From contig BPJI01000001.1 of assembly GCA_026004535.1 (NCBI GenBank), positions 15,915 through 79,914 of the forward strand: a stretch of DNA of 64,000 nt, in the 5' to 3' direction. Each line of letters opens with the position of its first letter. Positions within the stretch are counted from its first letter, which is position 1. This DNA comes from Candidatus Parcubacteria bacterium (lineage in GTDB: Bacteria; Patescibacteriota; Minisyncoccia; UBA6257; HR35). Below, piece after piece: positions 1 to 64,000 of the stretch. Both the position numbers and the translations under genes were made by a program. The notes beneath the pieces were generated by a model. The model saw nothing but the letters and a program-made list of their open reading frames with translations. It made no database searches and was not told where the DNA came from.

Positions 1-559
1 AACTTTAAAATTTGAAACTAATTTTAATTGTTTAGAGTGTAACCAAAGAGTAGTTAACAGTTGTCACCTTAAGAGACATTCAAATTTAATAAAACTTTTA
101 ATTAGTTTTAATAATTATGAAAATATGTTTTTAAGAGAGATGGTCTTATTGGGTAAAAATGGTAGCAAAGAAATTTTTCAAGATTTTGGTGAAATAATTG
201 CTCGTTATTTAAAGAATTTTTCTGATTATTATTTAACTTTTGTGCCCCTAACATCTAAAAAGCGTCTTCAACGCGGTTTTAATCAAAGCGAGGTTCTGGC
301 TCAAGCAATTGCTAAAAGTTTAAATTTAAAAATATTTAATGGCTTAATAAAAATTAAAGAAACCAAGGATCAAACTGAACTAAATTCTGAACAAAGATTA
401 ACTAATCTAACCGGCGCTTTTGCTTTGAAAGAAAAACCTCCAAGGAAAGTAATTTTAATTGATGATATAAAAACAACTGGAGCAACATTAAAAGAATGTG
501 CCCGGACTTTAAAAAATGGAGGCACTAAAGAAATAATTGCTTTAACAATTTTAAAATAA
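1..559 (+). CDS. comFC: ComF-family phosphoribosyltransferase (competence protein ComFC-like). The ORF is open to the window edge, so it is 5'-partial.
   Basis: The C-terminal PRTase motif VILIDDIKTTGATL is present. The reading frame stays open back to position 2. It encodes NCLECNQRVVNSCHLKRH, a CxxC...CxH zinc-finger typical of the ComF N-terminus. Confidence 0.6.
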   Translation, partial: TLKFETNFNCLECNQRVVNSCHLKRHSNLIKLLISFNNYENMFLREMVLLGKNGSKEIFQDFGEIIARYLKNFSDYYLTFVPLTSKKRLQRGFNQSEVLAQAIAKSLNLKIFNGLIKIKETKDQTELNSEQRLTNLTGAFALKEKPPRKVILIDDIKTTGATLKECARTLKNGGTKEIIALTILK

Positions 560-567
560 AAACATTT

Positions 568-3174
568 TTAAATCACATCAGGGAATTTTTGATAAAAGAT
601 TTTTTTAACAATTTCTGTGCCTAAAATAAAAACTGAGATTAAAAGCAAAGAAGCAAAAATTAGTTTTTGATCTAAAAAGGAAAATTCAAAAATTTTATTA
701 AATGGGGGCAGAAAGACGAAAATTAAAGTTAGAATAAGCCCTATTACCGAAGAAATTATAAAAGATTTACCGGGCTTAGACAAAAAGAACCAATTTTTGG
801 TTCTGATAAGAAAAGAAACAATCAAGCCAGTCATTGTTGTTAAAAAGAAGATATAAGTTCGAATAACTTCAATTGGCTGATTTTTGACAATTAAATAACC
901 AATAATATTAATAAATCCAGCAACAATGCCTAAACCTAAAAGGAGTAAAATTAAATGATAACTTGACATTTTAACCGGCTTTTTAATTTCTTTAACTTCA
1001 ACATTATCATTAGCAAAAGCAATCAAAGGAATGTCAGTTAAAAAATTAGTTAACAAAACTTGAAGTGGTGTCATTGGCACAAAAGGCAAAATTGAGGTTA
1101 AAATAGCAACTGAAGTTAAATTGCCAAAATTGTCACTCATTGTATGCTTAATATATTTGCCAATATTTTCTAAAACTCTTCGACCCTGATAAATACCATC
1201 AATAATTGTTTTCAAATCTTTTTCTTTTAAAATAATATCCGCTTCCTGTTTAACAACATCAGTGGCAGTATCAACAGCTAAAGCAACGTTTGCCATTTTT
1301 AAAGCTGGGGCATCATTAATTCCTTCACCTAAAAAACCAACAAATTTTTCTTTTTGCAAAACCTCGATGATTTTTAATTTATCTTCAGGCAAAACGCGAG
1401 CAAAAATTTTTGTTTCTTTAATAATTTTTTTCAATTCTTCACCAGTTAAATTTCTTATTTCTTCTCCAAGGACAACCTTTTCATTTTCTTCAATTAAACC
1501 AAGTTTTAAACCAACAGCCCGAGCGACATTCAATGAATCACCGGTTAAAATCTTTATTTCTAAATTTAATCTTTTGGCCAAATTGATAGCTGAGAAAGCA
1601 GTTTCTTTCAAAGGATCAACGAAAGAAGCAATGCCCAAAAATTTATTATTTACAGCTAAAGCTAATGTTCTTAAACCATTTTTATCTTCTTCTTTAAAAA
1701 TCTCTAAACAATTACCATCTTGAGTTATTTTGGCAATTTCTTCGGGTGAACCTTTAACAATTTCGATAATTTCATCATTTACTTTAACAATCACTTTTCT
1801 TATTCTTTTGATTGGGTCAAAATCAATATCTTCAATTAACTCCCAATTAGAATAATCAGGTAATTCTTTTATTTTTTCTAAAATTGCTTTTTCATAAGGA
1901 CTAGCTTCTTGAGTGAAATAATAGTCTGCTAAAAAATATTTTATAAATTCGGAACTAGCAGAAACTGACGCAGAACTAACAAAATTATTCTGTAAGTTCT
2001 GCGTAAGTTCTGTAAAGTTCTGCGTTGTTATAATTCTTTCTAACCTTAATTCATTGGTTGTAATTGTCCCTGTTTTATCAGTACATAAAATTTCAATTGC
2101 TCCTAAGTCTTCGATTGATGAAAGTCTTTTAATAATTAATCCCTTTTTAGCCAATCTATTTCCAACTAAACTTAAAGCTAAAACAGTCATTGTTGGTAAA
2201 AATTCTGGCACGATAGCAACAGCTAAAACAATTGAAAAAATTATTAATTCTTGAAAATTTAGATAACCTGGTTTGAAAAGACTAACTGTAATTATCGCCA
2301 AAGCAATGAAAATAGCAACAAAGGCAATATTTTTAGCAAATTTATCCATCATTTTTTGATAAGCTGTTTCTTTACTAATTTCAATTGTTTTTTTGGCAAT
2401 TGAACCAAAATAACTTTCTTTACCAGTAGCCAAAACAATTCCTTCAATTTCTCCCCTGATTAATGTTGTGCCTAAAAGGACAATATTTTCTGGAATAAAA
2501 GAAGATGCGGAAACTGACGCGGAACGAGCGGAATAATCGGAAGGATCGGAAACGAACCCTGACTTAGCGGAATTATCGAGAAAATTTTTTTCGTTTTTTC
2601 CATTTCTTCCGTGTCCGCTTCCGTTAGTTCCGTATATCGAGGTTTTATATATTGGCTCGCTTTCACCAGTAATTATTGATTCATCAACTAAAGCATCTGT
2701 TGTTTTTAAAATTCTAACATCAGCTGGAATCAAATAACCAGCTTGAACTTTTACATAATCTCCAGGAACCAAATATTCAGCTTCAATTTCCTGCCATTTA
2801 CCATCTCTTTTAACCCAAGCATAATTTTTAAAATAAGATAAAAGTTTTTCGCTTAATTTATTAACTCTATAATCTTGGAAAGTAGCAATTAAAATCGAAA
2901 GAATTAAAAAGAAAAAAATTAAAATAGTTTCAACTTCAGGACCGTTAATTAAAAAAGAAAGTAAACCAGCAAGAAAAAGAAAAATATTAAAAAAATTTAA
3001 AGAATTTCTTTTAATAATTTCTAAAAGATCAATCTTAAAGGAAGTAATTTTATTTAAACCAAATTTTCTTAATCTTTCTTCAGCTTCTTTTTTATCTAAT
3101 CCTTCTTGAGAAGTTTTTAATTCAGTTAAAATTTCAGCCTCACTTTTTCGAGCAAATTCAATTAATTTTTCCAT
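568..3174 (-). CDS. P-type cation-transporting ATPase (P2/P3-type, Mg/Ca-like). It carries two in-frame insertions of a short palindromic element.
   Basis: Motifs TGES, DKTGTIT, TGDSLNVA and GDGINDAPAL are present, with multiple TM helices and a length of 868 aa. The inserted peptides SARSASVSASS and QNFTELTQNLQNNFVSSASVSASS are encoded by higher-GC palindromic DNA. Confidence 0.85.
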   Translation of the reverse strand: MEKLIEFARKSEAEILTELKTSQEGLDKKEAEERLRKFGLNKITSFKIDLLEIIKRNSLNFFNIFLFLAGLLSFLINGPEVETILIFFFLILSILIATFQDYRVNKLSEKLLSYFKNYAWVKRDGKWQEIEAEYLVPGDYVKVQAGYLIPADVRILKTTDALVDESIITGESEPIYKTSIYGTNGSGHGRNGKNEKNFLDNSAKSGFVSDPSDYSARSASVSASSFIPENIVLLGTTLIRGEIEGIVLATGKESYFGSIAKKTIEISKETAYQKMMDKFAKNIAFVAIFIALAIITVSLFKPGYLNFQELIIFSIVLAVAIVPEFLPTMTVLALSLVGNRLAKKGLIIKRLSSIEDLGAIEILCTDKTGTITTNELRLERIITTQNFTELTQNLQNNFVSSASVSASSEFIKYFLADYYFTQEASPYEKAILEKIKELPDYSNWELIEDIDFDPIKRIRKVIVKVNDEIIEIVKGSPEEIAKITQDGNCLEIFKEEDKNGLRTLALAVNNKFLGIASFVDPLKETAFSAINLAKRLNLEIKILTGDSLNVARAVGLKLGLIEENEKVVLGEEIRNLTGEELKKIIKETKIFARVLPEDKLKIIEVLQKEKFVGFLGEGINDAPALKMANVALAVDTATDVVKQEADIILKEKDLKTIIDGIYQGRRVLENIGKYIKHTMSDNFGNLTSVAILTSILPFVPMTPLQVLLTNFLTDIPLIAFANDNVEVKEIKKPVKMSSYHLILLLLGLGIVAGFINIIGYLIVKNQPIEVIRTYIFFLTTMTGLIVSFLIRTKNWFFLSKPGKSFIISSVIGLILTLIFVFLPPFNKIFEFSFLDQKLIFASLLLISVFILGTEIVKKIFYQKFPDVI
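1951..2032. repeat. Palindromic element copy PE1, in-frame inside the P-type ATPase.
   Basis: Inverted repeat gcagaact...agttctgc, with tandem gtaagttctgc x3. The DNA is homologous to the copies at 21985-22085 and 44690-44812. Confidence 0.6.
2501..2640. repeat. Palindromic element copy PE2, in-frame inside the P-type ATPase (actuator-domain insertion).
   Basis: gcggaaactgacgcggaacgagcggaa ... ttccgtgtccgcttccgttagttccg form an inverted repeat. The local GC is far above background. It encodes the same SASVSASS peptide as PE1 using different codons. Confidence 0.55.
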
Positions 3175-3205
3175 TAATCTTATTATAAAATATAATTGAA
3201 TTATA

Positions 3206-3528
3206 ACCTGGATATGAACCGGATATAGTTACCCGGATATACACCGGATGAATTTACACGGATTTAGACCGGATAAGGGCTACCCAGATATCAACCGGAT
3301 ACAGCTAGCCGAATATGAACCGGATATAATTACCCGGATATTAAACGGATAGAACTACCCGGATTATAGCCGGATAAGTTATACCTGGATGTAAACTGGA
3401 TAAATTACCCGTATTATAACCGGATAAGTCACCCGGATTTAAACCGGATGATTTATAAAATATTTTTTATCCGGGTAATCTATTCCGGTAACCATCAGGG
3501 TAAAACAATCCGGTATTCATCCGGGTAA
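3206..3528. repeat. Phased CCGGATA/TATCCGG array a. It is a dyad-symmetric tandem array between the divergent ATPase and folD genes.
   Basis: About 18 forward units (tacccggatat / aaccggatat, 11-12 bp period). Then an AT-rich centre tttataaaatatttttt. Then about 6 reverse-complement units. The array ends 11-13 nt before the folD ATG. Confidence 0.8.
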
Positions 3529-3538
3529 ATGTAAACAA

Positions 3539-4363
3539 ATGATTATTGATGGTAAAAAATTGGCCCAAGAAATTTTAGAAAATTTAAAAGAGAAAAGAAA
3601 AAATTATGAGAAATTAAAAATTGCTGCTTTTTTAATAGGCAAAGGAGAAGAAAAATTAAGTTTTTTAAAAATTAAACAAGAGTTTGCCCAAGAATTAAAT
3701 ATTGAATTTAGAATTTATGAACTTGACGAGAATTTATCTAAAAGAAAAATTAGAAAATATCTAAGTCAAATTTTAAAGCATAAAACAATTCAAGGAGCAA
3801 TTTTCCAATTACCAATTCCTGAAAAATTTTCAACTCAATATTTATTAAATTCTATTCCAGCTAAAAAAGATATTGATTGTTTGTCTTCAAGGATGTTAGG
3901 CAAATTTTATACTGATAATTTTATTATTCGTCCGCCAGCAGTTGAAGTTGTTGATTTTTTAAAAGAAAAATTCAATTTAGAATTTAGGGGCAAGAATGTT
4001 TTAATTGTTGGTTATGGTCGGCTTGCTGGTAAACCATTGGCTCATTATTTTGCTAATTTAAATTCAACAGTTATTATTGCTCAAAGCCAAACAAAAATTG
4101 AAAATTATTTAAAAATTACTGATATTATAGTTAGTGGTGTTGGTAAAGCTAATTTAATTCAAGATTGTCAAAAAGGAGCAATTTTAATTGATTTTGGTTA
4201 TAGTTTTGAAAAGGGAAAAATTTATGGTGATATTGATTTTGAAAAATTAAAAGATAAAGCAAGTTTAATTACTCCAACTCCTGGTGGTACTGGTCCAATT
4301 TTAGTTGCTAAATTATTTGAAAATTTTTTTAAATTATTAGAAAAAGAAAAAGTGGTAATATAG
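3539..4363 (+). CDS. folD: Bifunctional methylenetetrahydrofolate dehydrogenase/cyclohydrolase.
   Basis: Rossmann motif GYGRLAGKP. PTPGGTGPILVA matches the FolD C-terminal consensus TPVPGGVGPMT. Length 274 aa. Confidence 0.8.
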   Translation: MIIDGKKLAQEILENLKEKRKNYEKLKIAAFLIGKGEEKLSFLKIKQEFAQELNIEFRIYELDENLSKRKIRKYLSQILKHKTIQGAIFQLPIPEKFSTQYLLNSIPAKKDIDCLSSRMLGKFYTDNFIIRPPAVEVVDFLKEKFNLEFRGKNVLIVGYGRLAGKPLAHYFANLNSTVIIAQSQTKIENYLKITDIIVSGVGKANLIQDCQKGAILIDFGYSFEKGKIYGDIDFEKLKDKASLITPTPGGTGPILVAKLFENFFKLLEKEKVVI

Positions 4364-4436
4364 TGGGCGGGAGAGGACTCGAACCTCTGACCTTCTCGAC
4401 GTCAACGAGACGCTCTGCCAACTGAGCTACCCGCCC
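4364..4436 (-). tRNA. tRNA-Val (anticodon GAC).
   Basis: The reverse complement folds as a cloverleaf: acceptor GGGCGGG, anticodon loop ttGACgt, T-loop GGTTCGAGTCC. CCA is not encoded. Confidence 0.8.
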
Positions 4437-4726
4437 ACAGTGAGGGAAGCGAACAATGACGGGTGGCTGCAAGGACAACAAGTGTTGCCCTCGTAAATAT
4501 TAGCTACCCGCCTGAACAAAACTTTTAATCTGACTAATTATATCATATTTTTTAAAAAGCCTGAAAACTGAAGCCTAAACCCTGACAGCTGACTTTAAAT
4601 ATTCATTTATTTTCCGTAACCATAACAATGGCTAACACCATTATAGAGTATTAAGTTGATTGAATAACTTTGAGTAATAATATTTAAATTGTCTGCAAAA
4701 TTTTTTCCAAGAGAATTTGATATAGT

Positions 4727-6364
4727 TTATTCTGATAATAATTTTTTAATTGAATCAGGAATATTTGGGTTTTTTAATAAAGCATCAAGAGCATCCTCAG
4801 CATCATTTTTAGCTTGCTCCAATTTTCTTCTTTGTTCCTCTTCCTCCTTTTCCTTCATTCTTCTTTTTTCTTCTTCAGGCAGTGAAGCCCTTTCAACTAG
4901 AATATCAAAAATTTCTTTTCTTGTTATAATTTTTCCTTCAAATTCAATTTTACCAGTATCACCCTCTAGCAATTCTTTAAGATTGTTTTTCATCGTTTCC
5001 TTAAGGTCTTCATCAGCCAATCTATCAATATAATAGAAGTTAATAAGATTTATTAATGTTGCGGTCAAATCTAATCTACCCGTTTCTTTGTCGCGAATTT
5101 GATTGTAAATCAAGGCATCAGCCACTCTCGCCATATCATCGAGCGTCAGAGGAATTCTCTGTCTTCTGCCCTTTTCTCCTTTCTTAAGTTCTTTGTTAAG
5201 ATCATTATGAAATGCGGCAATAACTTTTGCTACTTCTTTACCGATATCCGAATGATTATAAATATCTAAAATACATCCTTCAGGTTTTACCTCGGGTTTT
5301 TTACCTAGCTTATAAGTAAAATAATAATCAGAAGCTAATCGCAAAGATTCTTCTGAAAGTTCAGTCATTCGTTTAAAAACAACTCCTCTGGCTAAAGCCG
5401 GATCAACTTCATTTCTTGCCAAATATTCTTCTGGCGGATTAGTAGAAAAGAAAACCCAAAATTTAGGACCGCTTTTTATTTTTCTACCACCATTTTCCCA
5501 AAGCTGGATTTCTTCTGCTAATTGACCTCTTTTGCCTCTTAATTTAAGCAGGACATCTATCACCTGCGGTTCTGCCAAGCCAACTTCTTCAATATGTAGG
5601 ATAAACCCCTCCCCTTTCTGCTCATCAAAAGAAAAACTGCCATCAGGATTTTTTATTAATCCCATCGCTTTAGGCACGACTCCATATTGAAATTGCCATT
5701 GGGTTCTTTCTGAAAGACCAGCTTGTTTTGCTAACTCTTGCAATTTGGTGCGAATCAGGTTCAATTTTTGTTCTGGGGATAACCATGTTTTTTGCTCTAC
5801 TTCTTGGGCAATCTGAGAAATTTGGATTTGAGTTTCGGATAATTCCAAAAACTCATTCCATCTTCTTTTTTCTTCTTCAGTTTCTGCTTTCGGCACCCAT
5901 TTTCCCATTAGTTCTGAAACATCAGTTTGTCCTGAACAGTAAAAATCAAGTGGTTTTACTCCGCGACCATAGAGAAGTTCAGTGAATTTTTCTGCTAGAT
6001 AGGTTTTGCCGATAGCGGTTGGTGCTTCAATCAAAAGCGGCTGGCGGCGTTTATAAGTCATTGCCATTGCTACTAAAATCTCAAAAGATTCTCTCATTGG
6101 AATAATTTCTCTTTTAATTGCTTCAATGTCTTCTTTTGTAGCATATGTTTCTAATTTTATGATTAATGGTCTTTCTTCATAAGGATTACCAATATAAATA
6201 TATCTTTTTATTGTTTTTTCTCCTGTTTCAGGATCAATTACTTCCTCTTCTTCAAATATAATACCGCCTAAAATTTCTCCTTCAGGTCCTCTTTCTTTTA
6301 TCCTCGCTTCAATTTCTTCTTCTCTTATTTCTTCTGGTGATTTAAAACGAAATGTTTCTGGCAT
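4727..6364 (-). CDS. MoxR-like AAA+ ATPase (AAA_5 type) with N- and C-terminal extensions.
   Basis: Walker A LLIEAPTAIGKTYLAEKF. Walker B ILHIEEVGLAEP. Sensor region FWVFFSTNP. It lies in an operon with a VWA protein. Confidence 0.7.
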   Translation of the reverse strand: MPETFRFKSPEEIREEEIEARIKERGPEGEILGGIIFEEEEVIDPETGEKTIKRYIYIGNPYEERPLIIKLETYATKEDIEAIKREIIPMRESFEILVAMAMTYKRRQPLLIEAPTAIGKTYLAEKFTELLYGRGVKPLDFYCSGQTDVSELMGKWVPKAETEEEKRRWNEFLELSETQIQISQIAQEVEQKTWLSPEQKLNLIRTKLQELAKQAGLSERTQWQFQYGVVPKAMGLIKNPDGSFSFDEQKGEGFILHIEEVGLAEPQVIDVLLKLRGKRGQLAEEIQLWENGGRKIKSGPKFWVFFSTNPPEEYLARNEVDPALARGVVFKRMTELSEESLRLASDYYFTYKLGKKPEVKPEGCILDIYNHSDIGKEVAKVIAAFHNDLNKELKKGEKGRRQRIPLTLDDMARVADALIYNQIRDKETGRLDLTATLINLINFYYIDRLADEDLKETMKNNLKELLEGDTGKIEFEGKIITRKEIFDILVERASLPEEEKRRMKEKEEEEQRRKLEQAKNDAEDALDALLKNPNIPDSIKKLLSE

Positions 6365-6368
6365 ATTT

Positions 6369-6836
6369 TTACTCTAAACTTAATACTGGGCCAAATAAAG
6401 TATAAAAATGAGGGTAAGTAATTTTGTTTTCTATAAAATCTCTTTCAGCAAAAACAATTACTCTTGAACTTTCCGGCATCTTCGTTTCAAAAACATCTTT
6501 GCCTCGATAATCTAATAATTGGAATGAGTTATAATTTGCTAAATGCTTTAATTGATTAAGTAATGGACTTGAAATATCTTTTTTAATTTCTAAAAATATC
6601 CATTTATTTCCCTCAAACGCCTTAATGATTTTTTCAAAAACTTTCTCATCTATTGCGGTTTCATCATAAATTATTTGCTCAATATCTACTATTTTTCTTA
6701 CTTCATTAAAAATCTCATCTGCTTGTAATTCACTTCCCGGTTCCTTTACGATTAAACCTAAATCAAAAATCCGGCTCGGCTGTTTACGAACATTTTGAAG
6801 AAGAAGAATGAATGTATTTAATTGTTCTTTGTCCAT
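6369..6836 (-). CDS. Hypothetical protein in the MoxR-VWA operon.
   Basis: A 155 aa ORF tightly packed between the AAA+ and VWA genes. No recognisable motif. Confidence 0.4.
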   Translation of the reverse strand: MDKEQLNTFILLLQNVRKQPSRIFDLGLIVKEPGSELQADEIFNEVRKIVDIEQIIYDETAIDEKVFEKIIKAFEGNKWIFLEIKKDISSPLLNQLKHLANYNSFQLLDYRGKDVFETKMPESSRVIVFAERDFIENKITYPHFYTLFGPVLSLE

Positions 6837-6928
6837 AATTTTGACTTAATTATTCTTATTTTATTTTACATTTTACTATTATTTTACTATAATAATAATT
6901 TCTTATAAAATACAAATTTTTAGTGGGA

Positions 6929-8554
6929 TTAATATTTTTCCGGATGTCTAATCATATATTCCAAAAGTTCAGCAAATGCCTCAGCAAAATCTTTTTTTCC
7001 TTGGCGACGTTCTTCCTCAGTAACCTTCATTGGCATATTGGCAAAACCATAAGGATAATAATCTCTAACATGTTCAGTACCAGGACCAAGACCAATACCA
7101 ATTAGTTTAACTTTGCCCTCATTCAGAATGCCTTTTATAACTTTACCCAATTCATATTCCGGTCCAGAGTGCTCCGGATCAGGTACTGGTAAACCGTCAG
7201 ACAAAACAATCAAAAAATTGTTCTTGCCTGCATGTCTTAGCAGGCGTTGATAAGCTTCTTGAAGACAGTAGCCATCGCTGTTCCACCTGGCTTGATTATG
7301 AACACCTTCATTAAATGGTTCTTTTTTTGCAGTTGACAATCTATCCCTTAGCTCTTTATTTAATTTATCTTTAAACTCTTTATAAGGAATAATTGTATCT
7401 TGAAATCCTAAAATTTCGTATTGAATACCTAATCTTTCCAATACTTCTGCTAATACTACCACTCCTTTAAATGTTTCTTCAATTTTTTTTCCTTGCATTG
7501 AGCCAGAAAGGTCGACCAAAAGAGAAAAGCGATAATCAGGCTTACGAGGAATGGTTTTTCTCTGCCAAATTTTTTCTAAATACCTTGGGTCAGCTTCAGC
7601 TTGCATTGCTGTTCCCACGTCAAGCTGCGAGCCAGTAGGATATCCCTTTCTCCATTTTGGATGGCGCTCCGGTAAAAAGAATTTTTCCAGACGGTTGTAA
7701 AATGAATTGATAATATCTGCCACTTCTTCATAGGCTTTATCATATTCGGTCATTCTTTCTCTTCGCATTCTTTCTAACTGTTCCTCCAATTTTCTTCTTT
7801 CTTCTTCGGTCCTTTTCCTTTCTTCAGCGGCTCTTTTTTCTTTCTCCTCTCTTTCCCTTCTTTCTCTATGACTTTCTGGTTTATCTATATTTAGTTTCCC
7901 TTCCAATTCTTTATTGATCGCATCTTCAAAATCCTCAAGCTGTTTTTTAGCTTTTCCTCTTAATTCTTCTCTTTTTTTTCTTGGTAGCTTCTGAAAAAGT
8001 TTATCTAATTCCTGTTTTGTCTTTTCTGATAATTTATCTTCTGGATAAGGCATTTCTTCGCCCGATTGGATATTTTCTAAAGCATCTTGAATATCTTTAA
8101 GTTCCTGCTCTGCTTGTTTTTGTTTCATTTCTTGGGCTAATTTTTCCGCTTTCTTTTGTTCAATTTGCTTTTCCAATTCCTCTTTTTCTTTACCAGTAGC
8201 GCTTTTGATTCTTTCTTCCAAATCTTTGATTTCTCTATCTAATTGTTCTTGCTTTTGTTTTGCTTCTTCAATTTGCTTTTGTTTTTCCTCAATTTTTTTA
8301 TTCAATTGTTCAGCTGCCTCCCTTATTGCCTTATCAATTTGTTCTTGAAGTTCTTTTTTTACATCTTCTGGCAATCCCTCGAAAGGATCTAGTTCTTTTT
8401 TTAATTGCTCAATTTCTTTTTGTAATTCTTCTATTCTTTGACTATCACCTTGCTTCTCTGCTTCATTTAACTCTTCTTCTTTCTGTTTTAATTCTTTCTG
8501 TTTTTGTCTAAATTCTTCTATCATCTGTCTTTGCTCTTCGGTATGTAAATCCAT
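6929..8554 (-). CDS. Coiled-coil plus von Willebrand factor A (MIDAS) domain protein. It is probably the C-terminal two-thirds of a longer gene interrupted at an A8 tract.
   Basis: About 300 aa of E/K/Q-rich coiled coil, then DLSGSM (DxSxS MIDAS) with a VWA fold. The same frame stays open upstream for 112 codons, to a TGA that overlaps the stop of ORF 8892-9335. Confidence 0.65.
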   Translation of the reverse strand: MDLHTEEQRQMIEEFRQKQKELKQKEEELNEAEKQGDSQRIEELQKEIEQLKKELDPFEGLPEDVKKELQEQIDKAIREAAEQLNKKIEEKQKQIEEAKQKQEQLDREIKDLEERIKSATGKEKEELEKQIEQKKAEKLAQEMKQKQAEQELKDIQDALENIQSGEEMPYPEDKLSEKTKQELDKLFQKLPRKKREELRGKAKKQLEDFEDAINKELEGKLNIDKPESHRERREREEKEKRAAEERKRTEEERRKLEEQLERMRRERMTEYDKAYEEVADIINSFYNRLEKFFLPERHPKWRKGYPTGSQLDVGTAMQAEADPRYLEKIWQRKTIPRKPDYRFSLLVDLSGSMQGKKIEETFKGVVVLAEVLERLGIQYEILGFQDTIIPYKEFKDKLNKELRDRLSTAKKEPFNEGVHNQARWNSDGYCLQEAYQRLLRHAGKNNFLIVLSDGLPVPDPEHSGPEYELGKVIKGILNEGKVKLIGIGLGPGTEHVRDYYPYGFANMPMKVTEEERRQGKKDFAEAFAELLEYMIRHPEKY

Positions 8555-8891
8555 CTCTACTAATTTTCTTACTTCAGGCCATATATATTCAGTATTGATC
8601 CTAAATCTCTCCTTAGCAGTTAAGATAACTTCCTTTTTGTCTGTTCTTTCTGGATTGGGAATTATTGTACGGCTTCTGCGTACATACTCAATCGTTCTTA
8701 TTAGCGATTTTTCTACCGCTGGATCTAATACTTTACTAAATCTTCGTTGATGCCAATCGCGAATTATTTCTGAACCATATTGGCCGAATCTCGGCCAATA
8801 GCCTAATTGAATAGCAATTATCTCAACTTCAGGCGTGCTTAAAATTACGTTTTCTTCTTTAAATTGGTCATCGTAGACTTTCCTGACATAC

Positions 8892-9335
8892 TCATCTAAC
8901 CCTGGAAATTTTTTTTCTCAACCAATCATTGACCGCCATATCTTCAATAACGTTTTGTAAATAGCCAAAACCAATTTGAGAATAAAGTTCTTGAATTTGC
9001 TCTCTTGAAAGGCCTATTTCTTTGGGGTGAGGAGTGATTGCCCGATGGGCTCCTTCGTGACCAGCCACAAATTTGGCTAACTCGGGACTTTCTTTAATGT
9101 GAAGGGGATCGAAAGTAATAGAAACATCCTCTGGATTAAAAAAACTACCCCTTCCAGGTTTTCCCAATTTAACTTTCATTCTAAAATCTCCTCCAACCCG
9201 TTTAGCAATAATTTCTAAATTTTCCCAAACTTCTTTTGGAATTTCTATTTTTAATTCTTCCGTTTTCCTCGCCGCACCCTCTGGAAAATATTGTCTTGTT
9301 TTAAATTTCTCCATACATATTGTTATTTTACTCAA
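8892..9335 (-). CDS. HExxH metallopeptidase-like N-terminal domain (putative metal-dependent peptidase of the DUF2201_N / COG3864 type). It is probably the 5' part of the same gene as 6929-8554.
   Basis: Motif AGHEGAHRA. The ORF ends in an A8 run. A 1-nt indel there fuses it to the downstream coiled-coil/VWA ORF, giving about 800 aa. Confidence 0.5.
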   Translation of the reverse strand: MSKITICMEKFKTRQYFPEGAARKTEELKIEIPKEVWENLEIIAKRVGGDFRMKVKLGKPGRGSFFNPEDVSITFDPLHIKESPELAKFVAGHEGAHRAITPHPKEIGLSREQIQELYSQIGFGYLQNVIEDMAVNDWLRKKISRVR

Positions 9336-9356
9336 ATTTTTTGATAAAATATCAAT

Positions 9357-10625
9357 ATGTCAAATTCTCTCGAAAAAAATTTTGCCCAAAAACATGAAAA
9401 ACTGGAATCTGCTAAGAAGATTAAAGAAGAAAGAGCTTTAAAACTGGCAAGAGAAATAAAGAGAATAAAAGAAAAAATATCTAAAGAAGCAGGAACAATT
9501 AAAGATTATCAAAGAATAATTGAATTAGCAAAGAAAATAGAGAGTCTTTATAATAAAGCCTGGGAACTTGAAGGTAAATTGACTAAAAAAAATATCTTAG
9601 TTGAACATAGAGTTTTTGGAGCGATTTATGAAGCCAACTTCAGCCCCGAAGGAGATAAGATAGTTATTGGGAGTAACGGTAGAATAATGCAAGTTCTTTC
9701 TTTAACCGAAGGCAAAATATACGAAAGAGGAATATTAAGACCAAAAGTTTTAGCTGAATTTAAGACTGAAGGAGTAGTTTATACAGCTAATTTCAATCCC
9801 GAAGGAGACAAGATAGTTATTGGAGATAGCAGGGGAATAATGAGAGTTCTTTCTTTAACTGAAGGTGAAATAGATGAAAAAGGAATATTAAGACCAAAGA
9901 TTTTAGTCGAATTTAATGTTGAGGGAGCAGTTTATGAAGCTAATTTCAGCCCCGAAGGAGATAAGATAGTTATTGGAAGCAGCGATAAAATGATGAGGGT
10001 TCTTTCTTTAACCGAAGGCAAAATAGATGAAAGAGGAATATTAAGACCAAAAGTTTTAGCTGAATTTAAGACTGAAGGAGTAGTTTATACAGCTAATTTC
10101 AATCCCGAAGGAGACAAGATAGTTATTGGAGGCAACGATAAAATGATGAAAGTTCTTTCTTTAATTGAAGATGAAATATACAGAGGAAAAATATTAATAC
10201 CAAGAGTTTTAGTTGAATTTGAAGCTAATGGAGTGATTTATGAAGCTAACTTCAGTCCCGAAGGAGATAAGATAGTTATTGTAACCAACAAGGGAATAAT
10301 GAAGGTTCTTTCTTTAACTGAAGGCGAAATAGATGAAAGAGGAATATTAAGACCAAAGGTTTTGGCTGAATTTAAGACTAGGTTAGAAATTTATACAGCT
10401 AATTTCAATCCCGAAGGAGACAAGATAGTTATTGGAGATTTCGATAAAATGAAAGTTCTTTCTTTAACTGAAGGCGAAATAGATGAAAGAGGAATATTAA
10501 GACCAAAGGTTTTGGCTGAATTTGAAACTGAAGGATGGGTTTATACAGCTAATTTCAGCCCTGAAGGAGATAAGATAGTTATTGGAGATTTCTATGGGGT
10601 GACGAAAGTTATTGGAGAAAAGTAG
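9357..10625 (+). CDS. Coiled-coil N-terminus plus a 7-blade beta-propeller-like repeat protein (WD40-like blades, about 50 aa).
   Basis: Seven near-identical repeats of ANF(S/N)PEGDKIVIG...M(R/K)VLSLTEGEIDERGILRPKVLAEF. The repeats are also near-identical at DNA level, with a 150 bp unit. Confidence 0.6.
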   Translation: MSNSLEKNFAQKHEKLESAKKIKEERALKLAREIKRIKEKISKEAGTIKDYQRIIELAKKIESLYNKAWELEGKLTKKNILVEHRVFGAIYEANFSPEGDKIVIGSNGRIMQVLSLTEGKIYERGILRPKVLAEFKTEGVVYTANFNPEGDKIVIGDSRGIMRVLSLTEGEIDEKGILRPKILVEFNVEGAVYEANFSPEGDKIVIGSSDKMMRVLSLTEGKIDERGILRPKVLAEFKTEGVVYTANFNPEGDKIVIGGNDKMMKVLSLIEDEIYRGKILIPRVLVEFEANGVIYEANFSPEGDKIVIVTNKGIMKVLSLTEGEIDERGILRPKVLAEFKTRLEIYTANFNPEGDKIVIGDFDKMKVLSLTEGEIDERGILRPKVLAEFETEGWVYTANFSPEGDKIVIGDFYGVTKVIGEK

Positions 10626-10750
10626 CAGAATATCTATTTTCCAATATCTTCATAAAATATTAATGTAGAAAATTCTCTTGAAAAATTTTGAAGATGATAT
10701 AAATATTACTACTCAAAGTTATTCAATCAACTGAATGCTCCATAATAGTA

Positions 10751-12091
10751 TTAGTCATTGTTACTGAAAACCGACTTTAAATATTCACTTATTTCTTCTA
10801 TCTTTATTCTTTCTTGTTTAGTACTATCTCTATCTCTTATAGTTACAGTCTCATCTTCTAATGTTTGAAAATCGATTGTTAAACAAAAAGGAGTACCAAT
10901 TTCGTCTTGTCTTCGGTATCTTCTTCCAATTGAACCTGATTCATCATAAAAACTGATAAAATCTTTCTTAACAATTTGGTAGACCTCTTTTGCTTTATCA
11001 ACTAATTTTTTTTTATTACCTAATAAAGGAAAAACAGCAACTTTAATTGGCGCTAAAAAAGGGGGAAATCTAAAAATTCTTCTTCTCTCTCCTTCAATAA
11101 TATCTTCATCATAAAATTCCACTAAAACTGCCAACAATAGCCTCTCAACACCAACTGATGGCTCAATCACGTAAGGTAAAATTTTTTTCTTGGTTTTTTC
11201 ATCAAAATAAACAAGTTCTTCGCCAGAAAAATGAGAATGTCTTGACAAATCATAATTAGTTCGATTGGCAATTCCCTCTAATTCATCGAATCCCCAAGGA
11301 AATTTATACTCAATATCAGTAGTTGCAGCTGAATAATGAGCTAATTCTTCCCTTAAGTACTCTCTTTTGCGAATATTTTCTTTTTTAAACCCTAATTTTA
11401 AATACCAACCATATCTCTCTTCAACCCAATACTTATACCATTTTTCAGCTTCTTTGGGGTCTATAAAAAATTCAAGCTCCATTTGTTCAAATTCTCGAAT
11501 GCGAAAAATAAAATTTCTGGGAGTTATTTCATTTCTAAAAGCTTTACCAATTTGAGCGATACCAAATGGCAATTTAGTTCTCATTGAATTTAAAACATTT
11601 TTAAAGTTGCAGAACATTCCCTGAGCAGTTTCTGGTCTTAAGTAAGCTTCAGTGGCTAATTCTTCAACTGGACCAACATAAGTTTTAAACATCAAATTAA
11701 ATTGTCTTTCTTCGGTTAACTCTCCACCGCAAAGAGGGCACAATGGTTTATTATCTTTTAATTTAACTTCACCATATTCACCTTTCATTAAATGATCAGA
11801 ACGGAATCTTTGATGACAATTTTTACACTCAACCAATGGGTCTTGGAAACCTTCAATATGACCTGAGGCTTCATAAACTTTTCTTGGACCGACGATTGAA
11901 CTTTCAATCAAAAAAATATTATCTCTTGAAAAAACAATACTTTTTAACCATAAATTTTTGAGATTATTCTTCAGCAAAACTCCTAAATAACCGTAATCAT
12001 AAAATCCCTTAAGTCCACCATAAATTTCAGCTGATTGAAAAATAAAACCTCTCTGTTTACAAATTTGAATTATTGTTTCTAAATTTTTCAT
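10751..12091 (-). CDS. glyQS: Glycyl-tRNA synthetase (dimeric class II type).
   Basis: N-terminus MKNLETIIQICKQRGFIFQSAEIYGGL. Class II motifs. Length 446 aa. Confidence 0.85.
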   Translation of the reverse strand: MKNLETIIQICKQRGFIFQSAEIYGGLKGFYDYGYLGVLLKNNLKNLWLKSIVFSRDNIFLIESSIVGPRKVYEASGHIEGFQDPLVECKNCHQRFRSDHLMKGEYGEVKLKDNKPLCPLCGGELTEERQFNLMFKTYVGPVEELATEAYLRPETAQGMFCNFKNVLNSMRTKLPFGIAQIGKAFRNEITPRNFIFRIREFEQMELEFFIDPKEAEKWYKYWVEERYGWYLKLGFKKENIRKREYLREELAHYSAATTDIEYKFPWGFDELEGIANRTNYDLSRHSHFSGEELVYFDEKTKKKILPYVIEPSVGVERLLLAVLVEFYDEDIIEGERRRIFRFPPFLAPIKVAVFPLLGNKKKLVDKAKEVYQIVKKDFISFYDESGSIGRRYRRQDEIGTPFCLTIDFQTLEDETVTIRDRDSTKQERIKIEEISEYLKSVFSNND

Positions 12092-13770
12092 TGATAAAGA
12101 ACCTGACCAACAGAAATCGGATTTATTGTCTTTTGAATAACTCCTTGACTAAAAGAGCCAGTAGCTGAATATTCGGCTTGAGGAATAATAATAAAGCTTT
12201 GTGGTTCAACATTGGCTGGTAATTCAACTAAAATTTGAAAGGCTAAATCTAATTCTTTATTAACATAACCGAGATTAGCAGGCAATTTGTTTATTTGATA
12301 TATAAAAGCACCGGTTTTCGAATCATACTTTAAATTATCTAAAATTGCATCGCCACCAACTTTACCGGTAAAATTAACTCCCATCGGTAATCTGGTTTTA
12401 ATAGTTAAATTGTCAAAATCTTCACCAATTGATTTTATTTTCAAATGCCAAATAAGAGTTGATGGCTGATTGGGTTGCAAAGGAAATGGACCCTCCGGAA
12501 CAAAAATTGGATCTTGATAAACTAACTTGCTTTCTAAATTAATATCACCAATTATTCTTTTTTCATCTTCCTGAAAAACAAAATATTCTCTGCCTCCTTC
12601 CTCAATTTCAATTGGAATACTCGGTGTTCTAAATTCGGCCCTTATTTTAGTAGTAAAATTTTTATTATTTTCTCCTAAGATTGGGTAACTTCTAAATAAA
12701 GAAACAGCAAAATTAAACTTAACCCTATCTCCAGGTTTTAAAACCAAAAGTTCTGGTTTATTCCTTGAAGTCCAGTAAATAGCTTGCTCAAATTCATTGA
12801 AATAACCATCAGTATTTAAAGAATAAAAATCAAAAGGACCGGAAAAAATAATCTTGACCTGGCCATTTTCTAATATTGTCTGGCTTTTATTTTCTAAAAT
12901 AATCTCATAAAATAAGCTTGAACCAATATTTATGTTTTTACTTTCAGGAGTTGATTTAATGTAAAAAACAATCGGATTTTCTAGAACATTGATTTTAGCG
13001 ATTTCCTTAGTTAAAGAAAAACTAAAATTTTGATAACTAAAATCAACCTTGATGCTAAAAATTCCAGAAGATTTTGAATTCTGAATTTGCCCAATTAAGG
13101 AAACGTTTTTTATTTCTTCAGTATCAAGACTTGGAAATTCCCAATAAAAATTTTCAGTCTGCGGAAAAGATGAGGTCAAAAGAAAATGAGTTGGAGTTTC
13201 AATACTAACTTTAATATTATTTAGTTTTTGTTTAGTTAAATTAATAATACGAAAGTTAGCTTGGAACTCTTGATTAACATAAATTTTAGTCGGGAGAAAA
13301 ATCTGAGCTTTGATTGGAGGATTTTTGACTAAAATCGAGAAATTTTCTTCTTTAGCAAAAATATGATCCTTATCTTCAATCTTATAGTTTAAAACTATTT
13401 TTAAATTTTCCTTTAAATCTCCGGCATTAACAAAAAACAAACTGAGATTTTGAACATTAGTTTTTTGTTGTTCAATTTCTCCTAAAAATAGAGACAAATT
13501 TTTTTCTTGAGGATTATTGACTAAAAAAGCACCATCAGAAAGAGAAATTTTAAGAGTTACATCGGTCAATTTTTTATTTGAACCATTAACAATCTCGATT
13601 TTATAATCATAATTTTCTAAAGATAAAACTTCATTCGGTCCGGTTAGGCCTATTTTTAAGTCTGAAGCTGGGGTTGGTCGAAAATAAATAAAATAGACAA
13701 AAAAAACAATAGATAAAACAAACAAAATAAATGAAAAAATTAAAATTCGATTTAAAAATTTTTCTTTCAT
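12088..13770 (-). CDS. Membrane-anchored large extracytoplasmic protein, hypothetical.
   Basis: Single N-terminal TM helix. A 530 aa beta-rich, N/S/T-rich ectodomain. No catalytic motif. Confidence 0.5.
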   Translation of the reverse strand: MKEKFLNRILIFSFILFVLSIVFFVYFIYFRPTPASDLKIGLTGPNEVLSLENYDYKIEIVNGSNKKLTDVTLKISLSDGAFLVNNPQEKNLSLFLGEIEQQKTNVQNLSLFFVNAGDLKENLKIVLNYKIEDKDHIFAKEENFSILVKNPPIKAQIFLPTKIYVNQEFQANFRIINLTKQKLNNIKVSIETPTHFLLTSSFPQTENFYWEFPSLDTEEIKNVSLIGQIQNSKSSGIFSIKVDFSYQNFSFSLTKEIAKINVLENPIVFYIKSTPESKNINIGSSLFYEIILENKSQTILENGQVKIIFSGPFDFYSLNTDGYFNEFEQAIYWTSRNKPELLVLKPGDRVKFNFAVSLFRSYPILGENNKNFTTKIRAEFRTPSIPIEIEEGGREYFVFQEDEKRIIGDINLESKLVYQDPIFVPEGPFPLQPNQPSTLIWHLKIKSIGEDFDNLTIKTRLPMGVNFTGKVGGDAILDNLKYDSKTGAFIYQINKLPANLGYVNKELDLAFQILVELPANVEPQSFIIIPQAEYSATGSFSQGVIQKTINPISVGQVLYQ

Positions 13771-13779
13771 TAAATTTAA

Positions 13780-14436
13780 TTATATCAAAAATTCATTAAA
13801 ACTATTTTTAATCAGAACTTTTAAAAAATCAGGAATTTCTCGAGGAAGTTTAATTAAATTTTTAATTTTTCGAGCCTGAGTTAGTTCTTGTTGGCTTATT
13901 CTTAAATAAAAATCCTGACGACAATAAAAACAATAAAGAAATCTTTTGTTATCAAAATAAGCAAATTTTCTTAATCTTCTTTGGCATTTTTGGCAATTTT
14001 CTAAATCAACCTCATAACCTAATTCTCTTAGAAGATGAAATAGAAACCAAAAAGAAAAAACTTTTGATCTTTGTCTTAAGTAATTTTCTAAATGAGTTAA
14101 GACAAACCAAATAAATTTTGGAGTCTCCAATAATCCTAAATTTTTAACAATCCTTAAAGTCCATAAGAAAAGATAAGGTTGGGATTTAAAGATATTAGTA
14201 GTAGTTTTTAAAGGCAAGGCTGAAATTATTTGATATTTTTTAAAATTGGTTATAATAAAGAAACGATTCAGATTGCCAGGTTCAAAAAGGGTTAGATTTT
14301 TACTTTGGGGTCTAAAAATTCCCCTAAGATAACATTTCAGTAAACCATAGTTTTTTGTTAAAATATATATTAAAGCATCATTTTCTTTTAATTTTTCTTT
14401 GGCCAAAATTAAACCTTGAACCTTAAAGTAAATCAT
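13780..14436 (-). CDS. recO: RecO-like DNA repair protein.
   Basis: A 218 aa N-terminal OB-like region. C-terminal CxxC...CxxC (ENCQKCQ...YCFYCRQ) as in RecO. Confidence 0.5.
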   Translation of the reverse strand: MIYFKVQGLILAKEKLKENDALIYILTKNYGLLKCYLRGIFRPQSKNLTLFEPGNLNRFFIITNFKKYQIISALPLKTTTNIFKSQPYLFLWTLRIVKNLGLLETPKFIWFVLTHLENYLRQRSKVFSFWFLFHLLRELGYEVDLENCQKCQRRLRKFAYFDNKRFLYCFYCRQDFYLRISQQELTQARKIKNLIKLPREIPDFLKVLIKNSFNEFLI

Positions 14437-15595
14437 GAATAAAAGAATAAAACAATTATCTTTTCTGTTAATAATTTTAATCTTAATTCTTTCAGCTTAC
14501 AAATTTGGTTATCAAAAAGCTTTAGCTGAAACAACAGCTGGTAAATTTTTTAGTGTGCAAAATTTTTTGATGTTTTTAAGAGCCTGGGAAATAATTAATA
14601 GAAATTTTATTGATCCTCAAAAAATTGATAACGATAAAGCAATGTTTGAAGCAACTCGAGGTCTAATAAAATCTTTAGATGATCCATATTCAGATTTACT
14701 TTCAGAAGAACAAAGAAAAATTTTTGAAGAAGATTTAACTGGTTCATTTGGTGGGATCGGTATAGAAATTGGCATTCGTAAAGGAGTTTTAACAGTTATT
14801 GCTCCGCTTGAAGAAACTCCAGCTCAACGAGCTGGACTTAAGGCTGGAGATAAAATTTTAAAAATTAACGCTGAAGAGACAGAAAATATGTCTTTAGAAG
14901 AAGCTGTATCAAAAATAAGAGGCAAACCAGGAACTAAAGTAACTTTAACGATTTTTCGTGATGAATGGTTAGAACCAAAAGATTTTGAAATTACTCGAGA
15001 AGTTATTAATATTGCCGTTATTAAAACAAAATTTATTTCACCTAATATTGGTTATATAAAGATTAACTCTTTTGGGGCAACAGTTTATTCAGAATTTATG
15101 AAAGCCTATAATCAACTTAAAAGCCAAGGCGCTGATAGATTTATTATTGATTTAAGAAACAACCCTGGTGGTTATTTGGAAATGGCAATTAAAATGAGCG
15201 AACTATTTTTGCCCCGGGGTAAAATTATCTTAAAAGAAGTTAAAAGAAATGGAGGAACAAAGTCGATTATTTCTGAAGGCCCAGGTGTGATTCAAGAAAA
15301 AGTCGTTATTCTAATTAATAAAGGTTCAGCTTCAGCTTCAGAAATTTTTGCTGGTGCTCTGAGAGATAATTTAGGAATTAAATTAATTGGCGAAAAAAGC
15401 TTTGGCAAAGGCAGTGTTCAGCAAACTTTTCCTTTAAACGGAAATTTGTTAAAATTAACTATTGCTTATTGGTTAACCCCCAGTGGAACAAAAATTGAAG
15501 GTAACGGCTTAAAACCAGATATTGAAGTTGAAGAACCGAAAGAAGAAACAGAAAAAGATCCAGTTTTAGATAAAGCAATTGAAGTGTTAAAATAA
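14435..15595 (+). CDS. ctpA: C-terminal processing peptidase (S41 family) with a PDZ domain.
   Basis: PDZ stretch GIEIGIRKGVLTVIAPLEETPAQRAGLKAGDKIL. S41 motifs DLRNNPGGY and NKGSASASEIFAGAL. Confidence 0.8.
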   Translation: MNKRIKQLSFLLIILILILSAYKFGYQKALAETTAGKFFSVQNFLMFLRAWEIINRNFIDPQKIDNDKAMFEATRGLIKSLDDPYSDLLSEEQRKIFEEDLTGSFGGIGIEIGIRKGVLTVIAPLEETPAQRAGLKAGDKILKINAEETENMSLEEAVSKIRGKPGTKVTLTIFRDEWLEPKDFEITREVINIAVIKTKFISPNIGYIKINSFGATVYSEFMKAYNQLKSQGADRFIIDLRNNPGGYLEMAIKMSELFLPRGKIILKEVKRNGGTKSIISEGPGVIQEKVVILINKGSASASEIFAGALRDNLGIKLIGEKSFGKGSVQQTFPLNGNLLKLTIAYWLTPSGTKIEGNGLKPDIEVEEPKEETEKDPVLDKAIEVLK

Positions 15596-15610
15596 AATAA
15601 AGAAATTAAT

Positions 15611-15754
15611 TATCCGGATATAAACCGGATATAACTACCCGGATTTTTACCGGATAGAACTATCCGGATGTAAAACGGATAATACTACCCAGATGTAAAC
15701 CGGATATATCCGGTAATCATCAGGGTAAAATAATCCGGTAGCCCATCCGGGTAA
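15611..15754. repeat. Phased CCGGATA/TATCCGG array b.
   Basis: Forward units, then reverse units (atccggtaatcatcagggtaaaataatccggtagcccatccgggtaa). It ends 11 nt before the rplI ATG. Confidence 0.75.
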
Positions 15755-15761
15755 TACATAA

Positions 15762-16202
15762 ATGAAAAGAAAAAAAGATAAAAAAATTCCAGTTTTGCTT
15801 TTAGAGGATATGTCAAATTTAGGTCAAAGAGGAGAAATTGTTTTAGTGAAGCCTGGTTATTTTCGTTATTTAATTTCTCAAAAAAAGGCTTTATTAGCAA
15901 GCAAAGAAAAATTAGAAAACGAACTTAAACCATTGGTCTTAGAAGAAAAAATAAAATCAAGGGAAACAATAATTCAAAAAATGAAAGAACAAATCGAAAA
16001 TTTGGTTTTAGAATTTAAAATTAATCAATATTCAGGAGTTAGCAAAGAGAAAATAATCCAAGCCTTAAAGGAAAAAGGTTTTAACATTTCTAAAAATTCA
16101 ATTGAACTTAAAGAAAAAATAAAAAAAGAAGGAGAGTATCTAATCCCAATTAATTTAGGTTTTAATCTTAAGGCGAATTTAAAAATTAAATGTTCAGCCT
16201 AA
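15762..16202 (+). CDS. rplI: Ribosomal protein L9.
   Basis: IPVLLLEDMSNLGQRGEIVLVKPGYFRYLI matches the L9 N-domain consensus. Confidence 0.75.
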   Translation: MKRKKDKKIPVLLLEDMSNLGQRGEIVLVKPGYFRYLISQKKALLASKEKLENELKPLVLEEKIKSRETIIQKMKEQIENLVLEFKINQYSGVSKEKIIQALKEKGFNISKNSIELKEKIKKEGEYLIPINLGFNLKANLKIKCSA

Positions 16203-16203
16203 A

Positions 16204-16554
16204 ATGACCCATCAATTAATCCAATATATTGAAGAAAAATATTCTCGTCAGGATTTGCCAGAAATAAAACCAGGAATGGTTGTTCGTGTTTGGCAAAAAT
16301 TTAAGGAAAAAAAGGGAGAAAGTTTAAAACCATTTGAAGGTATTGTTATTAGTCTTAAAAAGAAAAAAGGAACAAAAAAAATGTTTACAGTAAGAGGCGA
16401 AGCAGCTGGTCAAATGGTTGAAAAAACTTATCCCTTTAATTTACCAACAATTACGAAAATAGAAATTTTAAAACAAGGAAAAACTAAAAGAGCCAAACTT
16501 TACTTTATCAGAAAACTCCACCCACGAAAAATTAAAAGAAAACTCAGGATTTAG
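16204..16554 (+). CDS. rplS: Ribosomal protein L19.
   Basis: PGMVVRVWQKF...FEGIVISLKK...FTVRGEAAGQMVEKTYPFNLP...KRAKLYFIRKL matches L19. Confidence 0.85.
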   Translation: MTHQLIQYIEEKYSRQDLPEIKPGMVVRVWQKFKEKKGESLKPFEGIVISLKKKKGTKKMFTVRGEAAGQMVEKTYPFNLPTITKIEILKQGKTKRAKLYFIRKLHPRKIKRKLRI

Positions 16555-16568
16555 ACTTAAGTTTTTAT

Positions 16569-19500
16569 TTAACCTTTAATAACTCCAATTGGTACTAATT
16601 TTACTACTTTTTTAGCAATCCCAATATTATGGACAACATCGACAACCGCAGAGACATCTTTATAAGCAATTGGTGCTTCCTCGGCCAAGCCTGACATACT
16701 TCCAGCAGCAACTGAAATTCCTCTTCCTTCCAATTCTTTTTTTAATTCACTTCCTCTTATTTTTCTTTTTGCTTCAGCTCTTGACATCATTCTACCTGCA
16801 CCATGAGGTGCTGAACCAAAAGAAATTTCTTTGGCTAATTCTTGACCAATTAAAACATAACTTGAAGTTCCCATCGATCCAGGAATCAATGTTGGCTGAC
16901 CAATTTGACGATATTTTTCAGGAAGCTCAGAATGACCTTGCCAAAAAGCCCTTGTTGCTCCTTTACGATGTACCAATAGCTTTTTATTATCATATTCTTC
17001 AATTTTCACAATATTATGAGCAACATCATAAACTTGTTTTAATTCAATTTCTTTACCAAAAACTTTTTTAAATGCTTTTCTTACTTCATAAGTAATAAGT
17101 TGTCTATTAGCAAAAGCAAAATTAGCTGAAGCTTTCATTGCTGATAAATAAGCTTGACCAAGTTCGTGGCTATAAGGAAAATAAGCCAATTCTCTATCAA
17201 CTAAGTCAATTCCTTGTTTATCTAAATATCTTAAAGCTTCGCGAATATAATCAGTTGCAACTTGATGGCCTAAGCCTCTTGAACCGCAATGAATTAAAAC
17301 ACAAACTTTATTTTTTTCTAAACCTAATTTTTTAGCAATTTCTTCATTCTTGTCTGTCGACCAGGCAGGAAAAATTTCAGCTACTCTTTGAATTTCAACA
17401 AAATGATTGCCAGCACCAATTGTTCCTAATTGATCCCTGCCCCGATCTTTAGCTGTTTTTGAAACCCTATCAGAATCTGCGCCTTCAATTTTTCCATAAC
17501 TTTCTGTTGCTTCTAAATCTTCTTTAGTAGCATAACCAATTTCATAAAGCCATTTTGCTCCTTCTTCTAAAACTTTTTTCATCTCATTATTATTCAATCT
17601 CCAAAAACCACCTCTACCAACACCTGAAGGAACTTCTTTAAAAATTTGTTCTGTTAATTTTGGTATTTTATCTTTAATTTCTTCATAATAAAAAGGAGAA
17701 ACTAAAAGACGAACGCCACAATTTGAAACAACAATATTATTAGCAATAAAATTGTGATCTGGATGGTCAATAGTTAAATCATAAACATAACCTGAATAAT
17801 TAATTTCTTCTATACCTTCTATTTCATCAATAACAAAATCACCATAAGAGTAAAATTTAATAAAATCTTTAAAAGAAAGAAAATTAAAAGCAATTCTTAC
17901 TTCACTTGCACCTTCCCAAATCGATCTTTCAATAAATCTTTCATTAATAAACTCACTAGAAAAAACTTTGACTAATTCTCTTTTAGAAACTCTGTTGATT
18001 AAATAATATTCTTTTATTTTGTTTCTTATATCCTGCCTTTGATTTTTTATTTTCTCTTTATATTTCAAATAAGCAAGAGCTAAGTTACTTAATTTTTGTT
18101 TTTCTTGATTATATTCAAAACCAATTGCTTCAAAAAATCTAATTAAATTCTTTGGCTCTGATTTAATTTGAAACCTTAAACCAATTGTTTTATTTTTTAT
18201 CCCTAATTCCTCCATAACTTTTATTTCTGACGTCTCGATGCCAAATTCTTTAAGCATATCTCTAATTTCTTGCATAAACTCTAAGCCATTATTTACTAAC
18301 TTTTTATTTTTATTAATATTTAAAACTAAAGCAGATAGATTAAATTTATGAAAAGCACTTGGAGAAGAAAGTTCAGCACCAAAAAACGAAGCCAAGAACA
18401 ACCTTTTTTGCCATAAAGGTAATTTTTTTAACCAATAAGGCAATTTAAATTCAACTTCTGTCTTTTTACCAATTGGATAACCCAAAGCTCCTAAAAGCAA
18501 AGCAAAACTTTTACTAATTCTTAAGCAATATTCTGTTCTTTCAAATTCACAATTTTTGCCATAAGTATTAATCAATTTATGTTTTTTCTTTCTTTTAACT
18601 ATTATTGAATTAACACCAATTTTTTCTAAATCTTTTTTTATTAGTTTTAAATCACCTAATTGACCCCATAAAGATAGATGATTAAAATTTTTAGGGATAT
18701 TTCCGTCGCCTAAGGCATAAGCAAAAATTTTAATAATATAAGGAAAAACAAATGAATCTGAATACAAAGGCAAGAGATTTTTTCTTTCTAAGTAATTAGT
18801 AATTTGAGCTAATTGATTGCCTTTTTTTGTTATACCATTTTTAGTACAAAATTCAATAAATTTTTCTTTACTTAAAATCAATATTCTTTTAGGCTTTTCA
18901 TACTTAACGCCTTTAAAGGGATAGGTTAATATTTTTTCTCCAATTTCTAAATTTTTAGCTTCCTTCATACCAAAAAGAGTATATATTGGATGATCTGGAG
19001 TTATTAAAATTTCATTTCCGAATTTTGTTTTAATTTTAAGAAGTTTTGTTTCTTTTCTCTTAAGATTTAAAATAATTTTTGCTTTTTCTAATTTTTTCTT
19101 TTTTTTGTTTAAAAGATAAACTTCAAAATCTTTATTTAAATCTTTAATTTCTAAATAAGTACCATTTTCTAAATTAACCAAAGTATCGGGATGAAGACAG
19201 TTGATATCAAAGCCAACACCGCCAGGAGAAACTGTGCCTTCTTTTCCCAGATCTGTAGCTAAAACACCACCAACGCAATTTGAAACCACAAAATTATTAG
19301 CAATAAAATTATGATCTTGATGATTAACAGTCAAATCATAAACATAATCTGAATAATCTACTTCTTCAATTTTTTCTATTTCATCAAAGCAAAAACCGCT
19401 ATTTGATAAAGCTTTTGTTTTAACAAAATCTCTTAAGCTAATAAATTTAGTTGGTACTTTAGGTTTTAAGTAATTCAAGTTATTATTTAATCGATAACAA

Positions 19501-21011
19501 ACATCTTCGATCCATCTTTGGGTAAACAATTCATTCTTCAACTTAGCTCCTATTTTTTGATAACTTAAACCTGAATTTAAAAACTGAAAGATTGAGTAAA
19601 TTAATTTCTCTCGCTCTAATAATATTTTTTTCTTAGCCCTTAAATAAATACTATAAATACTTGCTTTAGCCATTCTTCCTCGGTTATACTCATAACCTAT
19701 TTTTGACCAAAGATTCAAAAGTGATTCTAATTTGCTTGAAAAAACTAGTTCTAAAGAAATAGTTAAATTTCCATTTTTATCTTTTATTAGTCTTCTTTTA
19801 TTTATTTTTGTTGTTTCAACCCCAAATTCTTGACAAAGCTTGGCAATATCATTAAGAAAATCTAATCCATTTTTAACTAAATCAATTCTTTTGTTCATTG
19901 GATAAACAGGAGAATCAAAGCCAAATCTTCTTTTAAGACGACGATGAGGGGTTCTAAGTTCACAACCAAATAAAGTAGCTAAAAATAATCTTTTTTGCCA
20001 TAATGGTGCTTTAAAAATCCATTTAGGTACTCTGTATTTTTGATTAACTTTATTTCCTAATGGAGCACCTAAAGAAGCTAATAAAATTAAAAGACTTGAA
20101 GCATTAACATAAAATTCATAAGCTTTATATTTCCCATCCTTTATCCTTCTATAAATTTTTGAAGAATGATAGCCAATTTTTGATAAGTCTTCTTTAATCT
20201 CTAATAAATCTTCTTTTTCACCAACAAAAGATAAAACTCCGTCTTTCTTTTTACCAATAAAATTCATTGATCCATCACCAAAAATAAAAGCTAAAATTTT
20301 AATAACTTCTGGAAGTTTAGGATTGTCATAGGTTAGAGGTATGAGATTTTTTTCTTTTAATTTTTTTATAATAATTTTTAATGAATTTTTACTTTTAGAA
20401 GGATTGATTTTATTAAAAGTTTCTTTGATTGACTTTTCATCAACTATTATTTCTGAACCCGGTTTTTCAAAATGAACTCCTTCAAATCCACAAACAAGAA
20501 CTTCATCACCTATTTTTAAGTCTTCTATTTTTTTCATCCCATCCCAAGTAAAAATTGGATGGTCTTGGGTAGCAGTTATTTCTAAGCCAGATTTGGTAGT
20601 CAATTTAAATATTTTGTTATAAGGTTTTAATTTGTAAAACCTCAAAATATTGGCTTTGACTAATTTAGCTTTGCTTTTGTCAAAAAGGCAAATTTTTTCA
20701 TTTTTATATATTTTTTCAAAATCTTCAATATTTAAATAATAACCATAAGAACTTAAAATTTTAGTTCCTTTAATTAAACAAAAACCATAACCTTCATGAA
20801 CATCGGGCATAGCTAAAGCATACTTATAGGCCCCAGGTAAAGTTGCCATATTCACTAATTGCCATAAACTTTTATCTTCCAAAATATCATCCAGCATTTT
20901 TTCAGAAGCAAAAATCCGAGCAGGTACTTTCATATCTTCACGAAAACTTTGAGGAATTTCCCAAATATAATCTGAAACTTTAATTAAATCCTTTTTCTCT
21001 GGTTTTTTCAT
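16569..21011 (-). CDS. rtcB: RNA-splicing ligase RtcB. The precursor carries two full-length inteins. The start is assigned to the internal Met (MKKPEKKD), not the upstream extension.
   Basis: Extein motifs AMPDVHEGYGF | CVGGVLATD...GVGFDIN | CGVRLL are interrupted twice. Extein total is about 486 aa. Each insert begins with Cys, ends HNFIANN(F/I)VVSN, and is followed by Cys. Confidence 0.85.
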   Translation of the reverse strand: MKKPEKKDLIKVSDYIWEIPQSFREDMKVPARIFASEKMLDDILEDKSLWQLVNMATLPGAYKYALAMPDVHEGYGFCLIKGTKILSSYGYYLNIEDFEKIYKNEKICLFDKSKAKLVKANILRFYKLKPYNKIFKLTTKSGLEITATQDHPIFTWDGMKKIEDLKIGDEVLVCGFEGVHFEKPGSEIIVDEKSIKETFNKINPSKSKNSLKIIIKKLKEKNLIPLTYDNPKLPEVIKILAFIFGDGSMNFIGKKKDGVLSFVGEKEDLLEIKEDLSKIGYHSSKIYRRIKDGKYKAYEFYVNASSLLILLASLGAPLGNKVNQKYRVPKWIFKAPLWQKRLFLATLFGCELRTPHRRLKRRFGFDSPVYPMNKRIDLVKNGLDFLNDIAKLCQEFGVETTKINKRRLIKDKNGNLTISLELVFSSKLESLLNLWSKIGYEYNRGRMAKASIYSIYLRAKKKILLEREKLIYSIFQFLNSGLSYQKIGAKLKNELFTQRWIEDVCYRLNNNLNYLKPKVPTKFISLRDFVKTKALSNSGFCFDEIEKIEEVDYSDYVYDLTVNHQDHNFIANNFVVSNCVGGVLATDLGKEGTVSPGGVGFDINCLHPDTLVNLENGTYLEIKDLNKDFEVYLLNKKKKKLEKAKIILNLKRKETKLLKIKTKFGNEILITPDHPIYTLFGMKEAKNLEIGEKILTYPFKGVKYEKPKRILILSKEKFIEFCTKNGITKKGNQLAQITNYLERKNLLPLYSDSFVFPYIIKIFAYALGDGNIPKNFNHLSLWGQLGDLKLIKKDLEKIGVNSIIVKRKKKHKLINTYGKNCEFERTEYCLRISKSFALLLGALGYPIGKKTEVEFKLPYWLKKLPLWQKRLFLASFFGAELSSPSAFHKFNLSALVLNINKNKKLVNNGLEFMQEIRDMLKEFGIETSEIKVMEELGIKNKTIGLRFQIKSEPKNLIRFFEAIGFEYNQEKQKLSNLALAYLKYKEKIKNQRQDIRNKIKEYYLINRVSKRELVKVFSSEFINERFIERSIWEGASEVRIAFNFLSFKDFIKFYSYGDFVIDEIEGIEEINYSGYVYDLTIDHPDHNFIANNIVVSNCGVRLLVSPFYYEEIKDKIPKLTEQIFKEVPSGVGRGGFWRLNNNEMKKVLEEGAKWLYEIGYATKEDLEATESYGKIEGADSDRVSKTAKDRGRDQLGTIGAGNHFVEIQRVAEIFPAWSTDKNEEIAKKLGLEKNKVCVLIHCGSRGLGHQVATDYIREALRYLDKQGIDLVDRELAYFPYSHELGQAYLSAMKASANFAFANRQLITYEVRKAFKKVFGKEIELKQVYDVAHNIVKIEEYDNKKLLVHRKGATRAFWQGHSELPEKYRQIGQPTLIPGSMGTSSYVLIGQELAKEISFGSAPHGAGRMMSRAEAKRKIRGSELKKELEGRGISVAAGSMSGLAEEAPIAYKDVSAVVDVVHNIGIAKKVVKLVPIGVIKG
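17721..19199 (-). mobile_element. Intein 2 in RtcB (about 493 aa) with a LAGLIDADG homing endonuclease domain. It is paralogous to intein 1.
   Basis: N-terminal C-LHPD. FAYALGDGNIP. C-terminal DHPDHNFIANNIVVSN + C. The C-terminal about 70 nt are near-identical to intein 1. Confidence 0.75.
19278..20780 (-). mobile_element. Intein 1 in RtcB (about 501 aa) with a LAGLIDADG homing endonuclease domain.
   Basis: N-terminal C-LIKG. LAGLIDADG-type ILAFIFGDGSM. C-terminal DHNFIANNFVVSN followed by extein Cys (tgc at 19275-19277). Confidence 0.75.
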
Positions 21012-21027
21012 AATATAATAATTATAA

Positions 21028-22395
21028 ATGGATAAGAAATTATGGCAGATAATTGAAAAAGAAATAAAAAGGCAAGAAGAAACTTTAGATCTCATTCCCT
21101 CAGAAAATTTTGTTGACTTAGAAACCCTATTTATAGTTGGTTCCCCTTTAATGAATAAATATGCTGAAGGTTATCCTGGTAAAAGATATTATCCGGGAAA
21201 TAAATTTATTGATGAAATTGAAAATTTGGCTAAAGAAAGAGCTTTAAAGGTTTTTAAGTTAAATCCTAATGAGTGGGCAGTCAACGTTCAGCCTTATTCA
21301 GGTTCACCAGCAAATTTAGCTGTTTATTTAGCTTTAGCTGAACCAGGAGAGACAATAATGGGATTAAATCTGTTTCATGGTGGTCATTTAACTCATGGCC
21401 ATAAAGTTAGTTATACTGGTAAATTATTTAAATCAGTTCAATATGGAGTTAATCCTCAAACTGAAACAATTGATTATGAAGAATTAGAAAAATTAGTTTT
21501 GGAATATAAACCAAAAATCATTATTTCAGGAACAACTGCTTATCCAAGAACAATTGATTTTAAAAGAATTGGAGAAATTGCTAAAAAAGTCGGAGCTTAT
21601 CATGTTGCTGATACTTCGCATATTGCTGGTTTAGTTATTGCTAATTTGCATCCTTCTCCATTTTCCTTTGCTGATATAGTTACAATGACAACTCATAAAA
21701 CTTTAAGAGGACCAAGAGGAGCAGTTATTTTTATGAGGAAAGAACTTGAAGAAAAAATTAATAAATCTGTTTTTCCTGGTCTTCAAGGAGGACCACATAT
21801 GCAGACAATTGCTGGAATTGCTTATGCTTTTGGTCGAGCTTTGAAAAAAGATTTTTTTAATTATCAAAAACAAATAGTTAAAAATGCAAAATTTTTAGCT
21901 GAAGAACTTAAAAAAAGAGGCTTTAAATTATATACTGATGGAACCGATAATCATTTAATGATAGTTGACCTAAAACCTTTAACTCAAACTTCCTTAGGAT
22001 GCATGCAGACTAAAGCATATAGTAAACAGAACTACAACAAATTAACGCAGAAATTAGATAAAAATTCAAATTCTACTCAATCTATAGGGAAAATTGCTGA
22101 AACTCTTTTAGAAAGAGCAAATATTATCGCCAATCGTAATTCTTTACCTTCGGATACTTCACCCTTCAATCCTACTGGTATTAGATTAGGTACACCAGCA
22201 GTCACTAGTCGAGGAATGAAAGAAAAAGAAATGAAACTTATTGCTGAATTTTTTGAAAGAATCTTAATTAAAAAAGAAAAGCCAGAGAGAATTAAAAAAG
22301 AAGTTATTAAATTAGTAAAGAATTTTCCTTTGCCTTATAGAAAATGGCTGATTAGATTACATTTACTACCTTCTTCCAGATTTTTTTACCACTAA
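21028..22395 (+). CDS. glyA: Serine hydroxymethyltransferase. It carries an in-frame about 30 aa insertion from a palindromic element.
   Basis: SHMT motifs [16 protein letters not shown] and [11 protein letters not shown]. The insertion [34 protein letters not shown] sits between conserved DLKP and IGKIAE. Confidence 0.85.
21985..22085. repeat. Palindromic element copy PE3, in-frame inside glyA.
   Basis: cagaactacaacaaattaacgcagaaatta is homologous to cagaactttacagaacttacgcagaactta (PE1, same frame). The encoded [10 protein letters not shown] matches QNFTELTQNL. Confidence 0.5.
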
Positions 22396-22624
22396 AAGTT
22401 GTTTTTCTAATCGTTTTAAATTTTACTTTTCCCTCTTTTAAAGCATAAATAGTATCATCATCAGCTAGGGCGACATTTTTCCCAGGCAAAAATTTTGTTC
22501 CCCTTTGACGAACAATAATGTATCCAGGTTTTACAATTTGACCATCAAAAACCTTAACGCCTAAATATTTTGGTTTGGAATCTTTTCCGGCTCTAGCTGT
22601 TTTTCCTGACTTTTTCTGAGCCAT
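22352..22624 (-). CDS. rpmA: Ribosomal protein L27.
   Basis: [24 protein letters not shown]...[10 protein letters not shown] matches L27. Its 5' end overlaps the rpoC 3' end by 64 bp. Confidence 0.8.
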
Positions 22625-25600
22625 TGTCTAAATTCTTCGCCAATTAATGGCTTACGACCAATAATAATGTTTTCTTTAATTCCTCTTAAAGGATCATCGC
22701 GACATTCTAGAGCTGCTCTAACTAAAGCTCTAGCAGTTTCTTGAAATGAAGCTGAAGATAAAAAGCTATAAGCAGTTAAAGCAACATTTTTAATTCCCGT
22801 TAAAAGCAAAATACCTTTAGCTAATTTTTTACCTTCAGCCTTTAATCTCTTGTTTTCCTCTAAGAACATATCTTTTTCCACAATTTCATCAACTACAAAC
22901 TCACTCTCGCCTGGATCAATTACTCTTACCCGAGAAAACATTTTTCGTATAACGATTTCAACATATTTGTTATGAATTCCTGCACCTTGAGGATTATAAA
23001 TTTTCTTAACCTCCTCTAAAACATACTTAAAAGCTTCTAATTTACCGCGGTTAGTATAAATTTTTTTAGGGTCAGCTAAACCTTCATTTAAAATATCACC
23101 ACGATTTATTTTATCTCCCTTCTTAACCAAAAGTCTAAATTTTCTTGGAATCTTTATTTCAATTGTTTCCTTTTTCTCAGTCTTTTTATTTTTGACTACA
23201 ATTTGTAAAACATAATATTTTGGGGTATCAAGTATATTTTTAACCTTACCGGAAAATGGAGCAATAATGCTCTCCATTCTTGGCTGTCGAGCTTCAAAAA
23301 TTTCTTCAACACGAGGAAGCCCCAAAGTAATATCACCGGCAGTAATAACACCACCATAGTGGAAAGTTCTCATTGTCAATTGCGTACCAGGTTCACCAAT
23401 TGATTGAGCCGCAATGATGCCAATGGCTTCACCAAGTTTAATTAATTGATTATTGCCCAAATCTAAACCAAAACATTTTTGACAAATACCATACAAAGTT
23501 TTACAAGTAAATGGCGAACGAACTCTAATTTTTTCTATACCGGCTTCTTCAATTTTTTTAGCTATTTCTCTAGTTATGATTTCATCTTTATTAACTAAAA
23601 TATTGCCATCTTTATCTTTAACCGTCTCCAAACTAAACCTTGAATAAATTTGTTCAGCAAATCTATCACCAACTTTTTGACATTCATTTTTGTCAATAAC
23701 AATACCGGACTCATCACCACAATCAACTTCTTTAATAATCAAATCATGTAAAGCATCAACTAATCGGCGAGTTAAATAACCTGAACGTGGAGTTTTTAAG
23801 GCTTTATCAGCTGCTCCTTTTCTTGCTCCATGAGTACTAATAAAATATTCTAATGGAGAAAAGCCTTTTTTATAAGAAGAGACAATTGGTAAATCAATTG
23901 CTTCACCAGTTGGTTTAGCTACAATACCCTTAACTGCTGTCATTTGAAGAAGCTGAGGATAACTACCTCGACCACCAGAATCAATCATGATTCTTGGATT
24001 ACTTAATGGCGATGTTTCCTTTTTTAAACTACTGGTAATGTCTTTATTGGCTAAACTCCAAATTTCTTCTAATTGAGCTCTTTTTTCGCTTTCACTTATC
24101 CAACCAGCTTGATAGGCACTAAGAATTTTTTTATGTCGCTCAAGACATTCATTAATTATCTTTTCCAAATTAGAAGGAGTAACCAGATCATCAACACCTA
24201 AAGTTAAACCACTCAAGGTTGAATATCTAAAACCAAGTTCTTTCAGGCTATCTAGGATAAAGGCCAATCTCTCACCGCCATATTGATTAAAAAGTTCATG
24301 AATTAATTCGGCGATTGTGTCTTTGCTGATAACCTCATTAACAAAACGAAAATCAGTAGGCAAGTTTTGATTAAAAATTAATCGGCCAACCGATGTTTCA
24401 ACATTTTTCTCGTTCTTAATTTCATTAATAATAATTTTAGCCTGTAAATCTAATTGATTAATTGAATAAAGATAAATAGCTGTTTTGGGGTCTAAAATTT
24501 TTCCTTCACCCTTTTTACCTTCAGTAATATAAGTTAGGTAATATAAACCACTTAACATATCGTGTCTTGGCTTAACAATTGGATCACCAGTTGCAGGTTT
24601 GAATAAAGTTTTATTGGCAGACATAATTTCTCTGGCTTCTTTTTGAGCCTTAGTTGAAAGAGGCAAAAAGACTCCCATTTGATCTCCATCAAAATCAGCA
24701 TTATAACCCTCACAAACTAGAGGAGGAATTCTAATTGCTAAACCCTCAGTTAAAACAGGCTTGAAAGCTAAAAAACTTAATTTATGTAAAGTCGGTGGAC
24801 GATTAAGTAAAACATATTTATTTTGAACGGCTCTTTCTAAAGCAGCCAAAGCATCGGGATCTTGAATTTCAATCAGATAACTAGCTTGTTTATTTGTCTG
24901 CACCTTGTTTTCTTTCAAAAGTTCATAAATCACAAAAGGTTTAAAAATTTCAAAGGCAAGTTTTTTGGGTAAGCCACATTCATCAATCCTTAACTTTGGA
25001 TCAACAACAATAACTGATCTACCTGAATAATCAACCCTTTTACCTAAAAGATTTTGCCTAAATCTTCCCTCTTTACCTTTTAAATTATCAGCTAATGATT
25101 TAATAACTTTACGCTTACCGATTGTTATTTGGGTCTTTTTACGAGAGATATCAATTAAAGTATCAACAGCTTCCTGAAGCATTCTTTTTTCATTTCTTAA
25201 AATTATTTCTGGAGTTTTAAGGTCAATTAATTTTTTAAGTCGATTGTTGCGATTAATTATTCGTCGATAAAGATCGTTTAAATCTGAAGAGGTATATTTA
25301 CCACCAGCTAATTGGACAATTGGCCTTAGATCAGGAGGAATAACGGGCAAAACAGTAAATATCATCCATTCAGGACGACGATTATGCTTAATAAAAGCAT
25401 TAACAAATCTTAATTTCAAAGAAAGATTCTTTTTTTCAATACCAGTCGCTTTGGGCAGTTTCTTTAAAATATCTTTTCTCATTTCTTCTAAATCAATCTC
25501 TTCTAGAAATCTACGAATTGGTTCAACACCAATACCAACTTCAAAAGTATTAGGATATTTACGAGAAAAATAGAAATATTCAGTATCAGAAAGAACCTTT

Positions 25601-26169
25601 TTAACCTGAATTGTTTTTAATTCTTCTTTAATTTGATTAAAAATAATTGTTTTTTGCTTTTTCTCTTCCCTTGATTCAGCCTTAGCCATAAATTCTTTAT
25701 ATTCTTTCTCAATTTCAGTTAAAATTCTTTTTTTCTCTTCCTCATTAACACGAGTAATAATATAAGCAGAATAGTAAATAACTTTTTCTAATTGATATAA
25801 AGGAATGTCTAAAAATAGTTTCAAAGGATAAGGATAAACTTTTAGGAACCAAATGTGAGCACAAGGAGAGACTAAAGTAATATGCCCCATTCTTTCCCGC
25901 CTAACTGAAGAGTGAGTAACCTCAACTCCACATCTTTCGCAAACTATGCCCTTAACTTGAGGATTTTTATATTTACCACAAGCACATTCATAGTTTTTCA
26001 TTGGACCAAAAATTACTTCCGAGAAAAGACCAAGTCTTTCTGGCTTACCAGTTCGATAATTAATTGTCTCTGGCCTTAAAACTTCTCCCTTGCTCCAAGT
26101 TAAAATCTCCTCAGGCGAAGCAATCTTTAAAACTAATTTTTCAATTTCGGTTGTAGAAATATTTCTCAT
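22561..26169 (-). CDS. rpoC: DNA-directed RNA polymerase subunit beta'.
   Basis: Zn-finger CACGKY...CERCGVEV. Catalytic [11 protein letters not shown]. Length 1202 aa. Confidence 0.9.
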
Positions 26170-29100
26170 TCTTGTTTAATTTCTTTAACTTGGACTTTTT
26201 CAATTTCTGGCGATTTTTCTTTTTCTTCTTCTTGACGATAATGAATTTCAATATTTAAACCTAAACCTCTAAGTTCATTAATTAAAACATTAAAAATAGC
26301 TGGCGAGGAAGTGGTTTCGACATCTTCGCCTTTAGTTATTCTTTCATAAGTCAAATGACGACCACGAATATCATCAGATTTAATTGTCAATGTTTCATGT
26401 AAGATTTCTGTTGCTCCATGCGCTTCAAAAGCCCACATTTCCATTTCACCAACTCTTTGACCCCCAGCCTGGGCTCGACCACCCAATGGTTGTTGAGTAA
26501 TTAGAGAGTAAGGACCAGAAGAACGAGCGTGGATCTTGTCTTCAACCATATGAATTAACTTCATCACAGTCATATAACCAACAACAACTCTTTGAGCAAA
26601 TGGTTCACCAGTTAAACCGTCATAAAGCATTGTTTTACCATCTTCAGGAAGTCCTGCTTTTCTTAATTCCTCTTTAATTTCTTCTGGTGTAACGCCCGAA
26701 AATGGAGGAATTACTGCTCGATAACCTAATTTTTTAGCTGCCAAACCCAAATGAGTCTCTAAAATCTGGCCAAGATTCATTCTTGAAATTACTCCGAGGG
26801 GATTTAAGATAATATCTAATCTTCGGCCATCAGGTAAAAATGGCATATCTTCCTCTTTAGCAATGAGCGAAATTACTCCTTTATTACCATGACGATTGGC
26901 TAATTTGTCACCAACCTGAATTTTTCTTAATTTACCAATTTCAACAAAGATCCTTTTCAAGACGCCTAATTCAGTAATTTCACCTTTGCTTCTTTCTAAA
27001 ATTCTTATCTTAATTACCCTTCCCTCTTTGCCTTGTTCTAAATACAAAGATGAATCTTTCTTTTCCTCAGCTTTTTCTCCAAAAATTGCCTTTAATAATT
27101 TTTCTTCTGGTGTCAGGGTTACCTCTCTTTTAGGAGTAATCTTACCAACTAAAATATCTCCGGGCTTAACCCAAGTACCAACTCTTACTAAACCATCAAC
27201 ATCTAGATTCTTTAATTTAGCCTCGGGCACACCAGGAATATCTGAAGTTGTCATTTCTGGCCCTAAACGAGTATCTAAAACATCAATTGAAAATTCTTCT
27301 AAATAAACAGATGAGAAAATATCTTCTTTTAACAATCTTTCAGAAATAATAATCGCATCTTCGTAATTATATCCATACCAAGACAAAAAACCAACCAAAA
27401 GATTTTGACCTAGGGCCAAAGTGCTATCTTTAATTGCTGGGCCATCAGTTAAAATATCACCTTTTTTAACTTTTTGACCGAGCTTAACAATTGGTTTTTG
27501 ATTATAACAAGTAAATTTAGATGTTCTTTCAAATTTTTTCAATTGATAAACCTTTTTACTGTAACCTCTAGCTGTTTTCACTCTTAAGGTAATATGATCA
27601 GCATCAACTTCAATCACCTCACCGTCTTCCTCAGCAATTAAAACCAAACCTGAATCACGAGCAACTTTTTCCTCTAAACCAGTTGAAACCAAAGGAATAT
27701 CCGGCTTAACTAAAGGTACGGCTTGTTTTTGCATATTTGTTCCCATTTGAGCACGATTAGCATCATTATGTTCACCAAAAGGAATTAAAGAAGTTGAGGC
27801 TGAAAAAATCTGAAAAGGCGAAACATCAATAAACTCAACTTTTTCTCTTTCAATTATTGTTGGCTCGCCTTTAACTCGAGCCTCAACATCTTTTTCTAAA
27901 ATATTTCCTTTATCGTCTATCTTTACAAATCTTGAAGCAATAACATGCTCTTTCTCTTCAGCCGCAGTTAACCAAACTATTTCATTAGTTACTTTGCCAT
28001 TAATGACTTTAAAATAGGGTGTTTCTAAAAAGCCATAAGGATTTCTTCGGCTATATAAAGCCTTAGCTAAGTTAATACCAACGTTTTGACCTTCAACTGG
28101 AGTATGAATTGGGCAAATTTTGCCGTAATGAGTTGGATGAACATCTCTAGCCTCTAGCGTTGCTCTTTCTTTAGTTAAGCCTCCTGGACCACCAGCAGTC
28201 AATTTTCTTTTATGTTCAACTTCAGCTAAAGGATTGGTCTGGTCTAAAATTTGAGAAAGTTGTGAAGTATTAAAAAACTCAATTAAACTATTCAAAAATT
28301 TTCTTGGATAAACAACTTGTGAGGGCATTAAGGCTTGAGTACGATCGACAGAGCTCATTCTATCTTGAATATCTTTTTTAAGTCTAACAATACCAATTCT
28401 AGCTTGATTTTCCAAAAGTTCGCCAACATCACGGACACGTCGATTATATAGAGAATCAACTTCGTCAGCTTCAGCTAAAGGATCATTATTTAAACGAACG
28501 ATTTCTTTTAATGTTTCTAGAATATCTTCTTTTTCTAAAGTTAAAGATTGAGAATTTCTTTTAAGTCTTCGGTTTAAATGATAACGGCCAATATCAAAAA
28601 GATTGTAACGACCAAGATTTAAGAATGTCGATTCAAAATAAAAAACAGCATTATCATAGGTATTAGGTTCAAAAGATTTTAATTTACGATGGATTTCTAA
28701 AAGAGCCTCTTCTTTTGTTTGAGTTTCATCTTTTTTTAGTGTATTATCAATTAAATCAAATTCATCCTTGATTCCCTTAAAAGCTTCTAAAATTTCTTCA
28801 TTATTTTCATAACCAAAGGCTTTAAGCAAAATAGTGGCATAGACTTTTTTACGACGATCGATTCTGACAGTAATAACATTAGTTGGCTCAGTTTGAAATT
28901 CAAGCCAAGCTCCTTGTTGAGGTAAAATTTTAGCACCAAATTTTTTAGATTCACCGTAAATAAGATAGTTAAAATAAATTCCTGGAGAGCGGAGAAGTTG
29001 ATTGACAATTACTCTTTCGATACCATTAATAATGAAAGAACAATTTTTAGTCATAATCGGAATTTCACCGAAAAATATTTTTTGTGTTCTTTCCTCTCTA

Positions 29101-29372
29101 GCAACCAGATTCTCTAATTTAAGAGTAATTCTTAAAGGAGCAGCGTAATTAACACCATAATATTTTGCTTCTTCTTCAGTAATTTTTGGTTCACCAATTT
29201 CATAATCAACAAAATCTAACTTAAGTTCTTTTTCTGAATAATCATAAATAGGAAAATAATCCTGAAAAACCTTTCTCAATCCTTCACTTAAAAATCGATT
29301 AAATGAGTTTTGTAAATCCTCCAAAAGATATCCTGGCTCTAAATAGGAAAATTTGGAAAAATTTTTGAGCAT
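26166..29372 (-). CDS. rpoB: DNA-directed RNA polymerase subunit beta.
   Basis: Conserved rpoB blocks (GEMEMWAFEAHGA, NLGQILE). 1068 aa. It overlaps rpoC by 4 bp. Confidence 0.9.
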   Translation of the reverse strand: MLKNFSKFSYLEPGYLLEDLQNSFNRFLSEGLRKVFQDYFPIYDYSEKELKLDFVDYEIGEPKITEEEAKYYGVNYAAPLRITLKLENLVAREERTQKIFFGEIPIMTKNCSFIINGIERVIVNQLLRSPGIYFNYLIYGESKKFGAKILPQQGAWLEFQTEPTNVITVRIDRRKKVYATILLKAFGYENNEEILEAFKGIKDEFDLIDNTLKKDETQTKEEALLEIHRKLKSFEPNTYDNAVFYFESTFLNLGRYNLFDIGRYHLNRRLKRNSQSLTLEKEDILETLKEIVRLNNDPLAEADEVDSLYNRRVRDVGELLENQARIGIVRLKKDIQDRMSSVDRTQALMPSQVVYPRKFLNSLIEFFNTSQLSQILDQTNPLAEVEHKRKLTAGGPGGLTKERATLEARDVHPTHYGKICPIHTPVEGQNVGINLAKALYSRRNPYGFLETPYFKVINGKVTNEIVWLTAAEEKEHVIASRFVKIDDKGNILEKDVEARVKGEPTIIEREKVEFIDVSPFQIFSASTSLIPFGEHNDANRAQMGTNMQKQAVPLVKPDIPLVSTGLEEKVARDSGLVLIAEEDGEVIEVDADHITLRVKTARGYSKKVYQLKKFERTSKFTCYNQKPIVKLGQKVKKGDILTDGPAIKDSTLALGQNLLVGFLSWYGYNYEDAIIISERLLKEDIFSSVYLEEFSIDVLDTRLGPEMTTSDIPGVPEAKLKNLDVDGLVRVGTWVKPGDILVGKITPKREVTLTPEEKLLKAIFGEKAEEKKDSSLYLEQGKEGRVIKIRILERSKGEITELGVLKRIFVEIGKLRKIQVGDKLANRHGNKGVISLIAKEEDMPFLPDGRRLDIILNPLGVISRMNLGQILETHLGLAAKKLGYRAVIPPFSGVTPEEIKEELRKAGLPEDGKTMLYDGLTGEPFAQRVVVGYMTVMKLIHMVEDKIHARSSGPYSLITQQPLGGRAQAGGQRVGEMEMWAFEAHGATEILHETLTIKSDDIRGRHLTYERITKGEDVETTSSPAIFNVLINELRGLGLNIEIHYRQEEEKEKSPEIEKVQVKEIKQE

Positions 29373-29456
29373 AAAAAATTAAAACAAGGCTAAAAGCCTC
29401 TTCGCTAAGATTTTTAAAATTTAATTTTTAATTCCCATCTGGGTTTTAATTTTATT

Positions 29457-29486
29457 ATTATACCATAAAAAGATTAACCTTGTCAA
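29457..29486 (-). promoter_or_regulatory. Sigma-70-like promoter upstream of rpoB (TTGACA-18-TATAAT on the gene strand).
   Basis: Reverse complement reads ttgacaaggttaatctttttatggtataat, about 85 nt upstream of the rpoB ATG. Confidence 0.45.
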
Positions 29487-29653
29487 GTACCCCATTTTTG
29501 TATAAATTCATAAATTCCTCAGTTGCGAATTACGAGTTAACGAGTTCATTTTTTTTATATTTTGTATTTGAACTCGGAACTTACGAAGCAAATTCTTTCG
29601 TTGGCGGACCGCGCCCGCCGTAGCCCGATGGAGCTTTAACTACGGAGGGCAAG

Positions 29654-29789
29654 GGCGGAGGTGGTGGGGCTCGAAAACGGTAAGCTCCACGAAAACCATA
29701 ATTATAACAACGCTATTTTGCTCTCGTTCCTGTTTAGTGCTTTTGGTTAGTTAGGTTGTAGTGGGTTCATCGCCCACCCCCAATCCTTG
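29654..29789 (-). ncRNA. tRNA-adjacent conserved element, copy 1 (about 135 nt). It is structured, and its 3' end copies the tRNA-Ser T-loop/acceptor.
   Basis: Core gggtgggcgatgaacccactacaa ... cactaaacaggaacgagag ... cgtggagcttaccgttttcgag. It ends with gagccccaccacctcc. It sits directly 3' of tRNA-Ser. Confidence 0.4.
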
Positions 29790-29874
29790 CGGAGGGGGTG
29801 GGGCTCGAACCCACAAGGCCGCAAGGGCCACCGGTTTTCAAGACCGGCCGATTAGCCAATTCTCGCACCCCTCC
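29790..29874 (-). tRNA. tRNA-Ser (anticodon TGA) with a long variable arm.
   Basis: Reverse complement ggaggggtgcgagaattggctaatcggccggtcttgaaaaccgg..., anticodon loop ctTGAaa, variable arm, T-loop GGTTCGAGCCCC. Confidence 0.75.
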
Positions 29875-30027
29875 ACTATAAATAGCTTCTCAGCTTCATA
29901 GCCTCTCAGCTTTTAAGCTTATTAATTATAACATACTTTACGACTTGGCAAATTTTTTAAAAACAAACTCACTTCTCCTAACTTGATACGATCGTATTTA
30001 AATAGTAGAAATGAAAAATTTATAGGT

Positions 30028-30232
30028 TATCCCGATAGAAACATGATATACTACCCGGATTATTACCGGATATAGTTACCCGGATTATTACCGGATAGAT
30101 TACCCGGATGAATACTGGATATATTAGCATGATGGAAAGTATATAATATTATCCTGATGAAAACCGGATATACTACCCGGATTAGTACTGGATATTAATA
30201 CCATGATGAAAACTATATATTATCTAAAGTAA
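30028..30232. repeat. Phased CCGGATA array c (forward-type units only, as two tandem subarrays). A 15 bp inverted repeat agcttctcagcttca flanks it at 29884 and 30268.
   Basis: Sequence tactacccggattattaccggatatagttacccggattattaccggatagattacccggatg ... a second subarray. Confidence 0.7.
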
Positions 30233-30292
30233 AAATTGAGGACATACGATGTCCCGATATTTTCTTTGAAGCTGAGAAGCTGAGGGATTATT

Positions 30293-31483
30293 TAGTTGCT
30301 TCATACAGGGCCTTTATTTCTTGATCTGATAAAGCACGATTGTAGATGCGAACTTCGTCGATGAGACCTTCAAAACGTTAGTCGAAACTACCTATACAAA
30401 TGAATAAGGATCTAGTATCTATCAATCCTGCTCCGAGCAACTGCAGTTGTATCTCTCTCACCATTTAAAAATTATCATTAGCTGCCATTAAGTGAGATAC
30501 AACATAATGCCATTTACCTAAAGAATCATTAGTATTTCCTAATGATCCAGTATTATAATTCTCCATAGTGTTCACGTTTGCTCTAAGAATTAGCTTCACA
30601 TTATCTTGCCTATAAACTCCAGCTTTCCTTTCAATGCCGTGGCTTACATACAATGTTTTCTGAGTTTTTGACTCCAGCCAGTAACATAAACCAAATGAAT
30701 TGTGATTATGCTATCTTATATCTAAAGTTGAGAATGAGGCACCTCTACATAATCATCCACTCCATCAAAACTTAAAGCTTTGCCTACTTTACCATCAACC
30801 CATTGAGGACCATTATAGAGTGTTCCATTATTATTGTTTCCTGAATAATCATTAGCAATATTTCCAGTTCCTTCATCAAAAGACCAATACCCTACAAGTC
30901 CTTGAGCTTGATCAATGAGTCTTTTATTTGTTCCTACTGAAAATAGATGAGGATAATTATCATTGTCTGTTTTTGAGGCTTGAGACTGAGGATTTTCTAA
31001 TTGAGCATAGAGAGCATAACTTCCTCCAGCAACAAATGCATAGTAATATGGAGGTCTATTGATTGGATCAATGAAAAGTCTAGAAAGATTAATGCTTGAA
31101 AATTGATTAAAAGGAATAGGAATCCAGCCAGTACCATCAATATTTGTTGGAGTTGCTGAGCATCAATATGACCAGCCTGAAGGAAGCTGTGGTAATTGAC
31201 TTATCCATTGACCACAAGTTGATGAAGTATCAGGAAGAGAGATATAGACAACATTTGAGGAAGCATATTGAAGTTCAGAAAAGGTGCCTTGAGTTTCAAA
31301 AAGAATAAGGTCAAATATTTTTTCAAGATTTTTAAGGTCTGAAGTTCTTTGACTATCTCTACCTCTTTTAAAGATATCTGCTGGCTTAATGACAACAATT
31401 AAGACAGTAGCTAAGATAGCTATTAGAGCTAAGACAACTAAGAGTTCAACTAAAGTGAAGGATTTATTCATTTTTTTATTCAT
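30293..31483 (-). pseudogene. Degraded type IV pilin-like gene with a C-terminal LamG/concanavalin-A-like lectin domain.
   Basis: Prepilin N-terminus KSFTLVELLVVLALIAIL. The frame continues through an in-frame TGA at about 31160 into GYWSFDEGTGNIANDYSGNNNNGTLYNGPQWVDGKVGKALSFDGVDDYV. After a frameshift comes ...FEGLIDEVRIYNRALSDQEIKALYEAT*. GC is about 40%, against about 30% around it. Confidence 0.5.
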
Positions 31484-31499
31484 TTGTTAATTTAAGAAT

Positions 31500-31572
31500 T
31501 AATGAATTACGAGTTAACGGGTTATTTAATATTTTTAATTATAACTCGTTAATTCGTTAACTCGTTAATTGA
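31500..31572. promoter_or_regulatory. Inverted pair of the GAATTACGAGTTAACG motif upstream of the pilin pseudogene and downstream of the 101 aa ORF.
   Basis: gaattacgagttaacgggtt ... aactcgttaattcgttaactcgttaatt. The same motif occurs at 29517-29542 and 45478-45505. Confidence 0.35.
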
Positions 31573-31593
31573 GGAATTATTGAATTGGTTTAA

Positions 31594-31899
31594 TTATAAC
31601 ATAAATTTTTTAAAATTTTTTGATTTTGGGTTATAAATCCAGAGTTCGTAAGAAATTTTTTTAGGTTTGGGGAGTTTAAAAATTTTTTTAATTTTATAAG
31701 GTCTTTTTCTTTGTTTTTGAACTTGAATCAATTTTAGTTCTTTTTTATTTAAGGCAATCAAATCAAATAGCCCAAAAATATCTTGGGAATGAAATTTTAC
31801 TCTAACAGGTTTCCAAACTAAAAATTTATCATTTTTCAATTCCTCAAAAGCAATCTTTTCAATTCTCTGTCCCCTTTTCCTTCTTTGTATTTTCATCAA
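31594..31899 (-). CDS. Hypothetical basic protein, possibly a PD-(D/E)xK-like nuclease fold.
   Basis: 101 aa. DIFGLFDLIAL...ELKLIQVQK loosely resembles a D...(D/E)xK motif. It overlaps the rbfA 3' end by 41 bp. Confidence 0.3.
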   Translation of the reverse strand: MMKIQRRKRGQRIEKIAFEELKNDKFLVWKPVRVKFHSQDIFGLFDLIALNKKELKLIQVQKQRKRPYKIKKIFKLPKPKKISYELWIYNPKSKNFKKFML

Positions 31900-32206
31900 T
31901 TAATTTTAAAACTCTTTCAGCTAATTTAAACTCAAATGATGGATAAAAAATAATTTTTGAAGGCAAATATCTTAAATAAACATTTTTTCTAATTTCATCT
32001 TTAATTGTTTTTTGCTTTTTATTTAAATAACCAATAATATTTTCTATATCGTTTTCTGGGAAAACACTTAGATAAACTTTCATCACCCCTCCTTTTTTGG
32101 GTAGTTTTAAATCAACAATCGTTAACAAAACATTTTTCTTTGGATTTAACTTATAAATTATCTCTGATATTTTTCTAATTGTTTCAAACTTTTTGCGTTC
32201 TTTCAT
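31859..32206 (-). CDS. rbfA: Ribosome-binding factor A.
   Basis: NVLLTIVDLKLPKKGGVMKVYLSVFPEND...KDEIRKNVYLRYLPSKIIFYPS matches the RbfA KH-like consensus. Confidence 0.6.
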   Translation of the reverse strand: MKERKKFETIRKISEIIYKLNPKKNVLLTIVDLKLPKKGGVMKVYLSVFPENDIENIIGYLNKKQKTIKDEIRKNVYLRYLPSKIIFYPSFEFKLAERVLKLIDENTKKEKGTEN

Positions 32207-32215
32207 TTTATTTAA

Positions 32216-32572
32216 CGCGGAAGCAGCTGTAAAATATTTTTACCCGGATATTAACCGGATTTAGACCGGATATAATACCCGGATGTGAACCGGATAATAT
32301 TACCCGGATATAGACCGAATATACTACCCAGATATAAACCGGATGATTTATAAAATATTTTTTATCCGGTACTCATCCGGTTAAAACAATCCGGGTGGCT
32401 ATCCGGGTAATCTATTCCGGTAATCATACGGGTAGATATTTTTATCCGGTGTTTATCCGGGTAAAATAATCTGGTAATAGTCCGGGTAAATATATATCCG
32501 GTTGGTTATCCGGGTAACTATATCCGGTAGACCATCCGGGTAGTTAAAACATTTCTGCAGTTGTCAGCTGAT
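32216..32572. repeat. Phased CCGGATA/TATCCGG array d, with cagctg-containing terminal inverted flanks. Array e is its near-identical inverted copy.
   Basis: gcggaagcagctgtaaaatattttt + about 10 forward units + centre tttataaaatatttttt + about 14 reverse units + ttctgcagttgtcagctga. Confidence 0.8.
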
Positions 32573-33766
32573 TTCAATTATTCCAAAATCATTTTTGCCT
32601 TTTTTGATCAAATAAAATCTTTTTAATAAAAAATAAGATTTCACTCCTTTTTGATCAATCAATCTCTTAGCTTCATTTTTTGAATGAACTAAACCTAAAT
32701 CAATCAAATTTTTTTCTAAATTAAATTTATCTTTTTTATAAGGTAAAAATTTTTTCAAAAAATTAATTTCAGCTAAATTTAAATCTTCTGGTTTTGTTTC
32801 AAAAAGAAGTTTTGTTAATTTAATCACATTTTCTTTTTCTTTTTGACCATATAAAAGCTCAACTAACTCTTCGGCTAATGATTTTTGTAAAATTCTAGAA
32901 GCTTTATTTTTTTGCCATTCATTTTCTAATTCTTCAATTTCTTTTAAATCTTTAAAAGAAAAATATCTCATTAAGGTTGGTGTTAAATCATCGGAAACAT
33001 TAAATAAAAATTGATACAATTTAAATGGAGGGGTTTTTTGAGGATCAAGCCAAATATTTTCACCAGCTTCTGTTTTGCCAAATTTTCTTCCTGTTTGGGG
33101 GTCAATCAATAAAGGATAAACTAGGCCATAAGCTTTTTGATTTAATTTTTTTCTTATTAATTCAATTCCTTGAACAATATTACCTAATTGATCAGAACCA
33201 CCAATCTGAACCTGACAATTATATTTTTGAAACAAAACTAAAAAATCATAAGACTGTAATAATTGATAAGTAAATTCGGCAAAAGAAATGCCTTCTTTAG
33301 CTTGAAGTCTCGTTTTAATAAATTCTAAATCAAGCATTGAGTTAACAGGTACAAATTTTCCTATTTCTCTTAAAAATTTGATTAAAGTAATATCCTTAAG
33401 CCACAAAGCATTATCAACTAAAATGACATTTTTCTTATCAAAATCAAAAATTCTTTCTAATTGCTTTCTTATTTTTCTTTTATTAGCCTCAATAACTTCA
33501 ATTGGCAATATCGGTCTTTCTTTTTCTTTACCTGAAGGATCACCAATTAAAGTTGTGCCACCACCTAAAAGTAAAATAACTTTATGACCAAAATTATTAA
33601 TTCTTTTTAAAGTTAAAAGACCCAGTAAATGGCCAAGATGCAAACTATCCCCAGTCAAATCAACTCCAAAATAACAAACTGTTTCTTTTCTAAAAGTCTC
33701 TTCAATGCCCGGTGTTGCTTGATAAATTAAGCCACGAAGTGAAAGTTCATCGATAATAGTTTTCAT
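32564..33766 (-). CDS. tyrS: Tyrosyl-tRNA synthetase.
   Basis: HIGH-type HLGHLLG. KMSKS-type KFGKTE. C-terminal S4-like domain. Confidence 0.85.
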   Translation of the reverse strand: MKTIIDELSLRGLIYQATPGIEETFRKETVCYFGVDLTGDSLHLGHLLGLLTLKRINNFGHKVILLLGGGTTLIGDPSGKEKERPILPIEVIEANKRKIRKQLERIFDFDKKNVILVDNALWLKDITLIKFLREIGKFVPVNSMLDLEFIKTRLQAKEGISFAEFTYQLLQSYDFLVLFQKYNCQVQIGGSDQLGNIVQGIELIRKKLNQKAYGLVYPLLIDPQTGRKFGKTEAGENIWLDPQKTPPFKLYQFLFNVSDDLTPTLMRYFSFKDLKEIEELENEWQKNKASRILQKSLAEELVELLYGQKEKENVIKLTKLLFETKPEDLNLAEINFLKKFLPYKKDKFNLEKNLIDLGLVHSKNEAKRLIDQKGVKSYFLLKRFYLIKKGKNDFGIIEIS

Positions 33767-34236
33767 ATAAGTCGATCAGCTATTTTACTAGCAGCATAAG
33801 ATTCAGGTTTAATTTTGACTTCAAAACCATAGCCACGGATTAAATTAATGATTTCTTTAACAGAAGAGGAACTTTTACCAACTGTACCTAAATCAAGATG
33901 AAGTTCAAATTGAAAAGACAGTTTTCTTTGAGTTAAAATTTTTAAAAGTTCTTGACTGATATTTAAACTCAATAAAGCTTCTTGCCACAATCTTTCATGT
34001 AAACGAAATTTTGAATTACAAATTTTTCTTTGCCAAAAATAACGCGAGCCATAACCAATACGATGAATAACAATAACTGAAACAAAATCAATTTTGTGGT
34101 CAAATATTTCCGAATCAGTACCAACTAAAATACGATAATTAAAATTATTATCAGCCAAAATAAAATCTTCAATTTCTTTAATCAACCTCTCTTTGGTTAA
34201 TTTTTCGCCTTTAGCAGTTTTAAAACCTTCAAGCAT
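33763..34236 (-). CDS. Hypothetical protein, possibly with an RNase H-like fold.
   Basis: 157 aa, ILVGTDSEIFDHKIDFVSVIVIHRIGYGSRYF. No firm family call. Confidence 0.35.
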   Translation of the reverse strand: MLEGFKTAKGEKLTKERLIKEIEDFILADNNFNYRILVGTDSEIFDHKIDFVSVIVIHRIGYGSRYFWQRKICNSKFRLHERLWQEALLSLNISQELLKILTQRKLSFQFELHLDLGTVGKSSSSVKEIINLIRGYGFEVKIKPESYAASKIADRLI

Positions 34237-34251
34237 TAGTTTTATTATAAT

Positions 34252-35295
34252 TTAAACCCTATCTCTTGTCAAACCTTGTAAAATACCTAAAAGCCATAAA
34301 TCAAAAACCAAATAGGAACCACCATAACTTAGAAATGGCACAGGTAAACCAATAATCGGAAAAATACCAAAATTAACTAAAGTTGTTAATAGATATTTAG
34401 CTAAAAAATACTGAGAAATAACAAAAAGAAAATTTTTGGTTAAAGGATTTTTATGAAAATTTTGAGCCTTAATCAACTCATAAATTAAAAGAAAAATAAG
34501 CAAAGAATAAATAATAAAGATGAAAATACCCCTTTCTTCAATTAAAAATGTCAAAATAAAATCAGTCGGAGCAGAAGGCAAAAATCCTAAACGACCAATT
34601 TCTCCTAGACCAATTCCTTTACCAAAAAAGCTACTCGTACCTAAGGAAAGTTTAATTTGTCTTAAATTATAACCGGATTTTAAAGGATCAGTATCAGGAT
34701 TAACAAAAACTAAAATTCTTTCTTTCTGATATTCCTTTAAAACAAAAAACCATAAAAGAAAAAAAATTAAAATCAAGATCACCGAACCGAGAAGAATTTC
34801 TTTCTTGGACAAATAAGAAATTATAACCAAAAGCCAAATTAAAAAGTATAAAAAGGCCATTCCCCAATCAGGCTGAAGTAAAATCAAAATTAAGTAAGGA
34901 ATTAAAGTAATTGAAGAATAAATTAAATAGATTGGATTGATTAAATCAAGCTGATATTTGCTTAAAAAATTTACTAGTAAGAGAAAAAAACCGATTTTAC
35001 TAAATTCGGCTGGTTGAAAAGAAAAACCAAAAATGTTAAACCAACTTTTTAAATGTCCAGGAGTGAAAAGAACTAAAATTAAAATCAAAAAAGAAAGAAA
35101 TATAATTATATAAGAGAAATATTTTTCAAAAAGAAAGCGATAATCAACGAATAGAAAAGAAAAAAATAAGAAAAAACCTATTAGCCAAAAAAGATATTGT
35201 TTATAAAATAAGTCTAAACGATCAAGAGCAAAAAGGGCAGTTAAAGAAATTACCATTAAATTGAGTAAAATTAAAATAATTAATGATTGATTCAT
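34252..35295 (-). CDS. SEDS-family peptidoglycan glycosyltransferase (FtsW/RodA-like). The start is assigned to the internal Met MNQSLIIL.
   Basis: About 9 TM helices. C-terminal region NPDTDPLKSGYNLRQIKLSLGTSSFFGKGIGLG...LPSAPTDFILTFLIEERG matches the SEDS consensus. Confidence 0.7.
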   Translation of the reverse strand: MNQSLIILILLNLMVISLTALFALDRLDLFYKQYLFWLIGFFLFFSFLFVDYRFLFEKYFSYIIIFLSFLILILVLFTPGHLKSWFNIFGFSFQPAEFSKIGFFLLLVNFLSKYQLDLINPIYLIYSSITLIPYLILILLQPDWGMAFLYFLIWLLVIISYLSKKEILLGSVILILIFFLLWFFVLKEYQKERILVFVNPDTDPLKSGYNLRQIKLSLGTSSFFGKGIGLGEIGRLGFLPSAPTDFILTFLIEERGIFIFIIYSLLIFLLIYELIKAQNFHKNPLTKNFLFVISQYFLAKYLLTTLVNFGIFPIIGLPVPFLSYGGSYLVFDLWLLGILQGLTRDRV

Positions 35296-35543
35296 GGCTT
35301 TAAAAGAAAAGTTTAAAAACAAGGAAAAATTAATATTATTATCTATAATTTTGCTTTTAAATTTATTTAGTTTTGGTCTTGGCTTTATTTTAGGGTCGAG
35401 ACTTTTTCTTCCTAATCCAATTATAATCAATGGAATTTCTTTCTAGTGCCTTTGATCTTTTAGGTAAATTTTTATTTTTTCTTTTCCTGATAATTTTTCT
35501 TTCTTATCGTTGGTTAAAAAACTATATCAACAATTTTTGGCTT

Positions 35544-37187
35544 TCAATTTAATTTTTTAAATAAAGGCTCCGGTTTTTGAGTTAACTTAATATTTCTTAA
35601 TAAACCGAAAACAAAATTATCTTGACCAGTTTTTGTTTCTATCTTTAAGTTAAAAAATTGACTCAATTTTTCCATCGCTTGAGGGATAAATGGCCAGAGT
35701 AAAATTCTTAAATTATTAATTATTTGAAAACAAGAGAAAATTATTTCTTCACATTTATTTTTATTTTCATTCAAAAGTTTCCAGGGTTCATTTTTATCCA
35801 AATACTGATTAGCAAAATTTACATAATCTAAAATTAAATTAAAAGTTTTAACCATCTCGCATTTTTCTAAATTTTCTTGATAAAGTTTTAAAGTTTCTTC
35901 AGTTTTTACTAAAACCTCTTGGGTTAGATTTTCATTTTCAATTTTTTGATTTAATTTTTGTTGAAAAAAAATTAAAACCCGATGAATAAAATTACCTATT
36001 TTATCGACCAACTCATTATTGATTGTTTCTTTAAATTCTTGCCACTTAAAATCAGCGTCTTTATTTTCCGGTAAAATCGAAGCAATATAAAATCTAACAT
36101 TCTCGACACCATACTTTTTAGCAATCTCTAAAGAGTCAATATGAATGCCACGACTTTTGGAAAATTTTTTACCTTCTAAAAGTAAAAAATTATTAACAGC
36201 TGGAAAATAAGGTAAATTGTATCCTTTTTCTTGACCAATTAACTGGCCAGGCCAAAAAATAGTATGAAAAATTAAATTATCTTTACCCATAAAATAATAA
36301 TGTCGACAAGAAGAATCAAGCCAAAAATCTTCCCAATCTTTATTGTTTTTTTTTGCCCATTCAACTGAAGCCGAAAAATAACCAATTACCGCCTCAAACC
36401 AAACATAAAATCTTTTATGTTCAATATTATCAATTAAAAAATTAGTTGAAATTTTATTTTTTGGTATTTCAATGCCCCAGTCAATATCCCGAGTAATTGC
36501 TCTTGCTCTTAATCCTTCTTTTAAATAGCCAACTGATTCATTGTAAACCCATTTTCGCCAATGATTAGAATTAAAAACAAAATTCTCAATTTGTTTTTGT
36601 AATTTTGAATAATCAAGAAAATAATGCTCTGTTTCTTTTAAAATAACGCTTGAACCAGTTAATTTACTTTTGGGATTGATTAGTTCTCCTGGTTCTAAGC
36701 TTCGACCACAATTTTCACATTGATCACCTCTCTGTTCTTTAGCTTGACAATGCTTACATTCGCCTTCAACATAACGGTCAGGTAAAAATTTATTTTCTGT
36801 TAGAGAAAAATATTGATAAGATTTTTGTCTACTAATATAACCTTTATTTAATAAATTCAAAAAGAACTCTTGAGTGATTTTTTTATGATTGTCAGTTGTA
36901 GTTGAAGTAAAAAGATCATAAGTTATTTGATAAGTTTGAATTAATTCTAAAACTTTAGGCGTATACTCAGCCACTAAATCTTGAGGAGAAATTTTTCTTT
37001 TATCAGCTTCAATAGTAATTGGTGTTCCATGACAATCTGTACCTGAAACCATCAATGTCTCATAGCCTTTTAATCTACAAAAGCGAGAAAAAATATCAGC
37101 TGGAATTAAATAACCAGCTAAATGACCAACATGTAAATCTCCGTTCACATAAGGCCAAGCTGTACCAATAAAGATTTTTTTTATCAT
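35544..37187 (-). CDS. metG: Methionyl-tRNA synthetase.
   Basis: HVGH (PYVNGDLHVGHL). KMSKS (KFSKSRG). Zn knuckle CKHCQ...CENCG. Confidence 0.85.
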   Translation of the reverse strand: MIKKIFIGTAWPYVNGDLHVGHLAGYLIPADIFSRFCRLKGYETLMVSGTDCHGTPITIEADKRKISPQDLVAEYTPKVLELIQTYQITYDLFTSTTTDNHKKITQEFFLNLLNKGYISRQKSYQYFSLTENKFLPDRYVEGECKHCQAKEQRGDQCENCGRSLEPGELINPKSKLTGSSVILKETEHYFLDYSKLQKQIENFVFNSNHWRKWVYNESVGYLKEGLRARAITRDIDWGIEIPKNKISTNFLIDNIEHKRFYVWFEAVIGYFSASVEWAKKNNKDWEDFWLDSSCRHYYFMGKDNLIFHTIFWPGQLIGQEKGYNLPYFPAVNNFLLLEGKKFSKSRGIHIDSLEIAKKYGVENVRFYIASILPENKDADFKWQEFKETINNELVDKIGNFIHRVLIFFQQKLNQKIENENLTQEVLVKTEETLKLYQENLEKCEMVKTFNLILDYVNFANQYLDKNEPWKLLNENKNKCEEIIFSCFQIINNLRILLWPFIPQAMEKLSQFFNLKIETKTGQDNFVFGLLRNIKLTQKPEPLFKKLN

Positions 37188-37298
37188 TTTTAAAATGGTC
37201 TGTTTTATAATTATTTATATTATAATAAAAACAAGACGTACGACGTTCATTCTGAAACCTAACCACTAAAAGCTGATTAGCCGTAAAGTTTTTTATTT

Positions 37299-37345
37299 GC
37301 TCCTGTAGCTCAATTGGAACAATAGTTGCCTTTCAAGCAAACAAA
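37299..37345 (+). other. tRNA-Arg 5' fragment, a partial duplicate of the downstream intact gene.
   Basis: gctcctgtagctcaattggaa is identical to the first 21 nt of tRNA-Arg at 37512, then diverges. Confidence 0.4.
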
Positions 37346-37511
37346 AGATCGTTTAGCTAAAAAACCCCCGAAAATATATTAATTTTTTGTTTAAATCTTT
37401 TCCTTATAGGAGAAAAAAATAGTAACACAAAATTCATATTTTGTCAATAGCGATTGACTAAAACAAAATTTGCTTTTAAAATCAATGTTTTTATAATATA
37501 ATTAAATTGTT

Positions 37512-37584
37512 GCTCCTGTAGCTCAATTGGAAGAGCGTGTGGCTTCGGACCACAAGGCTGGAGGTTCGAGTCCTCCCAGGAGCA
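37512..37584 (+). tRNA. tRNA-Arg (anticodon TCG).
   Basis: gctcctgtagctcaattggaagagcgtgtggcttcggaccaca..., anticodon loop ctTCGga, T-loop GGTTCGAGTCC. An upstream TTGCTT-17-TATAAT-like promoter is present. Confidence 0.8.
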
Positions 37585-37747
37585 AAAAAAATCAATTTGT
37601 CAAGTATTGAAAAGAGATTAAAAAATTAATTAAAAATTGGAAATTTTTAATGGTTTTCCCTATCTCTAAATCATTTTTATTATTTCTTCTGTTATAGCAA
37701 TGAGTAATGGAAAAATTAATAAGAGATTCGATGCTTTAAATTTTTTG

Positions 37748-37875
37748 TGCTGGGGGTGGGACTCGAAAACGGTAAACTCCACGCCAGTATTATCAAAAAC
37801 AAAGCCCTTTGACTCTCGTTCCTGTTTAGTGATTTTAATTCGTTGGATTGTAGTGGGTTCATCGCCCACCCTCAG
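37748..37875 (-). ncRNA. tRNA-adjacent conserved element, copy 2 (about 128 nt). Its 3' end copies the tRNA-Leu T-loop/acceptor.
   Basis: Same core as copy 1 (gggtgggcgatgaacccactacaa, cactaaacaggaacgagag, cgtggagtttaccgttttcgag). It ends gagtcccacccccagc, identical to the tRNA-Leu 3' end. It lies 52 nt 3' of tRNA-Leu. Confidence 0.4.
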
Positions 37876-37927
37876 CTGGTAATGATAGTTTTGTGAACGA
37901 CATAAAGGTTCTACTCCATTACGTTTT

Positions 37928-38013
37928 TGCTGGGGGTGGGACTCGAACCCACATGCTCCAAAAGGAGCCCATGGTCCTAAGCCATGGCTGTCTACCAATT
38001 CCAGCACCCCAGC
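37928..38013 (-). tRNA. tRNA-Leu (anticodon TAG) with a long variable arm.
   Basis: Reverse complement gctggggtgctggaattggtagacagccatggcttaggaccatgg..., anticodon loop ctTAGga. Confidence 0.75.
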
Positions 38014-38160
38014 ATCAGAATGAATATCCGTGTAAATCCGTGGTTATTTGATAATCCGTGTACCCCGAACCAGAGCAAAGCACGATTCGGGGTTACCCCG
38101 TACCGTACTTCATTTCTGGTACGGGGTAAATCCGTTTTAAATCCGTGTAAGTCCGTGGTT
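38014..38160. repeat. Two adjacent GC-rich hairpins bracketed by 24 bp direct repeats (aaataaccacgga[c/t]ttacacggat). A possible terminator or small structured insert.
   Basis: Hairpins accccgtacc...ggtacggggt and ccccgaa...ttcgggg. Direct repeats at about 38026-38050 and 38135-38160. Confidence 0.45.
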
Positions 38161-38392
38161 ATTTAAAAAACATCTCAATTAATTTAGGAATTGTCCTTGA
38201 AAGAAAAACTAAAACAATCCCTCCTAAAATCAAACCCCATCTTTTATGAACTTTCTTTATTTTTTCTTCAGCTGGCGAAGTTATATAAATTATGCCTAAA
38301 TAAATTATAACTCCAGCCAACAAACTAAGAGATAAAACAAAAATCAAATTAAACAAACTATTAATTAACTTTAAAAATCCTGGCTCGATCAT
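38159..38392 (-). CDS. Pilin-like small membrane protein, paralog family member 1.
   Basis: Two hydrophobic helices separated by a basic loop: LAGVIIYLGIIYITSPAEEKIKKVHKRWGLILGGIVLVFLS. Confidence 0.5.
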   Translation of the reverse strand: MIEPGFLKLINSLFNLIFVLSLSLLAGVIIYLGIIYITSPAEEKIKKVHKRWGLILGGIVLVFLSRTIPKLIEMFFK

Positions 38393-39093
38393 TGTAACTT
38401 AGTAAAGAATAAGTCAATCATCTTGACAATTGTAAATGAAAGGATAGCAATAACTATACCAATAATACCATAAATTAATCTTTTATGAATATCCTTACTC
38501 TTTTCAGGTTTGGTTATATATAAAATTCCTGCCCAAGAAAGAAAAATTACTCCCAAAAATATTGCTAAAACATATAACAAAGATAAAATTCTTTGAAGAT
38601 AATATAAAAAACAATCTTTCCAAGCTGCTCCAGATACATTTGTACTTTCTAAAACCGAGGGGATATTGCATCCAGCTATTTTTTTTGGTAATTCTGGTTC
38701 AGTTACCTGAGCATAAGTAAAATTTATTGGCAAGTATATTTGTTGTTTAGTTAGCCAAGTCTCTATAGCCATAACAAAAGCATAAGAAAGCAAAGCAACA
38801 ACTAAACCAATTACTGCATAAATTATTTTTTGATGAATTTCTTTTCCTTTTTCACCCGGGCTTCCCTTAGAAATATATAAAATTCCAGCCCAAGCAATAA
38901 AAATCGCCGCCAAAACCAAAGCTAAAACTATTATAATCCTTAAAATTTTATTAAAGAAAAATCCTAAACAAGCAAAAAAATTCTCTCCACAATCAATAAC
39001 TGGAGGCAAATTAATAGAAGGAAAACCTAAATTCTGAGCCAAAACAATATTAAACAAAACCAACCCTATTATTATTTTTTTCATTATAATCAC
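38389..39093 (-). CDS. Pilin-like membrane protein with an internal tandem duplication (paralog 2).
   Basis: Module one: LAAIFIAWAGILYISKGSPGEKGKEIHQKIIYAVIGLVVALLS. Module two: IFLGVIFLSWAGILYITKPEKSKDIHKRLIYGIIGIVIAILS. Each module has the family motif (W/A)AGI.YI...K....(R/K).IY..IG...A.LS. Confidence 0.55.
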   Translation of the reverse strand: MIIMKKIIIGLVLFNIVLAQNLGFPSINLPPVIDCGENFFACLGFFFNKILRIIIVLALVLAAIFIAWAGILYISKGSPGEKGKEIHQKIIYAVIGLVVALLSYAFVMAIETWLTKQQIYLPINFTYAQVTEPELPKKIAGCNIPSVLESTNVSGAAWKDCFLYYLQRILSLLYVLAIFLGVIFLSWAGILYITKPEKSKDIHKRLIYGIIGIVIAILSFTIVKMIDLFFTKLQ

Positions 39094-39096
39094 TCA

Positions 39097-39495
39097 CTAT
39101 ATTCTTCCCCCACCTATAATCCTAGTGAATATAGTAACTAAAACCCATGACAAAAAGGCAAAAATTAAGCCAATTGCCGCATAAATGAGACGATTTTTAG
39201 CTGCTTCTCTTTTCTTATCGTCAGTCCCACCTGATATATAAGTGATGCCGGCCCAAGCAATGGATAAAGCGGAGAAAATTAAGGCAACAACCAAAATAAC
39301 CCTCAATAAATCTCCTAAAAGTTTCAACATACATCGTCTTAAAGTATCGTTTGGCGAACAACTAAAAAGTCGTGTGGGGATATCTGGCTCGGGCAAAACT
39401 TCAGGACTATATACGTACTGGGCAAAAGATGAATAAGGTGCTAAAAGTGTCAATAAAGTAAGCAAAATAATTAGTTGATTTAATTTCATCTTCAA
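39097..39495 (-). CDS. Pilin-like small secreted/membrane protein (paralog 3).
   Basis: Signal peptide, then LIFSALSIAWAGITYISGGTDDKKREAAKNRLIYAAIGLIFAFLS. Confidence 0.55.
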   Translation of the reverse strand: MKMKLNQLIILLTLLTLLAPYSSFAQYVYSPEVLPEPDIPTRLFSCSPNDTLRRCMLKLLGDLLRVILVVALIFSALSIAWAGITYISGGTDDKKREAAKNRLIYAAIGLIFAFLSWVLVTIFTRIIGGGRI

Positions 39496-39542
39496 AATTC
39501 TTTTTAACCTCGACCTTTTTCTATTAATAATTATATCATAAA

Positions 39543-39956
39543 TTACGGCGAAGGACCCCCTAATAAAGCACTAATAATTGTGAAAATTAAAGTAACTAAA
39601 AGTAGCAAAATATAGCCAAACACTGCATATTTTATATATTTATGACCTTTCTGAATATAGTTTTCCACACCCAAAGGACTTAATAAATACATTAAGCCAC
39701 CTAAAATAAGGAGAATAACAAGAACATATGGAGAAATTGTTATCAAAAGATTATTAATTCTCTTAAAAAAATCTATTAGAGAAGGATAATTCCAGCAACC
39801 ATCTTTAGCCGGCTCAACTCCAAAAATTCCCGGCGGACAAACTGAAATTTGAACTGGAGTCCAAGTGACAATAACTTGTCCTGGTTCAAAGTTTTCGTTA
39901 GCAAAACTAAAATTTAAAACTAAAAGCGAAATAATAAGAATGATTATTTTTTTCAT
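39543..39956 (-). CDS. Pilin-like small membrane protein (paralog 4, divergent).
   Basis: Signal peptide, two TM helices, YIQKGHKYIKYAVFGYILLLLV. Confidence 0.45.
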   Translation of the reverse strand: MKKIIILIISLLVLNFSFANENFEPGQVIVTWTPVQISVCPPGIFGVEPAKDGCWNYPSLIDFFKRINNLLITISPYVLVILLILGGLMYLLSPLGVENYIQKGHKYIKYAVFGYILLLLVTLIFTIISALLGGPSP

Positions 39957-40651
39957 CTTACTAATCTTTCAATTTGGGCTCTGATTAAATCTGCTAATAA
40001 AATAATTATTAAGCCAACCGTTGACCAGATTAAAATTTTGTAAGCCCGCGAAATTTGTTTTAAACCAAATAATGGAGTTGCTATTAAATAAACAGCAGCC
40101 CAAATAATTGCTCCAGCTAACAAAACAACAGCAACATTTTTCAAAAGACCAATTGCTTGAAATGCACATCTATAAACTCTACCCAAGGAAGGGCTATTAA
40201 AAAGAGGTGGGGCATTTTGACCACATTTTAACTCTGACATTATTGGAGTTTTTAATGGATTAAAAAAGGTTCTTGGGGTAAGATCCTGAGCTAAAGCAAA
40301 TTGAGGAGAGAAGAATTCTAAAATAATCTCAAAAACAATTCCTGATAATAAAACCAAAATATAACCCCAGATAGCAATTCTAATCATTTCTCTACCCCTT
40401 TTTAACAAACCCTCATTTGGTCCAGCAAACATCATTAAAAAAGCACCAATTGAAACAAGCAAAAAGGCAGTCCAATAAGAAACAATAACAACAGTTTTAA
40501 TAAGATTATTAACACTTTTAATAAAATCTTGCCAAGTGCAAATTGTTGTTGTACTTCCTTTAGGAGTTGTGGTCACCGTACATTCAACAATTGCAGCTTT
40601 GGTTAAGCTCAAAAAAGCTAAACATAAAATTATTAAAGTTATTTTTTTCAT
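39953..40651 (-). CDS. Pilin-like membrane protein with a duplicated module (paralog 5).
   Basis: Signal peptide. VSIGAFLMMFAGPNEGLLKRGREMIRIAIWGYILVLLS. A second module: LLAGAIIWAAVYLIATPLFGLKQISRAYKILIWSTVGLIIILLA. Confidence 0.5.
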   Translation of the reverse strand: MKKITLIILCLAFLSLTKAAIVECTVTTTPKGSTTTICTWQDFIKSVNNLIKTVVIVSYWTAFLLVSIGAFLMMFAGPNEGLLKRGREMIRIAIWGYILVLLSGIVFEIILEFFSPQFALAQDLTPRTFFNPLKTPIMSELKCGQNAPPLFNSPSLGRVYRCAFQAIGLLKNVAVVLLAGAIIWAAVYLIATPLFGLKQISRAYKILIWSTVGLIIILLADLIRAQIERLVR

Positions 40652-41835
40652 AATGAATAATTTATTTCAACTAAAATTCTATTTAATTCATTTTCATCTT
40701 TGTGATAAACTTCTAAAATTCTATCTATATTATTAAATAAAACTTCTTTATTAAGAAAATCAAAGGTTTCGCCGAAATTTTTAACTGAATCAAAAACAAT
40801 TTTCTTTTCTGGAGTTAAATCAGCTTCTTTAAATGGCACTAAATCAAGATCTTGACTAAATCTTTTTAATTGCATTGCATAAAACCAATTAATGAAATAA
40901 GGTACTGCTTTGGATCGACTTTTTTTAACCTGAGCTAAATAAAAAATTTTTGAATAAATTTTGACTTTTGGTGGAAAAGTGTTTAAGGGATAAATATCTA
41001 AACTAAGATTAATTCTTGGATTGATTTGCAAGATTTCTTTTTTATCACTGTAAAAACCAATGTACATGGCAGATTTTTCATTGGCAAAATTAATCAAATC
41101 ATCACCTGCGTTCTCAGGATAAGTATAAAACTCACTTTGAGGATTATTAAAACTAGTAAAAATATCTAAAGCTGATAAAATATTTTTCTGAAATTCTTCT
41201 TTTTGCTTATATGACTCATTCAGACTCATCAAACTTAAAATAATTTCTTTTCTATGTCTAATTTCTTTAGTGCCTAAACCTAAAGGATAAAAATCTTGGC
41301 TATAATTTTTAAATTGTTGGATAAAGTTTTTAAGCTCATCGAATGTTTTTGGTTTTTGTAAATTTAAAAAATTTAAAATGTCCTGGTTATAGAAAGCAAT
41401 TAGAGAATCAACAATAATTGGCGTTGAGCTCGAAAATAAATCAGGTTCTTTATTTAAAAAATCATTATCAATTAAAACAATATCAGGAAAATCACCTTTG
41501 GCAAGAGCCAAAATCAAGTCTCTCTTTATCTCTTCTAAGTTTTTAGTTGTAATTTCAAAATTAACACAATAACGACTAAAATCAGAAAAATAGGGATAAA
41601 TTTGATCTTCTATAAATGGTACCCATATTTTTATTGTTTCTTGATAGCAGGGTGTTTTCACTTTTTTGGGGAAAATTATTGGCCGAAAAATAAAAAATAA
41701 AATTAAAAGTAAAATTAGATTGCCAGCAACTATTATTTGCAAAAGTCTATCTGTTTTCAGTCTTCCTAAAAATCCCTCAGCCTGACTATCTCTAACAGAC
41801 TCTATAAATTCTTGAAACTTTGTTTTTTCTTTCAT
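40648..41835 (-). CDS. Membrane-anchored extracytoplasmic protein with weak resemblance to family-1 solute-binding proteins.
   Basis: N-terminal TM. TIKIWVPFIEDQIYPYFSDF...LAKGDFPDIVLIDNDFL resembles the SBP_bac_1 N-lobe. Confidence 0.35.
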   Translation of the reverse strand: MKEKTKFQEFIESVRDSQAEGFLGRLKTDRLLQIIVAGNLILLLILFFIFRPIIFPKKVKTPCYQETIKIWVPFIEDQIYPYFSDFSRYCVNFEITTKNLEEIKRDLILALAKGDFPDIVLIDNDFLNKEPDLFSSSTPIIVDSLIAFYNQDILNFLNLQKPKTFDELKNFIQQFKNYSQDFYPLGLGTKEIRHRKEIILSLMSLNESYKQKEEFQKNILSALDIFTSFNNPQSEFYTYPENAGDDLINFANEKSAMYIGFYSDKKEILQINPRINLSLDIYPLNTFPPKVKIYSKIFYLAQVKKSRSKAVPYFINWFYAMQLKRFSQDLDLVPFKEADLTPEKKIVFDSVKNFGETFDFLNKEVLFNNIDRILEVYHKDENELNRILVEINYSL

Positions 41836-42353
41836 TTCTGAGAAACTATTAAGTAATAATTGCTTGACTGTTCTATTTCTTTAATTTTAAAATTTTCTTT
41901 TTCAACTAATCGACAAATTTCTTGAGGATCATAAATTTTTTGTCCGGCAAAAAGTAGATTTTCTCTTTGGGGTTCTAAAATTATTAAATAACCTTTATCT
42001 TTTAAAACCCTTCTTGATTCTTGAATAATTTTCTCTGGATCTTCAGCTTGATAAAGAACCTGGGAAATAAAGACAAAATCTAATGAATTGTCTTCTAAGC
42101 CTGAATTTATTTCTAAATCCTGATTTAAAAACTTAATATTATGTAAACCAAATTGGCTTACAAATTCTTGAGCTTCTTTTAAAACTTCCTCATCGATATC
42201 AATGGCATAAATTTTGCCACTCGGACCAACTTCTTGGGCCAATAAAGCCGTAAAATAACCAGCACCACAACCGAAATCCGCACCTTTAATCGAAGGTAGA
42301 ATATATTTTTTTTCTCTTAAATGTTGAATTATTTCTCCAGGCCTTAAAAACAT
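41832..42353 (-). CDS. Class I SAM-dependent methyltransferase.
   Basis: Motif I DFGCGAGYFTALLAQ, motif II KIYAIDID. Length 173 aa. Confidence 0.6.
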   Translation of the reverse strand: MFLRPGEIIQHLREKKYILPSIKGADFGCGAGYFTALLAQEVGPSGKIYAIDIDEEVLKEAQEFVSQFGLHNIKFLNQDLEINSGLEDNSLDFVFISQVLYQAEDPEKIIQESRRVLKDKGYLIILEPQRENLLFAGQKIYDPQEICRLVEKENFKIKEIEQSSNYYLIVSQK

Positions 42354-44665
42354 TAAATTAATAAAATTGAATTAATAAAATTAAGATTGTCGATTTTCTT
42401 TGGCACTTGTGTTCTTTTTATTAGTGGCAATTTCTTAATTTCTATTCTTTTTAATTTATCATCGGCAATTATGATTTCCTTTTCATCCTTGATTGATTCA
42501 GCAGCCAAAAGCTCGCCATACTTATTGTCAAAAATTTTAACACCAACACCACCTCGGTTTTGAATTTTAATTTCTTGAAGATCAATTTTTTTATAAAAGC
42601 CTTGTTGAAAAATTAAAAGTAAAAGATTGCTATTTTTAACAAAAGCTTTCGTAATTTTTTCATTTTTCAATTTCATTATCTTTACTCCTTTAGCAGTTTT
42701 TCTTTGTAAAGGTAAATTTTCTTTAAAAAGCAAAATATTACCACTATTATTTATAACTCCTAAGGTTTCTCCCCCATTAATTAAAAAAGCATCAACAACT
42801 TCATCTTTCCCAGCTGAAACACCGCTTCTTCTGTTAGTTAAAACCTCCTCTAATTCAATTTTTTTGCCCAAACCATTAGCAAAAATTAATAATAAGTATT
42901 TTGCTTTTTCTTGAACTAAAATTTTTACAATCTCATCATTTTTATCCAAAATAATTTGTGATTCCAGATATTTAGCTGAAGAATAAAAAGACCCTAAACT
43001 CAGATTATAAACCTTGCCTAAACGACTGATTAAAATTAATTTATCATGAGTTGAAACTAATTTTAAAATTTTTGGTAGTTCATTTTGTTTTATTACTTTT
43101 TCAAGATTAAATTTATCAACAGGAATTAGATTAACTAAATTTTTCCGATCGACAACTAACCAAACTTTTTCTTCAGGAATAATTTCTTCTTTTTTAGTAA
43201 AAATTAATTCTTGATTAATAATATTTGTTAGTCTTTCGCTTGGATAGTTTTTAATAATTTCATCTGCTTCTCCAACAATTATCTCATCTATTTTTTTGGC
43301 GCTTTTTAAAATTAATTCTAATTCTTTGATGATCGATCTTCTTTCTTTTAGTTCGTCTAAAATTTTATGTCTTTCCATCTGAGTTAGGGTTCGAAGGGGC
43401 ATTTCTAAAATTGCATCTGCTTGTTTTTCTGAAAGTTTAAATTTCTTCATTAAATTTTCTAAAGCTTCTTTTTTATCTTTGGCTTTTTTAATTGTATTAA
43501 TGACTTTATCTAAGTTTTCTAAAGCAATATCAAAACCTTCCAGTAAATGAACTCTCTCTTTATTTTTTTCTAAATCAAATTTTGTTCTTCTTTTAATAAC
43601 CTCGCGTCGATGTTGTATCCAGGCAATTAAAAGTTCTTTGAAGGAAAAAATTTTGGGTTGAATTCCTTTATCTAAAGCAATCAAATTAAAATAAAAAGTT
43701 TTAGCCAAAGAAGTCAAGCGATAAAGATTTTCTTTTAATTTTTCTAAATTGGCCTCTGATCTTGTTTCAATTACAATTCTTATCCCCTCTTTACTTGATT
43801 CATCACGCACATCCTTAATTTCAGGCAAAACTTTTTCCAAGGCTAGATTAGCAATTTCCTTAACTAATTCTGCTTTATTTACTTGCCAAGGTATGGAAGT
43901 TATAATTAGTCTTTCTTTTCTGCCTTGCTCAATATTGATCTCTCCAGCCAAAGTTATGCCACCTTTGCCTGTTTCATAGATTTCTTTTAATTTTTCGGCA
44001 CCATAAATTTTGCCTCCAGTTGGAAAATCAGGGCCTTTAACGTAATTTAAAATCTCTTCAGTTGTTGCTTCTGGTTTTTTAATCAAAAATTTAATTGCTG
44101 ACATAACTTCAGTTAAATTATGAGGCGGAATTGAGGTTGCCATACCAACAGCAATTCCTAAAGAACCATTAATAATTAAATTTGGAATTTTCGAAGGTAA
44201 GACAACCGGCTCCTGACGAGTATTATCATAATTTGGTCTAAAATCAACAGTTTCTTTATCAATATCAACCAACATTTCTTCAGCAATTTTTGAGAGTTTG
44301 GCCTCTGAGTAACGCATTTGAGCTGGCGGATCACCATCAATTGAACCGAAATTTCCCTGCCCCCAAACTAAAGGATATCTTAAAGAAAAATTCTGAGCCA
44401 TTCGAACCAAGGCTTCATAAATTGGTGCATCACCATGGGGATGATAACGCCCCATACATTCACCAACAATGGCTGCGCATTTTCTGAATTTCTCTCTGGC
44501 CCATAACCCTAATTCTTTCATTGTATATAAAATTCTTCGCTGAACAGGTTTTAAACCATCGCGAGCATCAGGTAAAGCACGAGAAACGATAACACTCAGA
44601 GCATAATCTAGATAAGATTGTCTTAACTCTTGAGAAATCTCCTGACTAATTATTTTTTCTTTCAT
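42353..44665 (-). CDS. gyrA: DNA gyrase subunit A. The start is assigned to the ATG ([10 protein letters not shown]). The longer track ORF begins at a GTG inside a palindromic element.
   Basis: QRDR-region [23 protein letters not shown]. The [16 protein letters not shown]...[11 protein letters not shown]-terminus aligns with the GyrA start. C-terminal beta-pinwheel repeats. Confidence 0.9.
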
Positions 44666-44689
44666 TTTATTAATATGCAGAGCATAATG

Positions 44690-44812
44690 AACTGACACTG
44701 AACATACTAAACCAACGCTGAACTAACAGAAGATGATGAATAAATAGTAAAATTATTCTATGAGTTTTGTGTTAGTTCGGTATAGTTCTGCGTATAGTTC
44801 TTTAAGTTATGT
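44690..44812. repeat. Palindromic element copy PE4, intergenic, in the gyrA 5' leader.
   Basis: gaactgacactgaac...gctgaactaacagaag...attattctatgag...tgttagttcgg...agttctgcgtatagttct aligns with PE1 gaaactgacgcagaactaacaaaattattctgtaagttctgcgtaagttct. Confidence 0.6.
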
Positions 44813-44813
44813 G

Positions 44814-45002
44814 TCATTTTATTAAATTGCCAACAGCTTCGAAAATAGTTGCTAAGCCTAGATTAAAATTTTGCCAAACAAAAGCTAATGTTTTTTCTGC
44901 TGGTGATGGACTAAGATAACCGCCCCAGATTGTACCACCACTAAACCACCAAAGAAAAATCAACACTAACATTATTGAAGTAACAAATAAAAACTTTTTC
45001 AT
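44814..45002 (-). CDS. Small hypothetical membrane protein.
   Basis: 62 aa, one TM helix, overlaps the next ORF by 4 bp. Confidence 0.3.
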   Translation of the reverse strand: MKKFLFVTSIMLVLIFLWWFSGGTIWGGYLSPSPAEKTLAFVWQNFNLGLATIFEAVGNLIK

Positions 45003-45472
45003 TGCAAGACAAAAATTAATTTATCGACCTTTTTCAAATTGATCTTTAATTTATCTCCCTTTGAACTTTGGAATTTTTCTAATTTAATATTTTTATTAGT
45101 TAAAATCAAATTTGGCTTAAATAGAGAAACCATTCTTTCATCAAAAAAGTCAACTAAAAACAAAGCTTCGACTTCTTTTTTAGTCATTCTAATTTTTTTA
45201 AGTGTTTCTTCGCTAAGTTCTTTGCTATAGACAAGGCTTCCCTCTTTGCTGTCAAAAAGATAAGTGATAAAATTTTTATTACTAAAGCCCCAAAAATAAA
45301 CATCGCCAACATTATATTCACCAGCAGAATTAAAAATTTTGTCATAATTAATATTTTTTGAGATATCAGTTAAAATTATATTCTTATCTTTAGAAACCGA
45401 AGGTGGATCAAGAACAAAATTTACACCATCTAAAACTAATTCATAATAATTATTTATTTTTTTAATTTCCAT
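44999..45472 (-). CDS. Hypothetical protein.
   Basis: 157 aa ORF. The GAATTA(A)CGAGTTAA motif lies 6 nt upstream of its ATG. Confidence 0.4.
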   Translation of the reverse strand: MEIKKINNYYELVLDGVNFVLDPPSVSKDKNIILTDISKNINYDKIFNSAGEYNVGDVYFWGFSNKNFITYLFDSKEGSLVYSKELSEETLKKIRMTKKEVEALFLVDFFDERMVSLFKPNLILTNKNIKLEKFQSSKGDKLKINLKKVDKLIFVLQ

Positions 45473-45551
45473 TTAATAATGAACTCATTAACTCGTTAAT
45501 TCGCGAACTAATGAATTAAATTTTTGTTTTATGTTATAATTTTATCACAAA

Positions 45552-46589
45552 ATGAATAATCAAAAAACAAAAACTATTCTAAGATTAACAACAAAGCCAT
45601 TAGAAATTGGTTCAATTTTAGAAGGAAGAGTGATTAGTAAAAAAAGAGGAGAGCTTTATGTTGATTTGAGTCCTTATGGTACTGGCAGACTTTATGGTTC
45701 TTTTTATTTACAATCCAAAGATTTGGCTCAAAAATTAAATCCTGGTGATATAACTGGAGTTAAAATTATTGGTTTGGATGATGGTTATGGTAATTATGAA
45801 ATTTTACTTCAGGAACTAAGCGCTATTGATAAGTGGGAGAAAATTTTAAATTATCATCAAAAAGGAGAAATTTTAGAATTAGAAATAAAAGATGCTAATC
45901 GTGGCGGCTGGGTTGTTGAAGTTGAAGGCGTTCAAGGATTTGTTCCTGTTTCTCAACTTTCGCCTGAATATTATCCTCGAGTTGAAGCCAATAATAAAAA
46001 CTTAATTTACGAACATTTAAAAAGCTTTGTTGGCCAAAAAATAAAATTAAAAATTATTGCCGCTACACCAAAAACTAACAAACTTGTTTTATCAGAAAAG
46101 GCTGCTAAAGAAGAACTTTATCAACAGATTTTAGATAAACTAATGGTTGGAGATATTTTAAAAGTTAAGGTTGTCGGCCTAAGCCCTTTTGGCCTTTTTG
46201 TTAGATTCAATGAAAATCCAGCTATGGATGGCTTGATTCACATTTCTGAAATCCCTGAAGAAAAATCCGAGTTGGAAAAACACTTCAAAGTCGGCGATGT
46301 TTTGGAAGCTAAGCTAACCCAAATTAAACAAGATAAGGTTAGTTTTAGTTTGAAAGATCTTGAACCTGATCCCTGGGTAATTTTGGCTAAAAATTATAAA
46401 GAGGGAGATAAAGTAATTGGCTTAGTTAAAGAAAAAAATGAAATTTTTGGCTTAGTTGAAATTGGAAGGGTTCAAGGTTTAGTTTTTGAAAATTTGAATA
46501 AAATTGATATCGGCCAAGAATATAATTTTATCATCGACAAACTCAATCCCAAGGAAAAAAATTTAATCTTAAAACTTAGTCATGAATAA
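45552..46589 (+). CDS. rpsA: Four-S1-domain RNA-binding protein (short ribosomal protein S1-like).
   Basis: Repeated S1 motifs GRVISKKRGELYVDL, GDILKVKVVGLSPFGLFVRF, GDKVIGLVKEKNEIFGLVEIG. Confidence 0.55.
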   Translation: MNNQKTKTILRLTTKPLEIGSILEGRVISKKRGELYVDLSPYGTGRLYGSFYLQSKDLAQKLNPGDITGVKIIGLDDGYGNYEILLQELSAIDKWEKILNYHQKGEILELEIKDANRGGWVVEVEGVQGFVPVSQLSPEYYPRVEANNKNLIYEHLKSFVGQKIKLKIIAATPKTNKLVLSEKAAKEELYQQILDKLMVGDILKVKVVGLSPFGLFVRFNENPAMDGLIHISEIPEEKSELEKHFKVGDVLEAKLTQIKQDKVSFSLKDLEPDPWVILAKNYKEGDKVIGLVKEKNEIFGLVEIGRVQGLVFENLNKIDIGQEYNFIIDKLNPKEKNLILKLSHE

Positions 46590-48393
46590 TAATCTAAGAA
46601 ATCTCCTTTTAATTGGATCATTGATTTTTTTTACTCTTATCTTATATCTTGGTTATAATCAAAATTTATTAGCGGAAAAGATTTCTTTTGAAGAATTTTT
46701 AACAAAAGTCAAAAATAACGAAATTAAAACAATTACTCTTTCGGGCAAAGCCAATATTATCGCTCAAACCAAAGAAGGTAAAATTTTAAGAACAACCAAA
46801 GATCCTGACGAAAGCTTGACCCAGCTTTTTAAAGACTATGGTGTTGCTTCCTCAACAATACTGACTCTAGAAATCAATCAAGAAACAGGAAATTGGAAAG
46901 ATATTTTGTATGCTTTAATATTTAACGTTCTTCCTTTTTTGCTTGTTGCTTGGATTTTTTGGCAAATATTTAAACAAGCACAAAGAGGCACAACTCAAAT
47001 TTTCTCTTTCAGTAAATCAGGAATTAAAGTTTATAATCCCAATGATCCAGATCGAGTAACTTTTAAAGATGTGGCTGGACTTGAAGAAGCTAAACAAGAA
47101 CTTATGGAGATTGTCGAGTTTTTAAAAAATCCCGATAAATTTTTCAAAATTGGAGCTAGAATTCCTAAAGGAGTTTTATTAGTTGGACCACCTGGATCCG
47201 GAAAAACGCTTTTGGCCCGCAGCGTAGCTTCAGAAGCTGGCGTTCCTTTCTTTTATATTTCTGGATCAGAATTTGTGGAAATGTTTGTCGGAGTTGGAAG
47301 CGCCAGAGTCCGTGACAGTTTTTCAATTGCTAAGAAAAATCAGCCTAGCATTTTATTTATTGATGAACTAGATGCCATTGGAAAAATTAGAGGTGCGGGA
47401 ATTACTGGGGCTCATGAAGAAAGAGAACAAACCTTGAATCAAATTTTAGTCGAAATGGACGGTTTTGAAAAAGGAACAAAAGTTGTTGTGTTGGCAGCAA
47501 CAAATAGAGCTGATGTCTTAGATCCGGCTCTTTTAAGACCGGGAAGGTTTGACAGAAAAATTATTTTAGATTTGCCTGATATTAAAGCTCGTGAAGAAAT
47601 ATTAAAAATTCACTTAAGAGATAAAAAATTTAGTAAGGTTAATTTAAGACAGATAGCTGAAAGAACTCCGGGTTTTTCTGGTGCTGATTTAGCTAATTTA
47701 TGTAATGAAGCAGCAATTTTAGCTGCTAGAAGAAATAAAGAGTTTATCACTCAACAAGAACTTTTAGATTCAATTGAAAAAGTTTTATTAGGACCAGAAA
47801 GAAAAACAAAAGCTTATTCGAAAAAAGAAAAAGAGATTGCTGCTTATCATGAAGCTGGTCATGCCATTGTTGCTCATTATTTACCTTACACTAGCCCAGT
47901 TCAAAAAATTTCAATTATTGCTCGTGGGCGAGCAGGTGGTTATACTTTAAAAACACCTCTTGAAGAAAGAAGTTTTTATTTTAAGAAAGAATTCTTAGAT
48001 GAATTAGCCTCAATGCTTGGTGGTTATGCTGCTGAAAAATTAATTTTTGATGATACTACCACTGGAGCCAGTAATGATTTAGAAGTTGCCACTGATTTAG
48101 CCAGACAATTAGTAACTAAATTTGGTATGTCAGAAAAACTTGGACCGATTTCAATTTCTCAAAAACAAAGAGAATTTGTTTTAGGAAAAGAATATTCTGA
48201 AAAAACAGCTGAATTAATTGACGAAGAAGTCAAAAATATTATTAATCAAGCTTTAGAAAGGGCTTTAAAAGTTTTAGAAATCAAAAAAGATAAATTAGAA
48301 AAAATAGCTCAAGTTTTAATTAAAAAAGAAGTTATTGAAAAAAAACAATTTGAAAAATTAGTTGGCGATAAAAAAGGCAGTTTGGAAATCTAA
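46582..48393 (+). CDS. ftsH: ATP-dependent zinc metalloprotease FtsH.
   Basis: N-terminal TMs. AAA Walker [12 protein letters not shown]. Protease HEAGHAIV. Confidence 0.9.
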
Positions 48394-48962
48394 TGGAAAT
48401 TATTTTTATTTTTCTAATTCTAATTTATTCAATAATCTTACATGAAATCTCTCATGGCTATGTTGCTTATAAATTAGGCGATCCAACTGCTAAATATGAA
48501 GGCAGATTAAGCTTGAATCCAATTCCCCATATTGATCCAATTGGGACAATTTTGCTTCCAGCTTTAACTTTTTTAACCTCAGGTTTTATTTTTGGTTGGG
48601 CTAAACCCGTTCCTTATAATCCTTATAACTTAAAAAATCCGAACAGGGATTCAATTTATATTGCTTTAGCTGGACCATTGACTAATATTTGTTTAGCAAT
48701 TATTTTTTCTTTTTTATATAAATTTTTTCCTCTTCAAGCTTTTCTTTTTGGTTTAAGAATTAATTTAGTTTTAGCTTTTTTTAATCTTTTACCAATTCCT
48801 CCTTTAGATGGCTCAAAAATTTTACTAACAAAAATTCCTTTAGAAATTTACCAATATCTAGAAATTTACGGTTTTATCTTAATTATTATTTTTATGATTT
48901 TCTTTTTTCCCTATTTCTCAAACTTTATAAATTTGTTACAAAATTTCCTTATAAGAATTTAA
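48393..48962 (+). CDS. M50 family (site-2 protease-like) membrane metallopeptidase.
   Basis: HEISHG (HExxH) in TM1. NPIPHIDPIGT (M50B motif). Confidence 0.6.
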   Translation: MEIIFIFLILIYSIILHEISHGYVAYKLGDPTAKYEGRLSLNPIPHIDPIGTILLPALTFLTSGFIFGWAKPVPYNPYNLKNPNRDSIYIALAGPLTNICLAIIFSFLYKFFPLQAFLFGLRINLVLAFFNLLPIPPLDGSKILLTKIPLEIYQYLEIYGFILIIIFMIFFFPYFSNFINLLQNFLIRI

Positions 48963-49447
48963 GGAGATTTAATTTTTAATATCGAAGAAGATTCAACTAT
49001 TAGTATAGACTCGGCAAAAGATAATAGTTTCCGATAAACAAAAATATCAGCTAAGATAGTTGCTGGAATAGTAATAAGTAAACCAACTATCAGAAACAAT
49101 AATCCTAAAAAATTAATAAAAGAAAGCATTACTCCAAAAATAAATAATCCAAATACAGAACCTTTTATAATTTCAGCACTTTTCTTCAAAGCATCTATTG
49201 GTCCGTATCCCCTATCAATGATTAAATATTTGTAAAATTGAAATTTTATCATAAGAATAACTGAAATAACAAAACCAACTATAATATCTATAATAATAGG
49301 AATAGTGTTGTTCAAGAAAATTTTTAGACTATAACCTCCTAATACAATAATAATTACTGAAGATGCTGCAATCAAAAAGAAAAGAATGTGACCGATTAAA
49401 TATCTAAAAAACAAAAACAAAGAAGGGGGTCTGAAAAGATCAACCAA
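48959..49447 (-). CDS. Hypothetical polytopic membrane protein.
   Basis: 162 aa with 4 predicted TM helices. Confidence 0.35.
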   Translation of the reverse strand: MVDLFRPPSLFLFFRYLIGHILFFLIAASSVIIIVLGGYSLKIFLNNTIPIIIDIIVGFVISVILMIKFQFYKYLIIDRGYGPIDALKKSAEIIKGSVFGLFIFGVMLSFINFLGLLFLIVGLLITIPATILADIFVYRKLLSFAESILIVESSSILKIKSP

Positions 49448-49463
49448 TTTTGGTTTTTCATTA

Positions 49464-49712
49464 TCAATAAAATTTAAATAAATTTTTAATAAAATTAATC
49501 AAAATTATAATGTTTACGATAAAATTAACTATATAAAAAGTTACCGATAAAAATAAAGATTGTTTGGTTATAAATTTTTGAATAAAAGCTAGAAAAAAAC
49601 TAATAAGAATAATAATTAATAATAACTTAATTAAAAATCCGAGGTTATTTTTAATTATACTCCAGCTAAAAAGTATTGCCTCATTATAAGAAAACTTTTG
49701 CTGCTGGCTCAT
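49464..49712 (-). CDS. Hypothetical small membrane protein.
   Basis: 82 aa with 2 TM helices. Confidence 0.3.
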   Translation of the reverse strand: MSQQQKFSYNEAILFSWSIIKNNLGFLIKLLLIIILISFFLAFIQKFITKQSLFLSVTFYIVNFIVNIIILINFIKNLFKFY

Positions 49713-49760
49713 AAAAATGTTTTTTTAATATTAACCTTTAGCTTAATTTTATTTTATCTT

Positions 49761-49831
49761 AGCCGGCGGTGGGACTCGAACCCACATCTTCCCTTTACGA
49801 AAGGGACGCTCTGCCCTTGAGCTACACCGGC
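49761..49831 (-). tRNA. tRNA-Thr (anticodon CGT).
   Basis: Reverse complement gccggtgtagctcaagggcagagcgtccctttcgtaaaggga..., anticodon loop ttCGTaa. Confidence 0.75.
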
Positions 49832-49832
49832 A

Positions 49833-49903
49833 TGGACCTACGGGGAATTGAACCCCGATCTCTGCTGTGCGACAGCAGTGTTTTACCATTAAACTATAGG
49901 CCC
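49833..49903 (-). tRNA. tRNA-Ala (anticodon CGC).
   Basis: Reverse complement gggcctatagtttaatgg...ctgctgtCGCacagcag. A G3:U70 identity pair is present. Confidence 0.7.
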
Positions 49904-49943
49904 AGTTTAATTTTATAATATAATTAGACCATAAAATAATTTA

Positions 49944-50015
49944 GGGCGGGTAGCTCAGTGGCAGAGCATCACGTTTACACCGTGAAGGTCGTGGGTTCAA
50001 ATCCCACCCCGCCCA
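49944..50015 (+). tRNA. tRNA-Val (anticodon TAC).
   Basis: gggcgggtagctcagtggcagagcatcacgtttacaccgtga..., anticodon loop ttTACac. Confidence 0.8.
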
Positions 50016-50146
50016 ATAGACATGGTGGGCAATAACCCACTTATAAATTAATAATATCTAAGCGTAAAACAAAAATGAGGAAGTCAAAACAAAATATTAG
50101 TAAAAAGAATAAGTTTTGCCGTTTTAGAATCATCTTCTGCCGCTAG

Positions 50147-50677
50147 ATGAAAAAATTCATTATTTCAATAATTATAATATTTTCAGCAATATTGTTAATT
50201 GGCTCGCTTGAAAAAAAGAGAGAATTTACCATCACCCATAGTTTTAACAATAAAAAAAGCAATGAAAAAAACCTAGCGGAAAATAAAAACAATGATTCCC
50301 AACAAACAAATAGCGATTTTTTGATAAGTATTCAAGATAAGATAAATAGCAATTTAGAGTCTTTAATTTCAAAACTAACACCAGATCAAGATAAATCAAT
50401 GGATAGATATAATGAAGAAATTAATCAATTACTACAAAAGTACAAAGCTCCAGATATACAGAATTTAGATTCTGACTATTTTATAAATATTGCCAAAGAA
50501 TTAGCAAACATAAATCCTCCGCTTTCTTTATATGAACAACATTTAGAATTAATAAGATATTACTACACAGCTGGTTTTATTTTAAAAGAAATTCAACAAA
50601 CTAATAGTTTCCCAGAAAAAATAATCTTAGCCGAATATCTTAAAACATTTTTACGAAAGATTAAGTCATCACAATAA
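50147..50677 (+). CDS. Signal-anchored hypothetical protein. It is the first gene of the T4SS-like cluster.
   Basis: N-terminal TM/signal, then a hydrophilic helical 150 aa region. Confidence 0.4.
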   Translation: MKKFIISIIIIFSAILLIGSLEKKREFTITHSFNNKKSNEKNLAENKNNDSQQTNSDFLISIQDKINSNLESLISKLTPDQDKSMDRYNEEINQLLQKYKAPDIQNLDSDYFINIAKELANINPPLSLYEQHLELIRYYYTAGFILKEIQQTNSFPEKIILAEYLKTFLRKIKSSQ

Positions 50678-50733
50678 ATAGTTAAAATATTGGAAATATT
50701 TTATAATATAAATATCTTAAAACATTCAAGAAG

Positions 50734-52752
50734 ATGCTAAGTAAAAACTTAAAAATTTTAATACTAATAACTACGGTGGTTATTTTCTTATTGCCATTTA
50801 ATAAAATAGAAGGCCTAACAACAGTTCCTGTAAGTGATTATGGAGCACGACAATTACTACAAAATATAGGTGGTTTATTAGACGTCTTAAATACTCAATT
50901 ACCAAAACTCTTAAATCCCTTAAATGTTAACACAAAAGGAATTTTAGAAAGCATGACTAATGAAAAATTAGACAAATATCTCAATGATTCTCTTAAGTTT
51001 TATGAACTAACTAGGTATGTTCAGTATTATGAAAATCAATTGAAAACTTTAGAAAAAGAGACCGAGAATTATAAAAAAGTTCAATTAGAAGAAGCAAAGA
51101 TAGCCGGTGCTTATCTTGCTTTACAAGAAATTGCACAACAAATAAAATGCACCGCACCATCCGTAAGAGATAAATTTAACGCTGCCATTGTTACAATTTT
51201 TAGTCCCTATGACTTAGCTAATAGAGCTTTAATTGGTTATTTTAAGGATATAATCAATTGTCGAGAATCATCAATGGAATCAACGATAACCAAAATGTCA
51301 AAACAAAAAAGCTCATTCGTTTTTTTACGACCATTCGTTATAACACCTTTTTTATCTCAAATAAATCTAGAAACAGACGTATCCGACTCCAGTATGATAC
51401 AAATTAAGTCAGCATTTTTAGAAACTGAACTTACAATCTATACAAACGATATAATTAACACAATATCGATCCTGGTTAACCAAAAAGTTAAAGAAAAAGT
51501 AAGAGAAAGAGAAAATGAAATTGGCACAATTAAACCCTATTATGAAAAATGTGTCTCTAAGTTAAATCTTGATACAGTAACTGATCAAGGAATAGTTTTT
51601 TGTACTGATTATAAAGTATATATCAGCGGAGAAGATTTTCGACAAATAGTTAGTGATTTAAAACGACAGATAACTAACCCTCAATTATCATTTAATCAAA
51701 CCTATGATTATCTGATGAATTTAATAAAATTTAATGAATCAACCACAGCATTAACAGTTTCAAATAGTGGTGATATATTTTTATCCGAAGCCCTAAAAGA
51801 AAAAATATGTGGAAGATTCGAGAAAGATAACGCAACAGCCGGACAATATAGCGCTTATACTCAATGCTTAAAAGATTTAGCTGAAAAATATAACGAGTAT
51901 ATAAAAAAAATTGAAGAAGAAATTAAACGTTTTAGAGACCTACAACTAGCCGCTGAATCTAAAACAGTAGAACTCGAAAATAAAGCAAAGGCGATAAATC
52001 TACCAAATGGATGCAGAGCTGGTAATAAATATTTATTTGAAATCAGAGAATATCTTGAAACAGAAAGAGAAAATTATAAAATAATAACCATCAGACTTTC
52101 AGATTTATTAGGCTTAATAGGCATTAAACTCAACGACATTAATAGGTCAATAAACCAAATGAACAGCACAATTCAAGAAATTGTTCGTGAAATAAATAAT
52201 CTTATCGATATTCTTAATGACGTCTTGAAGTTAGCAAAAATACCATTAAATATTCCACCTATAGCATTCGATATCCCTATTTTTAATGTACTCGATTTTA
52301 TATTAGGTATTGCTAAAGTAAATGCTTTACTTTTACCAGATACTATCTCAAAAATAAATAATATAACTAATAAAATATCGTCCTCGGTAGATAGTGTCGA
52401 AAATCTTTTTAACGAGAACATAGCTAATATAAATGATTTCCAAAAAACATTGAGTGAAACTTATGATAGATATGATATCTTAAGCGCCAACAATAGATTA
52501 ATGAATGACTATCCATATCTTGAGGAGAAATTAAACATATACGAAGAGTTAACTAAGCAAGATAGAGAAACCTTAGAAAAGATGGGAGTTTGCCTCGAAG
52601 AATTTTATCCATTTATTACTGACAAATCTTCAGAAAGGCAATCTTCTCAACGAATTACAATTAAACCGTCTGAGCAAAAATTTAGCTTTTTTGGTTATAT
52701 AGAAAATTTATTCAAACCAAAAATGGTTAAAATTATATACAATGAAAAATAA
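50734..52752 (+). CDS. Large secreted alpha-helical protein, hypothetical (possible T4SS surface/tip component).
   Basis: Signal peptide. 672 aa with coiled-coil segments. Confidence 0.4.
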   Translation: MLSKNLKILILITTVVIFLLPFNKIEGLTTVPVSDYGARQLLQNIGGLLDVLNTQLPKLLNPLNVNTKGILESMTNEKLDKYLNDSLKFYELTRYVQYYENQLKTLEKETENYKKVQLEEAKIAGAYLALQEIAQQIKCTAPSVRDKFNAAIVTIFSPYDLANRALIGYFKDIINCRESSMESTITKMSKQKSSFVFLRPFVITPFLSQINLETDVSDSSMIQIKSAFLETELTIYTNDIINTISILVNQKVKEKVRERENEIGTIKPYYEKCVSKLNLDTVTDQGIVFCTDYKVYISGEDFRQIVSDLKRQITNPQLSFNQTYDYLMNLIKFNESTTALTVSNSGDIFLSEALKEKICGRFEKDNATAGQYSAYTQCLKDLAEKYNEYIKKIEEEIKRFRDLQLAAESKTVELENKAKAINLPNGCRAGNKYLFEIREYLETERENYKIITIRLSDLLGLIGIKLNDINRSINQMNSTIQEIVREINNLIDILNDVLKLAKIPLNIPPIAFDIPIFNVLDFILGIAKVNALLLPDTISKINNITNKISSSVDSVENLFNENIANINDFQKTLSETYDRYDILSANNRLMNDYPYLEEKLNIYEELTKQDRETLEKMGVCLEEFYPFITDKSSERQSSQRITIKPSEQKFSFFGYIENLFKPKMVKIIYNEK

Positions 52753-54856
52753 AAATCTATTAATAATTTTTTTCTGTTTTGCACTGGTTATACTACCTTT
52801 AAAACAAGCTTGGGCTTTTATTTTTGATTGGCTAGGAGAAAAAGTTGTTAAAGGCATTGCTGGTATTATAAGATTTTTTACTAAATTTATACACGAACTT
52901 TTATTTTTCATAAATATAGATTTATTGGCTAAAATAGTAAATTATGTTGCGACACTAAATCCTTTTAAAGATGATGTTCAATATAGAGATGAGGGAGGGC
53001 AGACAAAAACAGTAATGTCTCCAGTAAAGGTTATCTGGAATATACTTAAAAATTTTGCTTATATTCTTTTAGTTTTTTCTGCTCTTTTTGCTGGTTATGA
53101 ATGGCTAATGGGAAAAGACGCAAACGCTAAAAGATTGATTTTCAATATTATTATTGTTGCTCTTCTAATTAGTTTCACTTTTGTTTTAGTTCGAGAAGCT
53201 TTTTTGGTTGTCTATGGTTTTGAAAAAGGAATAACTGGCGGTAATTCAAACCAAATTGGAACCATTATTGCTGCTTCATTATGGCAAAAAAATCCTTTTA
53301 CTGAGATAGATTCGTTTGCTAATAGTTTAGCATCACAACAAAGGGATAATGAGGAAATTTTTATATCATTAGCCAGTGCTATTGGTTATATCTTTATTAT
53401 TGTCTTTGATATGCTCATCCTCATCATTTTATTCATAACTGCCGTTTTGTTTATTATTCGTTACTTAATGATTATTTTCCTTGGCGGGACATCATCAATT
53501 GCTTTAGCAACTTTAGCTTTTCCTGAATTTAAAGGAGCACTTGGGCAAGTATTTGCTAATTTAAAGTTTTGGAATACATGGTTAGAATATTTTATCCGTT
53601 GGCTTTTGGTAATTCCTATTTTTGTTATTTTGGTTATTTTGGGTAATGCTTTAAAAGAAAATACTTTAGGCCAAATTCAAGCTCAATCTGTAAAAAGTGA
53701 TTTAATTGAGTTTATGATGCTACTTTTGATGCTAGAAGGTTGGTATATTATCTCGATTATTATCGCTAACAAAATTTCTAAAGGTGCAGCTAATCTGGGT
53801 AAAGCAGCAGCAACAGCGGCAATGCTCACTGTTGGTGGTTTGACTACCAAAGGGCTAATGAGCGCTGTTGGACCAAGAATTGGAAATATACTCTCGAAGA
53901 CTGGCGGAGAGGTAGAAGAACGTTTTGCTGGTCGTGGTTTCCTTGGGTCATGGGTTAGTCAAAAAATTGGTAAACCAGTAAAAAAAGCTGGTGAAGATAT
54001 GCTCAAAAGAAGATATGAACTAGAAGCTAAAGCAATTAAATCAAGAATTAGCACAATTGATGAACAATTAAGAAGGGAAAAAGATCCAGAAAAACAAGCA
54101 AAACTAACTGATCAATTAGTTCAATTAACAAAAAGATACGAGAATGTTCCTTATGTTTTAAAACAAATAAATGAAGAGATTGGTAAAATGTCAAGAATGT
54201 CCTTTGAAAAAATAGCGACAAATAAAGATGCTATAAGTCTTTTAGCAGGAGCTGACAAACCTCAAGAATTAAGAGAAAAAGTCATTAGTCAGGTTGATAA
54301 ATTGAGTAAAGGCACTTTAAGAAATATCTTGGGAGATAGAGAACTTTTGGAGGTTTGGAGCAAACTTTCTCTTGATGTTAGTAATGCTTTTATAGATAAA
54401 TTAGGCAAAGAGCTTAGTGATGCTGATGTTATTGAACAATTGACCAAAGAAGAAATAAGAAATCTTATACCTGGATTGCCAGGTAATTTTCAAAAAGCTA
54501 TCAATAGATTATCAAAGGGCTTTGTTGAGGCAGCTACCAAAAAAGATTTAGAAGCTGTAAGTAATGCTCTAGCTTCTTTGAGTGAAGATGTTTGGAGGCA
54601 ACCAGAAAATATTGATAAAGCGTTGAGGGGTTATGAATTAAACGATCAAGAAATCAAAGAGTCTCTTAAAAATGCTCTTACTCGAAGCACAAAGCCAGAA
54701 ATAATCATCAATACTTTAAGAAGCGCACCTAAAGGTGATCCTATAAGACGAACACTATCTTTATTAACTGATACGGAAATTAATGAAATAGAGAGAATTT
54801 TAACTCCTCAATTAAAAAATAAACTTGAAACGATCATCTTAGAAGAAAGCGCTTAA
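52742..54856 (+). CDS. Polytopic membrane protein (VirB6/TrbL-like) with a 350 aa cytoplasmic C-terminal extension.
   Basis: About 7 TM helices in the first 350 aa (FIIVFDMLILIILFITAVLFII...). It sits adjacent to the PrgI-like and VirB4 genes. Confidence 0.45.
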   Translation: MKNKNLLIIFFCFALVILPLKQAWAFIFDWLGEKVVKGIAGIIRFFTKFIHELLFFINIDLLAKIVNYVATLNPFKDDVQYRDEGGQTKTVMSPVKVIWNILKNFAYILLVFSALFAGYEWLMGKDANAKRLIFNIIIVALLISFTFVLVREAFLVVYGFEKGITGGNSNQIGTIIAASLWQKNPFTEIDSFANSLASQQRDNEEIFISLASAIGYIFIIVFDMLILIILFITAVLFIIRYLMIIFLGGTSSIALATLAFPEFKGALGQVFANLKFWNTWLEYFIRWLLVIPIFVILVILGNALKENTLGQIQAQSVKSDLIEFMMLLLMLEGWYIISIIIANKISKGAANLGKAAATAAMLTVGGLTTKGLMSAVGPRIGNILSKTGGEVEERFAGRGFLGSWVSQKIGKPVKKAGEDMLKRRYELEAKAIKSRISTIDEQLRREKDPEKQAKLTDQLVQLTKRYENVPYVLKQINEEIGKMSRMSFEKIATNKDAISLLAGADKPQELREKVISQVDKLSKGTLRNILGDRELLEVWSKLSLDVSNAFIDKLGKELSDADVIEQLTKEEIRNLIPGLPGNFQKAINRLSKGFVEAATKKDLEAVSNALASLSEDVWRQPENIDKALRGYELNDQEIKESLKNALTRSTKPEIIINTLRSAPKGDPIRRTLSLLTDTEINEIERILTPQLKNKLETIILEESA

Positions 54857-54858
54857 AA

Positions 54859-55470
54859 ATGAATAAGGAAATTATAAAATTTATTGGTAGTGAGGAATAT
54901 GACAAACAAGTAGAAGATATCGGGAAATCTTTAGGTTTTAACTGGGGTGATAAAGAAATGACCAAAATAATAATTTTAATGGATGGAATTGTTAAATATA
55001 ATCTTACTTCCGAGAATCAAGTTAAAGAAGCAATCAAAAAATGGTTGGATTTCTTAAATGAAGAACAAATAAATTCTCTCTATAACTATCTCAAAGAAAA
55101 TTTTTTGCCTAAAGTAAAAGAGCTTTGGCAGAAAGAAGAAATAGAAATAAGTGAAGAAACAATACCTGAAGAAACTTTTGAAGAAAAAGAAAAAAAATAT
55201 ATTGAGATGATGAAAGAATTAATTAAAACTGGAGAATTAAAATTACCACCCAAAAGAGAAACAAAACAAATAATTGAACAAAAACCAAAAGAAGAAAAAG
55301 AAGAGGTCAAAATAATTACTTTTGAACCCGAAGAAAAAATTAACCTTAAAGAGAAATCAACACAAGAAGGAACAACTTTGCCTGAGTCAGCAATTATTAT
55401 TAAGAAAAAGGGCGAAGAAGAAAAACCAAAACCAGAAGATGAAGAACTTTTAGATCTTTCTAAGTTATAA
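54859..55470 (+). CDS. Acidic E/K-rich hypothetical protein.
   Basis: 203 aa, low complexity, no TM helix. Confidence 0.35.
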   Translation: MNKEIIKFIGSEEYDKQVEDIGKSLGFNWGDKEMTKIIILMDGIVKYNLTSENQVKEAIKKWLDFLNEEQINSLYNYLKENFLPKVKELWQKEEIEISEETIPEETFEEKEKKYIEMMKELIKTGELKLPPKRETKQIIEQKPKEEKEEVKIITFEPEEKINLKEKSTQEGTTLPESAIIIKKKGEEEKPKPEDEELLDLSKL

Positions 55471-55477
55471 TAATAAT

Positions 55478-56035
55478 ATGGCTACCAGATTTTATGTGCC
55501 AAAATTTATTACTATTGAGGACAAATTAGCCGGACTTTTAACTTTTCGACAGCTTTTTGCTTTGTTGGGGGCTTTTCTTTTAAGCTTCCTAGTTTTTAGA
55601 ATTAACCAATTTTTAGGCTTTATTACCATGATAATTTCTTTTGGCACAGCTTTTTTATTAACTTTTGTTCATCTCAATGGCAAACCATTCGTTTATATTT
55701 TGCCTCAAGTTTTTGGCTTTGTTTTTGGTAGTAAAAGATTTGTCTGGCAAAAAATTGAAAAAGTAACTTATAAAGAAGTAGCCCTATCTCCAGAAATAAC
55801 CGATAGAGTTCCCTATCCTAAAATTAAGGAAAGAAAAAAAAATATCGGCGATAAAGCTGAAATAATTTTGGAATATCCTGAAACTAACATCAAAGAGAAA
55901 TTGTCTGTTTCTTTAAAAGAACCGATCGCCCTCCAAGCCGAAGAAATTAATCGTTATGTTCATCGTCATCTAAGCAATCCCAAAAATCCTTATCGCTTTT
56001 TTCCTTATGTTAAATTTTATCGAACCATAAAATGA
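55478..56035 (+). CDS. PrgI/TcpE-like (VirB3-like) small membrane protein of Gram-positive-type T4SS.
   Basis: YVPKFITIEDKLAGLLTFRQLFALLGAFLL followed by two TM helices. It sits immediately upstream of VirB4 with a 4 bp overlap. Confidence 0.5.
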   Translation: MATRFYVPKFITIEDKLAGLLTFRQLFALLGAFLLSFLVFRINQFLGFITMIISFGTAFLLTFVHLNGKPFVYILPQVFGFVFGSKRFVWQKIEKVTYKEVALSPEITDRVPYPKIKERKKNIGDKAEIILEYPETNIKEKLSVSLKEPIALQAEEINRYVHRHLSNPKNPYRFFPYVKFYRTIK

Positions 56036-56661
56036 TTGCCCCAACATTTTCTTTAATTAAAGTTAAAGACATTAAAAATGACACCTTAATCCTAGCTAAT
56101 GGAGGTTTAAGAGGCATCTTAGAGGTTAGTGGCCTTAATCTTTCTTTATTAGATGAAAAAGAGCAAGAAATAATTATTAATCAGTTTAAAAATTTACTTG
56201 ATGGTTTAGATTTTCCAATTGAGATTTTAGTTCTGTCGCGGATGGAAAATATTAATAATTATTTAAAAGTTTTACATTTAAGACTTGAAGAAGAAAAAGA
56301 TCCGCTAATCAAGTTTCAATTAGAAGAATATATTAGTTTTTTAGAAGATTATTTACAAAACCATAAGATAATGAAAAAAATTTTTTATCTTGTCGTGCCC
56401 TATGATTCAATTGAAACTGACTTGGGGCCATTGGCTAAAATTCAAAAACAATCTGGCTTGGGAGAAAATGAAGAAACAAAATTTGAACAATTAGAAGCAA
56501 GAATAAATTATGTAATCGATGCTTTAAATAGCGTTGGTCTTTCTGCTTTTAGACTTTCTGATTTAGAATTAATTGAACTTTTATTTGAAGTATATAATCC
56601 TAATTTAAGGTGGCAACAATTACCAAAACAAATTATTGAAAAATTAGCCGAGGTACTATGA
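56032..56661 (+). CDS. VirB4/TrbE-family N-terminal domain (CagE_TrbE_VirB-like), encoded as a separate ORF.
   Basis: DTLILANGGLRGILEVSGLNLSLLDEKEQEIIINQFKNLLDGLDFPIEILVL matches the VirB4 N-domain pattern. There is an ATGA overlap with the ATPase ORF. Confidence 0.5.
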   Translation: MIAPTFSLIKVKDIKNDTLILANGGLRGILEVSGLNLSLLDEKEQEIIINQFKNLLDGLDFPIEILVLSRMENINNYLKVLHLRLEEEKDPLIKFQLEEYISFLEDYLQNHKIMKKIFYLVVPYDSIETDLGPLAKIQKQSGLGENEETKFEQLEARINYVIDALNSVGLSAFRLSDLELIELLFEVYNPNLRWQQLPKQIIEKLAEVL

Positions 56662-58466
56662 TTAACATTCCAAAAATACCGTTTCTAAAACAAAACCAGA
56701 AAGCAAAGATTCCTATACCTCAAGAATTAACTGCTTTTGAAAAGGTGAAAGAATTAATTGCTCCTCCAGGAGCAGAATTTGCTACTGATTACTTTCAAAT
56801 AGGCAATATTTTTGGCCGAACATTTCTTGTCATAGATTACCCTTCTTATCTTTTTTCTGGTTGGTTAGAAAAAATAATTAATTTAGACGAGGCCTTCAAT
56901 TTAAGTTTATATTTTTACCCTCTAGAAACAGGAGCGGTTTTAAAACAACTAGAAAAACAACTGGCAAGAATATCCGTACAAATACTTGAACGTGAAGAGG
57001 CAGGTAAAGTTAGATCACCTGAATTGGAAGCGGCTTACAAAAATGTTGAAGAATTAAGAGATTTACTAGCTCAGGCTGAAGAAAGAATGCTCAAGGTTGG
57101 ACTTTATTTAACAATCTTTGCCAGTGACAAAAAAGAACTTGACCAAAAATCAATAAAAATTTCAAAAATCTTAGAAAGCATTTTGGTAACAGTCAAGCCA
57201 ATTATGTTTCTTCAAAAAGAAGCATTTATCTCAACTTTACCTTTAGGCTTAGATGAGATAAAAACTAACTATCATTTAAATTCCTCAACCGCCTCTTCGT
57301 TTTTCCCTTTCATTTCTTCGGAATTAGTTGATGAATCAGGAATTTTTTTTGGTATCAATCTTCAAAATGCTGGTTTTGTTATTTTAGATCGCTGGAAATA
57401 TGAAAACCCTCATTTAATCATTTTAGCTCGCTCAGGGTCTGGGAAATCTTACACAGCCAAATTAGAAGTAATGAGAAATCTAATGATAGGAACAGACGTT
57501 TTAATTTTAGATCCTGAAAACGAATATCAAAGTATTACTGATCTTTATGGTGGCTCTTTTATTCCTCTGTCTTTAAAAGCTGACAATACATTTAACCCCT
57601 TTGATTTGCCCCCTGTTTTACCCAACGAAGAACCGATTGATATTTATAAGGAACATATTGCTGATTTAATTATTTTTTGCCAATTAATTATGAATGAAAA
57701 ATTATCATCCGAAGATTTGGCAATTTTAGATCAAGCAATTAATCAAACCTATGCTTCATTTAACATCTTACCTCATCAAGATTTCTCTAAAATTGAAAGA
57801 TTTCCAACTTTAAACGATCTAGAAAAAATCTTAAATGGTCTTGTTGGTGGAAGTAAAATTGCAAGCAAACTCTATCCTTATACCCAAGGAAACTTCAGTG
57901 GCTTTGTTAATAAACCAACGACAGTTGAACTCAACAAAAGATTAATTGTTTTTGGTTTTAAAGATCTACCTGAAATTTTAAAACCAATTGGAATGTTTGT
58001 TGTTTTAAACTATATCTTAAACAGGGTCAGACGAGAAATGAAAAAAAGACTAGTGATCATTGATGAGGCTTGGTGGATAATGAGACAAGAAATTGGGGCT
58101 GAATTTTTGTTAAATGTTGTTAAACGAGGAAGAAAATATAATTTAGCTGTAACCAATATCACTCAAGACGTTGAGGATTTTCTTAATTCTCCTTATGGTC
58201 GACCAATTATTACCAATTCAGCTATTGTTTTTTTAATGAAACAATCAACAGCAACGATTGATCTTTGTGGTCAAACTTTTGCTTTATCTGAAGGCGAAAA
58301 GCAGTTTTTACTTCAAGCTGAAAGAGGGCAAGGTTTAATTTTAGTCGGCCAAAAAAAAGCGCCTGTTTATGTTTTAGCCTCCTATGCTGAAGATCAAATT
58401 ATTCGAACCAGACCCGAACAATTAATTGCCTTAAGAAAAGCCAAAGAGGCCTTAATGAAAAAATGA
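56658..58466 (+). CDS. VirB4-like type IV secretion/conjugation ATPase (C-terminal ATPase domain).
   Basis: Walker A LARSGSGKSYT. Walker B RLVIIDEAWWIM. ITQDVEDF. Length 602 aa. Confidence 0.7.
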   Translation: MINIPKIPFLKQNQKAKIPIPQELTAFEKVKELIAPPGAEFATDYFQIGNIFGRTFLVIDYPSYLFSGWLEKIINLDEAFNLSLYFYPLETGAVLKQLEKQLARISVQILEREEAGKVRSPELEAAYKNVEELRDLLAQAEERMLKVGLYLTIFASDKKELDQKSIKISKILESILVTVKPIMFLQKEAFISTLPLGLDEIKTNYHLNSSTASSFFPFISSELVDESGIFFGINLQNAGFVILDRWKYENPHLIILARSGSGKSYTAKLEVMRNLMIGTDVLILDPENEYQSITDLYGGSFIPLSLKADNTFNPFDLPPVLPNEEPIDIYKEHIADLIIFCQLIMNEKLSSEDLAILDQAINQTYASFNILPHQDFSKIERFPTLNDLEKILNGLVGGSKIASKLYPYTQGNFSGFVNKPTTVELNKRLIVFGFKDLPEILKPIGMFVVLNYILNRVRREMKKRLVIIDEAWWIMRQEIGAEFLLNVVKRGRKYNLAVTNITQDVEDFLNSPYGRPIITNSAIVFLMKQSTATIDLCGQTFALSEGEKQFLLQAERGQGLILVGQKKAPVYVLASYAEDQIIRTRPEQLIALRKAKEALMKK

Positions 58467-59086
58467 AAAAAATATTTTTCTTAATTATAATTACTTCTTT
58501 ATTGACAATTAAAAATTTTGCCTTGGCTAAGGATAATATTTATATCAGTTTTAAAAAAACTGCTGCTGGCTTGGTTATAGGTAATGAAATCTTTGATCAT
58601 CAAACAAAAAAATTTTTAAATCCAACTGAATATATTTATGAATGGACAATCCCAGCTTTAGGAATAAATAAGCAAATAACATATTCAAATATTATTTTTA
58701 TTCCATTAGAAGGTAAAATATCTAATATATCTAATATTTTCCTAAATCTAAAAGTAACCAAAAAATTTTCTGATAGGGTGTTTTATTTTAATGAACTTAA
58801 AGTATCATTGCTAAAGCCAAAGGTAGTAATTGGCTTAAAACGAAATAATATTCTGATCCCCTTGATATCTAAACTAAAACCTGATGATATTTTAACCCTT
58901 ACAACTGAAGGTTTCTCTTCAACTAATTTAAATTACATCTGGACATTCAATGAAGCTTTTATTTCTAACGAAAAAGAGATATCAGTCAGTAATTTAGAAG
59001 AAAAAAATGGTATAATAAAAATTAAGGTCTTTGCCCCACTAACTGGTGAAAAAGCCGAAGATTCAGCGCCAATCCAAATTGAATAA
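58463..59086 (+). CDS. Secreted/lipoprotein-like hypothetical protein.
   Basis: Signal peptide. 207 aa, beta-rich. Confidence 0.35.
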   Translation: MKKIFFLIIITSLLTIKNFALAKDNIYISFKKTAAGLVIGNEIFDHQTKKFLNPTEYIYEWTIPALGINKQITYSNIIFIPLEGKISNISNIFLNLKVTKKFSDRVFYFNELKVSLLKPKVVIGLKRNNILIPLISKLKPDDILTLTTEGFSSTNLNYIWTFNEAFISNEKEISVSNLEEKNGIIKIKVFAPLTGEKAEDSAPIQIE

Positions 59087-59925
59087 TGCCAAAAATTAAG
59101 TCACCATCAGAATATATCCAATGTACTGATATTGCTTCTTGTTTTCAAGCAATTTATAATTTCTTCTTTGCTCTCTTGATTGCTTTAGCTTTTTTATATT
59201 TTCTTTGGGGTGCTATTCAATATTTAATTTCAGGTGCAAATATATATCCAAAAGAGGAGGGTAAAAAGAAAATGAAGGATTCTATTATTGCTGTAATTAT
59301 TGCTTTAAGTGTGCCAATTATTTTAAATATGATTAATCCTGATATTTTTAGAGCAGAATTAAGCATACCAATAGTTGAAGCCCGTCTTCCTGGCTACATA
59401 TCTGCCCCAGAAACACCGCCAGCAGATATTCTACCATCAGGACAAAAAGTAGTTGATGCTCAACCAAATTCAAATTTAATGAATAAATTGAGGGATATAA
59501 ACTATATAAAGTATCTTATTATTGACTGTGACGCTTTGAGAATGACAATTGTTGGGGTTAATAACGAAGGTCAAGAAATCCAAGTAGCTAATGATATTCC
59601 AATAAATACCGGGAAACGGATAAATGGGAAAAATTGTAATGAAAAAAATGTACCAAACAGTCATACTACTCCTAAAGGTTCGTTTAAAATTTCAGGTAAA
59701 AGATATAATCCTAATGGTCTTGTATCATTAGAATCTGGAGCTTCTCTGGGCACCAGGGCTCTGGTATATCATCAACAACGCGGACTTCTTATTCATGGTA
59801 GCGCAACAGAAGAAAAAAATAGGAGTTTTCCGGAAACTTGGGGCTGTATTAGAATGAAAAATGAAGATTTAGCTGCTATATTTGACAAGGTAAGAGTAGG
59901 TACAACTATATTGAAAATTAAATAA
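59086..59925 (+). CDS. Pilin-like N-terminal membrane module fused to an L,D-transpeptidase (YkuD) catalytic domain.
   Basis: N-terminus ALLIALAFLYFLWGAIQYLISGANIYPKEEGKKKMKDSIIAVIIALSVPII carries the pilin-paralog motif. C-terminus LIHGSATEEKNRSFPETWGCIRMKNEDLAAIFD carries the YkuD H...GC(I)R motif. Confidence 0.55.
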   Translation: MPKIKSPSEYIQCTDIASCFQAIYNFFFALLIALAFLYFLWGAIQYLISGANIYPKEEGKKKMKDSIIAVIIALSVPIILNMINPDIFRAELSIPIVEARLPGYISAPETPPADILPSGQKVVDAQPNSNLMNKLRDINYIKYLIIDCDALRMTIVGVNNEGQEIQVANDIPINTGKRINGKNCNEKNVPNSHTTPKGSFKISGKRYNPNGLVSLESGASLGTRALVYHQQRGLLIHGSATEEKNRSFPETWGCIRMKNEDLAAIFDKVRVGTTILKIK

Positions 59926-59951
59926 TCAAAGAATATCAAAATTATTAAAAA

Positions 59952-61052
59952 ATGAAAAAAAGAGTTATTATTGGGATAATTATATTATTGATTGTGGCTT
60001 TAATAGTTATTTTAGGTTATTTTAGAAGTAAATCAGCAAAAGAAAAAGCAGAATCGCCTGGAGTTATTGAAGTAGAACAACCACCACAATCATTACCTCT
60101 GCCTATTAATCAAATAACATCCTCAATTCCATCAATACCTACCTTACCGACAGCAACAACAGAACCAACAAAAACTTATCAATTACTTTTCAATCAATCT
60201 TTTATTTATCTTGATTTAGATTATCCTCTGCTTTATGTTTACGATCCTCAACAAGAAATTATTAAATATCTAAGTTTAGAAGATGAAACCTATAGAGAAA
60301 TAGCAAAAATACCTAACCTAAAACAAGGTTGGCTATCTGAAGATAAAACAAAAATTGTTATTGAAACTAATAATGGCTTCTCTTTGATAGATATAAAAGC
60401 TGATAAACTAGATACTCTGCCAATATTCACTCAAAAAGTCGTTTTAAATAAAAATATTATTCTATATTTAAGTAATGATAAAGATATTTCTTATATAGCT
60501 TACTTTAATGATAAAACTGGGGATGTTAAAAAAATTAGAAACTTAGGTATTTTAAACCCTGATTTTGCTATTTTAAAAAACGGTATTTTGATCTATGAAC
60601 AAAATAGTCCGGTCTTATTCTTAGATTTCAAAAATCAAGCTGATCTTAGTCTATTTTTAGATATACAAACTGCAACCATTATACCTAATAAAAATAAAGA
60701 TTTGATTTTTATGAGTTTTAAAAAAAATGATATATGGCAAAGTCAAATTATCGATATAAATAAAAAACTGATTTACTCTTTTTCTTGGGCAGCCATTAAA
60801 GACAAATGTACTTTTGATGAAATTTTAGTTTGTGCCCTGACAAGCAATTTTAATGATTCAAGTCCTTCAGATTGGTATTCTAATAAAACGAGTGTTGACG
60901 ATAAAATAGTTATTTATTATCCTCAAAATAATAAACTCGAAGAAATTCAATTAGAAGGAAAATTTGATTTTGTTAGACCAAAATTAACTCCCTTAGGTAT
61001 TATTGCCTGGAATCGTCTAGATGCTAAGTTTTATTTATTGAAGATCGAGTGA
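59952..61052 (+). CDS. Membrane-anchored extracytoplasmic hypothetical protein.
   Basis: N-terminal TM, a P/T/S linker, then a 300 aa beta-rich domain. Confidence 0.35.
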   Translation: MKKRVIIGIIILLIVALIVILGYFRSKSAKEKAESPGVIEVEQPPQSLPLPINQITSSIPSIPTLPTATTEPTKTYQLLFNQSFIYLDLDYPLLYVYDPQQEIIKYLSLEDETYREIAKIPNLKQGWLSEDKTKIVIETNNGFSLIDIKADKLDTLPIFTQKVVLNKNIILYLSNDKDISYIAYFNDKTGDVKKIRNLGILNPDFAILKNGILIYEQNSPVLFLDFKNQADLSLFLDIQTATIIPNKNKDLIFMSFKKNDIWQSQIIDINKKLIYSFSWAAIKDKCTFDEILVCALTSNFNDSSPSDWYSNKTSVDDKIVIYYPQNNKLEEIQLEGKFDFVRPKLTPLGIIAWNRLDAKFYLLKIE

Positions 61053-61641
61053 ATTTGATAAAAAGAGGTCTTTCTAAAAAAGCTAAAATAATGTTAGTTA
61101 ACCAATAAAGACTAAAAAGTGCTGGGAGTTGAAATAAAACCAAGCTTATTAAACCAAAGAAAAATAAAGATATTTTTCTTTGTTCTTGAGGTAATTGGAA
61201 CAAACTTAAAGCTTGTAAAACAAGAATAGCCAGAACAAGAAAAATATTTCTTTGAGTTAAATCAATTAAACCCAAAAAAGAAAGATTGAGCCCAGATGTT
61301 TTTAGAAGAAGATCGAGGGCTAAAAAAATAATTATAAAAATTGGCAAAGATAAAAACTGAATAAAAATTGTAAAAAATGGATTATAGTTTTCTTGTTGAT
61401 AAATTTTTGTTAATTCCTCAGCTTGTTTTTGAAAATCATTTTTATATTTTTTTAAGACCTCATTGATTTTAGGTCTTAATCTTTTCATTTTTTCCCCTTC
61501 TAAAAAAACTAAATATTCAATTGGCAAAATAACAACTTTTAAAATCAAGGTGAAAACAATGATTGTTAAACCAAAATCCTGGATAAAATTATTTAACCAG
61601 AAAATAAAACCTAATAAACTTTGGCCCAAAAATTTAAACAT
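61024..61641 (-). CDS. yidC: Membrane protein insertase YidC (short form).
   Basis: GLTIIVFTLILKVVILPI...MKRLRPKINEVLKKYKND...ELTKIYQQENYNPF matches the YidC/Oxa1 core. Confidence 0.7.
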   Translation of the reverse strand: MFKFLGQSLLGFIFWLNNFIQDFGLTIIVFTLILKVVILPIEYLVFLEGEKMKRLRPKINEVLKKYKNDFQKQAEELTKIYQQENYNPFFTIFIQFLSLPIFIIIFLALDLLLKTSGLNLSFLGLIDLTQRNIFLVLAILVLQALSLFQLPQEQRKISLFFFGLISLVLFQLPALFSLYWLTNIILAFLERPLFIKFTRSSINKT

Positions 61642-61957
61642 TAATCAAAATTCTTATTAAAGATTCTTTCAATTTTAAAAAATCGACATCTTTTCTAAGA
61701 ATAATAAAAAAATCATAGTTTTTAGTTTTTTTCTTTTTTAGAAACTCTCTAATTATAGCATAAACTCTTCGGCGCGCTTTATTTCTTTGAACTGCTTTTT
61801 TAAAAACTTCTTTTTGGGGTAAAATGGCAAAACGAGGATGATTGAGATTGTTTTTTTGAAAATAAACTAAAAAAATATCATTCGAAATTTTTTGGTAAGA
61901 GCGAGAAAAGAAATTTTTTATTTCTTCACCTTTCAGACGATATTTTTTTTTAAGCAT
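61634..61957 (-). CDS. rnpA: RNase P protein component.
   Basis: Basic 107 aa. KKAVQRNKARRRVYAIIRE matches the RnpA RNR motif. It lies in the rpmH-rnpA-yidC order. Confidence 0.65.
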   Translation of the reverse strand: MLKKKYRLKGEEIKNFFSRSYQKISNDIFLVYFQKNNLNHPRFAILPQKEVFKKAVQRNKARRRVYAIIREFLKKKKTKNYDFFIILRKDVDFLKLKESLIRILINV

Positions 61958-61960
61958 TAA

Positions 61961-62077
61961 TTAAACAGTTAATTTCTTTCTTCCCTTCCTTCTTCGTCTT
62001 TGCAAAATCTTTCTTCCTGCTTTTGTCCCTTTTCTGGCTAAAAATCCAGAAGTTCTTTTTTGTTTTAACTTTGTCAT
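61961..62077 (-). CDS. rpmH: Ribosomal protein L34. It is not in the six-frame track, which shows a spurious 69 aa ORF in another frame.
   Basis: Translated by hand: [38 protein letters not shown]. Confidence 0.8.
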
Positions 62078-62081
62078 TTGG

Positions 62082-62152
62082 CTGCGGGGCTTGGATTCGA
62101 ACCAAGACTAACGGCTCCAAAGGCCGCTGTGCTGCCATTACACCACCCCGCA
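62082..62152 (-). tRNA. tRNA-Gln (anticodon TTG).
   Basis: Reverse complement tgcggggtggtgtaatggcagcacagcggcctttggagccg..., anticodon loop ctTTGga, U1:A72. Confidence 0.7.
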
Positions 62153-62160
62153 AATACAAA

Positions 62161-62488
62161 ATATCTACCCGGATGATTACCGGATAATATATACCCGGAT
62201 AACTAACCGGATATATATTTACCCGGACTATTACCAGATTATTTTACCCGGATAAACACCGGATAAAAATATCTACCCGGATGATTACCGGAATAGATTA
62301 CCCGGATAGCCACCCGGATTGTTTTAACCGGATGAGTACCGGATAAAAAATATTTTATAAATCACCCGGTTTATATCTGGGTAGTATATCCGGTCTATAT
62401 CCGGGTAATATTATCCGGTTCACATCCGGGTATTTATATCCGGTCTAAATCCGGGTAGAAAATATTTTTCAGCTGCTGTCTGCGTTAT
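62161..62488. repeat. Phased CCGGATA/TATCCGG array e. It is a near-identical inverted copy of array d, including the cagctg flank.
   Basis: The reverse complement of 62161-62488 aligns end-to-end with 32216-32572 with only a few mismatches. Confidence 0.8.
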
Positions 62489-62494
62489 ATAATT

Positions 62495-63586
62495 TTATTT
62501 TACCTCAAAATACTCTAATAATGCAAGTTCTAATGGTAAAAGAAGTGACGGTGGCTCTCTTCTTAGATTCATTTCGGCTTCAAAAAAGAGTGAGCTTAAT
62601 TTTTTTAAATCATTAATTTTAAAATTCTCAGCTAATTTTTTCATTTTAGCTATTAACTCTTCAGATTTTTCTGTTTCTAAATGTTTAGCATAATTGGGTT
62701 GAAGTTTTAAGAAAATTAATTGCCGAATAGTTTTTAACAGTGATTTGATGAATAAATTGAGATCAAATCCCTGGGCATAAACATTAAAAATAAAATTCAG
62801 AGATTCTTCAATTTTCTTTTGGCTGATTAATTCTAAAAATTCTAAAATTTTAGTTGGACTTAAATGACCTAAAAATTCGGCCACTAATTCTTCCGAAAGC
62901 TCAAAATGAGGATTTAAACTTAAAACTATTTTTTCTAATAAAGTTTCAGCATCTCTTAATGATCCCCCAGCTTCTTCAGCAATTAAATATAAAGCTGGTT
63001 CTTGGTATTTAAATCCTTCTTTATCAGCAATTAATTTTAATTTAGTTACAATTTGAGGTAGACTAATCCGACGAAAATCTAATCTTTGAACTCGAGAATG
63101 AATTGTATTTAAAATCCGATCAGGTTCAGTTGTAGCTAAAATAAAAATAGCATGACTGGGTGGTTCCTCTAAAGTTTTAAGCAAAGCATTAGAAGCTTCT
63201 TCGGTTAATGAATGGGCTTCATCGATAATGAAAACTTTATATTTGCCCTGAATTGGTCTAAAACCAATATGTTCTTGAATATTTCTAATGTCTTCAATTT
63301 TTCGATGAGAAGCAGCATCTAATTCAATTAAATCCAGAAATTTATTTTCTTGAAATAATTGACAAATTCGACAATGACCACAAGGTTCAGATTCTTTTAA
63401 ATCTAAACAATTCAAAGCTTTGGCATAAATTCGAGCAACACTTGTTTTACCTGTACCCCTTTCGCCCGCAAATAAATAACCATGGGGTGGTCTTTCCCTT
63501 TTTAAAAAATTCTTTAAAATACGAACAACAACATCTTGACCAATAATTTCTTTGAAAAATTGAGGTCGATATTTGTGATAAAACAT
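62495..63586 (-). CDS. dnaX: DNA polymerase III subunit gamma/tau (short form).
   Basis: Walker A GERGTGKTS. Zn module CGHCRIC. Box VII and sensor motifs. Length 363 aa. Confidence 0.85.
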   Translation of the reverse strand: MFYHKYRPQFFKEIIGQDVVVRILKNFLKRERPPHGYLFAGERGTGKTSVARIYAKALNCLDLKESEPCGHCRICQLFQENKFLDLIELDAASHRKIEDIRNIQEHIGFRPIQGKYKVFIIDEAHSLTEEASNALLKTLEEPPSHAIFILATTEPDRILNTIHSRVQRLDFRRISLPQIVTKLKLIADKEGFKYQEPALYLIAEEAGGSLRDAETLLEKIVLSLNPHFELSEELVAEFLGHLSPTKILEFLELISQKKIEESLNFIFNVYAQGFDLNLFIKSLLKTIRQLIFLKLQPNYAKHLETEKSEELIAKMKKLAENFKINDLKKLSSLFFEAEMNLRREPPSLLLPLELALLEYFEVK

Positions 63587-64000
63587 TAAACTCCTTGTTT
63601 TTTTATTTTTTTAATTAATTCATTATCTTTTAATTTTTCTAGAGCCTTGATTTCAATTTGCCTAACTCTTTCTCGGGTAATACCAAAAATTTTACCAATG
63701 TCTTCTAAAGTATACATTGTTCCATCTTCTAAGCCATATCTCAAACTGATAACTTGTCTTTCCCTTGGGCTTAGGCTTTGAATTGCTTTTTTTAATTGTT
63801 CTCTCAAAATAGCTAAGGCGGCTGTTCTTTCTGGTGTCATTTCCGAAGTATCAGGTATTAATTCTTTTAGCAATGATTCGCCCTCGCCAATAGGTGTTTC
63901 CAAGGAAATTGTATCAGGTACATATTTTAAAAGTCTTTGAACTTTTTGCGGTGGCAAACCAACTTCAGCAGCCAATTCTTCAGGAGTTGGCTCGCGATCT
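63586..64000 (-). CDS. Sigma-70 family RNA polymerase sigma factor. Only the C-terminal regions 3-4 are in the window (5'-partial at the window edge).
   Basis: Region 4.2 helix-turn-helix YTLEDIGKIFGITRERVRQIEIKALEKLK. Region 3 LKELIPDTSEMTPE. Confidence 0.75.
   Translation of the reverse strand, partial: DREPTPEELAAEVGLPPQKVQRLLKYVPDTISLETPIGEGESLLKELIPDTSEMTPERTAALAILREQLKKAIQSLSPRERQVISLRYGLEDGTMYTLEDIGKIFGITRERVRQIEIKALEKLKDNELIKKIKKQGV

Follow-up and report, generated by a model that had tools for sequence, protein, structure and literature searches.

Rickettsia palindromic elements (RPEs), known as RPE-1 to RPE-10 (Ogata et al. 2000, 2002, summarised in PMC10969869 and PMC6649704), represent the closest described counterpart of the repeats considered here. 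As portrayed in these summaries, they are short palindromic repeats of about 80–150 bp in a small AT-rich genome. They occur in intergenic regions as well as in-frame within unrelated housekeeping genes, where they are translated with the host and tolerated in loops. In-frame palindromic repeats in conserved genes have so far been documented mainly in Rickettsia, and a few cases outside Rickettsia are listed in PMC6649704. Our literature search found no report of such repeats in candidate-phyla bacteria.

Other systems share some of these properties. MITEs and REP/BIME elements (REPIN-RAYT) are small, non-autonomous-looking, dispersed palindromic repeats which are mostly intergenic (PMC10969869, PMC3733652). 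The mitochondrial coding palindromes of Nematomorpha are long inverted repeats coexisting with functional coding sequence, and both of their arms encode conserved parts of the protein (PMC6649704). PARCELs are dyad-symmetric repeat DNA translated within ORFs of small-genome bacteria; they form a defined amphipathic domain of 25 residues, which recurs in arrays within proteins whose function is unknown. Additionally, the very AT-rich mitochondrial DNA of yeast contains GC-rich palindromic mobile clusters, some of them inside protein-coding genes, and bypass elements are derived from such clusters. Translational bypass elements, known from Magnusiomyces mitochondria and T4 gene 60, have been described as GC-rich palindromic clusters in the coding regions of AT-rich genomes.

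The DNA analysed here is a 64-kb stretch (the window) of the AT-rich genome of Candidatus Parcubacteria, a member of the candidate phyla radiation. Its repeats, together with those of relatives, are best explained by a superfamily of short, GC-enriched and modular palindromic repeats which this clade carries both in-frame in genes and between them. They are probably selfish elements of the RPE kind, translated as disordered loops and subsequently remodelled in place. A first-pass annotation of the window had already likened its palindromic elements, in-frame in genes and intergenic, to RPEs, and the comparative data bear this out more generally than could be seen from the window.

Elements in the window

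Table 1. Elements, host genes and repeat arrays, with their positions in the window.
Feature	Position	Strand	Basis
MgtA-type P-type ATPase, 868 aa, host of PE1 and PE2	568..3174	-	PDB sequence search
PE1, CAGAAC/GTTCTG palindrome, ATPase hot spot B	1951..2032	-	hairpin, blastn, orthologue alignment
PE2, CGGAA/TTCCG variant cassette, ATPase hot spot A, aa 179-228	2491..2640	-	GC, repeat units, alignment
Palindromic array of ~25-bp dimer units TACCCGGAT-N-ACCGGATA, between ATPase gene and folD	3181..3540	.	repeat analysis
CCGGAT palindromic array, between S41 peptidase and L9	15600..15765	.	repeat analysis
glyA, serine hydroxymethyltransferase (SHMT), 455 aa, host of PE3	21028..22395	+	PDB sequence search, E 1e-124
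PE3, AT-rich non-hairpin insert, SHMT hot spot S2 (after DLKPL)	21982..22086	+	orthologue comparison
CCGGAT array, direct units only, intergenic	30040..30225	.	repeat analysis
CCGGAT palindromic array, between rbfA and class I tRNA synthetase	32235..32560	.	repeat analysis
PE4, non-coding PE1-family copy	44690..44812	.	blastn to PE1, hairpin, ORF map
CCGGAT palindromic array, between tRNA-Gln and DNA polymerase III subunit	62160..62470	.	repeat analysis

About 55 genes lie in the window (Table 1). Only two of them, encoding the ATPase and SHMT, contain inserts, and the same two are hit in relatives; this pattern is equally compatible with old insertions remodelled in place and with active transposition. 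PE1 to PE4 differ among themselves: PE1 resembles PE4, PE2 has a variant motif (CGGAA in place of CAGAA), and PE3 is decayed or atypical.

The first-pass annotation had counted four hairpin-forming copies, which is clearly true of two. PE1 folds strongly as DNA (-20.3 kcal/mol, z -5.6, 0/200 shuffles) and PE4 significantly (z -2.6, 0/200 shuffles). However, PE2 pairs end to end with an energy not beyond that of dinucleotide shuffles (z -1.0, 37/200), its wider aa 179-228 segment reaching z -2.9 with mononucleotide shuffles, and PE3 forms no hairpin at all (z +1.3). Similarity among the copies is likewise uneven. PE1 and PE4 align at 78% identity over 74 nt, loop AAAATTATTCT included (E 4e-14 in a 182-kb database of the window and seven loci), and on this alignment they are clearly homologous hairpins. 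By comparison, PE1 and PE2 share only about 31 nt (E 0.03), and the kinship of PE3 with the family is marginal within the window (40 nt at 72–77%, E 0.01–0.03), reaching E 1e-4 against elements in L003 and L004 (local blastn; sequences used for comparison are cited by such handles).

Insertions in the ATPase gene

The best PDB match of the ATPase is the Mg-transporting ATPase 8uy7 (E 1e-97, PDB sequence search). Comparison with an insertion-free orthologue confirmed that PE1 and PE2 lie inside its ORF without breaking the frame. Their sizes were adjusted from the 25–45 aa each initially proposed: PE1 adds 21 aa (aa 386-406), and PE2 adds 42–50 aa, depending on gap merging (aa 179-228). Hot spot B, the site of PE1, lies where the N domain starts, after DKTGT...LERII, and hot spot A, the site of PE2, is the A-domain loop that follows TGES. 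PE1 encodes roughly TTQNFTELTQNLQNNFVSSASVSASS; an example of an insert-encoded peptide is TELTQNLQNNFVSSASVSASS. The peptide SASVSASS is indeed present in both elements. Its encoding by different codons reflects motif variants of one sequence in PE1 and PE2, the 19-mer GCRGAAACTGACGCRGAAC, which differs between them by A/G at two positions only (2 exact matches versus 0.02 expected). Both insertions are GC-enriched; PE2 is GC-rich relative to its host, as first described (0.43 for the PE2 region versus 0.28 for the host gene).

Both elements are built from short tandem units. The right arm of PE1 comprises 3.2 copies of the 11-nt unit GTAAGTTCTGC, and the left arm of PE2 comprises 3.7 copies of the 9-nt unit GCGGAACGA, PE2 as a whole showing six CGGAA motifs followed by three TTCCG motifs. 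The PE1 site is empty in L036 and L002. At the same site, cassettes of L003 and L004 match PE1 at 91% over 57 nt and 95% over 40 nt, respectively (local blastn), and the ends of PE2 align with a CAGAAC-type cassette of L001 at the PE2 site. Moreover, several ATPase sites of L003 and L004 give PE1-like matches, and a further match lies at L004 15234-15272, inside the span of an RtcB-intein gene call.

In the AlphaFold model of the ATPase, pLDDT falls below 50 at aa 183-225 (in PE2) and aa 395-404 (in PE1), and these are the only extended low-confidence stretches; the first part of PE1 appears as a short helix. The inserts have no counterpart in solved MgtA or SHMT structures. The PE1 and PE2 sites are predicted to be surface loops compatible with the host fold.

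The inserted segments are also missing from distant orthologues (at most 56% identity), which refutes the reading as ancestral family features that the first-pass annotation had named as its refuting outcome. An assembly artefact such as fold-back chimeras is the other trivial explanation. MAG assemblies can contain chimeric inverted repeats; nothing specific points to them here. Independent assemblies from NCBI, JGI, ENA and Logan show the same hot spots occupied, always in-frame, by imperfect palindromes. Either explanation, ancestry or artefact, is thus scarcely conceivable.

The glyA insertion

The SHMT of the window is 100% identical to P0121, a protein of a Candidatus Parcubacteria MAG. 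As proposed earlier, PE3 is a real insertion in glyA, of 32–35 aa between DLKPL and GKIAE. The segment is missing from the Thermus SHMT and from the closest orthologues (413–416 aa), and the site is empty in L001, L003 and L039. Its left junction, after TTAA, falls at the same nucleotide as those of the inserts in L040 and L004. The L040 insert is visibly palindromic (CGCAGAC/GTCTGCG, with ends GCAGAC...GTCTGC), and that of L004 is a CGCGGATAA palindrome which folds well; three element types hence share one junction in glyA. Comparison of occupied and empty sites places the insertion after TTAA, with no clear target-site duplication, at most TA.

The lack of a fold speaks against PE3 as a recent clean insertion. 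In its junction and first unit, PE3 agrees with palindromes that occupy this site in other genomes. It is therefore more likely a decayed copy, probably of an element of the CGCAGAC/CAGAAC type.

Non-coding copies and intergenic arrays

PE4 is a non-coding copy in front of gyrA, as first annotated. It takes up nearly all of the 147 nt that separate a 62-aa ORF (44814..45002, minus strand) from the gyrA ATG at 44666, the identity of gyrA being confirmed by PF00521. Consensus scans of PE4 for a promoter or a terminator gave no such site.

The window further contains five large intergenic CCGGAT arrays, four of which are palindromic. A 23-nt centre, GATTTATAAAATATTTTTTATCC, is identical in the arrays at 3181, 32235 and 62160. 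Furthermore, the L037 ATPase carries in-frame TACCCGAAT/ACCGAATAA units of a type near-identical to the TACCCGGAT/ACCGGATA units of the window arrays. The large intergenic arrays and the elements within ORFs follow one modular design.

Inserts across orthologues

Variable inserts recur at defined positions in both proteins. Among 98 ATPase orthologues, which range from 806 to 1104 aa, five hot spots are occupied in 50, 26, 42, 36 and 13 sequences; nine orthologues of 806 aa and all distant ones are insert-free. SHMT orthologues of 413–419 aa have no inserts, and others extend up to 544 aa, with two hot spots. From seven genomes, 24 inserts of at least 12 aa (1,202 codons in total) were compared with 48 control coding segments. 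Strong hairpins (z < -3) were observed in 13 of the 24 inserts and in one of the 48 controls, and the inserts are GC-enriched (0.41 versus 0.28).

The inserts are under an evident open-frame constraint. All insert lengths are multiples of three, and the 1,202 inserted codons contain 0 stops in the host frame, compared with 53 (+2 frame) and 155 (+3 frame), in a sample biased towards open frames as the orthologues were retrieved as intact proteins. These open frames suggest that the inserts are translated. The GC-rich palindromic clusters in coding regions of an AT-rich genome do resemble known bypass elements, and the elements might in principle escape translation by ribosomal bypass or be removed from the RNA or the protein. 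However, skipped elements would have no need of an open frame, so one expects them to be translated and not bypassed. Pfam, NCBIfam and Rfam revealed no intein or intron signature at the inserts, the inteins of the window lying in RtcB. Non-translation is therefore very improbable.

Selection for a function of the inserts has also been considered, either as mRNA hairpins acting in pausing, stability or regulation (PE4 being intercistronic before gyrA) or as protein loops. The occupation of the gyrA leader by PE4 would suit such a role, and at site B the cassettes of the window and of L003/L004 are slightly more alike than third codon positions are (0.77–0.80 versus 0.69–0.74). For a selected mRNA hairpin, sense-strand G·U wobble would be expected from arms such as CGCGGAC/GTCTGCG in L038. 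In 19 of the 24 inserts, however, the better fold is that of the antisense strand (p 7e-4), the opposite of what selection on mRNA hairpins predicts, and the idea was rejected. In addition, close relatives have no inserts or completely different ones at the same site, the consensus scans gave no promoter-like or terminator-like site in PE4, and the peptides are of low complexity, predicted to be disordered, and matched by no protein family. A selected function is accordingly improbable.

Turnover and origin of the cassettes

The contents of the hot spots change rapidly. Between the window and L001, nucleotide identity is 0.90 in the core and 0.81 at third codon positions, and only 0.58 in the site A cassette. 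One site contains three different cassette types in three close genomes. Central growth is evident as well: the L003 cassette at site B equals PE1 of the window plus about 90 central nt. Nesting is seen in L038, where a CGCGGAC/GTCTGCG palindrome holds an ACGAAT-type palindrome at its centre. At the fixed hot spots, in-place remodelling seems to account for much of the diversity.

The rapid turnover and the central growth lend some weight to a purely local origin, by which the elements would be immobile palindromic minisatellites, made on the spot through slippage of ~11-nt units and intra-strand template switching at fragile loop-coding sites. Similarity between loci would then go back to a common mutational bias, or to gene conversion from time to time. 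The borders of the hot spots stay in place while what lies between them changes far more quickly than third codon positions do, the arms consist of tandem repeats, and in some cassettes one variant occupies every unit of both arms (CAGAAC versus CGGAA). Central growth, as in L003, and the insert-free site B sequence AGAATAATTTCTG, which already resembles the PE1 centre, are in line with this origin, as is the failure to find a transposase among window ORFs of at least 100 aa. On the other hand, 74 nt including the loop and spacers are common to PE1 and PE4 at unlinked loci, and three CCGGAT arrays have an identical 23-nt centre. Additionally, unrelated motif families are nested or meet at the same junction, which a purely local process does not predict. 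An exclusively local origin is therefore rather unlikely.

In the elements, each arm is a tandem run of 9–14-nt units, consisting of an AT-rich spacer and a core such as CGCAGAAC, CGGAA(C/T), CGCGGAT or CCGGAT, and the second arm is an inverted copy of the first. Copies lie in intergenic regions (PE4 and the CCGGAT arrays) and, in-frame, in a small number of predicted surface loops that tolerate them (the ATPase carrying PE1 and PE2, SHMT carrying PE3). Under the preferred RPE-like reading, the copies would be selfish or neutral DNA, surviving in genes only if the frame is kept, no stop codon is present and the site lies in a loop. On translation they would form hydrophilic, disordered stretches of the host protein, for instance TELTQNLQ...SASSASV. 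After insertion, change is rapid: units would expand and contract, a variant unit could spread through both arms (in PE2, from CAGAAC to CGGAA), and new elements could nest in the centres of old ones. Copies may finally decay towards AT, as PE3, or be deleted, as at the empty L036 site. Both the selfish character and the way of spreading are here inferred from these patterns.

A more tentative possibility, less likely than the RPE-like reading taken as a whole, is that the palindromes are built from short units by an active, site-preferring process peculiar to this clade, which rewrites hypervariable cassettes at set places within conserved enzymes and seeds new ones in the centres of older ones. 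A hairpin-targeting enzyme, or cycles of break repair and template switching at cruciform-prone sites, could be responsible. If real, such a process would make intragenic 'palindromic minisatellites' a new class, and would give minimal genomes a new way of evolving protein loops.

Comparison with described systems

The elements resemble RPEs, as far as these are portrayed in the summaries cited above, in being short palindromic repeats of a small AT-rich genome, with in-frame copies in unrelated genes (ATPase and SHMT) and an intergenic one in the gyrA leader, and in their presumed translation within tolerant loops. RPEs are repeated palindromes of about 100–150 bp able to form a long hairpin; hairpins are likewise seen in PE1, PE4 and 13 of the 24 inserts, whereas that of PE2 is weak and PE3 has none. 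In contrast to RPEs, the host belongs to a different phylum from Rickettsia, the arms are arrays of 9–14-nt units instead of unique sequence, many motif subfamilies coexist, and elements nest. Furthermore, insertion recurs at a small number of hot spots, where the cassettes change more quickly than synonymous sites do. An RPE1 domain model exists in NCBIfam; at the peptide level, the inserted peptides gave no NCBIfam or Pfam match at E <= 10, so homology to an RPE family was not found.

Like MITEs, the elements have terminal inverted repeats, being palindromic over their whole length, as in the L040 insert. At glyA no clear target-site duplication is visible, at most TA, the ATPase sites being too remodelled to judge. 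No parent IS or RAYT was found within the 64 kb, taken from a genome with a 556-kb contig, where a Pfam search of all ORFs of at least 100 aa gave no transposase, RAYT or HNH candidate. REPs are extragenic palindromes of 20–40 bp with a GTAG or CGTC tag and a RAYT gene associated with them, whereas the present elements measure 80–350 bp, are modular and are partly intragenic; no such tag was noticed in an unsystematic reading of PE1, PE2 and PE4. In-frame residence inside genes is frequent here, unlike in either group. Yeast mitochondrial clusters are similarly GC-enriched palindromes of an AT-rich genome, but the present elements keep the frame open and belong to a bacterial, not an organellar, genome. 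The arms of the Nematomorpha palindromes encode conserved protein parts; here they are extra segments missing from orthologues. Unlike PARCELs, the elements are insertions into conserved enzymes and show no amphipathic 25-residue motif.

Significance

The behaviour known from Rickettsia is now seen in ultra-small bacteria of an unrelated, free-standing lineage, which shows that reduced, AT-rich genomes have given rise to protein-coding palindromes more than once. The ATPase and SHMT loops offer a comparative data set of dozens of natural insertion and deletion variants at defined positions, useful for studying the spread of such DNA where no transposase is obvious, and the tolerance of proteins towards inserts. 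The data also link large intergenic repeat arrays with intragenic inserts as a single design. Moreover, the wide span of ATPase orthologue lengths is a warning for annotation, at least one long form being labelled 'hypothetical protein'.

Further searches

Rfam matches in the window are confined to tRNAs. Between the window and L039, rpoB and rpoC differ by indels of 1–7 aa only, none of them palindromic. A phage origin was discarded: blastn of PE1 against phage records returned a chance 35-nt match, and the 3181-3540 array returned nothing. A scan of the genome_contigs and metagenome_contigs collections, evidently without the relatives' genomes, for the 19-mer CAGAACTWACGCAGAACTT gave unrelated matches, for example an operator-like site in Terrabacter, with the exception of two contigs, L020 and L023, which carry loosely similar periodic repeats.

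Palindromic elements in the window

The window has a GC content of about 30% and a gene content typical of a candidate-phyla-radiation bacterium. ORF 568..3174(-) encodes an MgtA-type P-type ATPase (match to 8uy7, E 1e-97), in which residues 180-229 lack a counterpart in the 8uy7 alignment and the stretch past DKTGT...LERII is longer than in MgtA. Its closest relatives come from other Parcubacteria MAGs (84-87% amino acid identity), and a protein collection search showed the serine hydroxymethyltransferase (SHMT) to be 100% identical to P0121 from a 'Candidatus Parcubacteria bacterium' MAG.

Compared with the insertion-free orthologue P0017 (locus L002, 806 aa), the ATPase carries two inserts, aa 179-228 (PE2) and aa 386-406 (PE1), as the first-pass annotation had proposed. 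PE3, reported there within glyA, is likewise a genuine insertion: Thermus SHMT joins DLRPK directly to GKEAE, and three related loci (L001, L003, L039) read DLKPLNLDGK at this point. PE4, assigned to the gyrA leader, indeed fills nearly all of the 147 nt that separate a 62-aa ORF from the gyrA ATG. The claim that all four copies form hairpins holds for PE1 (strong DNA hairpin, z -5.6 against shuffled sequence) and PE4 (significant, z -2.6); PE2 is paired end to end, yet its energy is no better than that of dinucleotide shuffles (z -1.0), and PE3 gave no hairpin fold (z +1.3). PE1 and PE4 are homologous, loop included (78% over 74 nt, E 4e-14). The PE1/PE2 similarity is short and marginal, as is that of PE1 to PE3, which had been presented as DNA homology. 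The peptide SASVSASS is shared by PE1 and PE2, but its supposedly different codons belong to one 19-mer, GCRGAAACTGACGCRGAAC, with A/G differences at two positions only (2 matches vs 0.02 expected).

Coordinates and types of the repeats and genes described
Feature	Source	Position	Description
PE1	window	1951-2032	ATPase gene, site B
PE2	window	2491-2640	ATPase gene, site A
PE3	window	21982-22086	glyA
PE4	window	44690-44812	non-coding, before gyrA
Site A cassette	window		CGGAA type, 150 nt
Site A cassette	L001		CAGAAC type, 81 nt
Site A cassette	L036		CGCAGAC/ATCCG hybrid, 141 nt
Intergenic array	window	3181-3540	25-bp dimer unit, palindromic
Intergenic array	window	15600-15765	25-bp dimer unit, palindromic
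Intergenic array	window	30040-30225	direct units only
Intergenic array	window	32235-32560	25-bp dimer unit, palindromic
Intergenic array	window	62160-62470	25-bp dimer unit, palindromic
~115-nt element	window	29640-29790	
~115-nt element	window	37735-37870	
tRNA-Ser	window	29789-29874	long-arm tRNA
tRNA-Leu	window	37927-38014	long-arm tRNA
~10-nt unit arrays	window	38010-38165	beside tRNA-Leu
WD40-like repeats	window	9618-10589	inside ORF 9357..10625
RtcB	window	16569-21095(-)	tRNA-splicing ligase
Type IV-like genes	window	38389-39956	secretion/pilus-like
Type IV-like genes	window	50734-59925	secretion/pilus-like
Large ORFs	window	50734-54856	no Pfam matches
VirB4/TraG-like	window	56658-58466	ATPase
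Methyltransferase	L004	8715-9893	N6/N4 DNA
Methyltransferase	L002	4510-5358	N6/N4 DNA

Inserts across orthologues

The length of the ATPase varies between 806 and 1104 aa among orthologues of 60-87% identity. When 98 orthologues were aligned, the additional residues fell into five hot spots, which follow aa 185, 382, 439, 485 and 510 of the window protein and are occupied in 50, 26, 42, 36 and 13 sequences, respectively; nine orthologues are insert-free, and those at ≤56% identity are essentially so. SHMT orthologues (413 to 544 aa) have two hot spots. An ancestral origin of the segments as family features, the alternative named in the first-pass annotation, is excluded by this comparison, which together with recurrence in independent assemblies also excludes an assembly artefact.

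The DNA analysed covered ATPase loci from seven relatives as well as several SHMT loci. In the 24 inserts with a length of 12 aa or more (1,202 codons in total), GC is 0.41 vs 0.28 in host genes, and 13 of them fold with z < -3, as does 1 of 48 control coding segments of matched length. Stop codons are absent from the host frame (0), while the +2 and +3 frames contain 53 and 155. By these counts the inserts are palindromic, compositionally foreign and kept open. Selection for the hairpin in mRNA is unlikely, since the antisense strand folds better in 19/24 inserts (p 7e-4). The open host frame implies that the inserts are translated, although retrieving the orthologues as intact proteins favours open frames; because of the same constraint, ribosomal bypass of the inserts is unlikely. 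The AlphaFold model of the window ATPase has a mean pLDDT of 79.6, and values stay below 50 over an extended stretch only at aa 183-225 (within PE2) and aa 395-404 (within PE1). From sequence and predicted structure, we infer translated, disordered and neutral inserts. In-frame copies were seen in only 2 of ~55 window genes, and because ATPase and SHMT are also the two families followed in relatives, any gene-level preference is confounded with ascertainment.

The best database match of the window ATPase reaches only 84%, vs 100% for the SHMT, and a long ATPase orthologue, P0004, is labelled 'hypothetical protein'; pipelines may drop or mis-annotate insert-laden genes.

Modular architecture and intergenic arrays

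Short units repeated in tandem make up the element arms: the right arm of PE1 has 3.2 copies of the 11-mer GTAAGTTCTGC, the left arm of PE2 3.7 copies of the 9-mer GCGGAACGA. Related unit-core subfamilies occur across genomes (CGCAGAAC, CGCAGAC, CGGAA(C/T), CGCGGATAA, GCGAATA, ACGGACA and CCCGAAT/CCGAATA), always with the forward-core arm first and the complementary arm second.

The commonest repeat in the window, at about one per 13 kb, is a large intergenic array of the 25-bp dimer unit TACCCGGAT-N-ACCGGATA, in full TACCCGGAT-N4-5-ACCGGATA-N5-6 with motif spacing of 11 or 14 nt. Four of the five arrays are long imperfect palindromes, and the 23-nt centre GATTTATAAAATATTTTTTATCC is identical in three. 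Candidate roles include protein-binding arrays, promoters or selfish DNA. The ATPase gene of L037 contains nearly identical units (TACCCGAAT/ACCGAATAA) in-frame, which encode YPNNRIN.../...FGQNSGK (z from -6 to -11); thus intergenic arrays and in-ORF elements are of one design.

Turnover at fixed sites

At site B, alignable CAGAAC-type cassettes occur in the window (PE1), L003 and L004. PE1 matches L003 at 91% over 57 nt and L004 at 95% over 40 nt (local blastn), with global aligned identities of 0.77-0.80; L003 has ~90 additional nt at the cassette centre, L001 holds a non-folding cassette and L036 is empty. At site A, the window, L001 and L036 hold three different cassettes with equal boundaries, which share only 0.48-0.58 aligned identity; in the coding DNA on either side, identity reaches 90-91% (0.81-0.83 at third positions). 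The PE2 ends are alignable with the L001 cassette, left-arm motifs differing A-to-G and the right arm showing complementary changes. In L038, the palindrome of one subfamily is nested at the centre of another's.

In glyA, the window (PE3), L040 and L004 carry three element types, all of which begin immediately past one shared TTAA. That of L040 forms a clean GCAGAC...GTCTGC palindrome, and no target duplication is obvious beside it. The first PE3 unit, CTCAAAC, aligns with CGCAGAC of L040, and a second GCAGACT unit is found at nearly equal distances from the junction (22 and 21 nt), which fits PE3 being an older copy decayed towards AT.

Relation to known elements

The earlier comparison to Rickettsia palindromic elements (RPE) finds support: the repeats are dispersed, palindromic and enriched in GC, they persist both between genes and, in-frame, within permissive loops, and they behave like RPE as described in PMC10969869 and PMC6649704. 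However, the host differs, and the inserted peptides had no match in Pfam or NCBIfam. This reading needs two processes. Dispersal explains why PE1 resembles PE4, why arrays have a centre in common, why elements nest and why one junction is used by different families; rapid remodelling in place explains the slippage of units, the symmetrisation of arms, growth at the centre, and the decay and loss of copies. A purely local origin as a 'palindromic minisatellite' is a serious rival; no transposase was found in the 64-kb window. An assignment to MITE or REP elements is not established: there was no clear target duplication, the window yielded no cognate enzyme, and no GTAG or CGTC tag was noticed.

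For Parcubacteria, Patescibacteria or other candidate-phyla bacteria, no account of palindromic elements lying in-frame was found in the full-text literature searched, which is not proof of absence. RPE-like behaviour is already known in kind; the lineage, modular unit architecture, many subfamilies, nesting and hot-spot cassette turnover are new here.

Other repeats and neighbouring genes

Both long-arm tRNA genes adjoin a copy of a conserved ~115-nt element (roughly 80% identity between copies), whose start duplicates the 3' end of the tRNA (GGTGGGRCTCGAA...) and whose end is the hairpin GTGGGTTCATCGCCCAC. Candidate explanations are an integration scar or a small element targeting tRNA genes. 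Beside tRNA-Leu, direct arrays of the ~10-nt unit (T)AAATCCGTG surround two GC-rich hairpins (CCCCGAACC...GATTCGGGG and CCCCGTACCG...GGTACGGGG); the unit core is also ATCCG-type, but orientation is equal in both flanks. Two unrelated metagenome contigs, L020 and L023 (GC 0.42 and 0.51), carry ACGCAGAACTT or TTTACGCAG units at regular intervals, and in L020 inverted GCGGAA/TTCCGC arms come after them. Similar modular palindromes may exist outside the clade of the window.

The window RtcB is 1,508 aa long because of two Hint/intein-type insertions (matches to Intein_splicing, Vint and LAGLIDADG); the orthologues of L001 and L003 have 478 aa, and those of L004 and L038 have one intein and ~971 aa. 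The WD40-like protein is encoded by a 153-nt unit repeated in tandem about six times, with 81-84% DNA identity, unusually homogeneous for a beta-propeller. The type IV-like genes include several T4SS_pilin ORFs, the VirB4/TraG-like ATPase, a PrgI-like ORF and a YkuD-pilin fusion, and the large ORFs lie among them. Two relatives have N6/N4 DNA methyltransferase genes in the neighbourhood of the ATPase gene, L004 immediately upstream of it and L002 ~4.6 kb away on the upstream side.

Follow-up and report, generated by a model that had tools for sequence, protein, structure and literature searches.

MoxR-VWA pairs such as NorQ-NorD, CbbQ-CbbO, RavA-ViaA and CoxD-CoxE are encoded by a gene for a MoxR-clade AAA+ protein that lies beside a gene for a VWA/MIDAS protein. 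In eukaryotic ribosome assembly, midasin/Rea1 acts on Rsa4 and Ytm1, partners with an N-terminal docking domain and a WD40 propeller. Genomic islands classically show an att geometry in which a housekeeping gene next to a tRNA gene has a direct repeat at its 3' end. [quoted passage not shown] At the sap locus of Campylobacter fetus, DNA is reported to invert between the conserved 5' regions of opposed sapA homologues around sapCDEF (PMC1950947, PMC4943207).

The window analyzed here is a 64,000-nt stretch of the forward strand of a Candidatus Parcubacteria bacterium (GCA_026004535.1, contig BPJI01000001.1, positions 15,915 to 79,914). The host is a tiny hot-spring bacterium. An inserted segment of about 6.15 kb (4607/4613-10763) has four gene products. 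Two are an AAA_5 ATPase and a protein of 155 aa; the others are a WD40-like propeller and an HExxH-coiled-coil-VWA protein whose gene is interrupted by a frameshift. A sequence-only reading of this DNA had described these cargo genes as unique in the window and the island as free of a recombinase; no second copy of any of the four products occurs within the 64 kb, and a domain search of the island proteins bore out the second statement as well. The comparison of GC content that the same reading proposed shows a weak excess, at 33.3% versus 30.0%, which places the island in the top 6% of equal-sized windows. The propeller is one of a set of partner proteins, here called R, that combine a constant N-terminal module of ~90 aa with a freely exchangeable repeat domain consisting of WD40 blades, 29-aa helical repeats, 56-aa repeats or others. 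The features of the locus are as follows.

4363-4436, minus strand: tRNA-Val(GAC) (ARAGORN; Rfam 70.3 bits)
4437-4510, minus strand: small separate insertion in the tRNA gene, from direct reading
4575-4612, minus strand: displaced ancestral glyS 3' end, made up of the left direct repeat (4582-4612) and the old last codons and stop
4582-4612 and 10764-10794: direct repeat, 31 nt of the glyS 3' end, ungapped, 27/31 identical
4607-4723, minus strand: left R relic and left inverted-repeat arm, a collapsed R pseudogene of the alpha-repeat type
4623-4705 and 10681-10763: inverted repeat arms, 83 nt ungapped, 87% complementary, from a repeat search
4727-6364, minus strand: MoxR-clade AAA+ ATPase, 545 aa (Pfam AAA_5 26.5 bits, cut-off 22)
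6369-6836, minus strand: p155, a stand-alone AAA+ alpha/beta core of 155 aa without Walker A
6929-9314, minus strand: HExxH domain, coiled coil and VWA/MIDAS domain, one gene in homologues (~780-806 aa)
9357-10625, plus strand: intact WD40-type R gene, constant N-terminal module and eight 51-aa blades (WD40/propeller Pfam matches)
10663-10763, plus strand: right R relic and right inverted-repeat arm, a second collapsed R pseudogene, 87% identical to the left relic
10764-10794, minus strand: right direct repeat, the resident part of the glyS 3' end
10751-12091, minus strand: glyS, glycyl-tRNA synthetase of 446 aa with a chimeric C-terminal tail (Pfam; alignments with relatives)

The core of the segment has the composition of a MoxR-VWA system, with a AAA+ protein of the MoxR/dynein/midasin clade and an adjoining gene for a VWA/MIDAS protein. 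The AAA+ protein carries the Walker A motif APTAIGKT, and a Foldseek search with an AF2 model of moderate quality (pLDDT 71) returned NorQ, CbbQ, McrB, dynein and Rea1 as its best matches. More than 120 homologues share 73-85% identity with it. p155 is likewise a MoxR-like AAA+ core, with NorQ and CbbQ as best structural matches and a further match to midasin AAA; because it lacks a Walker A motif, it is probably an inactive ATPase-like subunit. The third protein runs from an N-terminal HExxH domain (HEGAHR in the window) through a long E/K-rich coiled coil to a C-terminal VWA/MIDAS domain. The HExxH domain is a putative zinc peptidase. In the window an extra A in an A8 run (8909-8916), where homologues carry AGAAAACG, splits the gene into two reading frames; the identical frameshift is present in a second assembly (Logan contig L081), and the orthologues in L100 and L109 are single 782-aa ORFs.

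The profile matches expected by the sequence-only reading were obtained for AAA_5, VWA/CobT_C and WD40, with CobT_C at 48.6 bits in the window protein and VWA at 46.6 bits in the intact L109 orthologue. Its suggestion of DUF2201_N did not hold up, as a Pfam search of the N-terminal 280 aa of three orthologues returned no match even at E<10, PF13203 and PF09967 included. Weak PDB matches link the VWA domain with NorD and with the MIDAS domain of midasin. The core proteins fall outside NCBIfam, the AAA+ protein lies narrowly above the Pfam AAA_5 cut-off, and a PADLOC search of the system yielded no matches. With a frameshifted VWA gene and two dead R genes, the copy in the window is eroding.

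Compared with the MoxR-VWA pairs, to which both AAA-like proteins and, weakly, the VWA domain are structurally closest, the cassette has a VWA protein extended by a coiled coil of ~300 aa and, at the N-terminus, by an HExxH domain. It further has a stand-alone AAA+ core without P-loop and a variable repeat-protein partner, and it has no client enzyme gene (nor, cbb or cox) nearby. An analogy to the vWA-MoxR ternary systems had been drawn earlier, and it is apt in part. Both have a MoxR and vWA core accompanied by a third conserved component, by a peptidase domain and by a non-enzymatic repeat module that is highly variable, and both show a patchy distribution and signs of horizontal transfer (PMC7159879). 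However, its third component is p155 and not VMAP, iSTAND or FtsH, its beta-propeller is separate and exchangeable instead of fused to the vWA protein, and in place of their trypsin or caspase it has, N-terminal in the vWA protein, an HExxH peptidase domain that is unclassified (PMC7159879). Its hosts are ultra-small Patescibacteria, whereas the ternary systems are those of multicellular bacteria (PMC7159879). The cassette belongs among the MoxR-VWA systems but outside the four published ternary subsystems, none of which it fits (PMC7159879). Midasin also resembles it, with an AAA_5-type motor, a long acidic/helical linker that ends in a MIDAS domain, and partners that combine a docking domain with WD40. 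In the cassette these parts are separate small proteins, unlike the single 5000-aa chain of midasin; the R N-terminus is predicted to be helical, a likeness to UBL domains would be conjecture, and nothing points to a part in ribosome assembly.

The same core is present at about 60 metagenome or MAG loci, of which 59 were mapped with tblastn; gene models were also drawn up. It is followed by one or more R genes, found downstream of the AAA+ gene in nearly all loci that extend far enough, and is usually also preceded by mirror-image R genes; all R types have the N-terminus in common. Inverted copies of R 5' ends lie on both sides of the core in ~20 of 23 loci that were compared with themselves, and in L144 as well (67-1250 nt, 85-100% identity). 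These arms are whole R genes that differ in type and length. Insertion sites differ among genomes, with non-syntenic flanks in housekeeping regions, and of about 15 contexts, 5 have a tRNA gene within 20-260 nt of a cassette end. The AAA+ proteins are 73-81% identical between genomes whose neighboring housekeeping genes share 26-46% identity with the corresponding genes of the window; the GlyRS of the closest relatives is 83-86% identical. Such an excess of AAA+ over host-gene identity reads as a signal of horizontal transfer, although constraint could instead explain the high conservation. The cassette is compact and widespread in Patescibacteria, and the window has one copy, probably acquired horizontally.

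In the window, the intact R gene contains 153-nt tandem repeats and diverges from the operon, their start codons 42 nt apart; a comparison of its N-terminus with the R N-terminal consensus gives 59% identity (E=8e-18). Two further R genes have left the inverted repeat. At 30 loci an R gene starts ~2-30 nt after the stop codon of the AAA+ gene with MPESFEKHFAQ..., and the window reads ATA TCA AAT TCT CTT GGA AAA AAT TTT GCA at that position. This left relic begins five nucleotides past the AAA+ stop with its ATG changed to ATA, joins an N-terminus ISNSLGKNFA directly to the tail DNLNIITQSYSINLILYNGVSHCYGYGK*, and retains its own stop at 4607-4609. The tail matches R C-termini of the form ...AKSYSTGWxIYNGIICRYGYEE* (tblastx and tblastn; E=8e-6). 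In the right relic, the ATG is followed by TAG, there is an indel, and the gene is truncated 16 nt short of the R stop. The inverted repeat is not a pair of transposon-like element termini but two decayed copies of a cassette gene that is mirrored elsewhere too. What remains is the outermost R gene of each side, in mirror image, reduced to a constant N-terminus fused to a C-terminal tail. All of their internal repeats would have been deleted, plausibly between the 'KHFA' motifs in the N-terminus and tail, and the relics would then have decayed to 87% mutual identity. The 9 nt that seem to form a 'spacer' where the left direct repeat gives way to the left arm are actually coding sequence of the relic.

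Both kinds of repeat had been noticed before, with the caveat that they might prove insignificant on proper alignment. Both are real and equally diverged (87% each). The inverted repeat arms are longer than first described, since gaps extend the similarity to about 4720/10665 (~100-130 nt with gaps). Their 23-mer core AGTTGATTGAATAACTTTGAGTA occurs exactly twice in the 64 kb, once per strand, and had no match at up to 3 mismatches in 100 shuffles. A third, weaker arm copy at 9325-9385 shows a 70% match to the reverse complement of 4695-4755, and within it 9332-9377 matches 10640-10685 at 78%. The 22-mer core of the direct repeat is found at its two places only, and none of 100 shuffles gave two matches. 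The additional 'ctgaaaac' once counted in the direct repeat is unneeded; its copy at 4561-4568 arises when the first 8 nt are aligned in another way, with a gap.

The left glyS copy reads ...INEYLKSAVRV*, with a TAG at 4575-4577 at the same codon position as the stop in GlyRS relatives of 444 aa, which is also the length of the implied protein. Among the 44 closest relatives listed, GlyRS is 444-446 aa long in 39 and 444 aa in 29, and most end in YLKEKLKF*. The working glyS ends ...EYLKSVFSNND* (stop at 10751-10753), and its product is two residues longer than the ancestral form; its last four codons are foreign and come from the antisense strand of the right relic, whose last 12 nt supply SNND and the stop. 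The right copy is the present 3' end, as had been supposed, but the left copy is not a decayed duplicate: together with its flank it holds the ancestral tail and stop, with the promoter region of the tRNA behind them, and the gene end was replaced, not regenerated.

Two relatives retain an empty site, the comparison that the sequence-only reading had called for, and with the ~31-nt glyS duplication they bear out its proposal of an insertion into the glyS 3' end. In L143 (GlyRS 86% identical) the order is glyS, 39 nt, tRNA-Val(GAC), 33 nt, folD, and in L001 (71%) it is glyS, 175 nt, tRNA-Val, then folD. The tRNA-Val of the window is identical in sequence to the one adjoining glyS in L001, and L143 has the same gene after glyS, so tRNA-Val(GAC) is what originally lay downstream of glyS. 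Synteny between L001 and the window is also kept on the far side, where DUF11-like and p218 genes lie upstream of glyS. With no more than 86% GlyRS identity to the closest relative that has an empty site, it is the duplicated relic, and not a strain-level comparison, from which the insertion is timed and given a direction.

The account that we favor on balance is that a single cassette copy was acquired by illegitimate integration, that the inverted repeat consists of R relics, and that the cassette works as a MoxR-VWA machine with R proteins providing specificity. A block comprising an R relic, the WD40-type R gene, the operon and the other R relic entered glyS 12 nt before its stop, duplicating 31 nt of target and displacing the ancestral tail, the stop and the tRNA-Val promoter region by 6.15 kb. 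The left junction falls within 6 nt of microhomology (AAATAA) and the right junction is blunt. The incoming DNA was probably joined by illegitimate, microhomology or template-switch type recombination, with neither a cassette-encoded nor a site-specific recombinase behind it. Functionally, a AAA+ ring, perhaps mixed with p155, may do conformational work via the MIDAS protein on or through the R proteins, which would dock by their constant N-terminus as an interchangeable specificity subunit, and the HExxH domain would be the output. Such a scheme would follow that of MoxR-VWA chaperone or conflict systems and of midasin with its WD40 clients. We infer this functional model from family knowledge and from distant structural similarity alone. 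Further points count against the joint explanation: illegitimate recombination does not usually duplicate as much as 31 nt of target, a length more in keeping with an att core, the ends of the insert lie 0 and 16 nt from R stop codons as they would at a defined element terminus, and the tRNA genes near cassette ends hint at targeted integration.

The mirror-image R genes could also form a switching device, in which oppositely oriented R 5' ends recombine to flip the operon or convert R genes and so change the R variant co-transcribed behind the ATPase; the repeat in the window would then be a burnt-out example. We consider this doubtful. The inverted 5' ends flank the operon at many loci, with up to 95-100% identity, R 5' ends are on average 90% alike within a locus versus 76% between loci, and L103 contains a mosaic R gene whose 5' end is 95% identical to one partner and whose body is 86% identical to another. 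Arm identity is, however, only 86% in L144 and L103, several of the 100% repeats lie at contig ends and may be assembly artefacts, and a flip has no effect where both arms are identical. R genes begin ~2-30 nt past the AAA+ stop, and divergent ones lie 42-100 nt from the operon start, spacings that leave little room for a separate promoter; a promoter scan stayed at chance level. One flip of the L092 order gives the gene order of the window, but one deletion from a mirrored array such as that of L103 gives it equally well, and no contig pair is informative on orientation or shows both. The sap locus offers a precedent (PMC1950947, PMC4943207). In gene layout, both have a conserved operon between opposed variable genes with conserved 5' regions, several cassettes possible per side, and repeats that break assemblies. 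The variable genes of the cassette encode intracellular-looking repeat proteins, in contrast to the S-layer proteins of sap.

It is improbable, in our judgment, that the island is a non-autonomous mobile element with terminal inverted repeats of ~100 bp, a transposase acting in trans and a 31-nt target-site duplication. The order of direct repeat, inverted repeat, cargo, inverted repeat and direct repeat has this form, the equal divergence of the two repeats fits one event, R stop codons coincide with the limits of the insert or lie close to them, and the cassette sits at many different sites. Yet the arms are gene relics with no further copy in the window, where whole and varied R genes stand at other loci, and not conserved ends that a transposase would recognize. 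Nor is there a target duplication of fixed length: it is 31 nt here, whereas the seven other cassette loci checked are flanked neither by a target duplication nor by any att-like direct repeat of more than 12 nt. To our knowledge, 31 nt far exceeds the duplications made by transposases. No transposase was seen among the island proteins or in the surroundings of four other copies with precomputed Pfam calls. Contigs L095 and L120 start and finish exactly with the inverted repeats, but breaks at long repeats are the expected outcome of assembly.

We give similarly little credence to an integrase island, that is, a circular form with a 31-bp attP identical to the glyS 3' end, which recombined in that core and whose integrase has since been lost or lies elsewhere. 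As in att-repeat islands, a tRNA gene and a housekeeping 3' end enclose foreign DNA that is bracketed by a 31-nt direct repeat with one copy inside glyS; tRNA genes adjoin the cassette in five contexts, and a second duplication scar lies in the adjoining tRNA-Val. But precomputed Pfam calls over ~10 kb at four homologous loci (both sides in L144 and L147, only the upstream side in L148 and L149) show housekeeping neighbors and include no transposase or integrase, and the island itself has no tyrosine or serine integrase. The other copies occupy unrelated sites, and no tRNA-fragment or flank repeats were found at them. The glyS end was replaced instead of being restored, and at the left junction the microhomology with the region of the R stop speaks for illegitimate joining.

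That the cassette was ancestral at glyS and lost in relatives, with the repeats as leftovers of local rearrangement, is very improbable: the region 3' of glyS is indeed rearranged among relatives (SHMT in L141, RNase J in L142, an inverted tRNA in L002), but a deletion elsewhere cannot make a second glyS end with the ancestral stop here, so the glyS relic makes this reading unlikely, and the cassette is found at unrelated sites and is far more conserved than the surrounding host genes.

The scar in the tRNA gene is a small insertion of its own. It consists of a 64-nt GC-rich unique segment (4437-4499) and an 11-nt copy of the tRNA 5' end, GGCGGGTAGCT (4500-4510), folds into a hairpin and has no other occurrence in the window. 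The 11-nt fragment occupies the place expected for the tRNA 5' end relative to TGATATAATTA, which is conserved in L143 and lies 22-25 nt upstream of the tRNA 5' end in both genomes.

We conclude that the 6 kb island was inserted into the 3' end of glyS. In L143, the closest GlyRS relative with genomic context (GlyRS 86% identical), glyS is followed after 39 nt by tRNA-Val(GAC) on the same strand and after a further 33 nt by folD on the opposite strand, exactly the arrangement of the window's flanks minus the 6 kb. L001, the complete genome of the sister strain KatS3mg097 (AP024681; GlyRS 71% identical), has glyS, 175 nt, a tRNA-Val with a sequence identical to the window's and then folD, and the genes across the other side of glyS are syntenic with the window. 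These two empty sites support the proposal of the sequence-only reading that the island was acquired. The genes of the region are:

4363-4436, minus strand: tRNA-Val(GAC)
4727-6364, minus strand: AAA_5 ATPase (AAA)
6369-6836, minus strand: 155-aa protein (p155), an AAA+ core without Walker A
6929-8554, minus strand: coiled-coil/VWA ORF
8892-9335, minus strand: HExxH ORF
9357-10625, plus strand: WD40-like protein with eight 51-aa blades
10751-12091, minus strand: glyS

A repeat search of the window placed the inverted-repeat arms at 4623-4705 and 10681-10763 (83 nt ungapped, 87% complementary; the similarity reaches ~4720/10665 when small gaps are allowed). The direct repeat, 4582-4612 against 10764-10794, is identical at 27 of 31 positions, consistent with the proposed duplication of a target at the glyS end. 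Core words of both repeats are confined to these places within the 64 kb window and never occurred twice in 100 dinucleotide-preserving shuffles, confirming that both pairs are present as the sequence-only reading described. A weaker third copy of the arms' inner part lies at 9325-9385, over the start codon of the propeller gene. The tRNA was the sole match in an Rfam scan of 3500-12500 at E<1, so the arms are not a known RNA.

The two copies of the direct repeat reveal which glyS end is the old one. Among the 44 closest GlyRS relatives listed, 39 are 444-446 aa long (29 of them 444 aa) and most terminate ...YLKEKLKF*, while the window's 446-aa GlyRS terminates ...YLKSVFSNND*. On the minus strand the left repeat and its flank read ...INEYLKSAVRV*, with a stop that matches the stop codon position of the 444-aa proteins. 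Downstream of this stop lies TGATATAATTA, and GGCGGGTAGCT follows 22 nt later; in L143 the 11-mer TGATATAATTA stands 25 nt ahead of the tRNA-Val 5' end, GGGCGGGTAGCT. The position of the relic's stop and the conserved 11-mer identify the left copy and its flank as the ancestral glyS end with its original downstream region, the reverse of the polarity suggested earlier. The working glyS consists of the resident body, the resident 31-mer copy, four new codons and a stop (agt aac aat gac taa), and the new codons are the reverse complement of the right arm's end. With its terminal codons foreign, glyS was not regenerated, as had been supposed: it lost 12 nt from its end, and island sequence took their place. 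Such a glyS relic could not have been left here by a deletion in the relatives, which establishes the event as an insertion. The left inverted-repeat arm, read as the gene relic described below, ends in a stop codon lying across the six bases with which the 31-mer begins (AAATAA), placing the left junction within a microhomology; there is none at the right junction.

The cargo belongs to a family of cassettes. A search with the ATPase recovered 59 metagenome loci and more than 120 proteins at 73-85% identity, and in tblastn maps the operon order is constant: HExxH-coiled-coil-VWA, p155, AAA. At 30 loci a partner gene, which we call R, begins ~2-30 nt after the AAA stop with ATG CCn GAA TCT TTT GAA AAA CAT TTT GC (MPESFEKHFAQ). 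R proteins have a common N-terminal module of ~90 aa and differ in their C-terminal repeat domains:

WD40-like 51-aa blades
29-aa helical repeats (GLAGVGTKEAMELRERLLKEGA...), with the conserved tail ...EEFRRKHFADNPTLIAKSYSTGWxIYNGIICRYGYEE*
56-aa repeats
other kinds

Inverted repeats flank the operon in about 20 of 23 self-compared loci, and also in L144, a 94-kb NCBI MAG contig. In gene models the arms are outward-facing R genes or R-gene arrays on both sides; L103, for example, has an alpha-R and a type-3 R to the left of the operon and a type-3 R and an alpha-R to its right.

Inverted repeats flanking the operon (locus, length, identity)
L095, 897 nt, 99%
L120, 1134 nt, 95%
L102, about 800 nt, 90%
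L100, about 590 nt, 93-98%
L103, 614 nt, 86%
L107, 568 nt, 87%
L092, 208 nt, 97%
L109, 245 nt, 93%
L121, 144 nt, 96%
L087, 164 nt, 88%
L082, 67 nt, 85%
L144, 1250 nt, 87%

Many contigs terminate within an arm, with 100% identity over 95-133 nt. We attribute this to the behaviour of de Bruijn assemblers at long inverted repeats, and such breaks explain why so many contigs are 4.6-6.8 kb long. The R copy behind AAA is usually whole, and the upstream copy is often a stump (81 aa in L109, 141 aa in L082, 128 aa in L092).

In the window, the arms themselves are dead R genes. The sequence beginning 5 nt past the AAA stop, ATA TCA AAT TCT CTT GGA AAA AAT TTT GCA, reads as an R start whose ATG has changed to ATA. 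It continues directly into DNLNIITQSYSINLILYNGVSHCYGYGK*, which matches the helical-R tail, as supported by tblastx matches to eleven loci, an alignment by eye and a tblastn search with the consensus tail (E=8e-6). The mutated start and the tail together argue that the left arm (4607-4723, minus strand) is an R gene that lost all its internal repeats. Since the R N-terminus and this tail both contain 'KHFA', the repeats were plausibly lost by recombination between these motifs. The right arm is:

10663-10763, plus strand: the same collapsed R gene, 87% identical to the left arm

It has a stop at codon 2, one indel and a truncation 16 nt short of the R stop. The arms are thus not the ends of an element, as had been proposed, and the 9-nt "spacer" between the left direct repeat and the left arm encodes the final residues of that relic (Y G Y G K *). 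We also considered whether the tail could belong to the intact WD40 gene and form its 3' end, and rejected this, as it matches the alpha-repeat R tail instead.

Keeping variable partner genes as inverted copies round the operon is a striking and unexplained habit of the cassette. It resembles the mirror-image variable genes of the C. fetus sap locus, and the R copies might likewise serve as a functioning device for inversion or conversion. Over their first 115 nt, R genes average 90% identity within a locus and 76% between loci, although the 100% values at contig ends are possibly artefacts. One R gene of L103 is a mosaic, with 95% identity to one partner at its 5' end and 86% identity to a different partner in its body, showing that recombination among R 5' ends does happen. 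We looked for contig pairs sharing a flank with a flipped operon, and all such 'flip' matches were R-gene similarity. In the window itself the order runs R-relic', WD40-R', operon, R-relic. It is explained equally well by a single inversion between inverted R 5' ends in an L092-like order and by a single deletion, between R 5' ends in direct orientation, in a mirrored two-gene array like that of L103; a flip of the operon is possible but not required. Separately, contigs ~99% identical from related samples encode R proteins of 218, 257 and 286 aa (L095 5582-6238, L097 4275-5048, L137 787-1647), indicating that repeat number changes quickly within a population.

The cassette copy in the window is decaying. 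Its gene content is as described in the sequence-only reading, except that the HExxH and VWA ORFs belong to a single gene. In orthologues it is an unbroken ORF of 780-806 aa; in the window an additional A splits it within an A8 run at 8909-8916, a position at which orthologues have AGAAAACG. A Logan assembly from run DRR290133 (L081; window 4408-9668) is base-for-base identical, including the A8 and the left junction, and the VWA gene is also broken in L082, L095, L121 and L149. The frameshift may reflect gene decay, or else phase variation at a homopolymer in the AAA/GAA-rich coiled-coil region. With 100% identity to protein KatS3mg096_021, the ATPase assigns the window to Candidatus Parcubacteria bacterium KatS3mg096, and exact-sequence look-ups of the window's propeller and GlyRS returned no record. 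Just 42 nt (9314-9357) lie between the start codon of the operon and that of the divergently oriented, intact WD40 R gene. On the strand opposite the R start codon, and overlapping it, is a -35-like TTGACA for the operon. Over the whole region promoter-like matches occur at chance frequency, and a promoter/terminator scan gave matches at or below chance. The GC and codon bias of the island is a weak signal, and we rejected it as proof of foreign origin.

The 545-aa AAA protein scores 26.5 bits against Pfam AAA_5 (cut-off 22) and has a Walker A GKT. The first structural matches to its AF2 model (pLDDT 71) are NorQ, CbbQ, McrB, dynein and Rea1, and on this predicted fold it belongs to the MoxR/dynein/midasin clade; a PDB sequence search with the ATPase found no match. 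The VWA domain matches VWA/CobT_C and, weakly, the midasin MIDAS domain and NorD. The HExxH domain (HEGAHR) has no Pfam match even at E<10, so a DUF2201_N identity is not supported. An NCBIfam search gave nothing meaningful, and a PADLOC search gave no match. The motif KSPEE[LI]KEE(E/K) occurs near the N-termini of both AAA (window 6310-6340) and R proteins (9400-9440), and might be a common docking peptide, for instance for the MIDAS site. The p155 profile retrieved 113 clusters (50% identity) of stand-alone 140-170-aa proteins (P0361-P0473), which points to a broader family, as yet unnamed, of small AAA+ cores lacking the P-loop.

Cassettes sit at unrelated sites, some adjoining tRNA-Ser(GCT), tRNA-Ser(GGA), tRNA-Arg/Ala or tRNA-Gln. 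Others are:

L147: between L10/L12 and a class I aminoacyl-tRNA synthetase gene
L144: between GAPDH/L25 and GlmS/Mur regions
L148: downstream of RecG and CCA-adding enzyme genes
L149: downstream of RelA and ClpA genes

We found no syntenic partners of the window's non-island genes in the flanks of other cassettes. Comparable housekeeping genes are 26-46% identical to the window's, compared to 73-81% for AAA, 61-78% for VWA and 59-78% for p155; the GlyRS of the closest relatives reaches only 83-86%. From these identities, conservation above that of the flanking genes is best read as recent horizontal spread, with strong constraint a possible alternative. One ATPase 78% identical to the window's (P0072) is labelled Aenigmatarchaeota, and L146 (8030-9651), labelled WOR-3, has only small fragments around its p155 homologue. 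These labels may be binning errors or may reflect transfer beyond Patescibacteria.

How the cassette moves is less obvious. As the sequence-only reading observed, the island carries no integrase or transposase, and we saw none among Pfam-annotated neighbours on both sides of L144 and L147 or on the upstream side of L148 and L149. No ATPase relatives occurred on viral contigs. The window insertion combines a target duplication of 31 nt with a microhomology at one junction and a blunt join at the other. Our preferred explanation is illegitimate recombination, through a template switch or through fill-in at a staggered break. No transposon is needed to produce a cargo bracketed by an inverted repeat and, outside it, a direct repeat: mirror-image end genes and an illegitimate insertion mimic terminal inverted repeats and target-site duplication. 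An integrase, or a transposase acting in trans, may instead have made the insertion. Target duplications were absent from the outer repeat ends in L100, L109, L082, L121, L092, L103 and L087. Targeted integration is kept alive as a minority view by an excess of cassette ends near tRNA genes. In 5 of ~15 contexts (Val, Ser-GCT, Ser-GGA, Arg/Ala and Gln) the end lies 20-260 nt from a tRNA gene, above the expectation from tRNA-gene density, and four of these have the 3' end of the tRNA towards the cassette (tRNA-near outer ends: L083 3333-3426, L085 4082-4175, L092 7312-7400, L102 354-514, L109 683-842, L111 48-121). Repeated ends of the adjacent tRNA were absent from seven loci, except for a local hairpin in L083/L085 and an AT-rich 11-mer in L090. 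For recombinase-free cassette DNA, natural transformation between epibiotic cells is a candidate route.

The midasin partners Rsa4 and Ytm1 combine an N-terminal adaptor with a WD40 propeller. The cassette recalls this arrangement in its AAA_5 motor, its MIDAS domain on a long charged linker and its adaptor-plus-WD40 partners. Few defence or sensor systems have been recognised in the very small genomes of Patescibacteria, which makes a widely shared, evidently transferable cassette a candidate for one. The vWA-MoxR ternary model put forward earlier holds in its logic, since the cassette joins a MoxR-vWA switch to a third component that is constant, a non-enzymatic module that is hypervariable, and a peptidase. 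It belongs to none of the four subsystems defined for that model (PMC7159879), and the bacteria that carry it are not multicellular. We found no paper on the cassette or on genome KatS3mg096. The family is a new variant among MoxR-VWA systems: a compact four-part system, with AAA 73-85% identical across distantly related ultra-small bacteria, that has an extra, probably inactive AAA+ subunit, an unclassified HExxH domain and modular partners whose constant N-termini carry exchangeable WD40 or helical repeats, kept as inverted copies around the operon.

A more speculative reading, which we consider rather improbable, is that the cassette is a conflict or sensor module of Patescibacteria, not described before, that spreads horizontally without a recombinase and switches its receptor genes. 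A MoxR/MIDAS/peptidase engine would be bracketed by mirror-image 'receptor' gene arrays, whose common constant 5' adaptor-coding region would double as a recombination substrate. Homologous recombination would flip the engine or convert and reshuffle receptor genes in a sap-like or shufflon-like manner, and repeat expansion and contraction would diversify them further. The window would then hold a dead copy in which the scar of cassette entry into a genome is preserved.

The sequence 3' of glyS seems to be a hot spot of rearrangement in this clade, as the downstream neighbour differs among close relatives: it is SHMT in L141 (7339-8729) and RNase J in L142 (7336-9202), and in L002 (9215-9293) tRNA-Val is inverted, 5 nt after glyS. 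In the window (4437-4510 and 4535-4545), a GC-rich segment of 64 nt without a second copy lies just ahead of tRNA-Val, and beyond it comes an 11-nt duplicate of the tRNA gene's 5' end, GGCGGGTAGCT. Comparison with L143 places this fragment at the expected tRNA start, 22 nt past the conserved TGATATAATTA, indicating that 75 nt were inserted after position 11 of the gene with an 11-nt target duplication. Fragment and insert together fold into a hairpin whose acceptor-like stem is 7 bp long. Just 70 nt from the island there is thus another insert bracketed by a direct duplication.

Follow-up and report, generated by a model that had tools for sequence, protein, structure and literature searches.

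A 64,000-nt stretch of a Candidatus Parcubacteria genome, referred to below as the window, contains one open reading frame in which an RtcB RNA ligase appears to be interrupted twice, and this raises the question of whether both interruptions are inteins and how two of them came to lie in a single gene. A first-pass annotation had described a 1508-aa frame with about 486 aa of RtcB extein, inserts of 501 and 493 aa placed after GYGF and, 26 extein residues on, after GVGFDIN, and two LAGLIDADG-type inteins of which one probably seeded the other. The frame was recovered from the ORF list on the minus strand at 16569..21095 with that size (1508 aa), and the positions and sizes of the inserts were confirmed; the annotated span, 17721..20780, coincides exactly with the region bounded by the end of intein 2 and the start of intein 1. 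Translation probably starts at M29 (21009..21011) and not at the 5' end of the frame, leaving the first 28 codons untranslated, since the 1480-aa public record and the intein-free orthologs all begin MKKPEKKDL. This public protein (KatS3mg096_032, Candidatus Parcubacteria bacterium, deposited as 'hypothetical protein') is a 100% match to the window precursor. With its 5' extension to 21095, the frame would run past 21028, the start of the divergent glyA. The precursor and its extein segments are:

16569..21011, minus strand: rtcB precursor coding sequence, 1480 aa plus stop (ORF list, public protein, ortholog starts)
20781..21011, minus strand: N-extein, 77 aa, ending ...MPDVHEGYGF (aligns to P. 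horikoshii RtcB up to Phe72)
19200..19277, minus strand: inter-intein extein, 26 aa, CVGGVLATDLGKEGTVSPGGVGFDIN (extein alignment)
16569..17720, minus strand: C-extein, 383 aa plus stop, beginning CGVRLL (PH1602 alignment)

Without the inserts, the extein counted from M29 was 486 aa, as had been estimated, and the in-silico spliced product matched Pfam RtcB over its full length (1-426 of 426, E 2.6e-164). It also aligned to P. horikoshii RtcB (PH1602) without gaps at both junctions (E 6e-147), which confirms the insertion points and indicates that joining restores an intact RtcB. In this alignment, the equivalents of six active-site residues were all kept (D95, C98, H203, H234, H329 and H404), whose ligand roles, including the bridging of two Mn ions by Cys98, have been described (PMC9745838). 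In P. horikoshii numbering, site 1 falls between Phe72 and Pro73, within a conserved motif that has no reported metal-ligand role, and site 2 splits Asp95 from Cys98, the Cys bridging both Mn ions; the earlier placing of the inserts in the active-site metal-binding region holds in the strict sense for site 2 only. For intein 1, the +1 nucleophile is the first Cys of the inter-intein extein, a segment that also carries the Asp95-equivalent metal ligand; intein-free alleles have Pro at the position of this Cys. The C-extein opens with a Cys that has two roles, as nucleophile (+1) for intein 2 and as the ligand equivalent to Cys98, and the equivalents of His203, His234, His329 and His404 are borne by the same segment. 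Overall, the Pfam match and the alignment identify the gene as rtcB, encoding the 3'-phosphate/5'-OH RNA ligase of this Candidatus Parcubacteria (CPR) genome, with two separate inteins. Their elements are:

19278..20780, minus strand: intein 1 (site 1), 501 aa, class-1, LAGLIDADG homing-endonuclease domain (Pfam, motifs, AF2/Foldseek)
20778..20780, minus strand: intein 1 Cys1
20556..20576, minus strand: intein 1 block B (TATQDHP)
20268..20297, minus strand: intein 1 LAGLIDADG motif 1 (ILAFIFGDGS)
19956..19988, minus strand: intein 1 LAGLIDADG motif 2 (LFLATLFGCEL)
19278..19346, minus strand: intein 1 blocks F and G (YVYDLTVNHQDHNFIANNFVVSN)
17721..19199, minus strand: intein 2 (site 2), 493 aa, class-1, LAGLIDADG homing-endonuclease domain (Pfam, motifs, AF2/Foldseek)
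19197..19199, minus strand: intein 2 Cys1
18987..19004, minus strand: intein 2 block B (ITPDHP)
18699..18728, minus strand: intein 2 LAGLIDADG motif 1 (IFAYALGDGN)
18369..18401, minus strand: intein 2 LAGLIDADG motif 2 (LFLASFFGAEL)
17721..17789, minus strand: intein 2 blocks F and G (YVYDLTIDHPDHNFIANNIVVSN)

Pfam Intein_splicing was matched by intein 1 (E 8.4e-22) and by intein 2 (E 1.6e-22, with Vint at 8e-6), and Hint blocks A, B, F and G were present in both inserts, as judged from Pfam and from motif conservation. The invariant residues were C1, T71, D73, H74, D482, H490, S500 and N501 across 30 homologs of intein 1, and C1, H70, D474, H482, S492 and N493 across 34 homologs of intein 2. 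Both inserts open with Cys, are followed by a +1 Cys and contain the previously quoted motifs ILAFIFGDGS and FAYALGDGN. Contrary to the earlier annotation, they do not end with HN: the last residues of both are ...VVSN, Ser being the penultimate one, and the HN in question belongs to DHNFIANN, where the His is that of block F and lies 10 to 11 residues before the intein end. The AF2 models had a pLDDT of 90.4 for intein 1, with one low-confidence loop (residues 279-287, right after LAGLIDADG motif 2), and of 94.6 for intein 2. Foldseek retrieved the TliVMA intein (1.6e-18), PI-PfuI (2.8e-15), PI-SceI (4e-11) and free LAGLIDADG enzymes (~1e-5) for intein 1, and the TliVMA intein (6e-16), PI-PfuI (5e-13) and PI-TkoII (2e-12) for intein 2. 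Pfam LAGLIDADG_3 was weak on isolated intein 1 (E 0.005), gave no match for intein 2 searched alone and stayed under the gathering score on the full precursor (E 3.5e-5); because of these weak scores, the endonuclease assignment rests on motifs and fold. The LAGLIDADG acidic residues are present in both window inteins (family: Asp 116/129, Glu 113/129). Taken together, Pfam, the conserved motifs and the structural matches bear out two LAGLIDADG-type inteins in RtcB, and each is modeled as a Hint splicing domain plus a double-motif LAGLIDADG homing endonuclease with an extra helical module inserted.

Judging from the conserved residues, the 1480-aa precursor would be translated first and both inteins would then self-excise by the class-1 route, beginning with an N-S acyl shift at Cys1; trans-thioesterification would next involve the +1 Cys, the C-terminal Asn would cyclise and an S-N shift would follow, the extein pieces of 77, 26 and 383 aa being joined into a 486-aa RtcB. 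Cys98 would serve first as splicing nucleophile and later as Mn-bridging ligand, and the active site would be unable to form until intein 2 is excised, because this intein separates Asp95 from Cys98. Excision of intein 1 would leave a Pro-to-Cys change in the mature RtcB (Phe72/Pro73 equivalents). In most inteins the penultimate residue is His. Since the penultimate Ser is conserved family-wide here, other residues, e.g., the block-F Asp and His, presumably assist Asn cyclisation; in principle, C-terminal cleavage might be slowed or impaired without the His. Homing would begin when an endonuclease cleaves an rtcB allele that lacks the intein, and repair would then copy the intein in. We infer both activities, splicing and cleavage, for the window inteins from their residues and models.

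Among the 120 best database homologs, site 1 was occupied by an intein in 62, site 2 in 68 and both sites in 20, this last group spanning several phyla, including Omnitrophota and cultured Methanococcales, and the layout is less notable than had been stated. The termini read SN|C in 60 of the 62 site-1 inteins and in 63 of the 68 at site 2; P0008 and P0067, the exceptions at site 1, had boundaries set 5 residues out of register and read ...FVVSNC, giving effectively 62/62 for that site. Every confidently delimited site-1-bearing protein has Cys at +1; where the site-1 intein is absent, this position is mostly Pro (26 of the 41 proteins whose motif could be located). RtcB had been called a known intein host, and it is documented as a frequent one in bacteria, with 27 bacterial and 10 archaeal inteins (PMC4760082). 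By sequence, the window rtcB is an ordinary, well-formed example of a double-intein layout already common in bacteria and archaea.

Intein-free rtcB alleles were found in the close relatives KatS3mg094 and HR35 (extein 92% identical in aa). Compared with the intein-free orthologs L005 and L006, the window showed 68% and 66% nt identity in a 129-nt tract of the extein, versus 92% and 91% across the remaining extein (Fisher p about 7e-13). The upstream part of this tract is:

20781..20831, minus strand: putative foreign (co-converted) extein tract, upstream part; with 19200..19277 it makes up extein nt 181-309

Between L005 and L006, the tract shows no drop (87% versus 90%), and the two-intein relative L001 matches the window at 83% inside the tract and at 80% outside it. 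Identity of the inter-intein peptide reaches 72-76% with distant two-intein RtcBs but only 60% with the closest orthologs. This mosaic extein points to acquisition of the inteins by homing with co-conversion, in which horizontal arrival would have carried in all 78 nt between the inteins together with about 50 nt of extein upstream of them. The divergence of the tract could also partly reflect selection for splice-compatible flanking residues. As to direction, either the inteins were gained in the window lineage or an intein-free allele was substituted in the sister lineages. The new element here is that intein-free sister genomes appear to expose the co-conversion tract around and between the inteins.

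The proposal that one intein seeded the other would require that an intein jumped 26 codons within this gene, in the window lineage, the 3' similarity being a remnant or the result of gene conversion. The two inteins are indeed homologous end to end, but their mutual identity is 38% (187/482 residues), whereas intein 1 reaches up to 63% with site-1 inteins elsewhere (71% in L001) and intein 2 up to 77% with site-2 inteins of other organisms. An NJ tree likewise places each within its own site-specific CPR clade, and identity between the two sites within one protein is alike (31-45%) in all 20 two-intein proteins. The 3' ends, annotated as nearly identical, are 87.5% identical over the last 72 nt (63/72) and 85% over the last 111 nt. 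About 78% of the C-terminal 37 residues are identical, and the same codon is used at 24 of 28 identical residues versus 18.3 expected from codon usage, a slight excess in favor of such a jump; yet the similarity is mostly explained by the family-wide conservation of blocks F and G and by A+T-rich codon bias. Site switching is real at the family level: seven inteins at site 2 share 51-66% identity with site-1 inteins but only 41-49% with others at site 2. Overall, recent intragenic paralogy is largely refuted and highly improbable for this gene, and the identities and the tree mark the window inteins as two old site-specific lineages of one family, not recent paralogs.

A joint entry of both inteins and the 26-codon segment, copied in one piece of about 3.1 kb from a donor allele that had both inteins instead of by two separate homing events, is conceivable although doubtful. 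It would agree with a foreign tract that spans about 50 nt upstream of intein 1 and the entire inter-intein segment and ends at intein 2, with an inter-intein peptide like those of other two-intein RtcBs, and with L001 (Ca. Paceibacter), which has the same layout, both inteins equally distant (71%/71%) and an inter-intein segment 77% identical. However, the Parcubacteria RtcB P0005 (extein 89%) has a site-2 intein only, and this one comes closest to window intein 2 (77% vs 71% for L001), a pattern better fitted by an older intein 2 in the lineage and a later intein 1 whose co-conversion tract reached intein 2. We consider it improbable that the elements are decaying, with splicing kept and the endonucleases dead relics or, in the extreme form, with splicing also impaired and rtcB non-functional in a reduced genome. 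The missing penultimate His, the weak Pfam LAGLIDADG scores and the low-confidence loop of intein 1 could be read in this way, but the frame is unbroken over 4.4 kb at 26-30% G+C, a composition in which stop codons readily appear, none of the splicing residues and neither LAGLIDADG acidic residue has been lost, these residues being conserved family-wide, and the extein active site is intact. Moreover, ending in SN is the rule in this family and extends to cultured methanogens, where RtcB is expected to be necessary for tRNA splicing. Very probably, then, the locus holds two mobile inteins of old site-specific lineages that would splice by the class-1 route to a 486-aa RtcB and that arrived horizontally with co-conversion, not by duplication in the gene.

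The archaeal RtcB inteins (PH1602, Methanocaldococcus, Methanotorris) share the host protein, the family and the motif layout with the window, with a within-protein identity of 35-37% between the two sites; their hosts are archaea instead of a CPR bacterium, and their site-2 inteins end HN where the window inteins end SN. M. indicus RtcB (1402 aa) has inteins at both window sites and M. formicicus RtcB (1930 aa) has a third in addition. The P. horikoshii intein is taken here to lie before Cys98. That PH1602 contains an intein is given in the title of Okada et al. (2006). Bacterial proteins annotated as 'intein-containing RtcB/RctB family protein' (Parcubacteria, Omnitrophota, Elusimicrobia, Chloroflexota, Babeliales) have the window's two sites, SN|C termini and a size of ~500 aa, unlike the window protein in bearing this annotation and not that of a hypothetical protein. 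Splicing without a penultimate His is credited to Chen, Benner & Perler (2000), as cited in PMC4031507. Those inteins resemble the window's in that block G position 6 is not His and the element is evidently maintained; a conserved Ser at this position distinguishes the window family among them, and no experiment on it was found in the searched literature. PI-PfuI, PI-TkoII, PI-SceI and the TliVMA intein share the architecture of a Hint domain split by a LAGLIDADG endonuclease and are the best Foldseek matches (E 1e-18 to 1e-9), with low TM-scores (about 0.3) because domain orientations differ. They reside in other host genes and are only 10-16% identical in sequence to the window inteins. Two further features set the RtcB inteins apart from them: the penultimate Ser, and an extra helical module of ~90 aa that separates the endonuclease core from block F.

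The translation of the 1508-aa rtcB ORF was parsed into two inteins and three pieces of extein, i.e., the RtcB remainder left once both inteins are removed, in a region with a G+C content of 26-30%. The sizes of the inserts, the 26-residue spacing between them, the initial Cys of each and the +1 Cys were all as reported in the first-pass annotation, and its interval 17721-20780 corresponds precisely to the outer borders of the two inteins.

16569..21095, minus strand: rtcB ORF, 1508 aa (ORF list)
Directly before intein 1, minus strand: N-terminal extein piece, ending ...MPDVHEGYGF (parsed translation)
19278..20780, minus strand: intein 1, inserted at site 1, 501 aa, starts CLIKGTKI, ends NFVVSN (parsed translation)
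19200..19277, minus strand: inter-intein segment, 26 extein residues, CVGGVLATDLGKEGTVSPGGVGFDIN (parsed translation)
17721..19199, minus strand: intein 2, inserted at site 2, 493 aa, starts CLHPDTLV, ends NIVVSN (parsed translation)
Directly after intein 2, minus strand: C-terminal extein piece, starts CGVRLL (parsed translation)
21028..22395, plus strand: glyA (serine hydroxymethyltransferase), 455 aa, compared to 416-418 aa in the orthologs of the intein-free relatives L005 and L006

Translation probably does not begin until codon 29 of the ORF, since the identical public protein (KatS3mg096_032, 'hypothetical protein', Candidatus Parcubacteria bacterium) has 1480 aa and the RtcB orthologs likewise start with MKKPEKKDL. 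With a start at 21011, rtcB does not overlap the divergent glyA (21028). The deposited 'hypothetical protein' should be re-annotated as an RtcB that contains inteins, its mature product having 486 aa.

The spliced 486-aa extein covered the whole Pfam RtcB model (PF01139, 1-426/426, E 2.6e-164) and aligned to the Pyrococcus horikoshii RtcB (PH1602, PDB 1uc2) with an E-value of 6e-147 and no gap at either junction, so that joining the exteins gives back an intact RtcB, as the first-pass annotation had proposed to check. In P. horikoshii numbering, site 1 is flanked in this alignment by the equivalents of Phe72 and Pro73, site 2 by those of Asn97 and Cys98, and the residues Asp95, Cys98, His203, His234, His329 and His404 are all identical in the spliced extein (6/6). 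Cys98 of the P. horikoshii enzyme bridges two Mn ions, the M2 site being completed by Asp95 and His203 and the M1 site by His234 and His329, while His404 is the guanylylation nucleophile (PMC9745838). Given these roles of Asp95 and Cys98, the D-x-x-C metal motif is interrupted by intein 2, for which the catalytic cysteine serves as the +1 nucleophile. Site 1 lies within a strictly conserved motif that has no reported metal ligand; the earlier placement of the inserts in the 'active-site metal-binding region' therefore applies strictly to site 2 and not to site 1.

Judged by sequence and predicted structure, both inserts are class-1 inteins with a homing endonuclease domain. Each insert alone matched Pfam Intein_splicing across its N- and C-terminal ends (E 8.4e-22 for intein 1 and 1.6e-22 for intein 2), and the Hint blocks A, B, F and G, proposed as a check, were all found in both. 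Cys1 of block A is present in the two inteins, as in 62/62 site-1 and 67/68 site-2 homologs. The block B motif TxxH reads T71-Q-D-H74 in intein 1 and T67-P-D-H70 in intein 2, its His being invariant in both alignments, and blocks F and G read YVYDLT..DHNFIANN.VVSN/C in both inteins. When intein 1 was aligned with 29 site-1 homologs, Cys1, T71/H74, D482/H490 and the terminal Ser-Asn were invariant; for intein 2, aligned with 33 site-2 homologs, the same was observed for Cys1, H70, D474/H482 and the terminal Ser-Asn. The +1 Cys after the terminal Asn is present and invariant for both.

The inteins had been described as ending with HN. We observed that both terminate with Ser-Asn and that the HN seen is part of block F (DHNFIANN); at block G position 6, where a penultimate His would stand, both have Ser. 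Among the 120 best database homologs (related RtcB proteins, designated by P-numbers), the SN/C terminus was tabulated for 60/62 site-1 and 63/68 site-2 inteins. At site 1, the two exceptions were P0008 and P0067; both have a mis-registered boundary, and their sequences in fact run ...FVVSNC. An HN terminus was found only in five site-2 inteins, three of them with Methanococcales hosts (P0027, P0030 and P0038). SN/C is the norm of this family and the penultimate Ser is family-wide. In class-1 inteins, the penultimate His is common, not obligatory. Splicing is known for inteins that lack this His (PMC4031507, with its reference 74), and its absence therefore does not affect the assignment of the two inserts as inteins. 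Nothing specific on inteins with a 'penultimate Ser' was found in the literature searched.

Two LAGLIDADG-type helices were observed in intein 1 (ILAFIFGDG and LFLATLFGCE) and two in intein 2 (IFAYALGDG and LFLASFFGAE); of their acidic residues, the Asp is conserved in 116/129 and the Glu in 113/129 family members. The match of the full protein to Pfam LAGLIDADG_3 was marginal (E 3.5e-5, 24.4 bits for a cut-off of 22.5, without any single stretch passing); the isolated inteins gave an E-value of 0.005 for intein 1 and nothing for intein 2, and a precomputed PF14528 match is present in several homologs. AlphaFold2 models obtained from family alignments (pLDDT 90.4 for intein 1 and 94.6 for intein 2) support both the Hint fold and the LAGLIDADG alpha-beta-beta-alpha-beta-beta-alpha fold. 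In Foldseek, their top PDB matches were endonuclease-bearing inteins (TliVMA intein, 1.6e-18 / 6e-16; PI-PfuI, PI-TkoII and PI-SceI), the Hint part matched mini-inteins over ~95-112 aligned columns, mostly with an rmsd of 1.2-2.4 A, and the central domain matched I-AniI, I-OnuI, I-SceI and I-Tsp061I with E-values between 1e-5 and 1e-3.

Both models also contain a helical module of ~90 residues that separates the LAGLIDADG core from block F, on the minus strand (intein 1 residues ~367-456, ~19413..19682; intein 2 residues ~365-450). A ~36-residue helix is part of it, as is a stretch resembling a helix-turn-helix (GLSYQKIG in intein 1). None of the Pfam matches covers this module, which may be an extra DNA-binding domain.

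Intein-free alleles, whose search had been suggested by the first-pass annotation, were found in a scan of one genome per species. An intein-free rtcB (478 aa) is present in Candidatus Parcubacteria KatS3mg094 (L005), from the same MAG series as the window genome, and in bacterium HR35 (L006), and it neighbours glyA in both, as in the window. The exteins of these relatives are 92% identical to the window extein in protein and about 88% in DNA, and their intein-free sites read GGCTACGGTTCA/CCGGTGGGCGGG and TATGATATTAAC/TGTGGGGTCAGA. Extein DNA identity is 0.9-1.0 almost throughout and drops to ~0.6 between extein nt 181 and 305, in a tract that begins ~50 nt upstream of intein 1 and then includes the entire inter-intein segment. 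As presented in the table below, this drop was significant between the window and L005, whereas tract and remainder did not differ between the two intein-free relatives or between the window and L001, a two-intein relative.

DNA identity in the low-identity tract (extein nt 181-309) and in the rest of the extein
Window and L005: tract 86/126 (68%); rest 1207/1311 (92%); Fisher p 7e-13
L005 and L006 (both intein-free): tract 87%; rest 90%; Fisher p 0.36
Window and L001 (two inteins): tract 83%; rest 80%; Fisher p 0.42

The 26-residue inter-intein segment itself is 60% identical to the closest orthologs and 72-76% identical to its counterparts in Omnitrophota and Methanocaldococcus RtcBs with two inteins, identity over the rest of their exteins being ~52%. 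Such a mosaic extein is the pattern that homing with co-conversion of the flanking extein predicts. Support for site-specific cleavage of the intein-free allele by the putative endonucleases is indirect and comes from the polymorphism among close relatives and from this co-conversion-like tract. Both inteins may have arrived as one block, or intein 1 later; alternatively, the inteins may have been lost from the intein-free sister genomes. The +1 residue after site 1 is Cys in all confidently delimited site-1 hosts, whereas Pro predominates at this position in proteins lacking a site-1 intein (26/41 proteins in which the motif was found), so that the mature enzyme of site-1 hosts keeps a Pro-to-Cys substitution. 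Overall, the locus and its sister genomes represent a clean natural case of intein presence/absence polymorphism with a statistically clear mosaic tract, and the L005 and L006 sites would be ready-made substrates for both putative endonucleases.

Apart from the low-identity tract, extein DNA identity falls sharply only at an 8-residue insertion in the C-extein (PAWSTDKN, 17346..17369), present relative to the intein-free orthologs and P. horikoshii RtcB. The divergent starts of rtcB and glyA are only 16 nt apart in the window (21012..21027); in the intein-free relatives an extra gene lies between them (2300..3000), an unannotated ORF of 140 aa in L005 and 215 aa in L006, and the neighbourhood is thus also rearranged. 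The window glyA carries an extra in-frame segment of ~37 aa (21982..22092) where the orthologs have ~6 residues, its product has a longer C-terminus overlapping an opposite-strand L27-like ORF (22352..22624), and the Pfam SHMT match to this product falls into two stretches.

Concerning the origin of the two inteins, the first-pass annotation considered that one had probably seeded the other. The inteins are homologous throughout (187/482 identical, 38%). Intein 1, however, shows 60-63% identity to site-1 inteins from other CPR bacteria, and 71% to that of L001 (Ca. Paceibacter KUB_Bin06). For intein 2, the identity to the site-2 intein of P0005, a Parcubacteria RtcB lacking a site-1 intein, is 77%; within one protein, the identity between the two sites is 31-45% in every two-intein protein. 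A neighbour-joining tree on pairwise identities placed each window intein within a same-site CPR clade. As this tree has no support values, only the coarse same-site grouping was taken from it, and this grouping is independent of the tree because the raw identities show the same. Since same-site inteins elsewhere are far closer (60-77%) than intein 1 and intein 2 are to each other, local duplication within the window rtcB was rejected, and the proposed seeding does not hold for this gene and its lineage. The 3' ends, described as 'nearly identical', match at 63/72 of the last 72 nt (87.5%), and their synonymous codon identity (24/28) is mildly above the 18.3 expected from codon usage. Their similarity reflects conserved blocks F and G written in A+T-biased codons, and we took these values as no sign of recent gene conversion between the 3' ends.

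At the family level, the site-1 inteins make up a tighter group (mean identity 58%) that falls inside the site-2 inteins, which are more diverse (40%). Of the latter, seven (P0047, P0050, P0065, P0086, P0088, P0091 and P0114) are clearly site-1-like, with 51-66% identity to site-1 inteins compared to 41-49% to other site-2 inteins (61-66% and ~46% for some), and some have the site-1-type N-terminus CLTKDTKI. This resemblance implies non-allelic jumps between sites 26 codons apart; by these comparisons, jumps between sites 1 and 2 occurred in the family and not in the lineage of the window gene. The downstream extein flanks of the two sites (TGCGTTGGTGGTGTTTTAGCT and TGTGGCGTTCGTCTTTTAGTT) match at 14/21 positions, a comparison made by eye, post hoc and with no proper control.

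Added to the observed anatomy, conserved catalytic residues, predicted folds, polymorphism and mosaic extein, established intein and RtcB biochemistry suggests that two independent class-1 splicing reactions would yield the 486-aa ligase, that the active site of RtcB would form only after excision of intein 2, and that the endonucleases would target intein-free rtcB alleles. The double-intein block and the inter-intein extein may travel between phyla as a single cassette. More speculatively, RtcB activity may be gated post-translationally by redox- or metal-conditional splicing, which is conceivable because Cys is the +1 residue at both sites and, at one of them, is also an oxidation-sensitive Mn-bridging ligand, and because Ser replaces the penultimate His. 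We consider it rather improbable that the two RtcB sites work as a coupled landing pad for a single intein family, combining repeated switching, an inter-phylum cassette and conditional splicing.

Elsewhere in the window, no further inteins were found in the ten large ORFs scanned against Pfam. The listing also contains:

50734..54856 and 56658..58466, plus strand: two large neighbouring ORFs of 672 and 704 aa

Neither ORF matched a Pfam family at E<=1e-5. They are followed by a VirB4/TraG-like ATPase (CagE_TrbE_VirB, TraG P-loop), and together they may represent a type-IV-secretion or competence-like cluster.

The distribution of inteins in RtcB was determined in the 120 best database homologs from phmmer domain coordinates, BLAST-HSP mapping having proved noisy. 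An intein was found at site 1 in 62, at site 2 in 68 and at both in 20 of these proteins. Bacterial hosts include other Parcubacteria/Patescibacteria, Omnitrophota, Elusimicrobia, Chloroflexota and Babeliales, and cultured methanogens are also represented, among them Methanocaldococcus indicus (RtcB of 1402 aa) and Methanotorris formicicus (1930 aa, with three inteins). A HMMER scan of 1.84 billion cluster representatives with intein 1 gave 148 clusters at E<=1e-30 and 497 at E<=1e-10.

A few homologs carry third inserts, after extein residues ~247, ~347 or ~408, and large inserts occupy at least four sites of RtcB in this data set. Those after ~247 (P0027, P0030 and P0072) and ~408 (P0066 and P0094) are full-size (413-468 aa). 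Five CPR proteins (P0002, P0003, P0006, P0017 and P0048) have an in-frame insert of ~120-180 aa at extein ~347-350, in the loop ...IEEY/DNKK/LLVHRKG, which matches PF13366 (PD-(D/E)XK 'GxxExxY' domain). No intein-like termini were found in this insert (no Cys/Ser1, no Asn-Cys junction), and it appears to be a nuclease-like domain inserted in RtcB without splicing signals.

A literature search for named RtcB intein sites and for inteins in CPR bacteria found nothing specific. RtcB is among the frequent intein hosts in a survey that counted 27 bacterial and 10 archaeal inteins (PMC4760082). The first-pass annotation thus identified the kind of element correctly, with three details wrong and its significance overstated, as the two-intein layout is very common. 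The scientific value of the locus is modest and the general understanding of inteins or RtcB is unchanged; the conserved penultimate Ser and the site-1 Pro-to-Cys 'scar' are small mechanistic points for intein research. Overall, the window gene is a well-preserved member of a known, populous class, to which it adds a clean co-conversion signature and the family-wide penultimate Ser.
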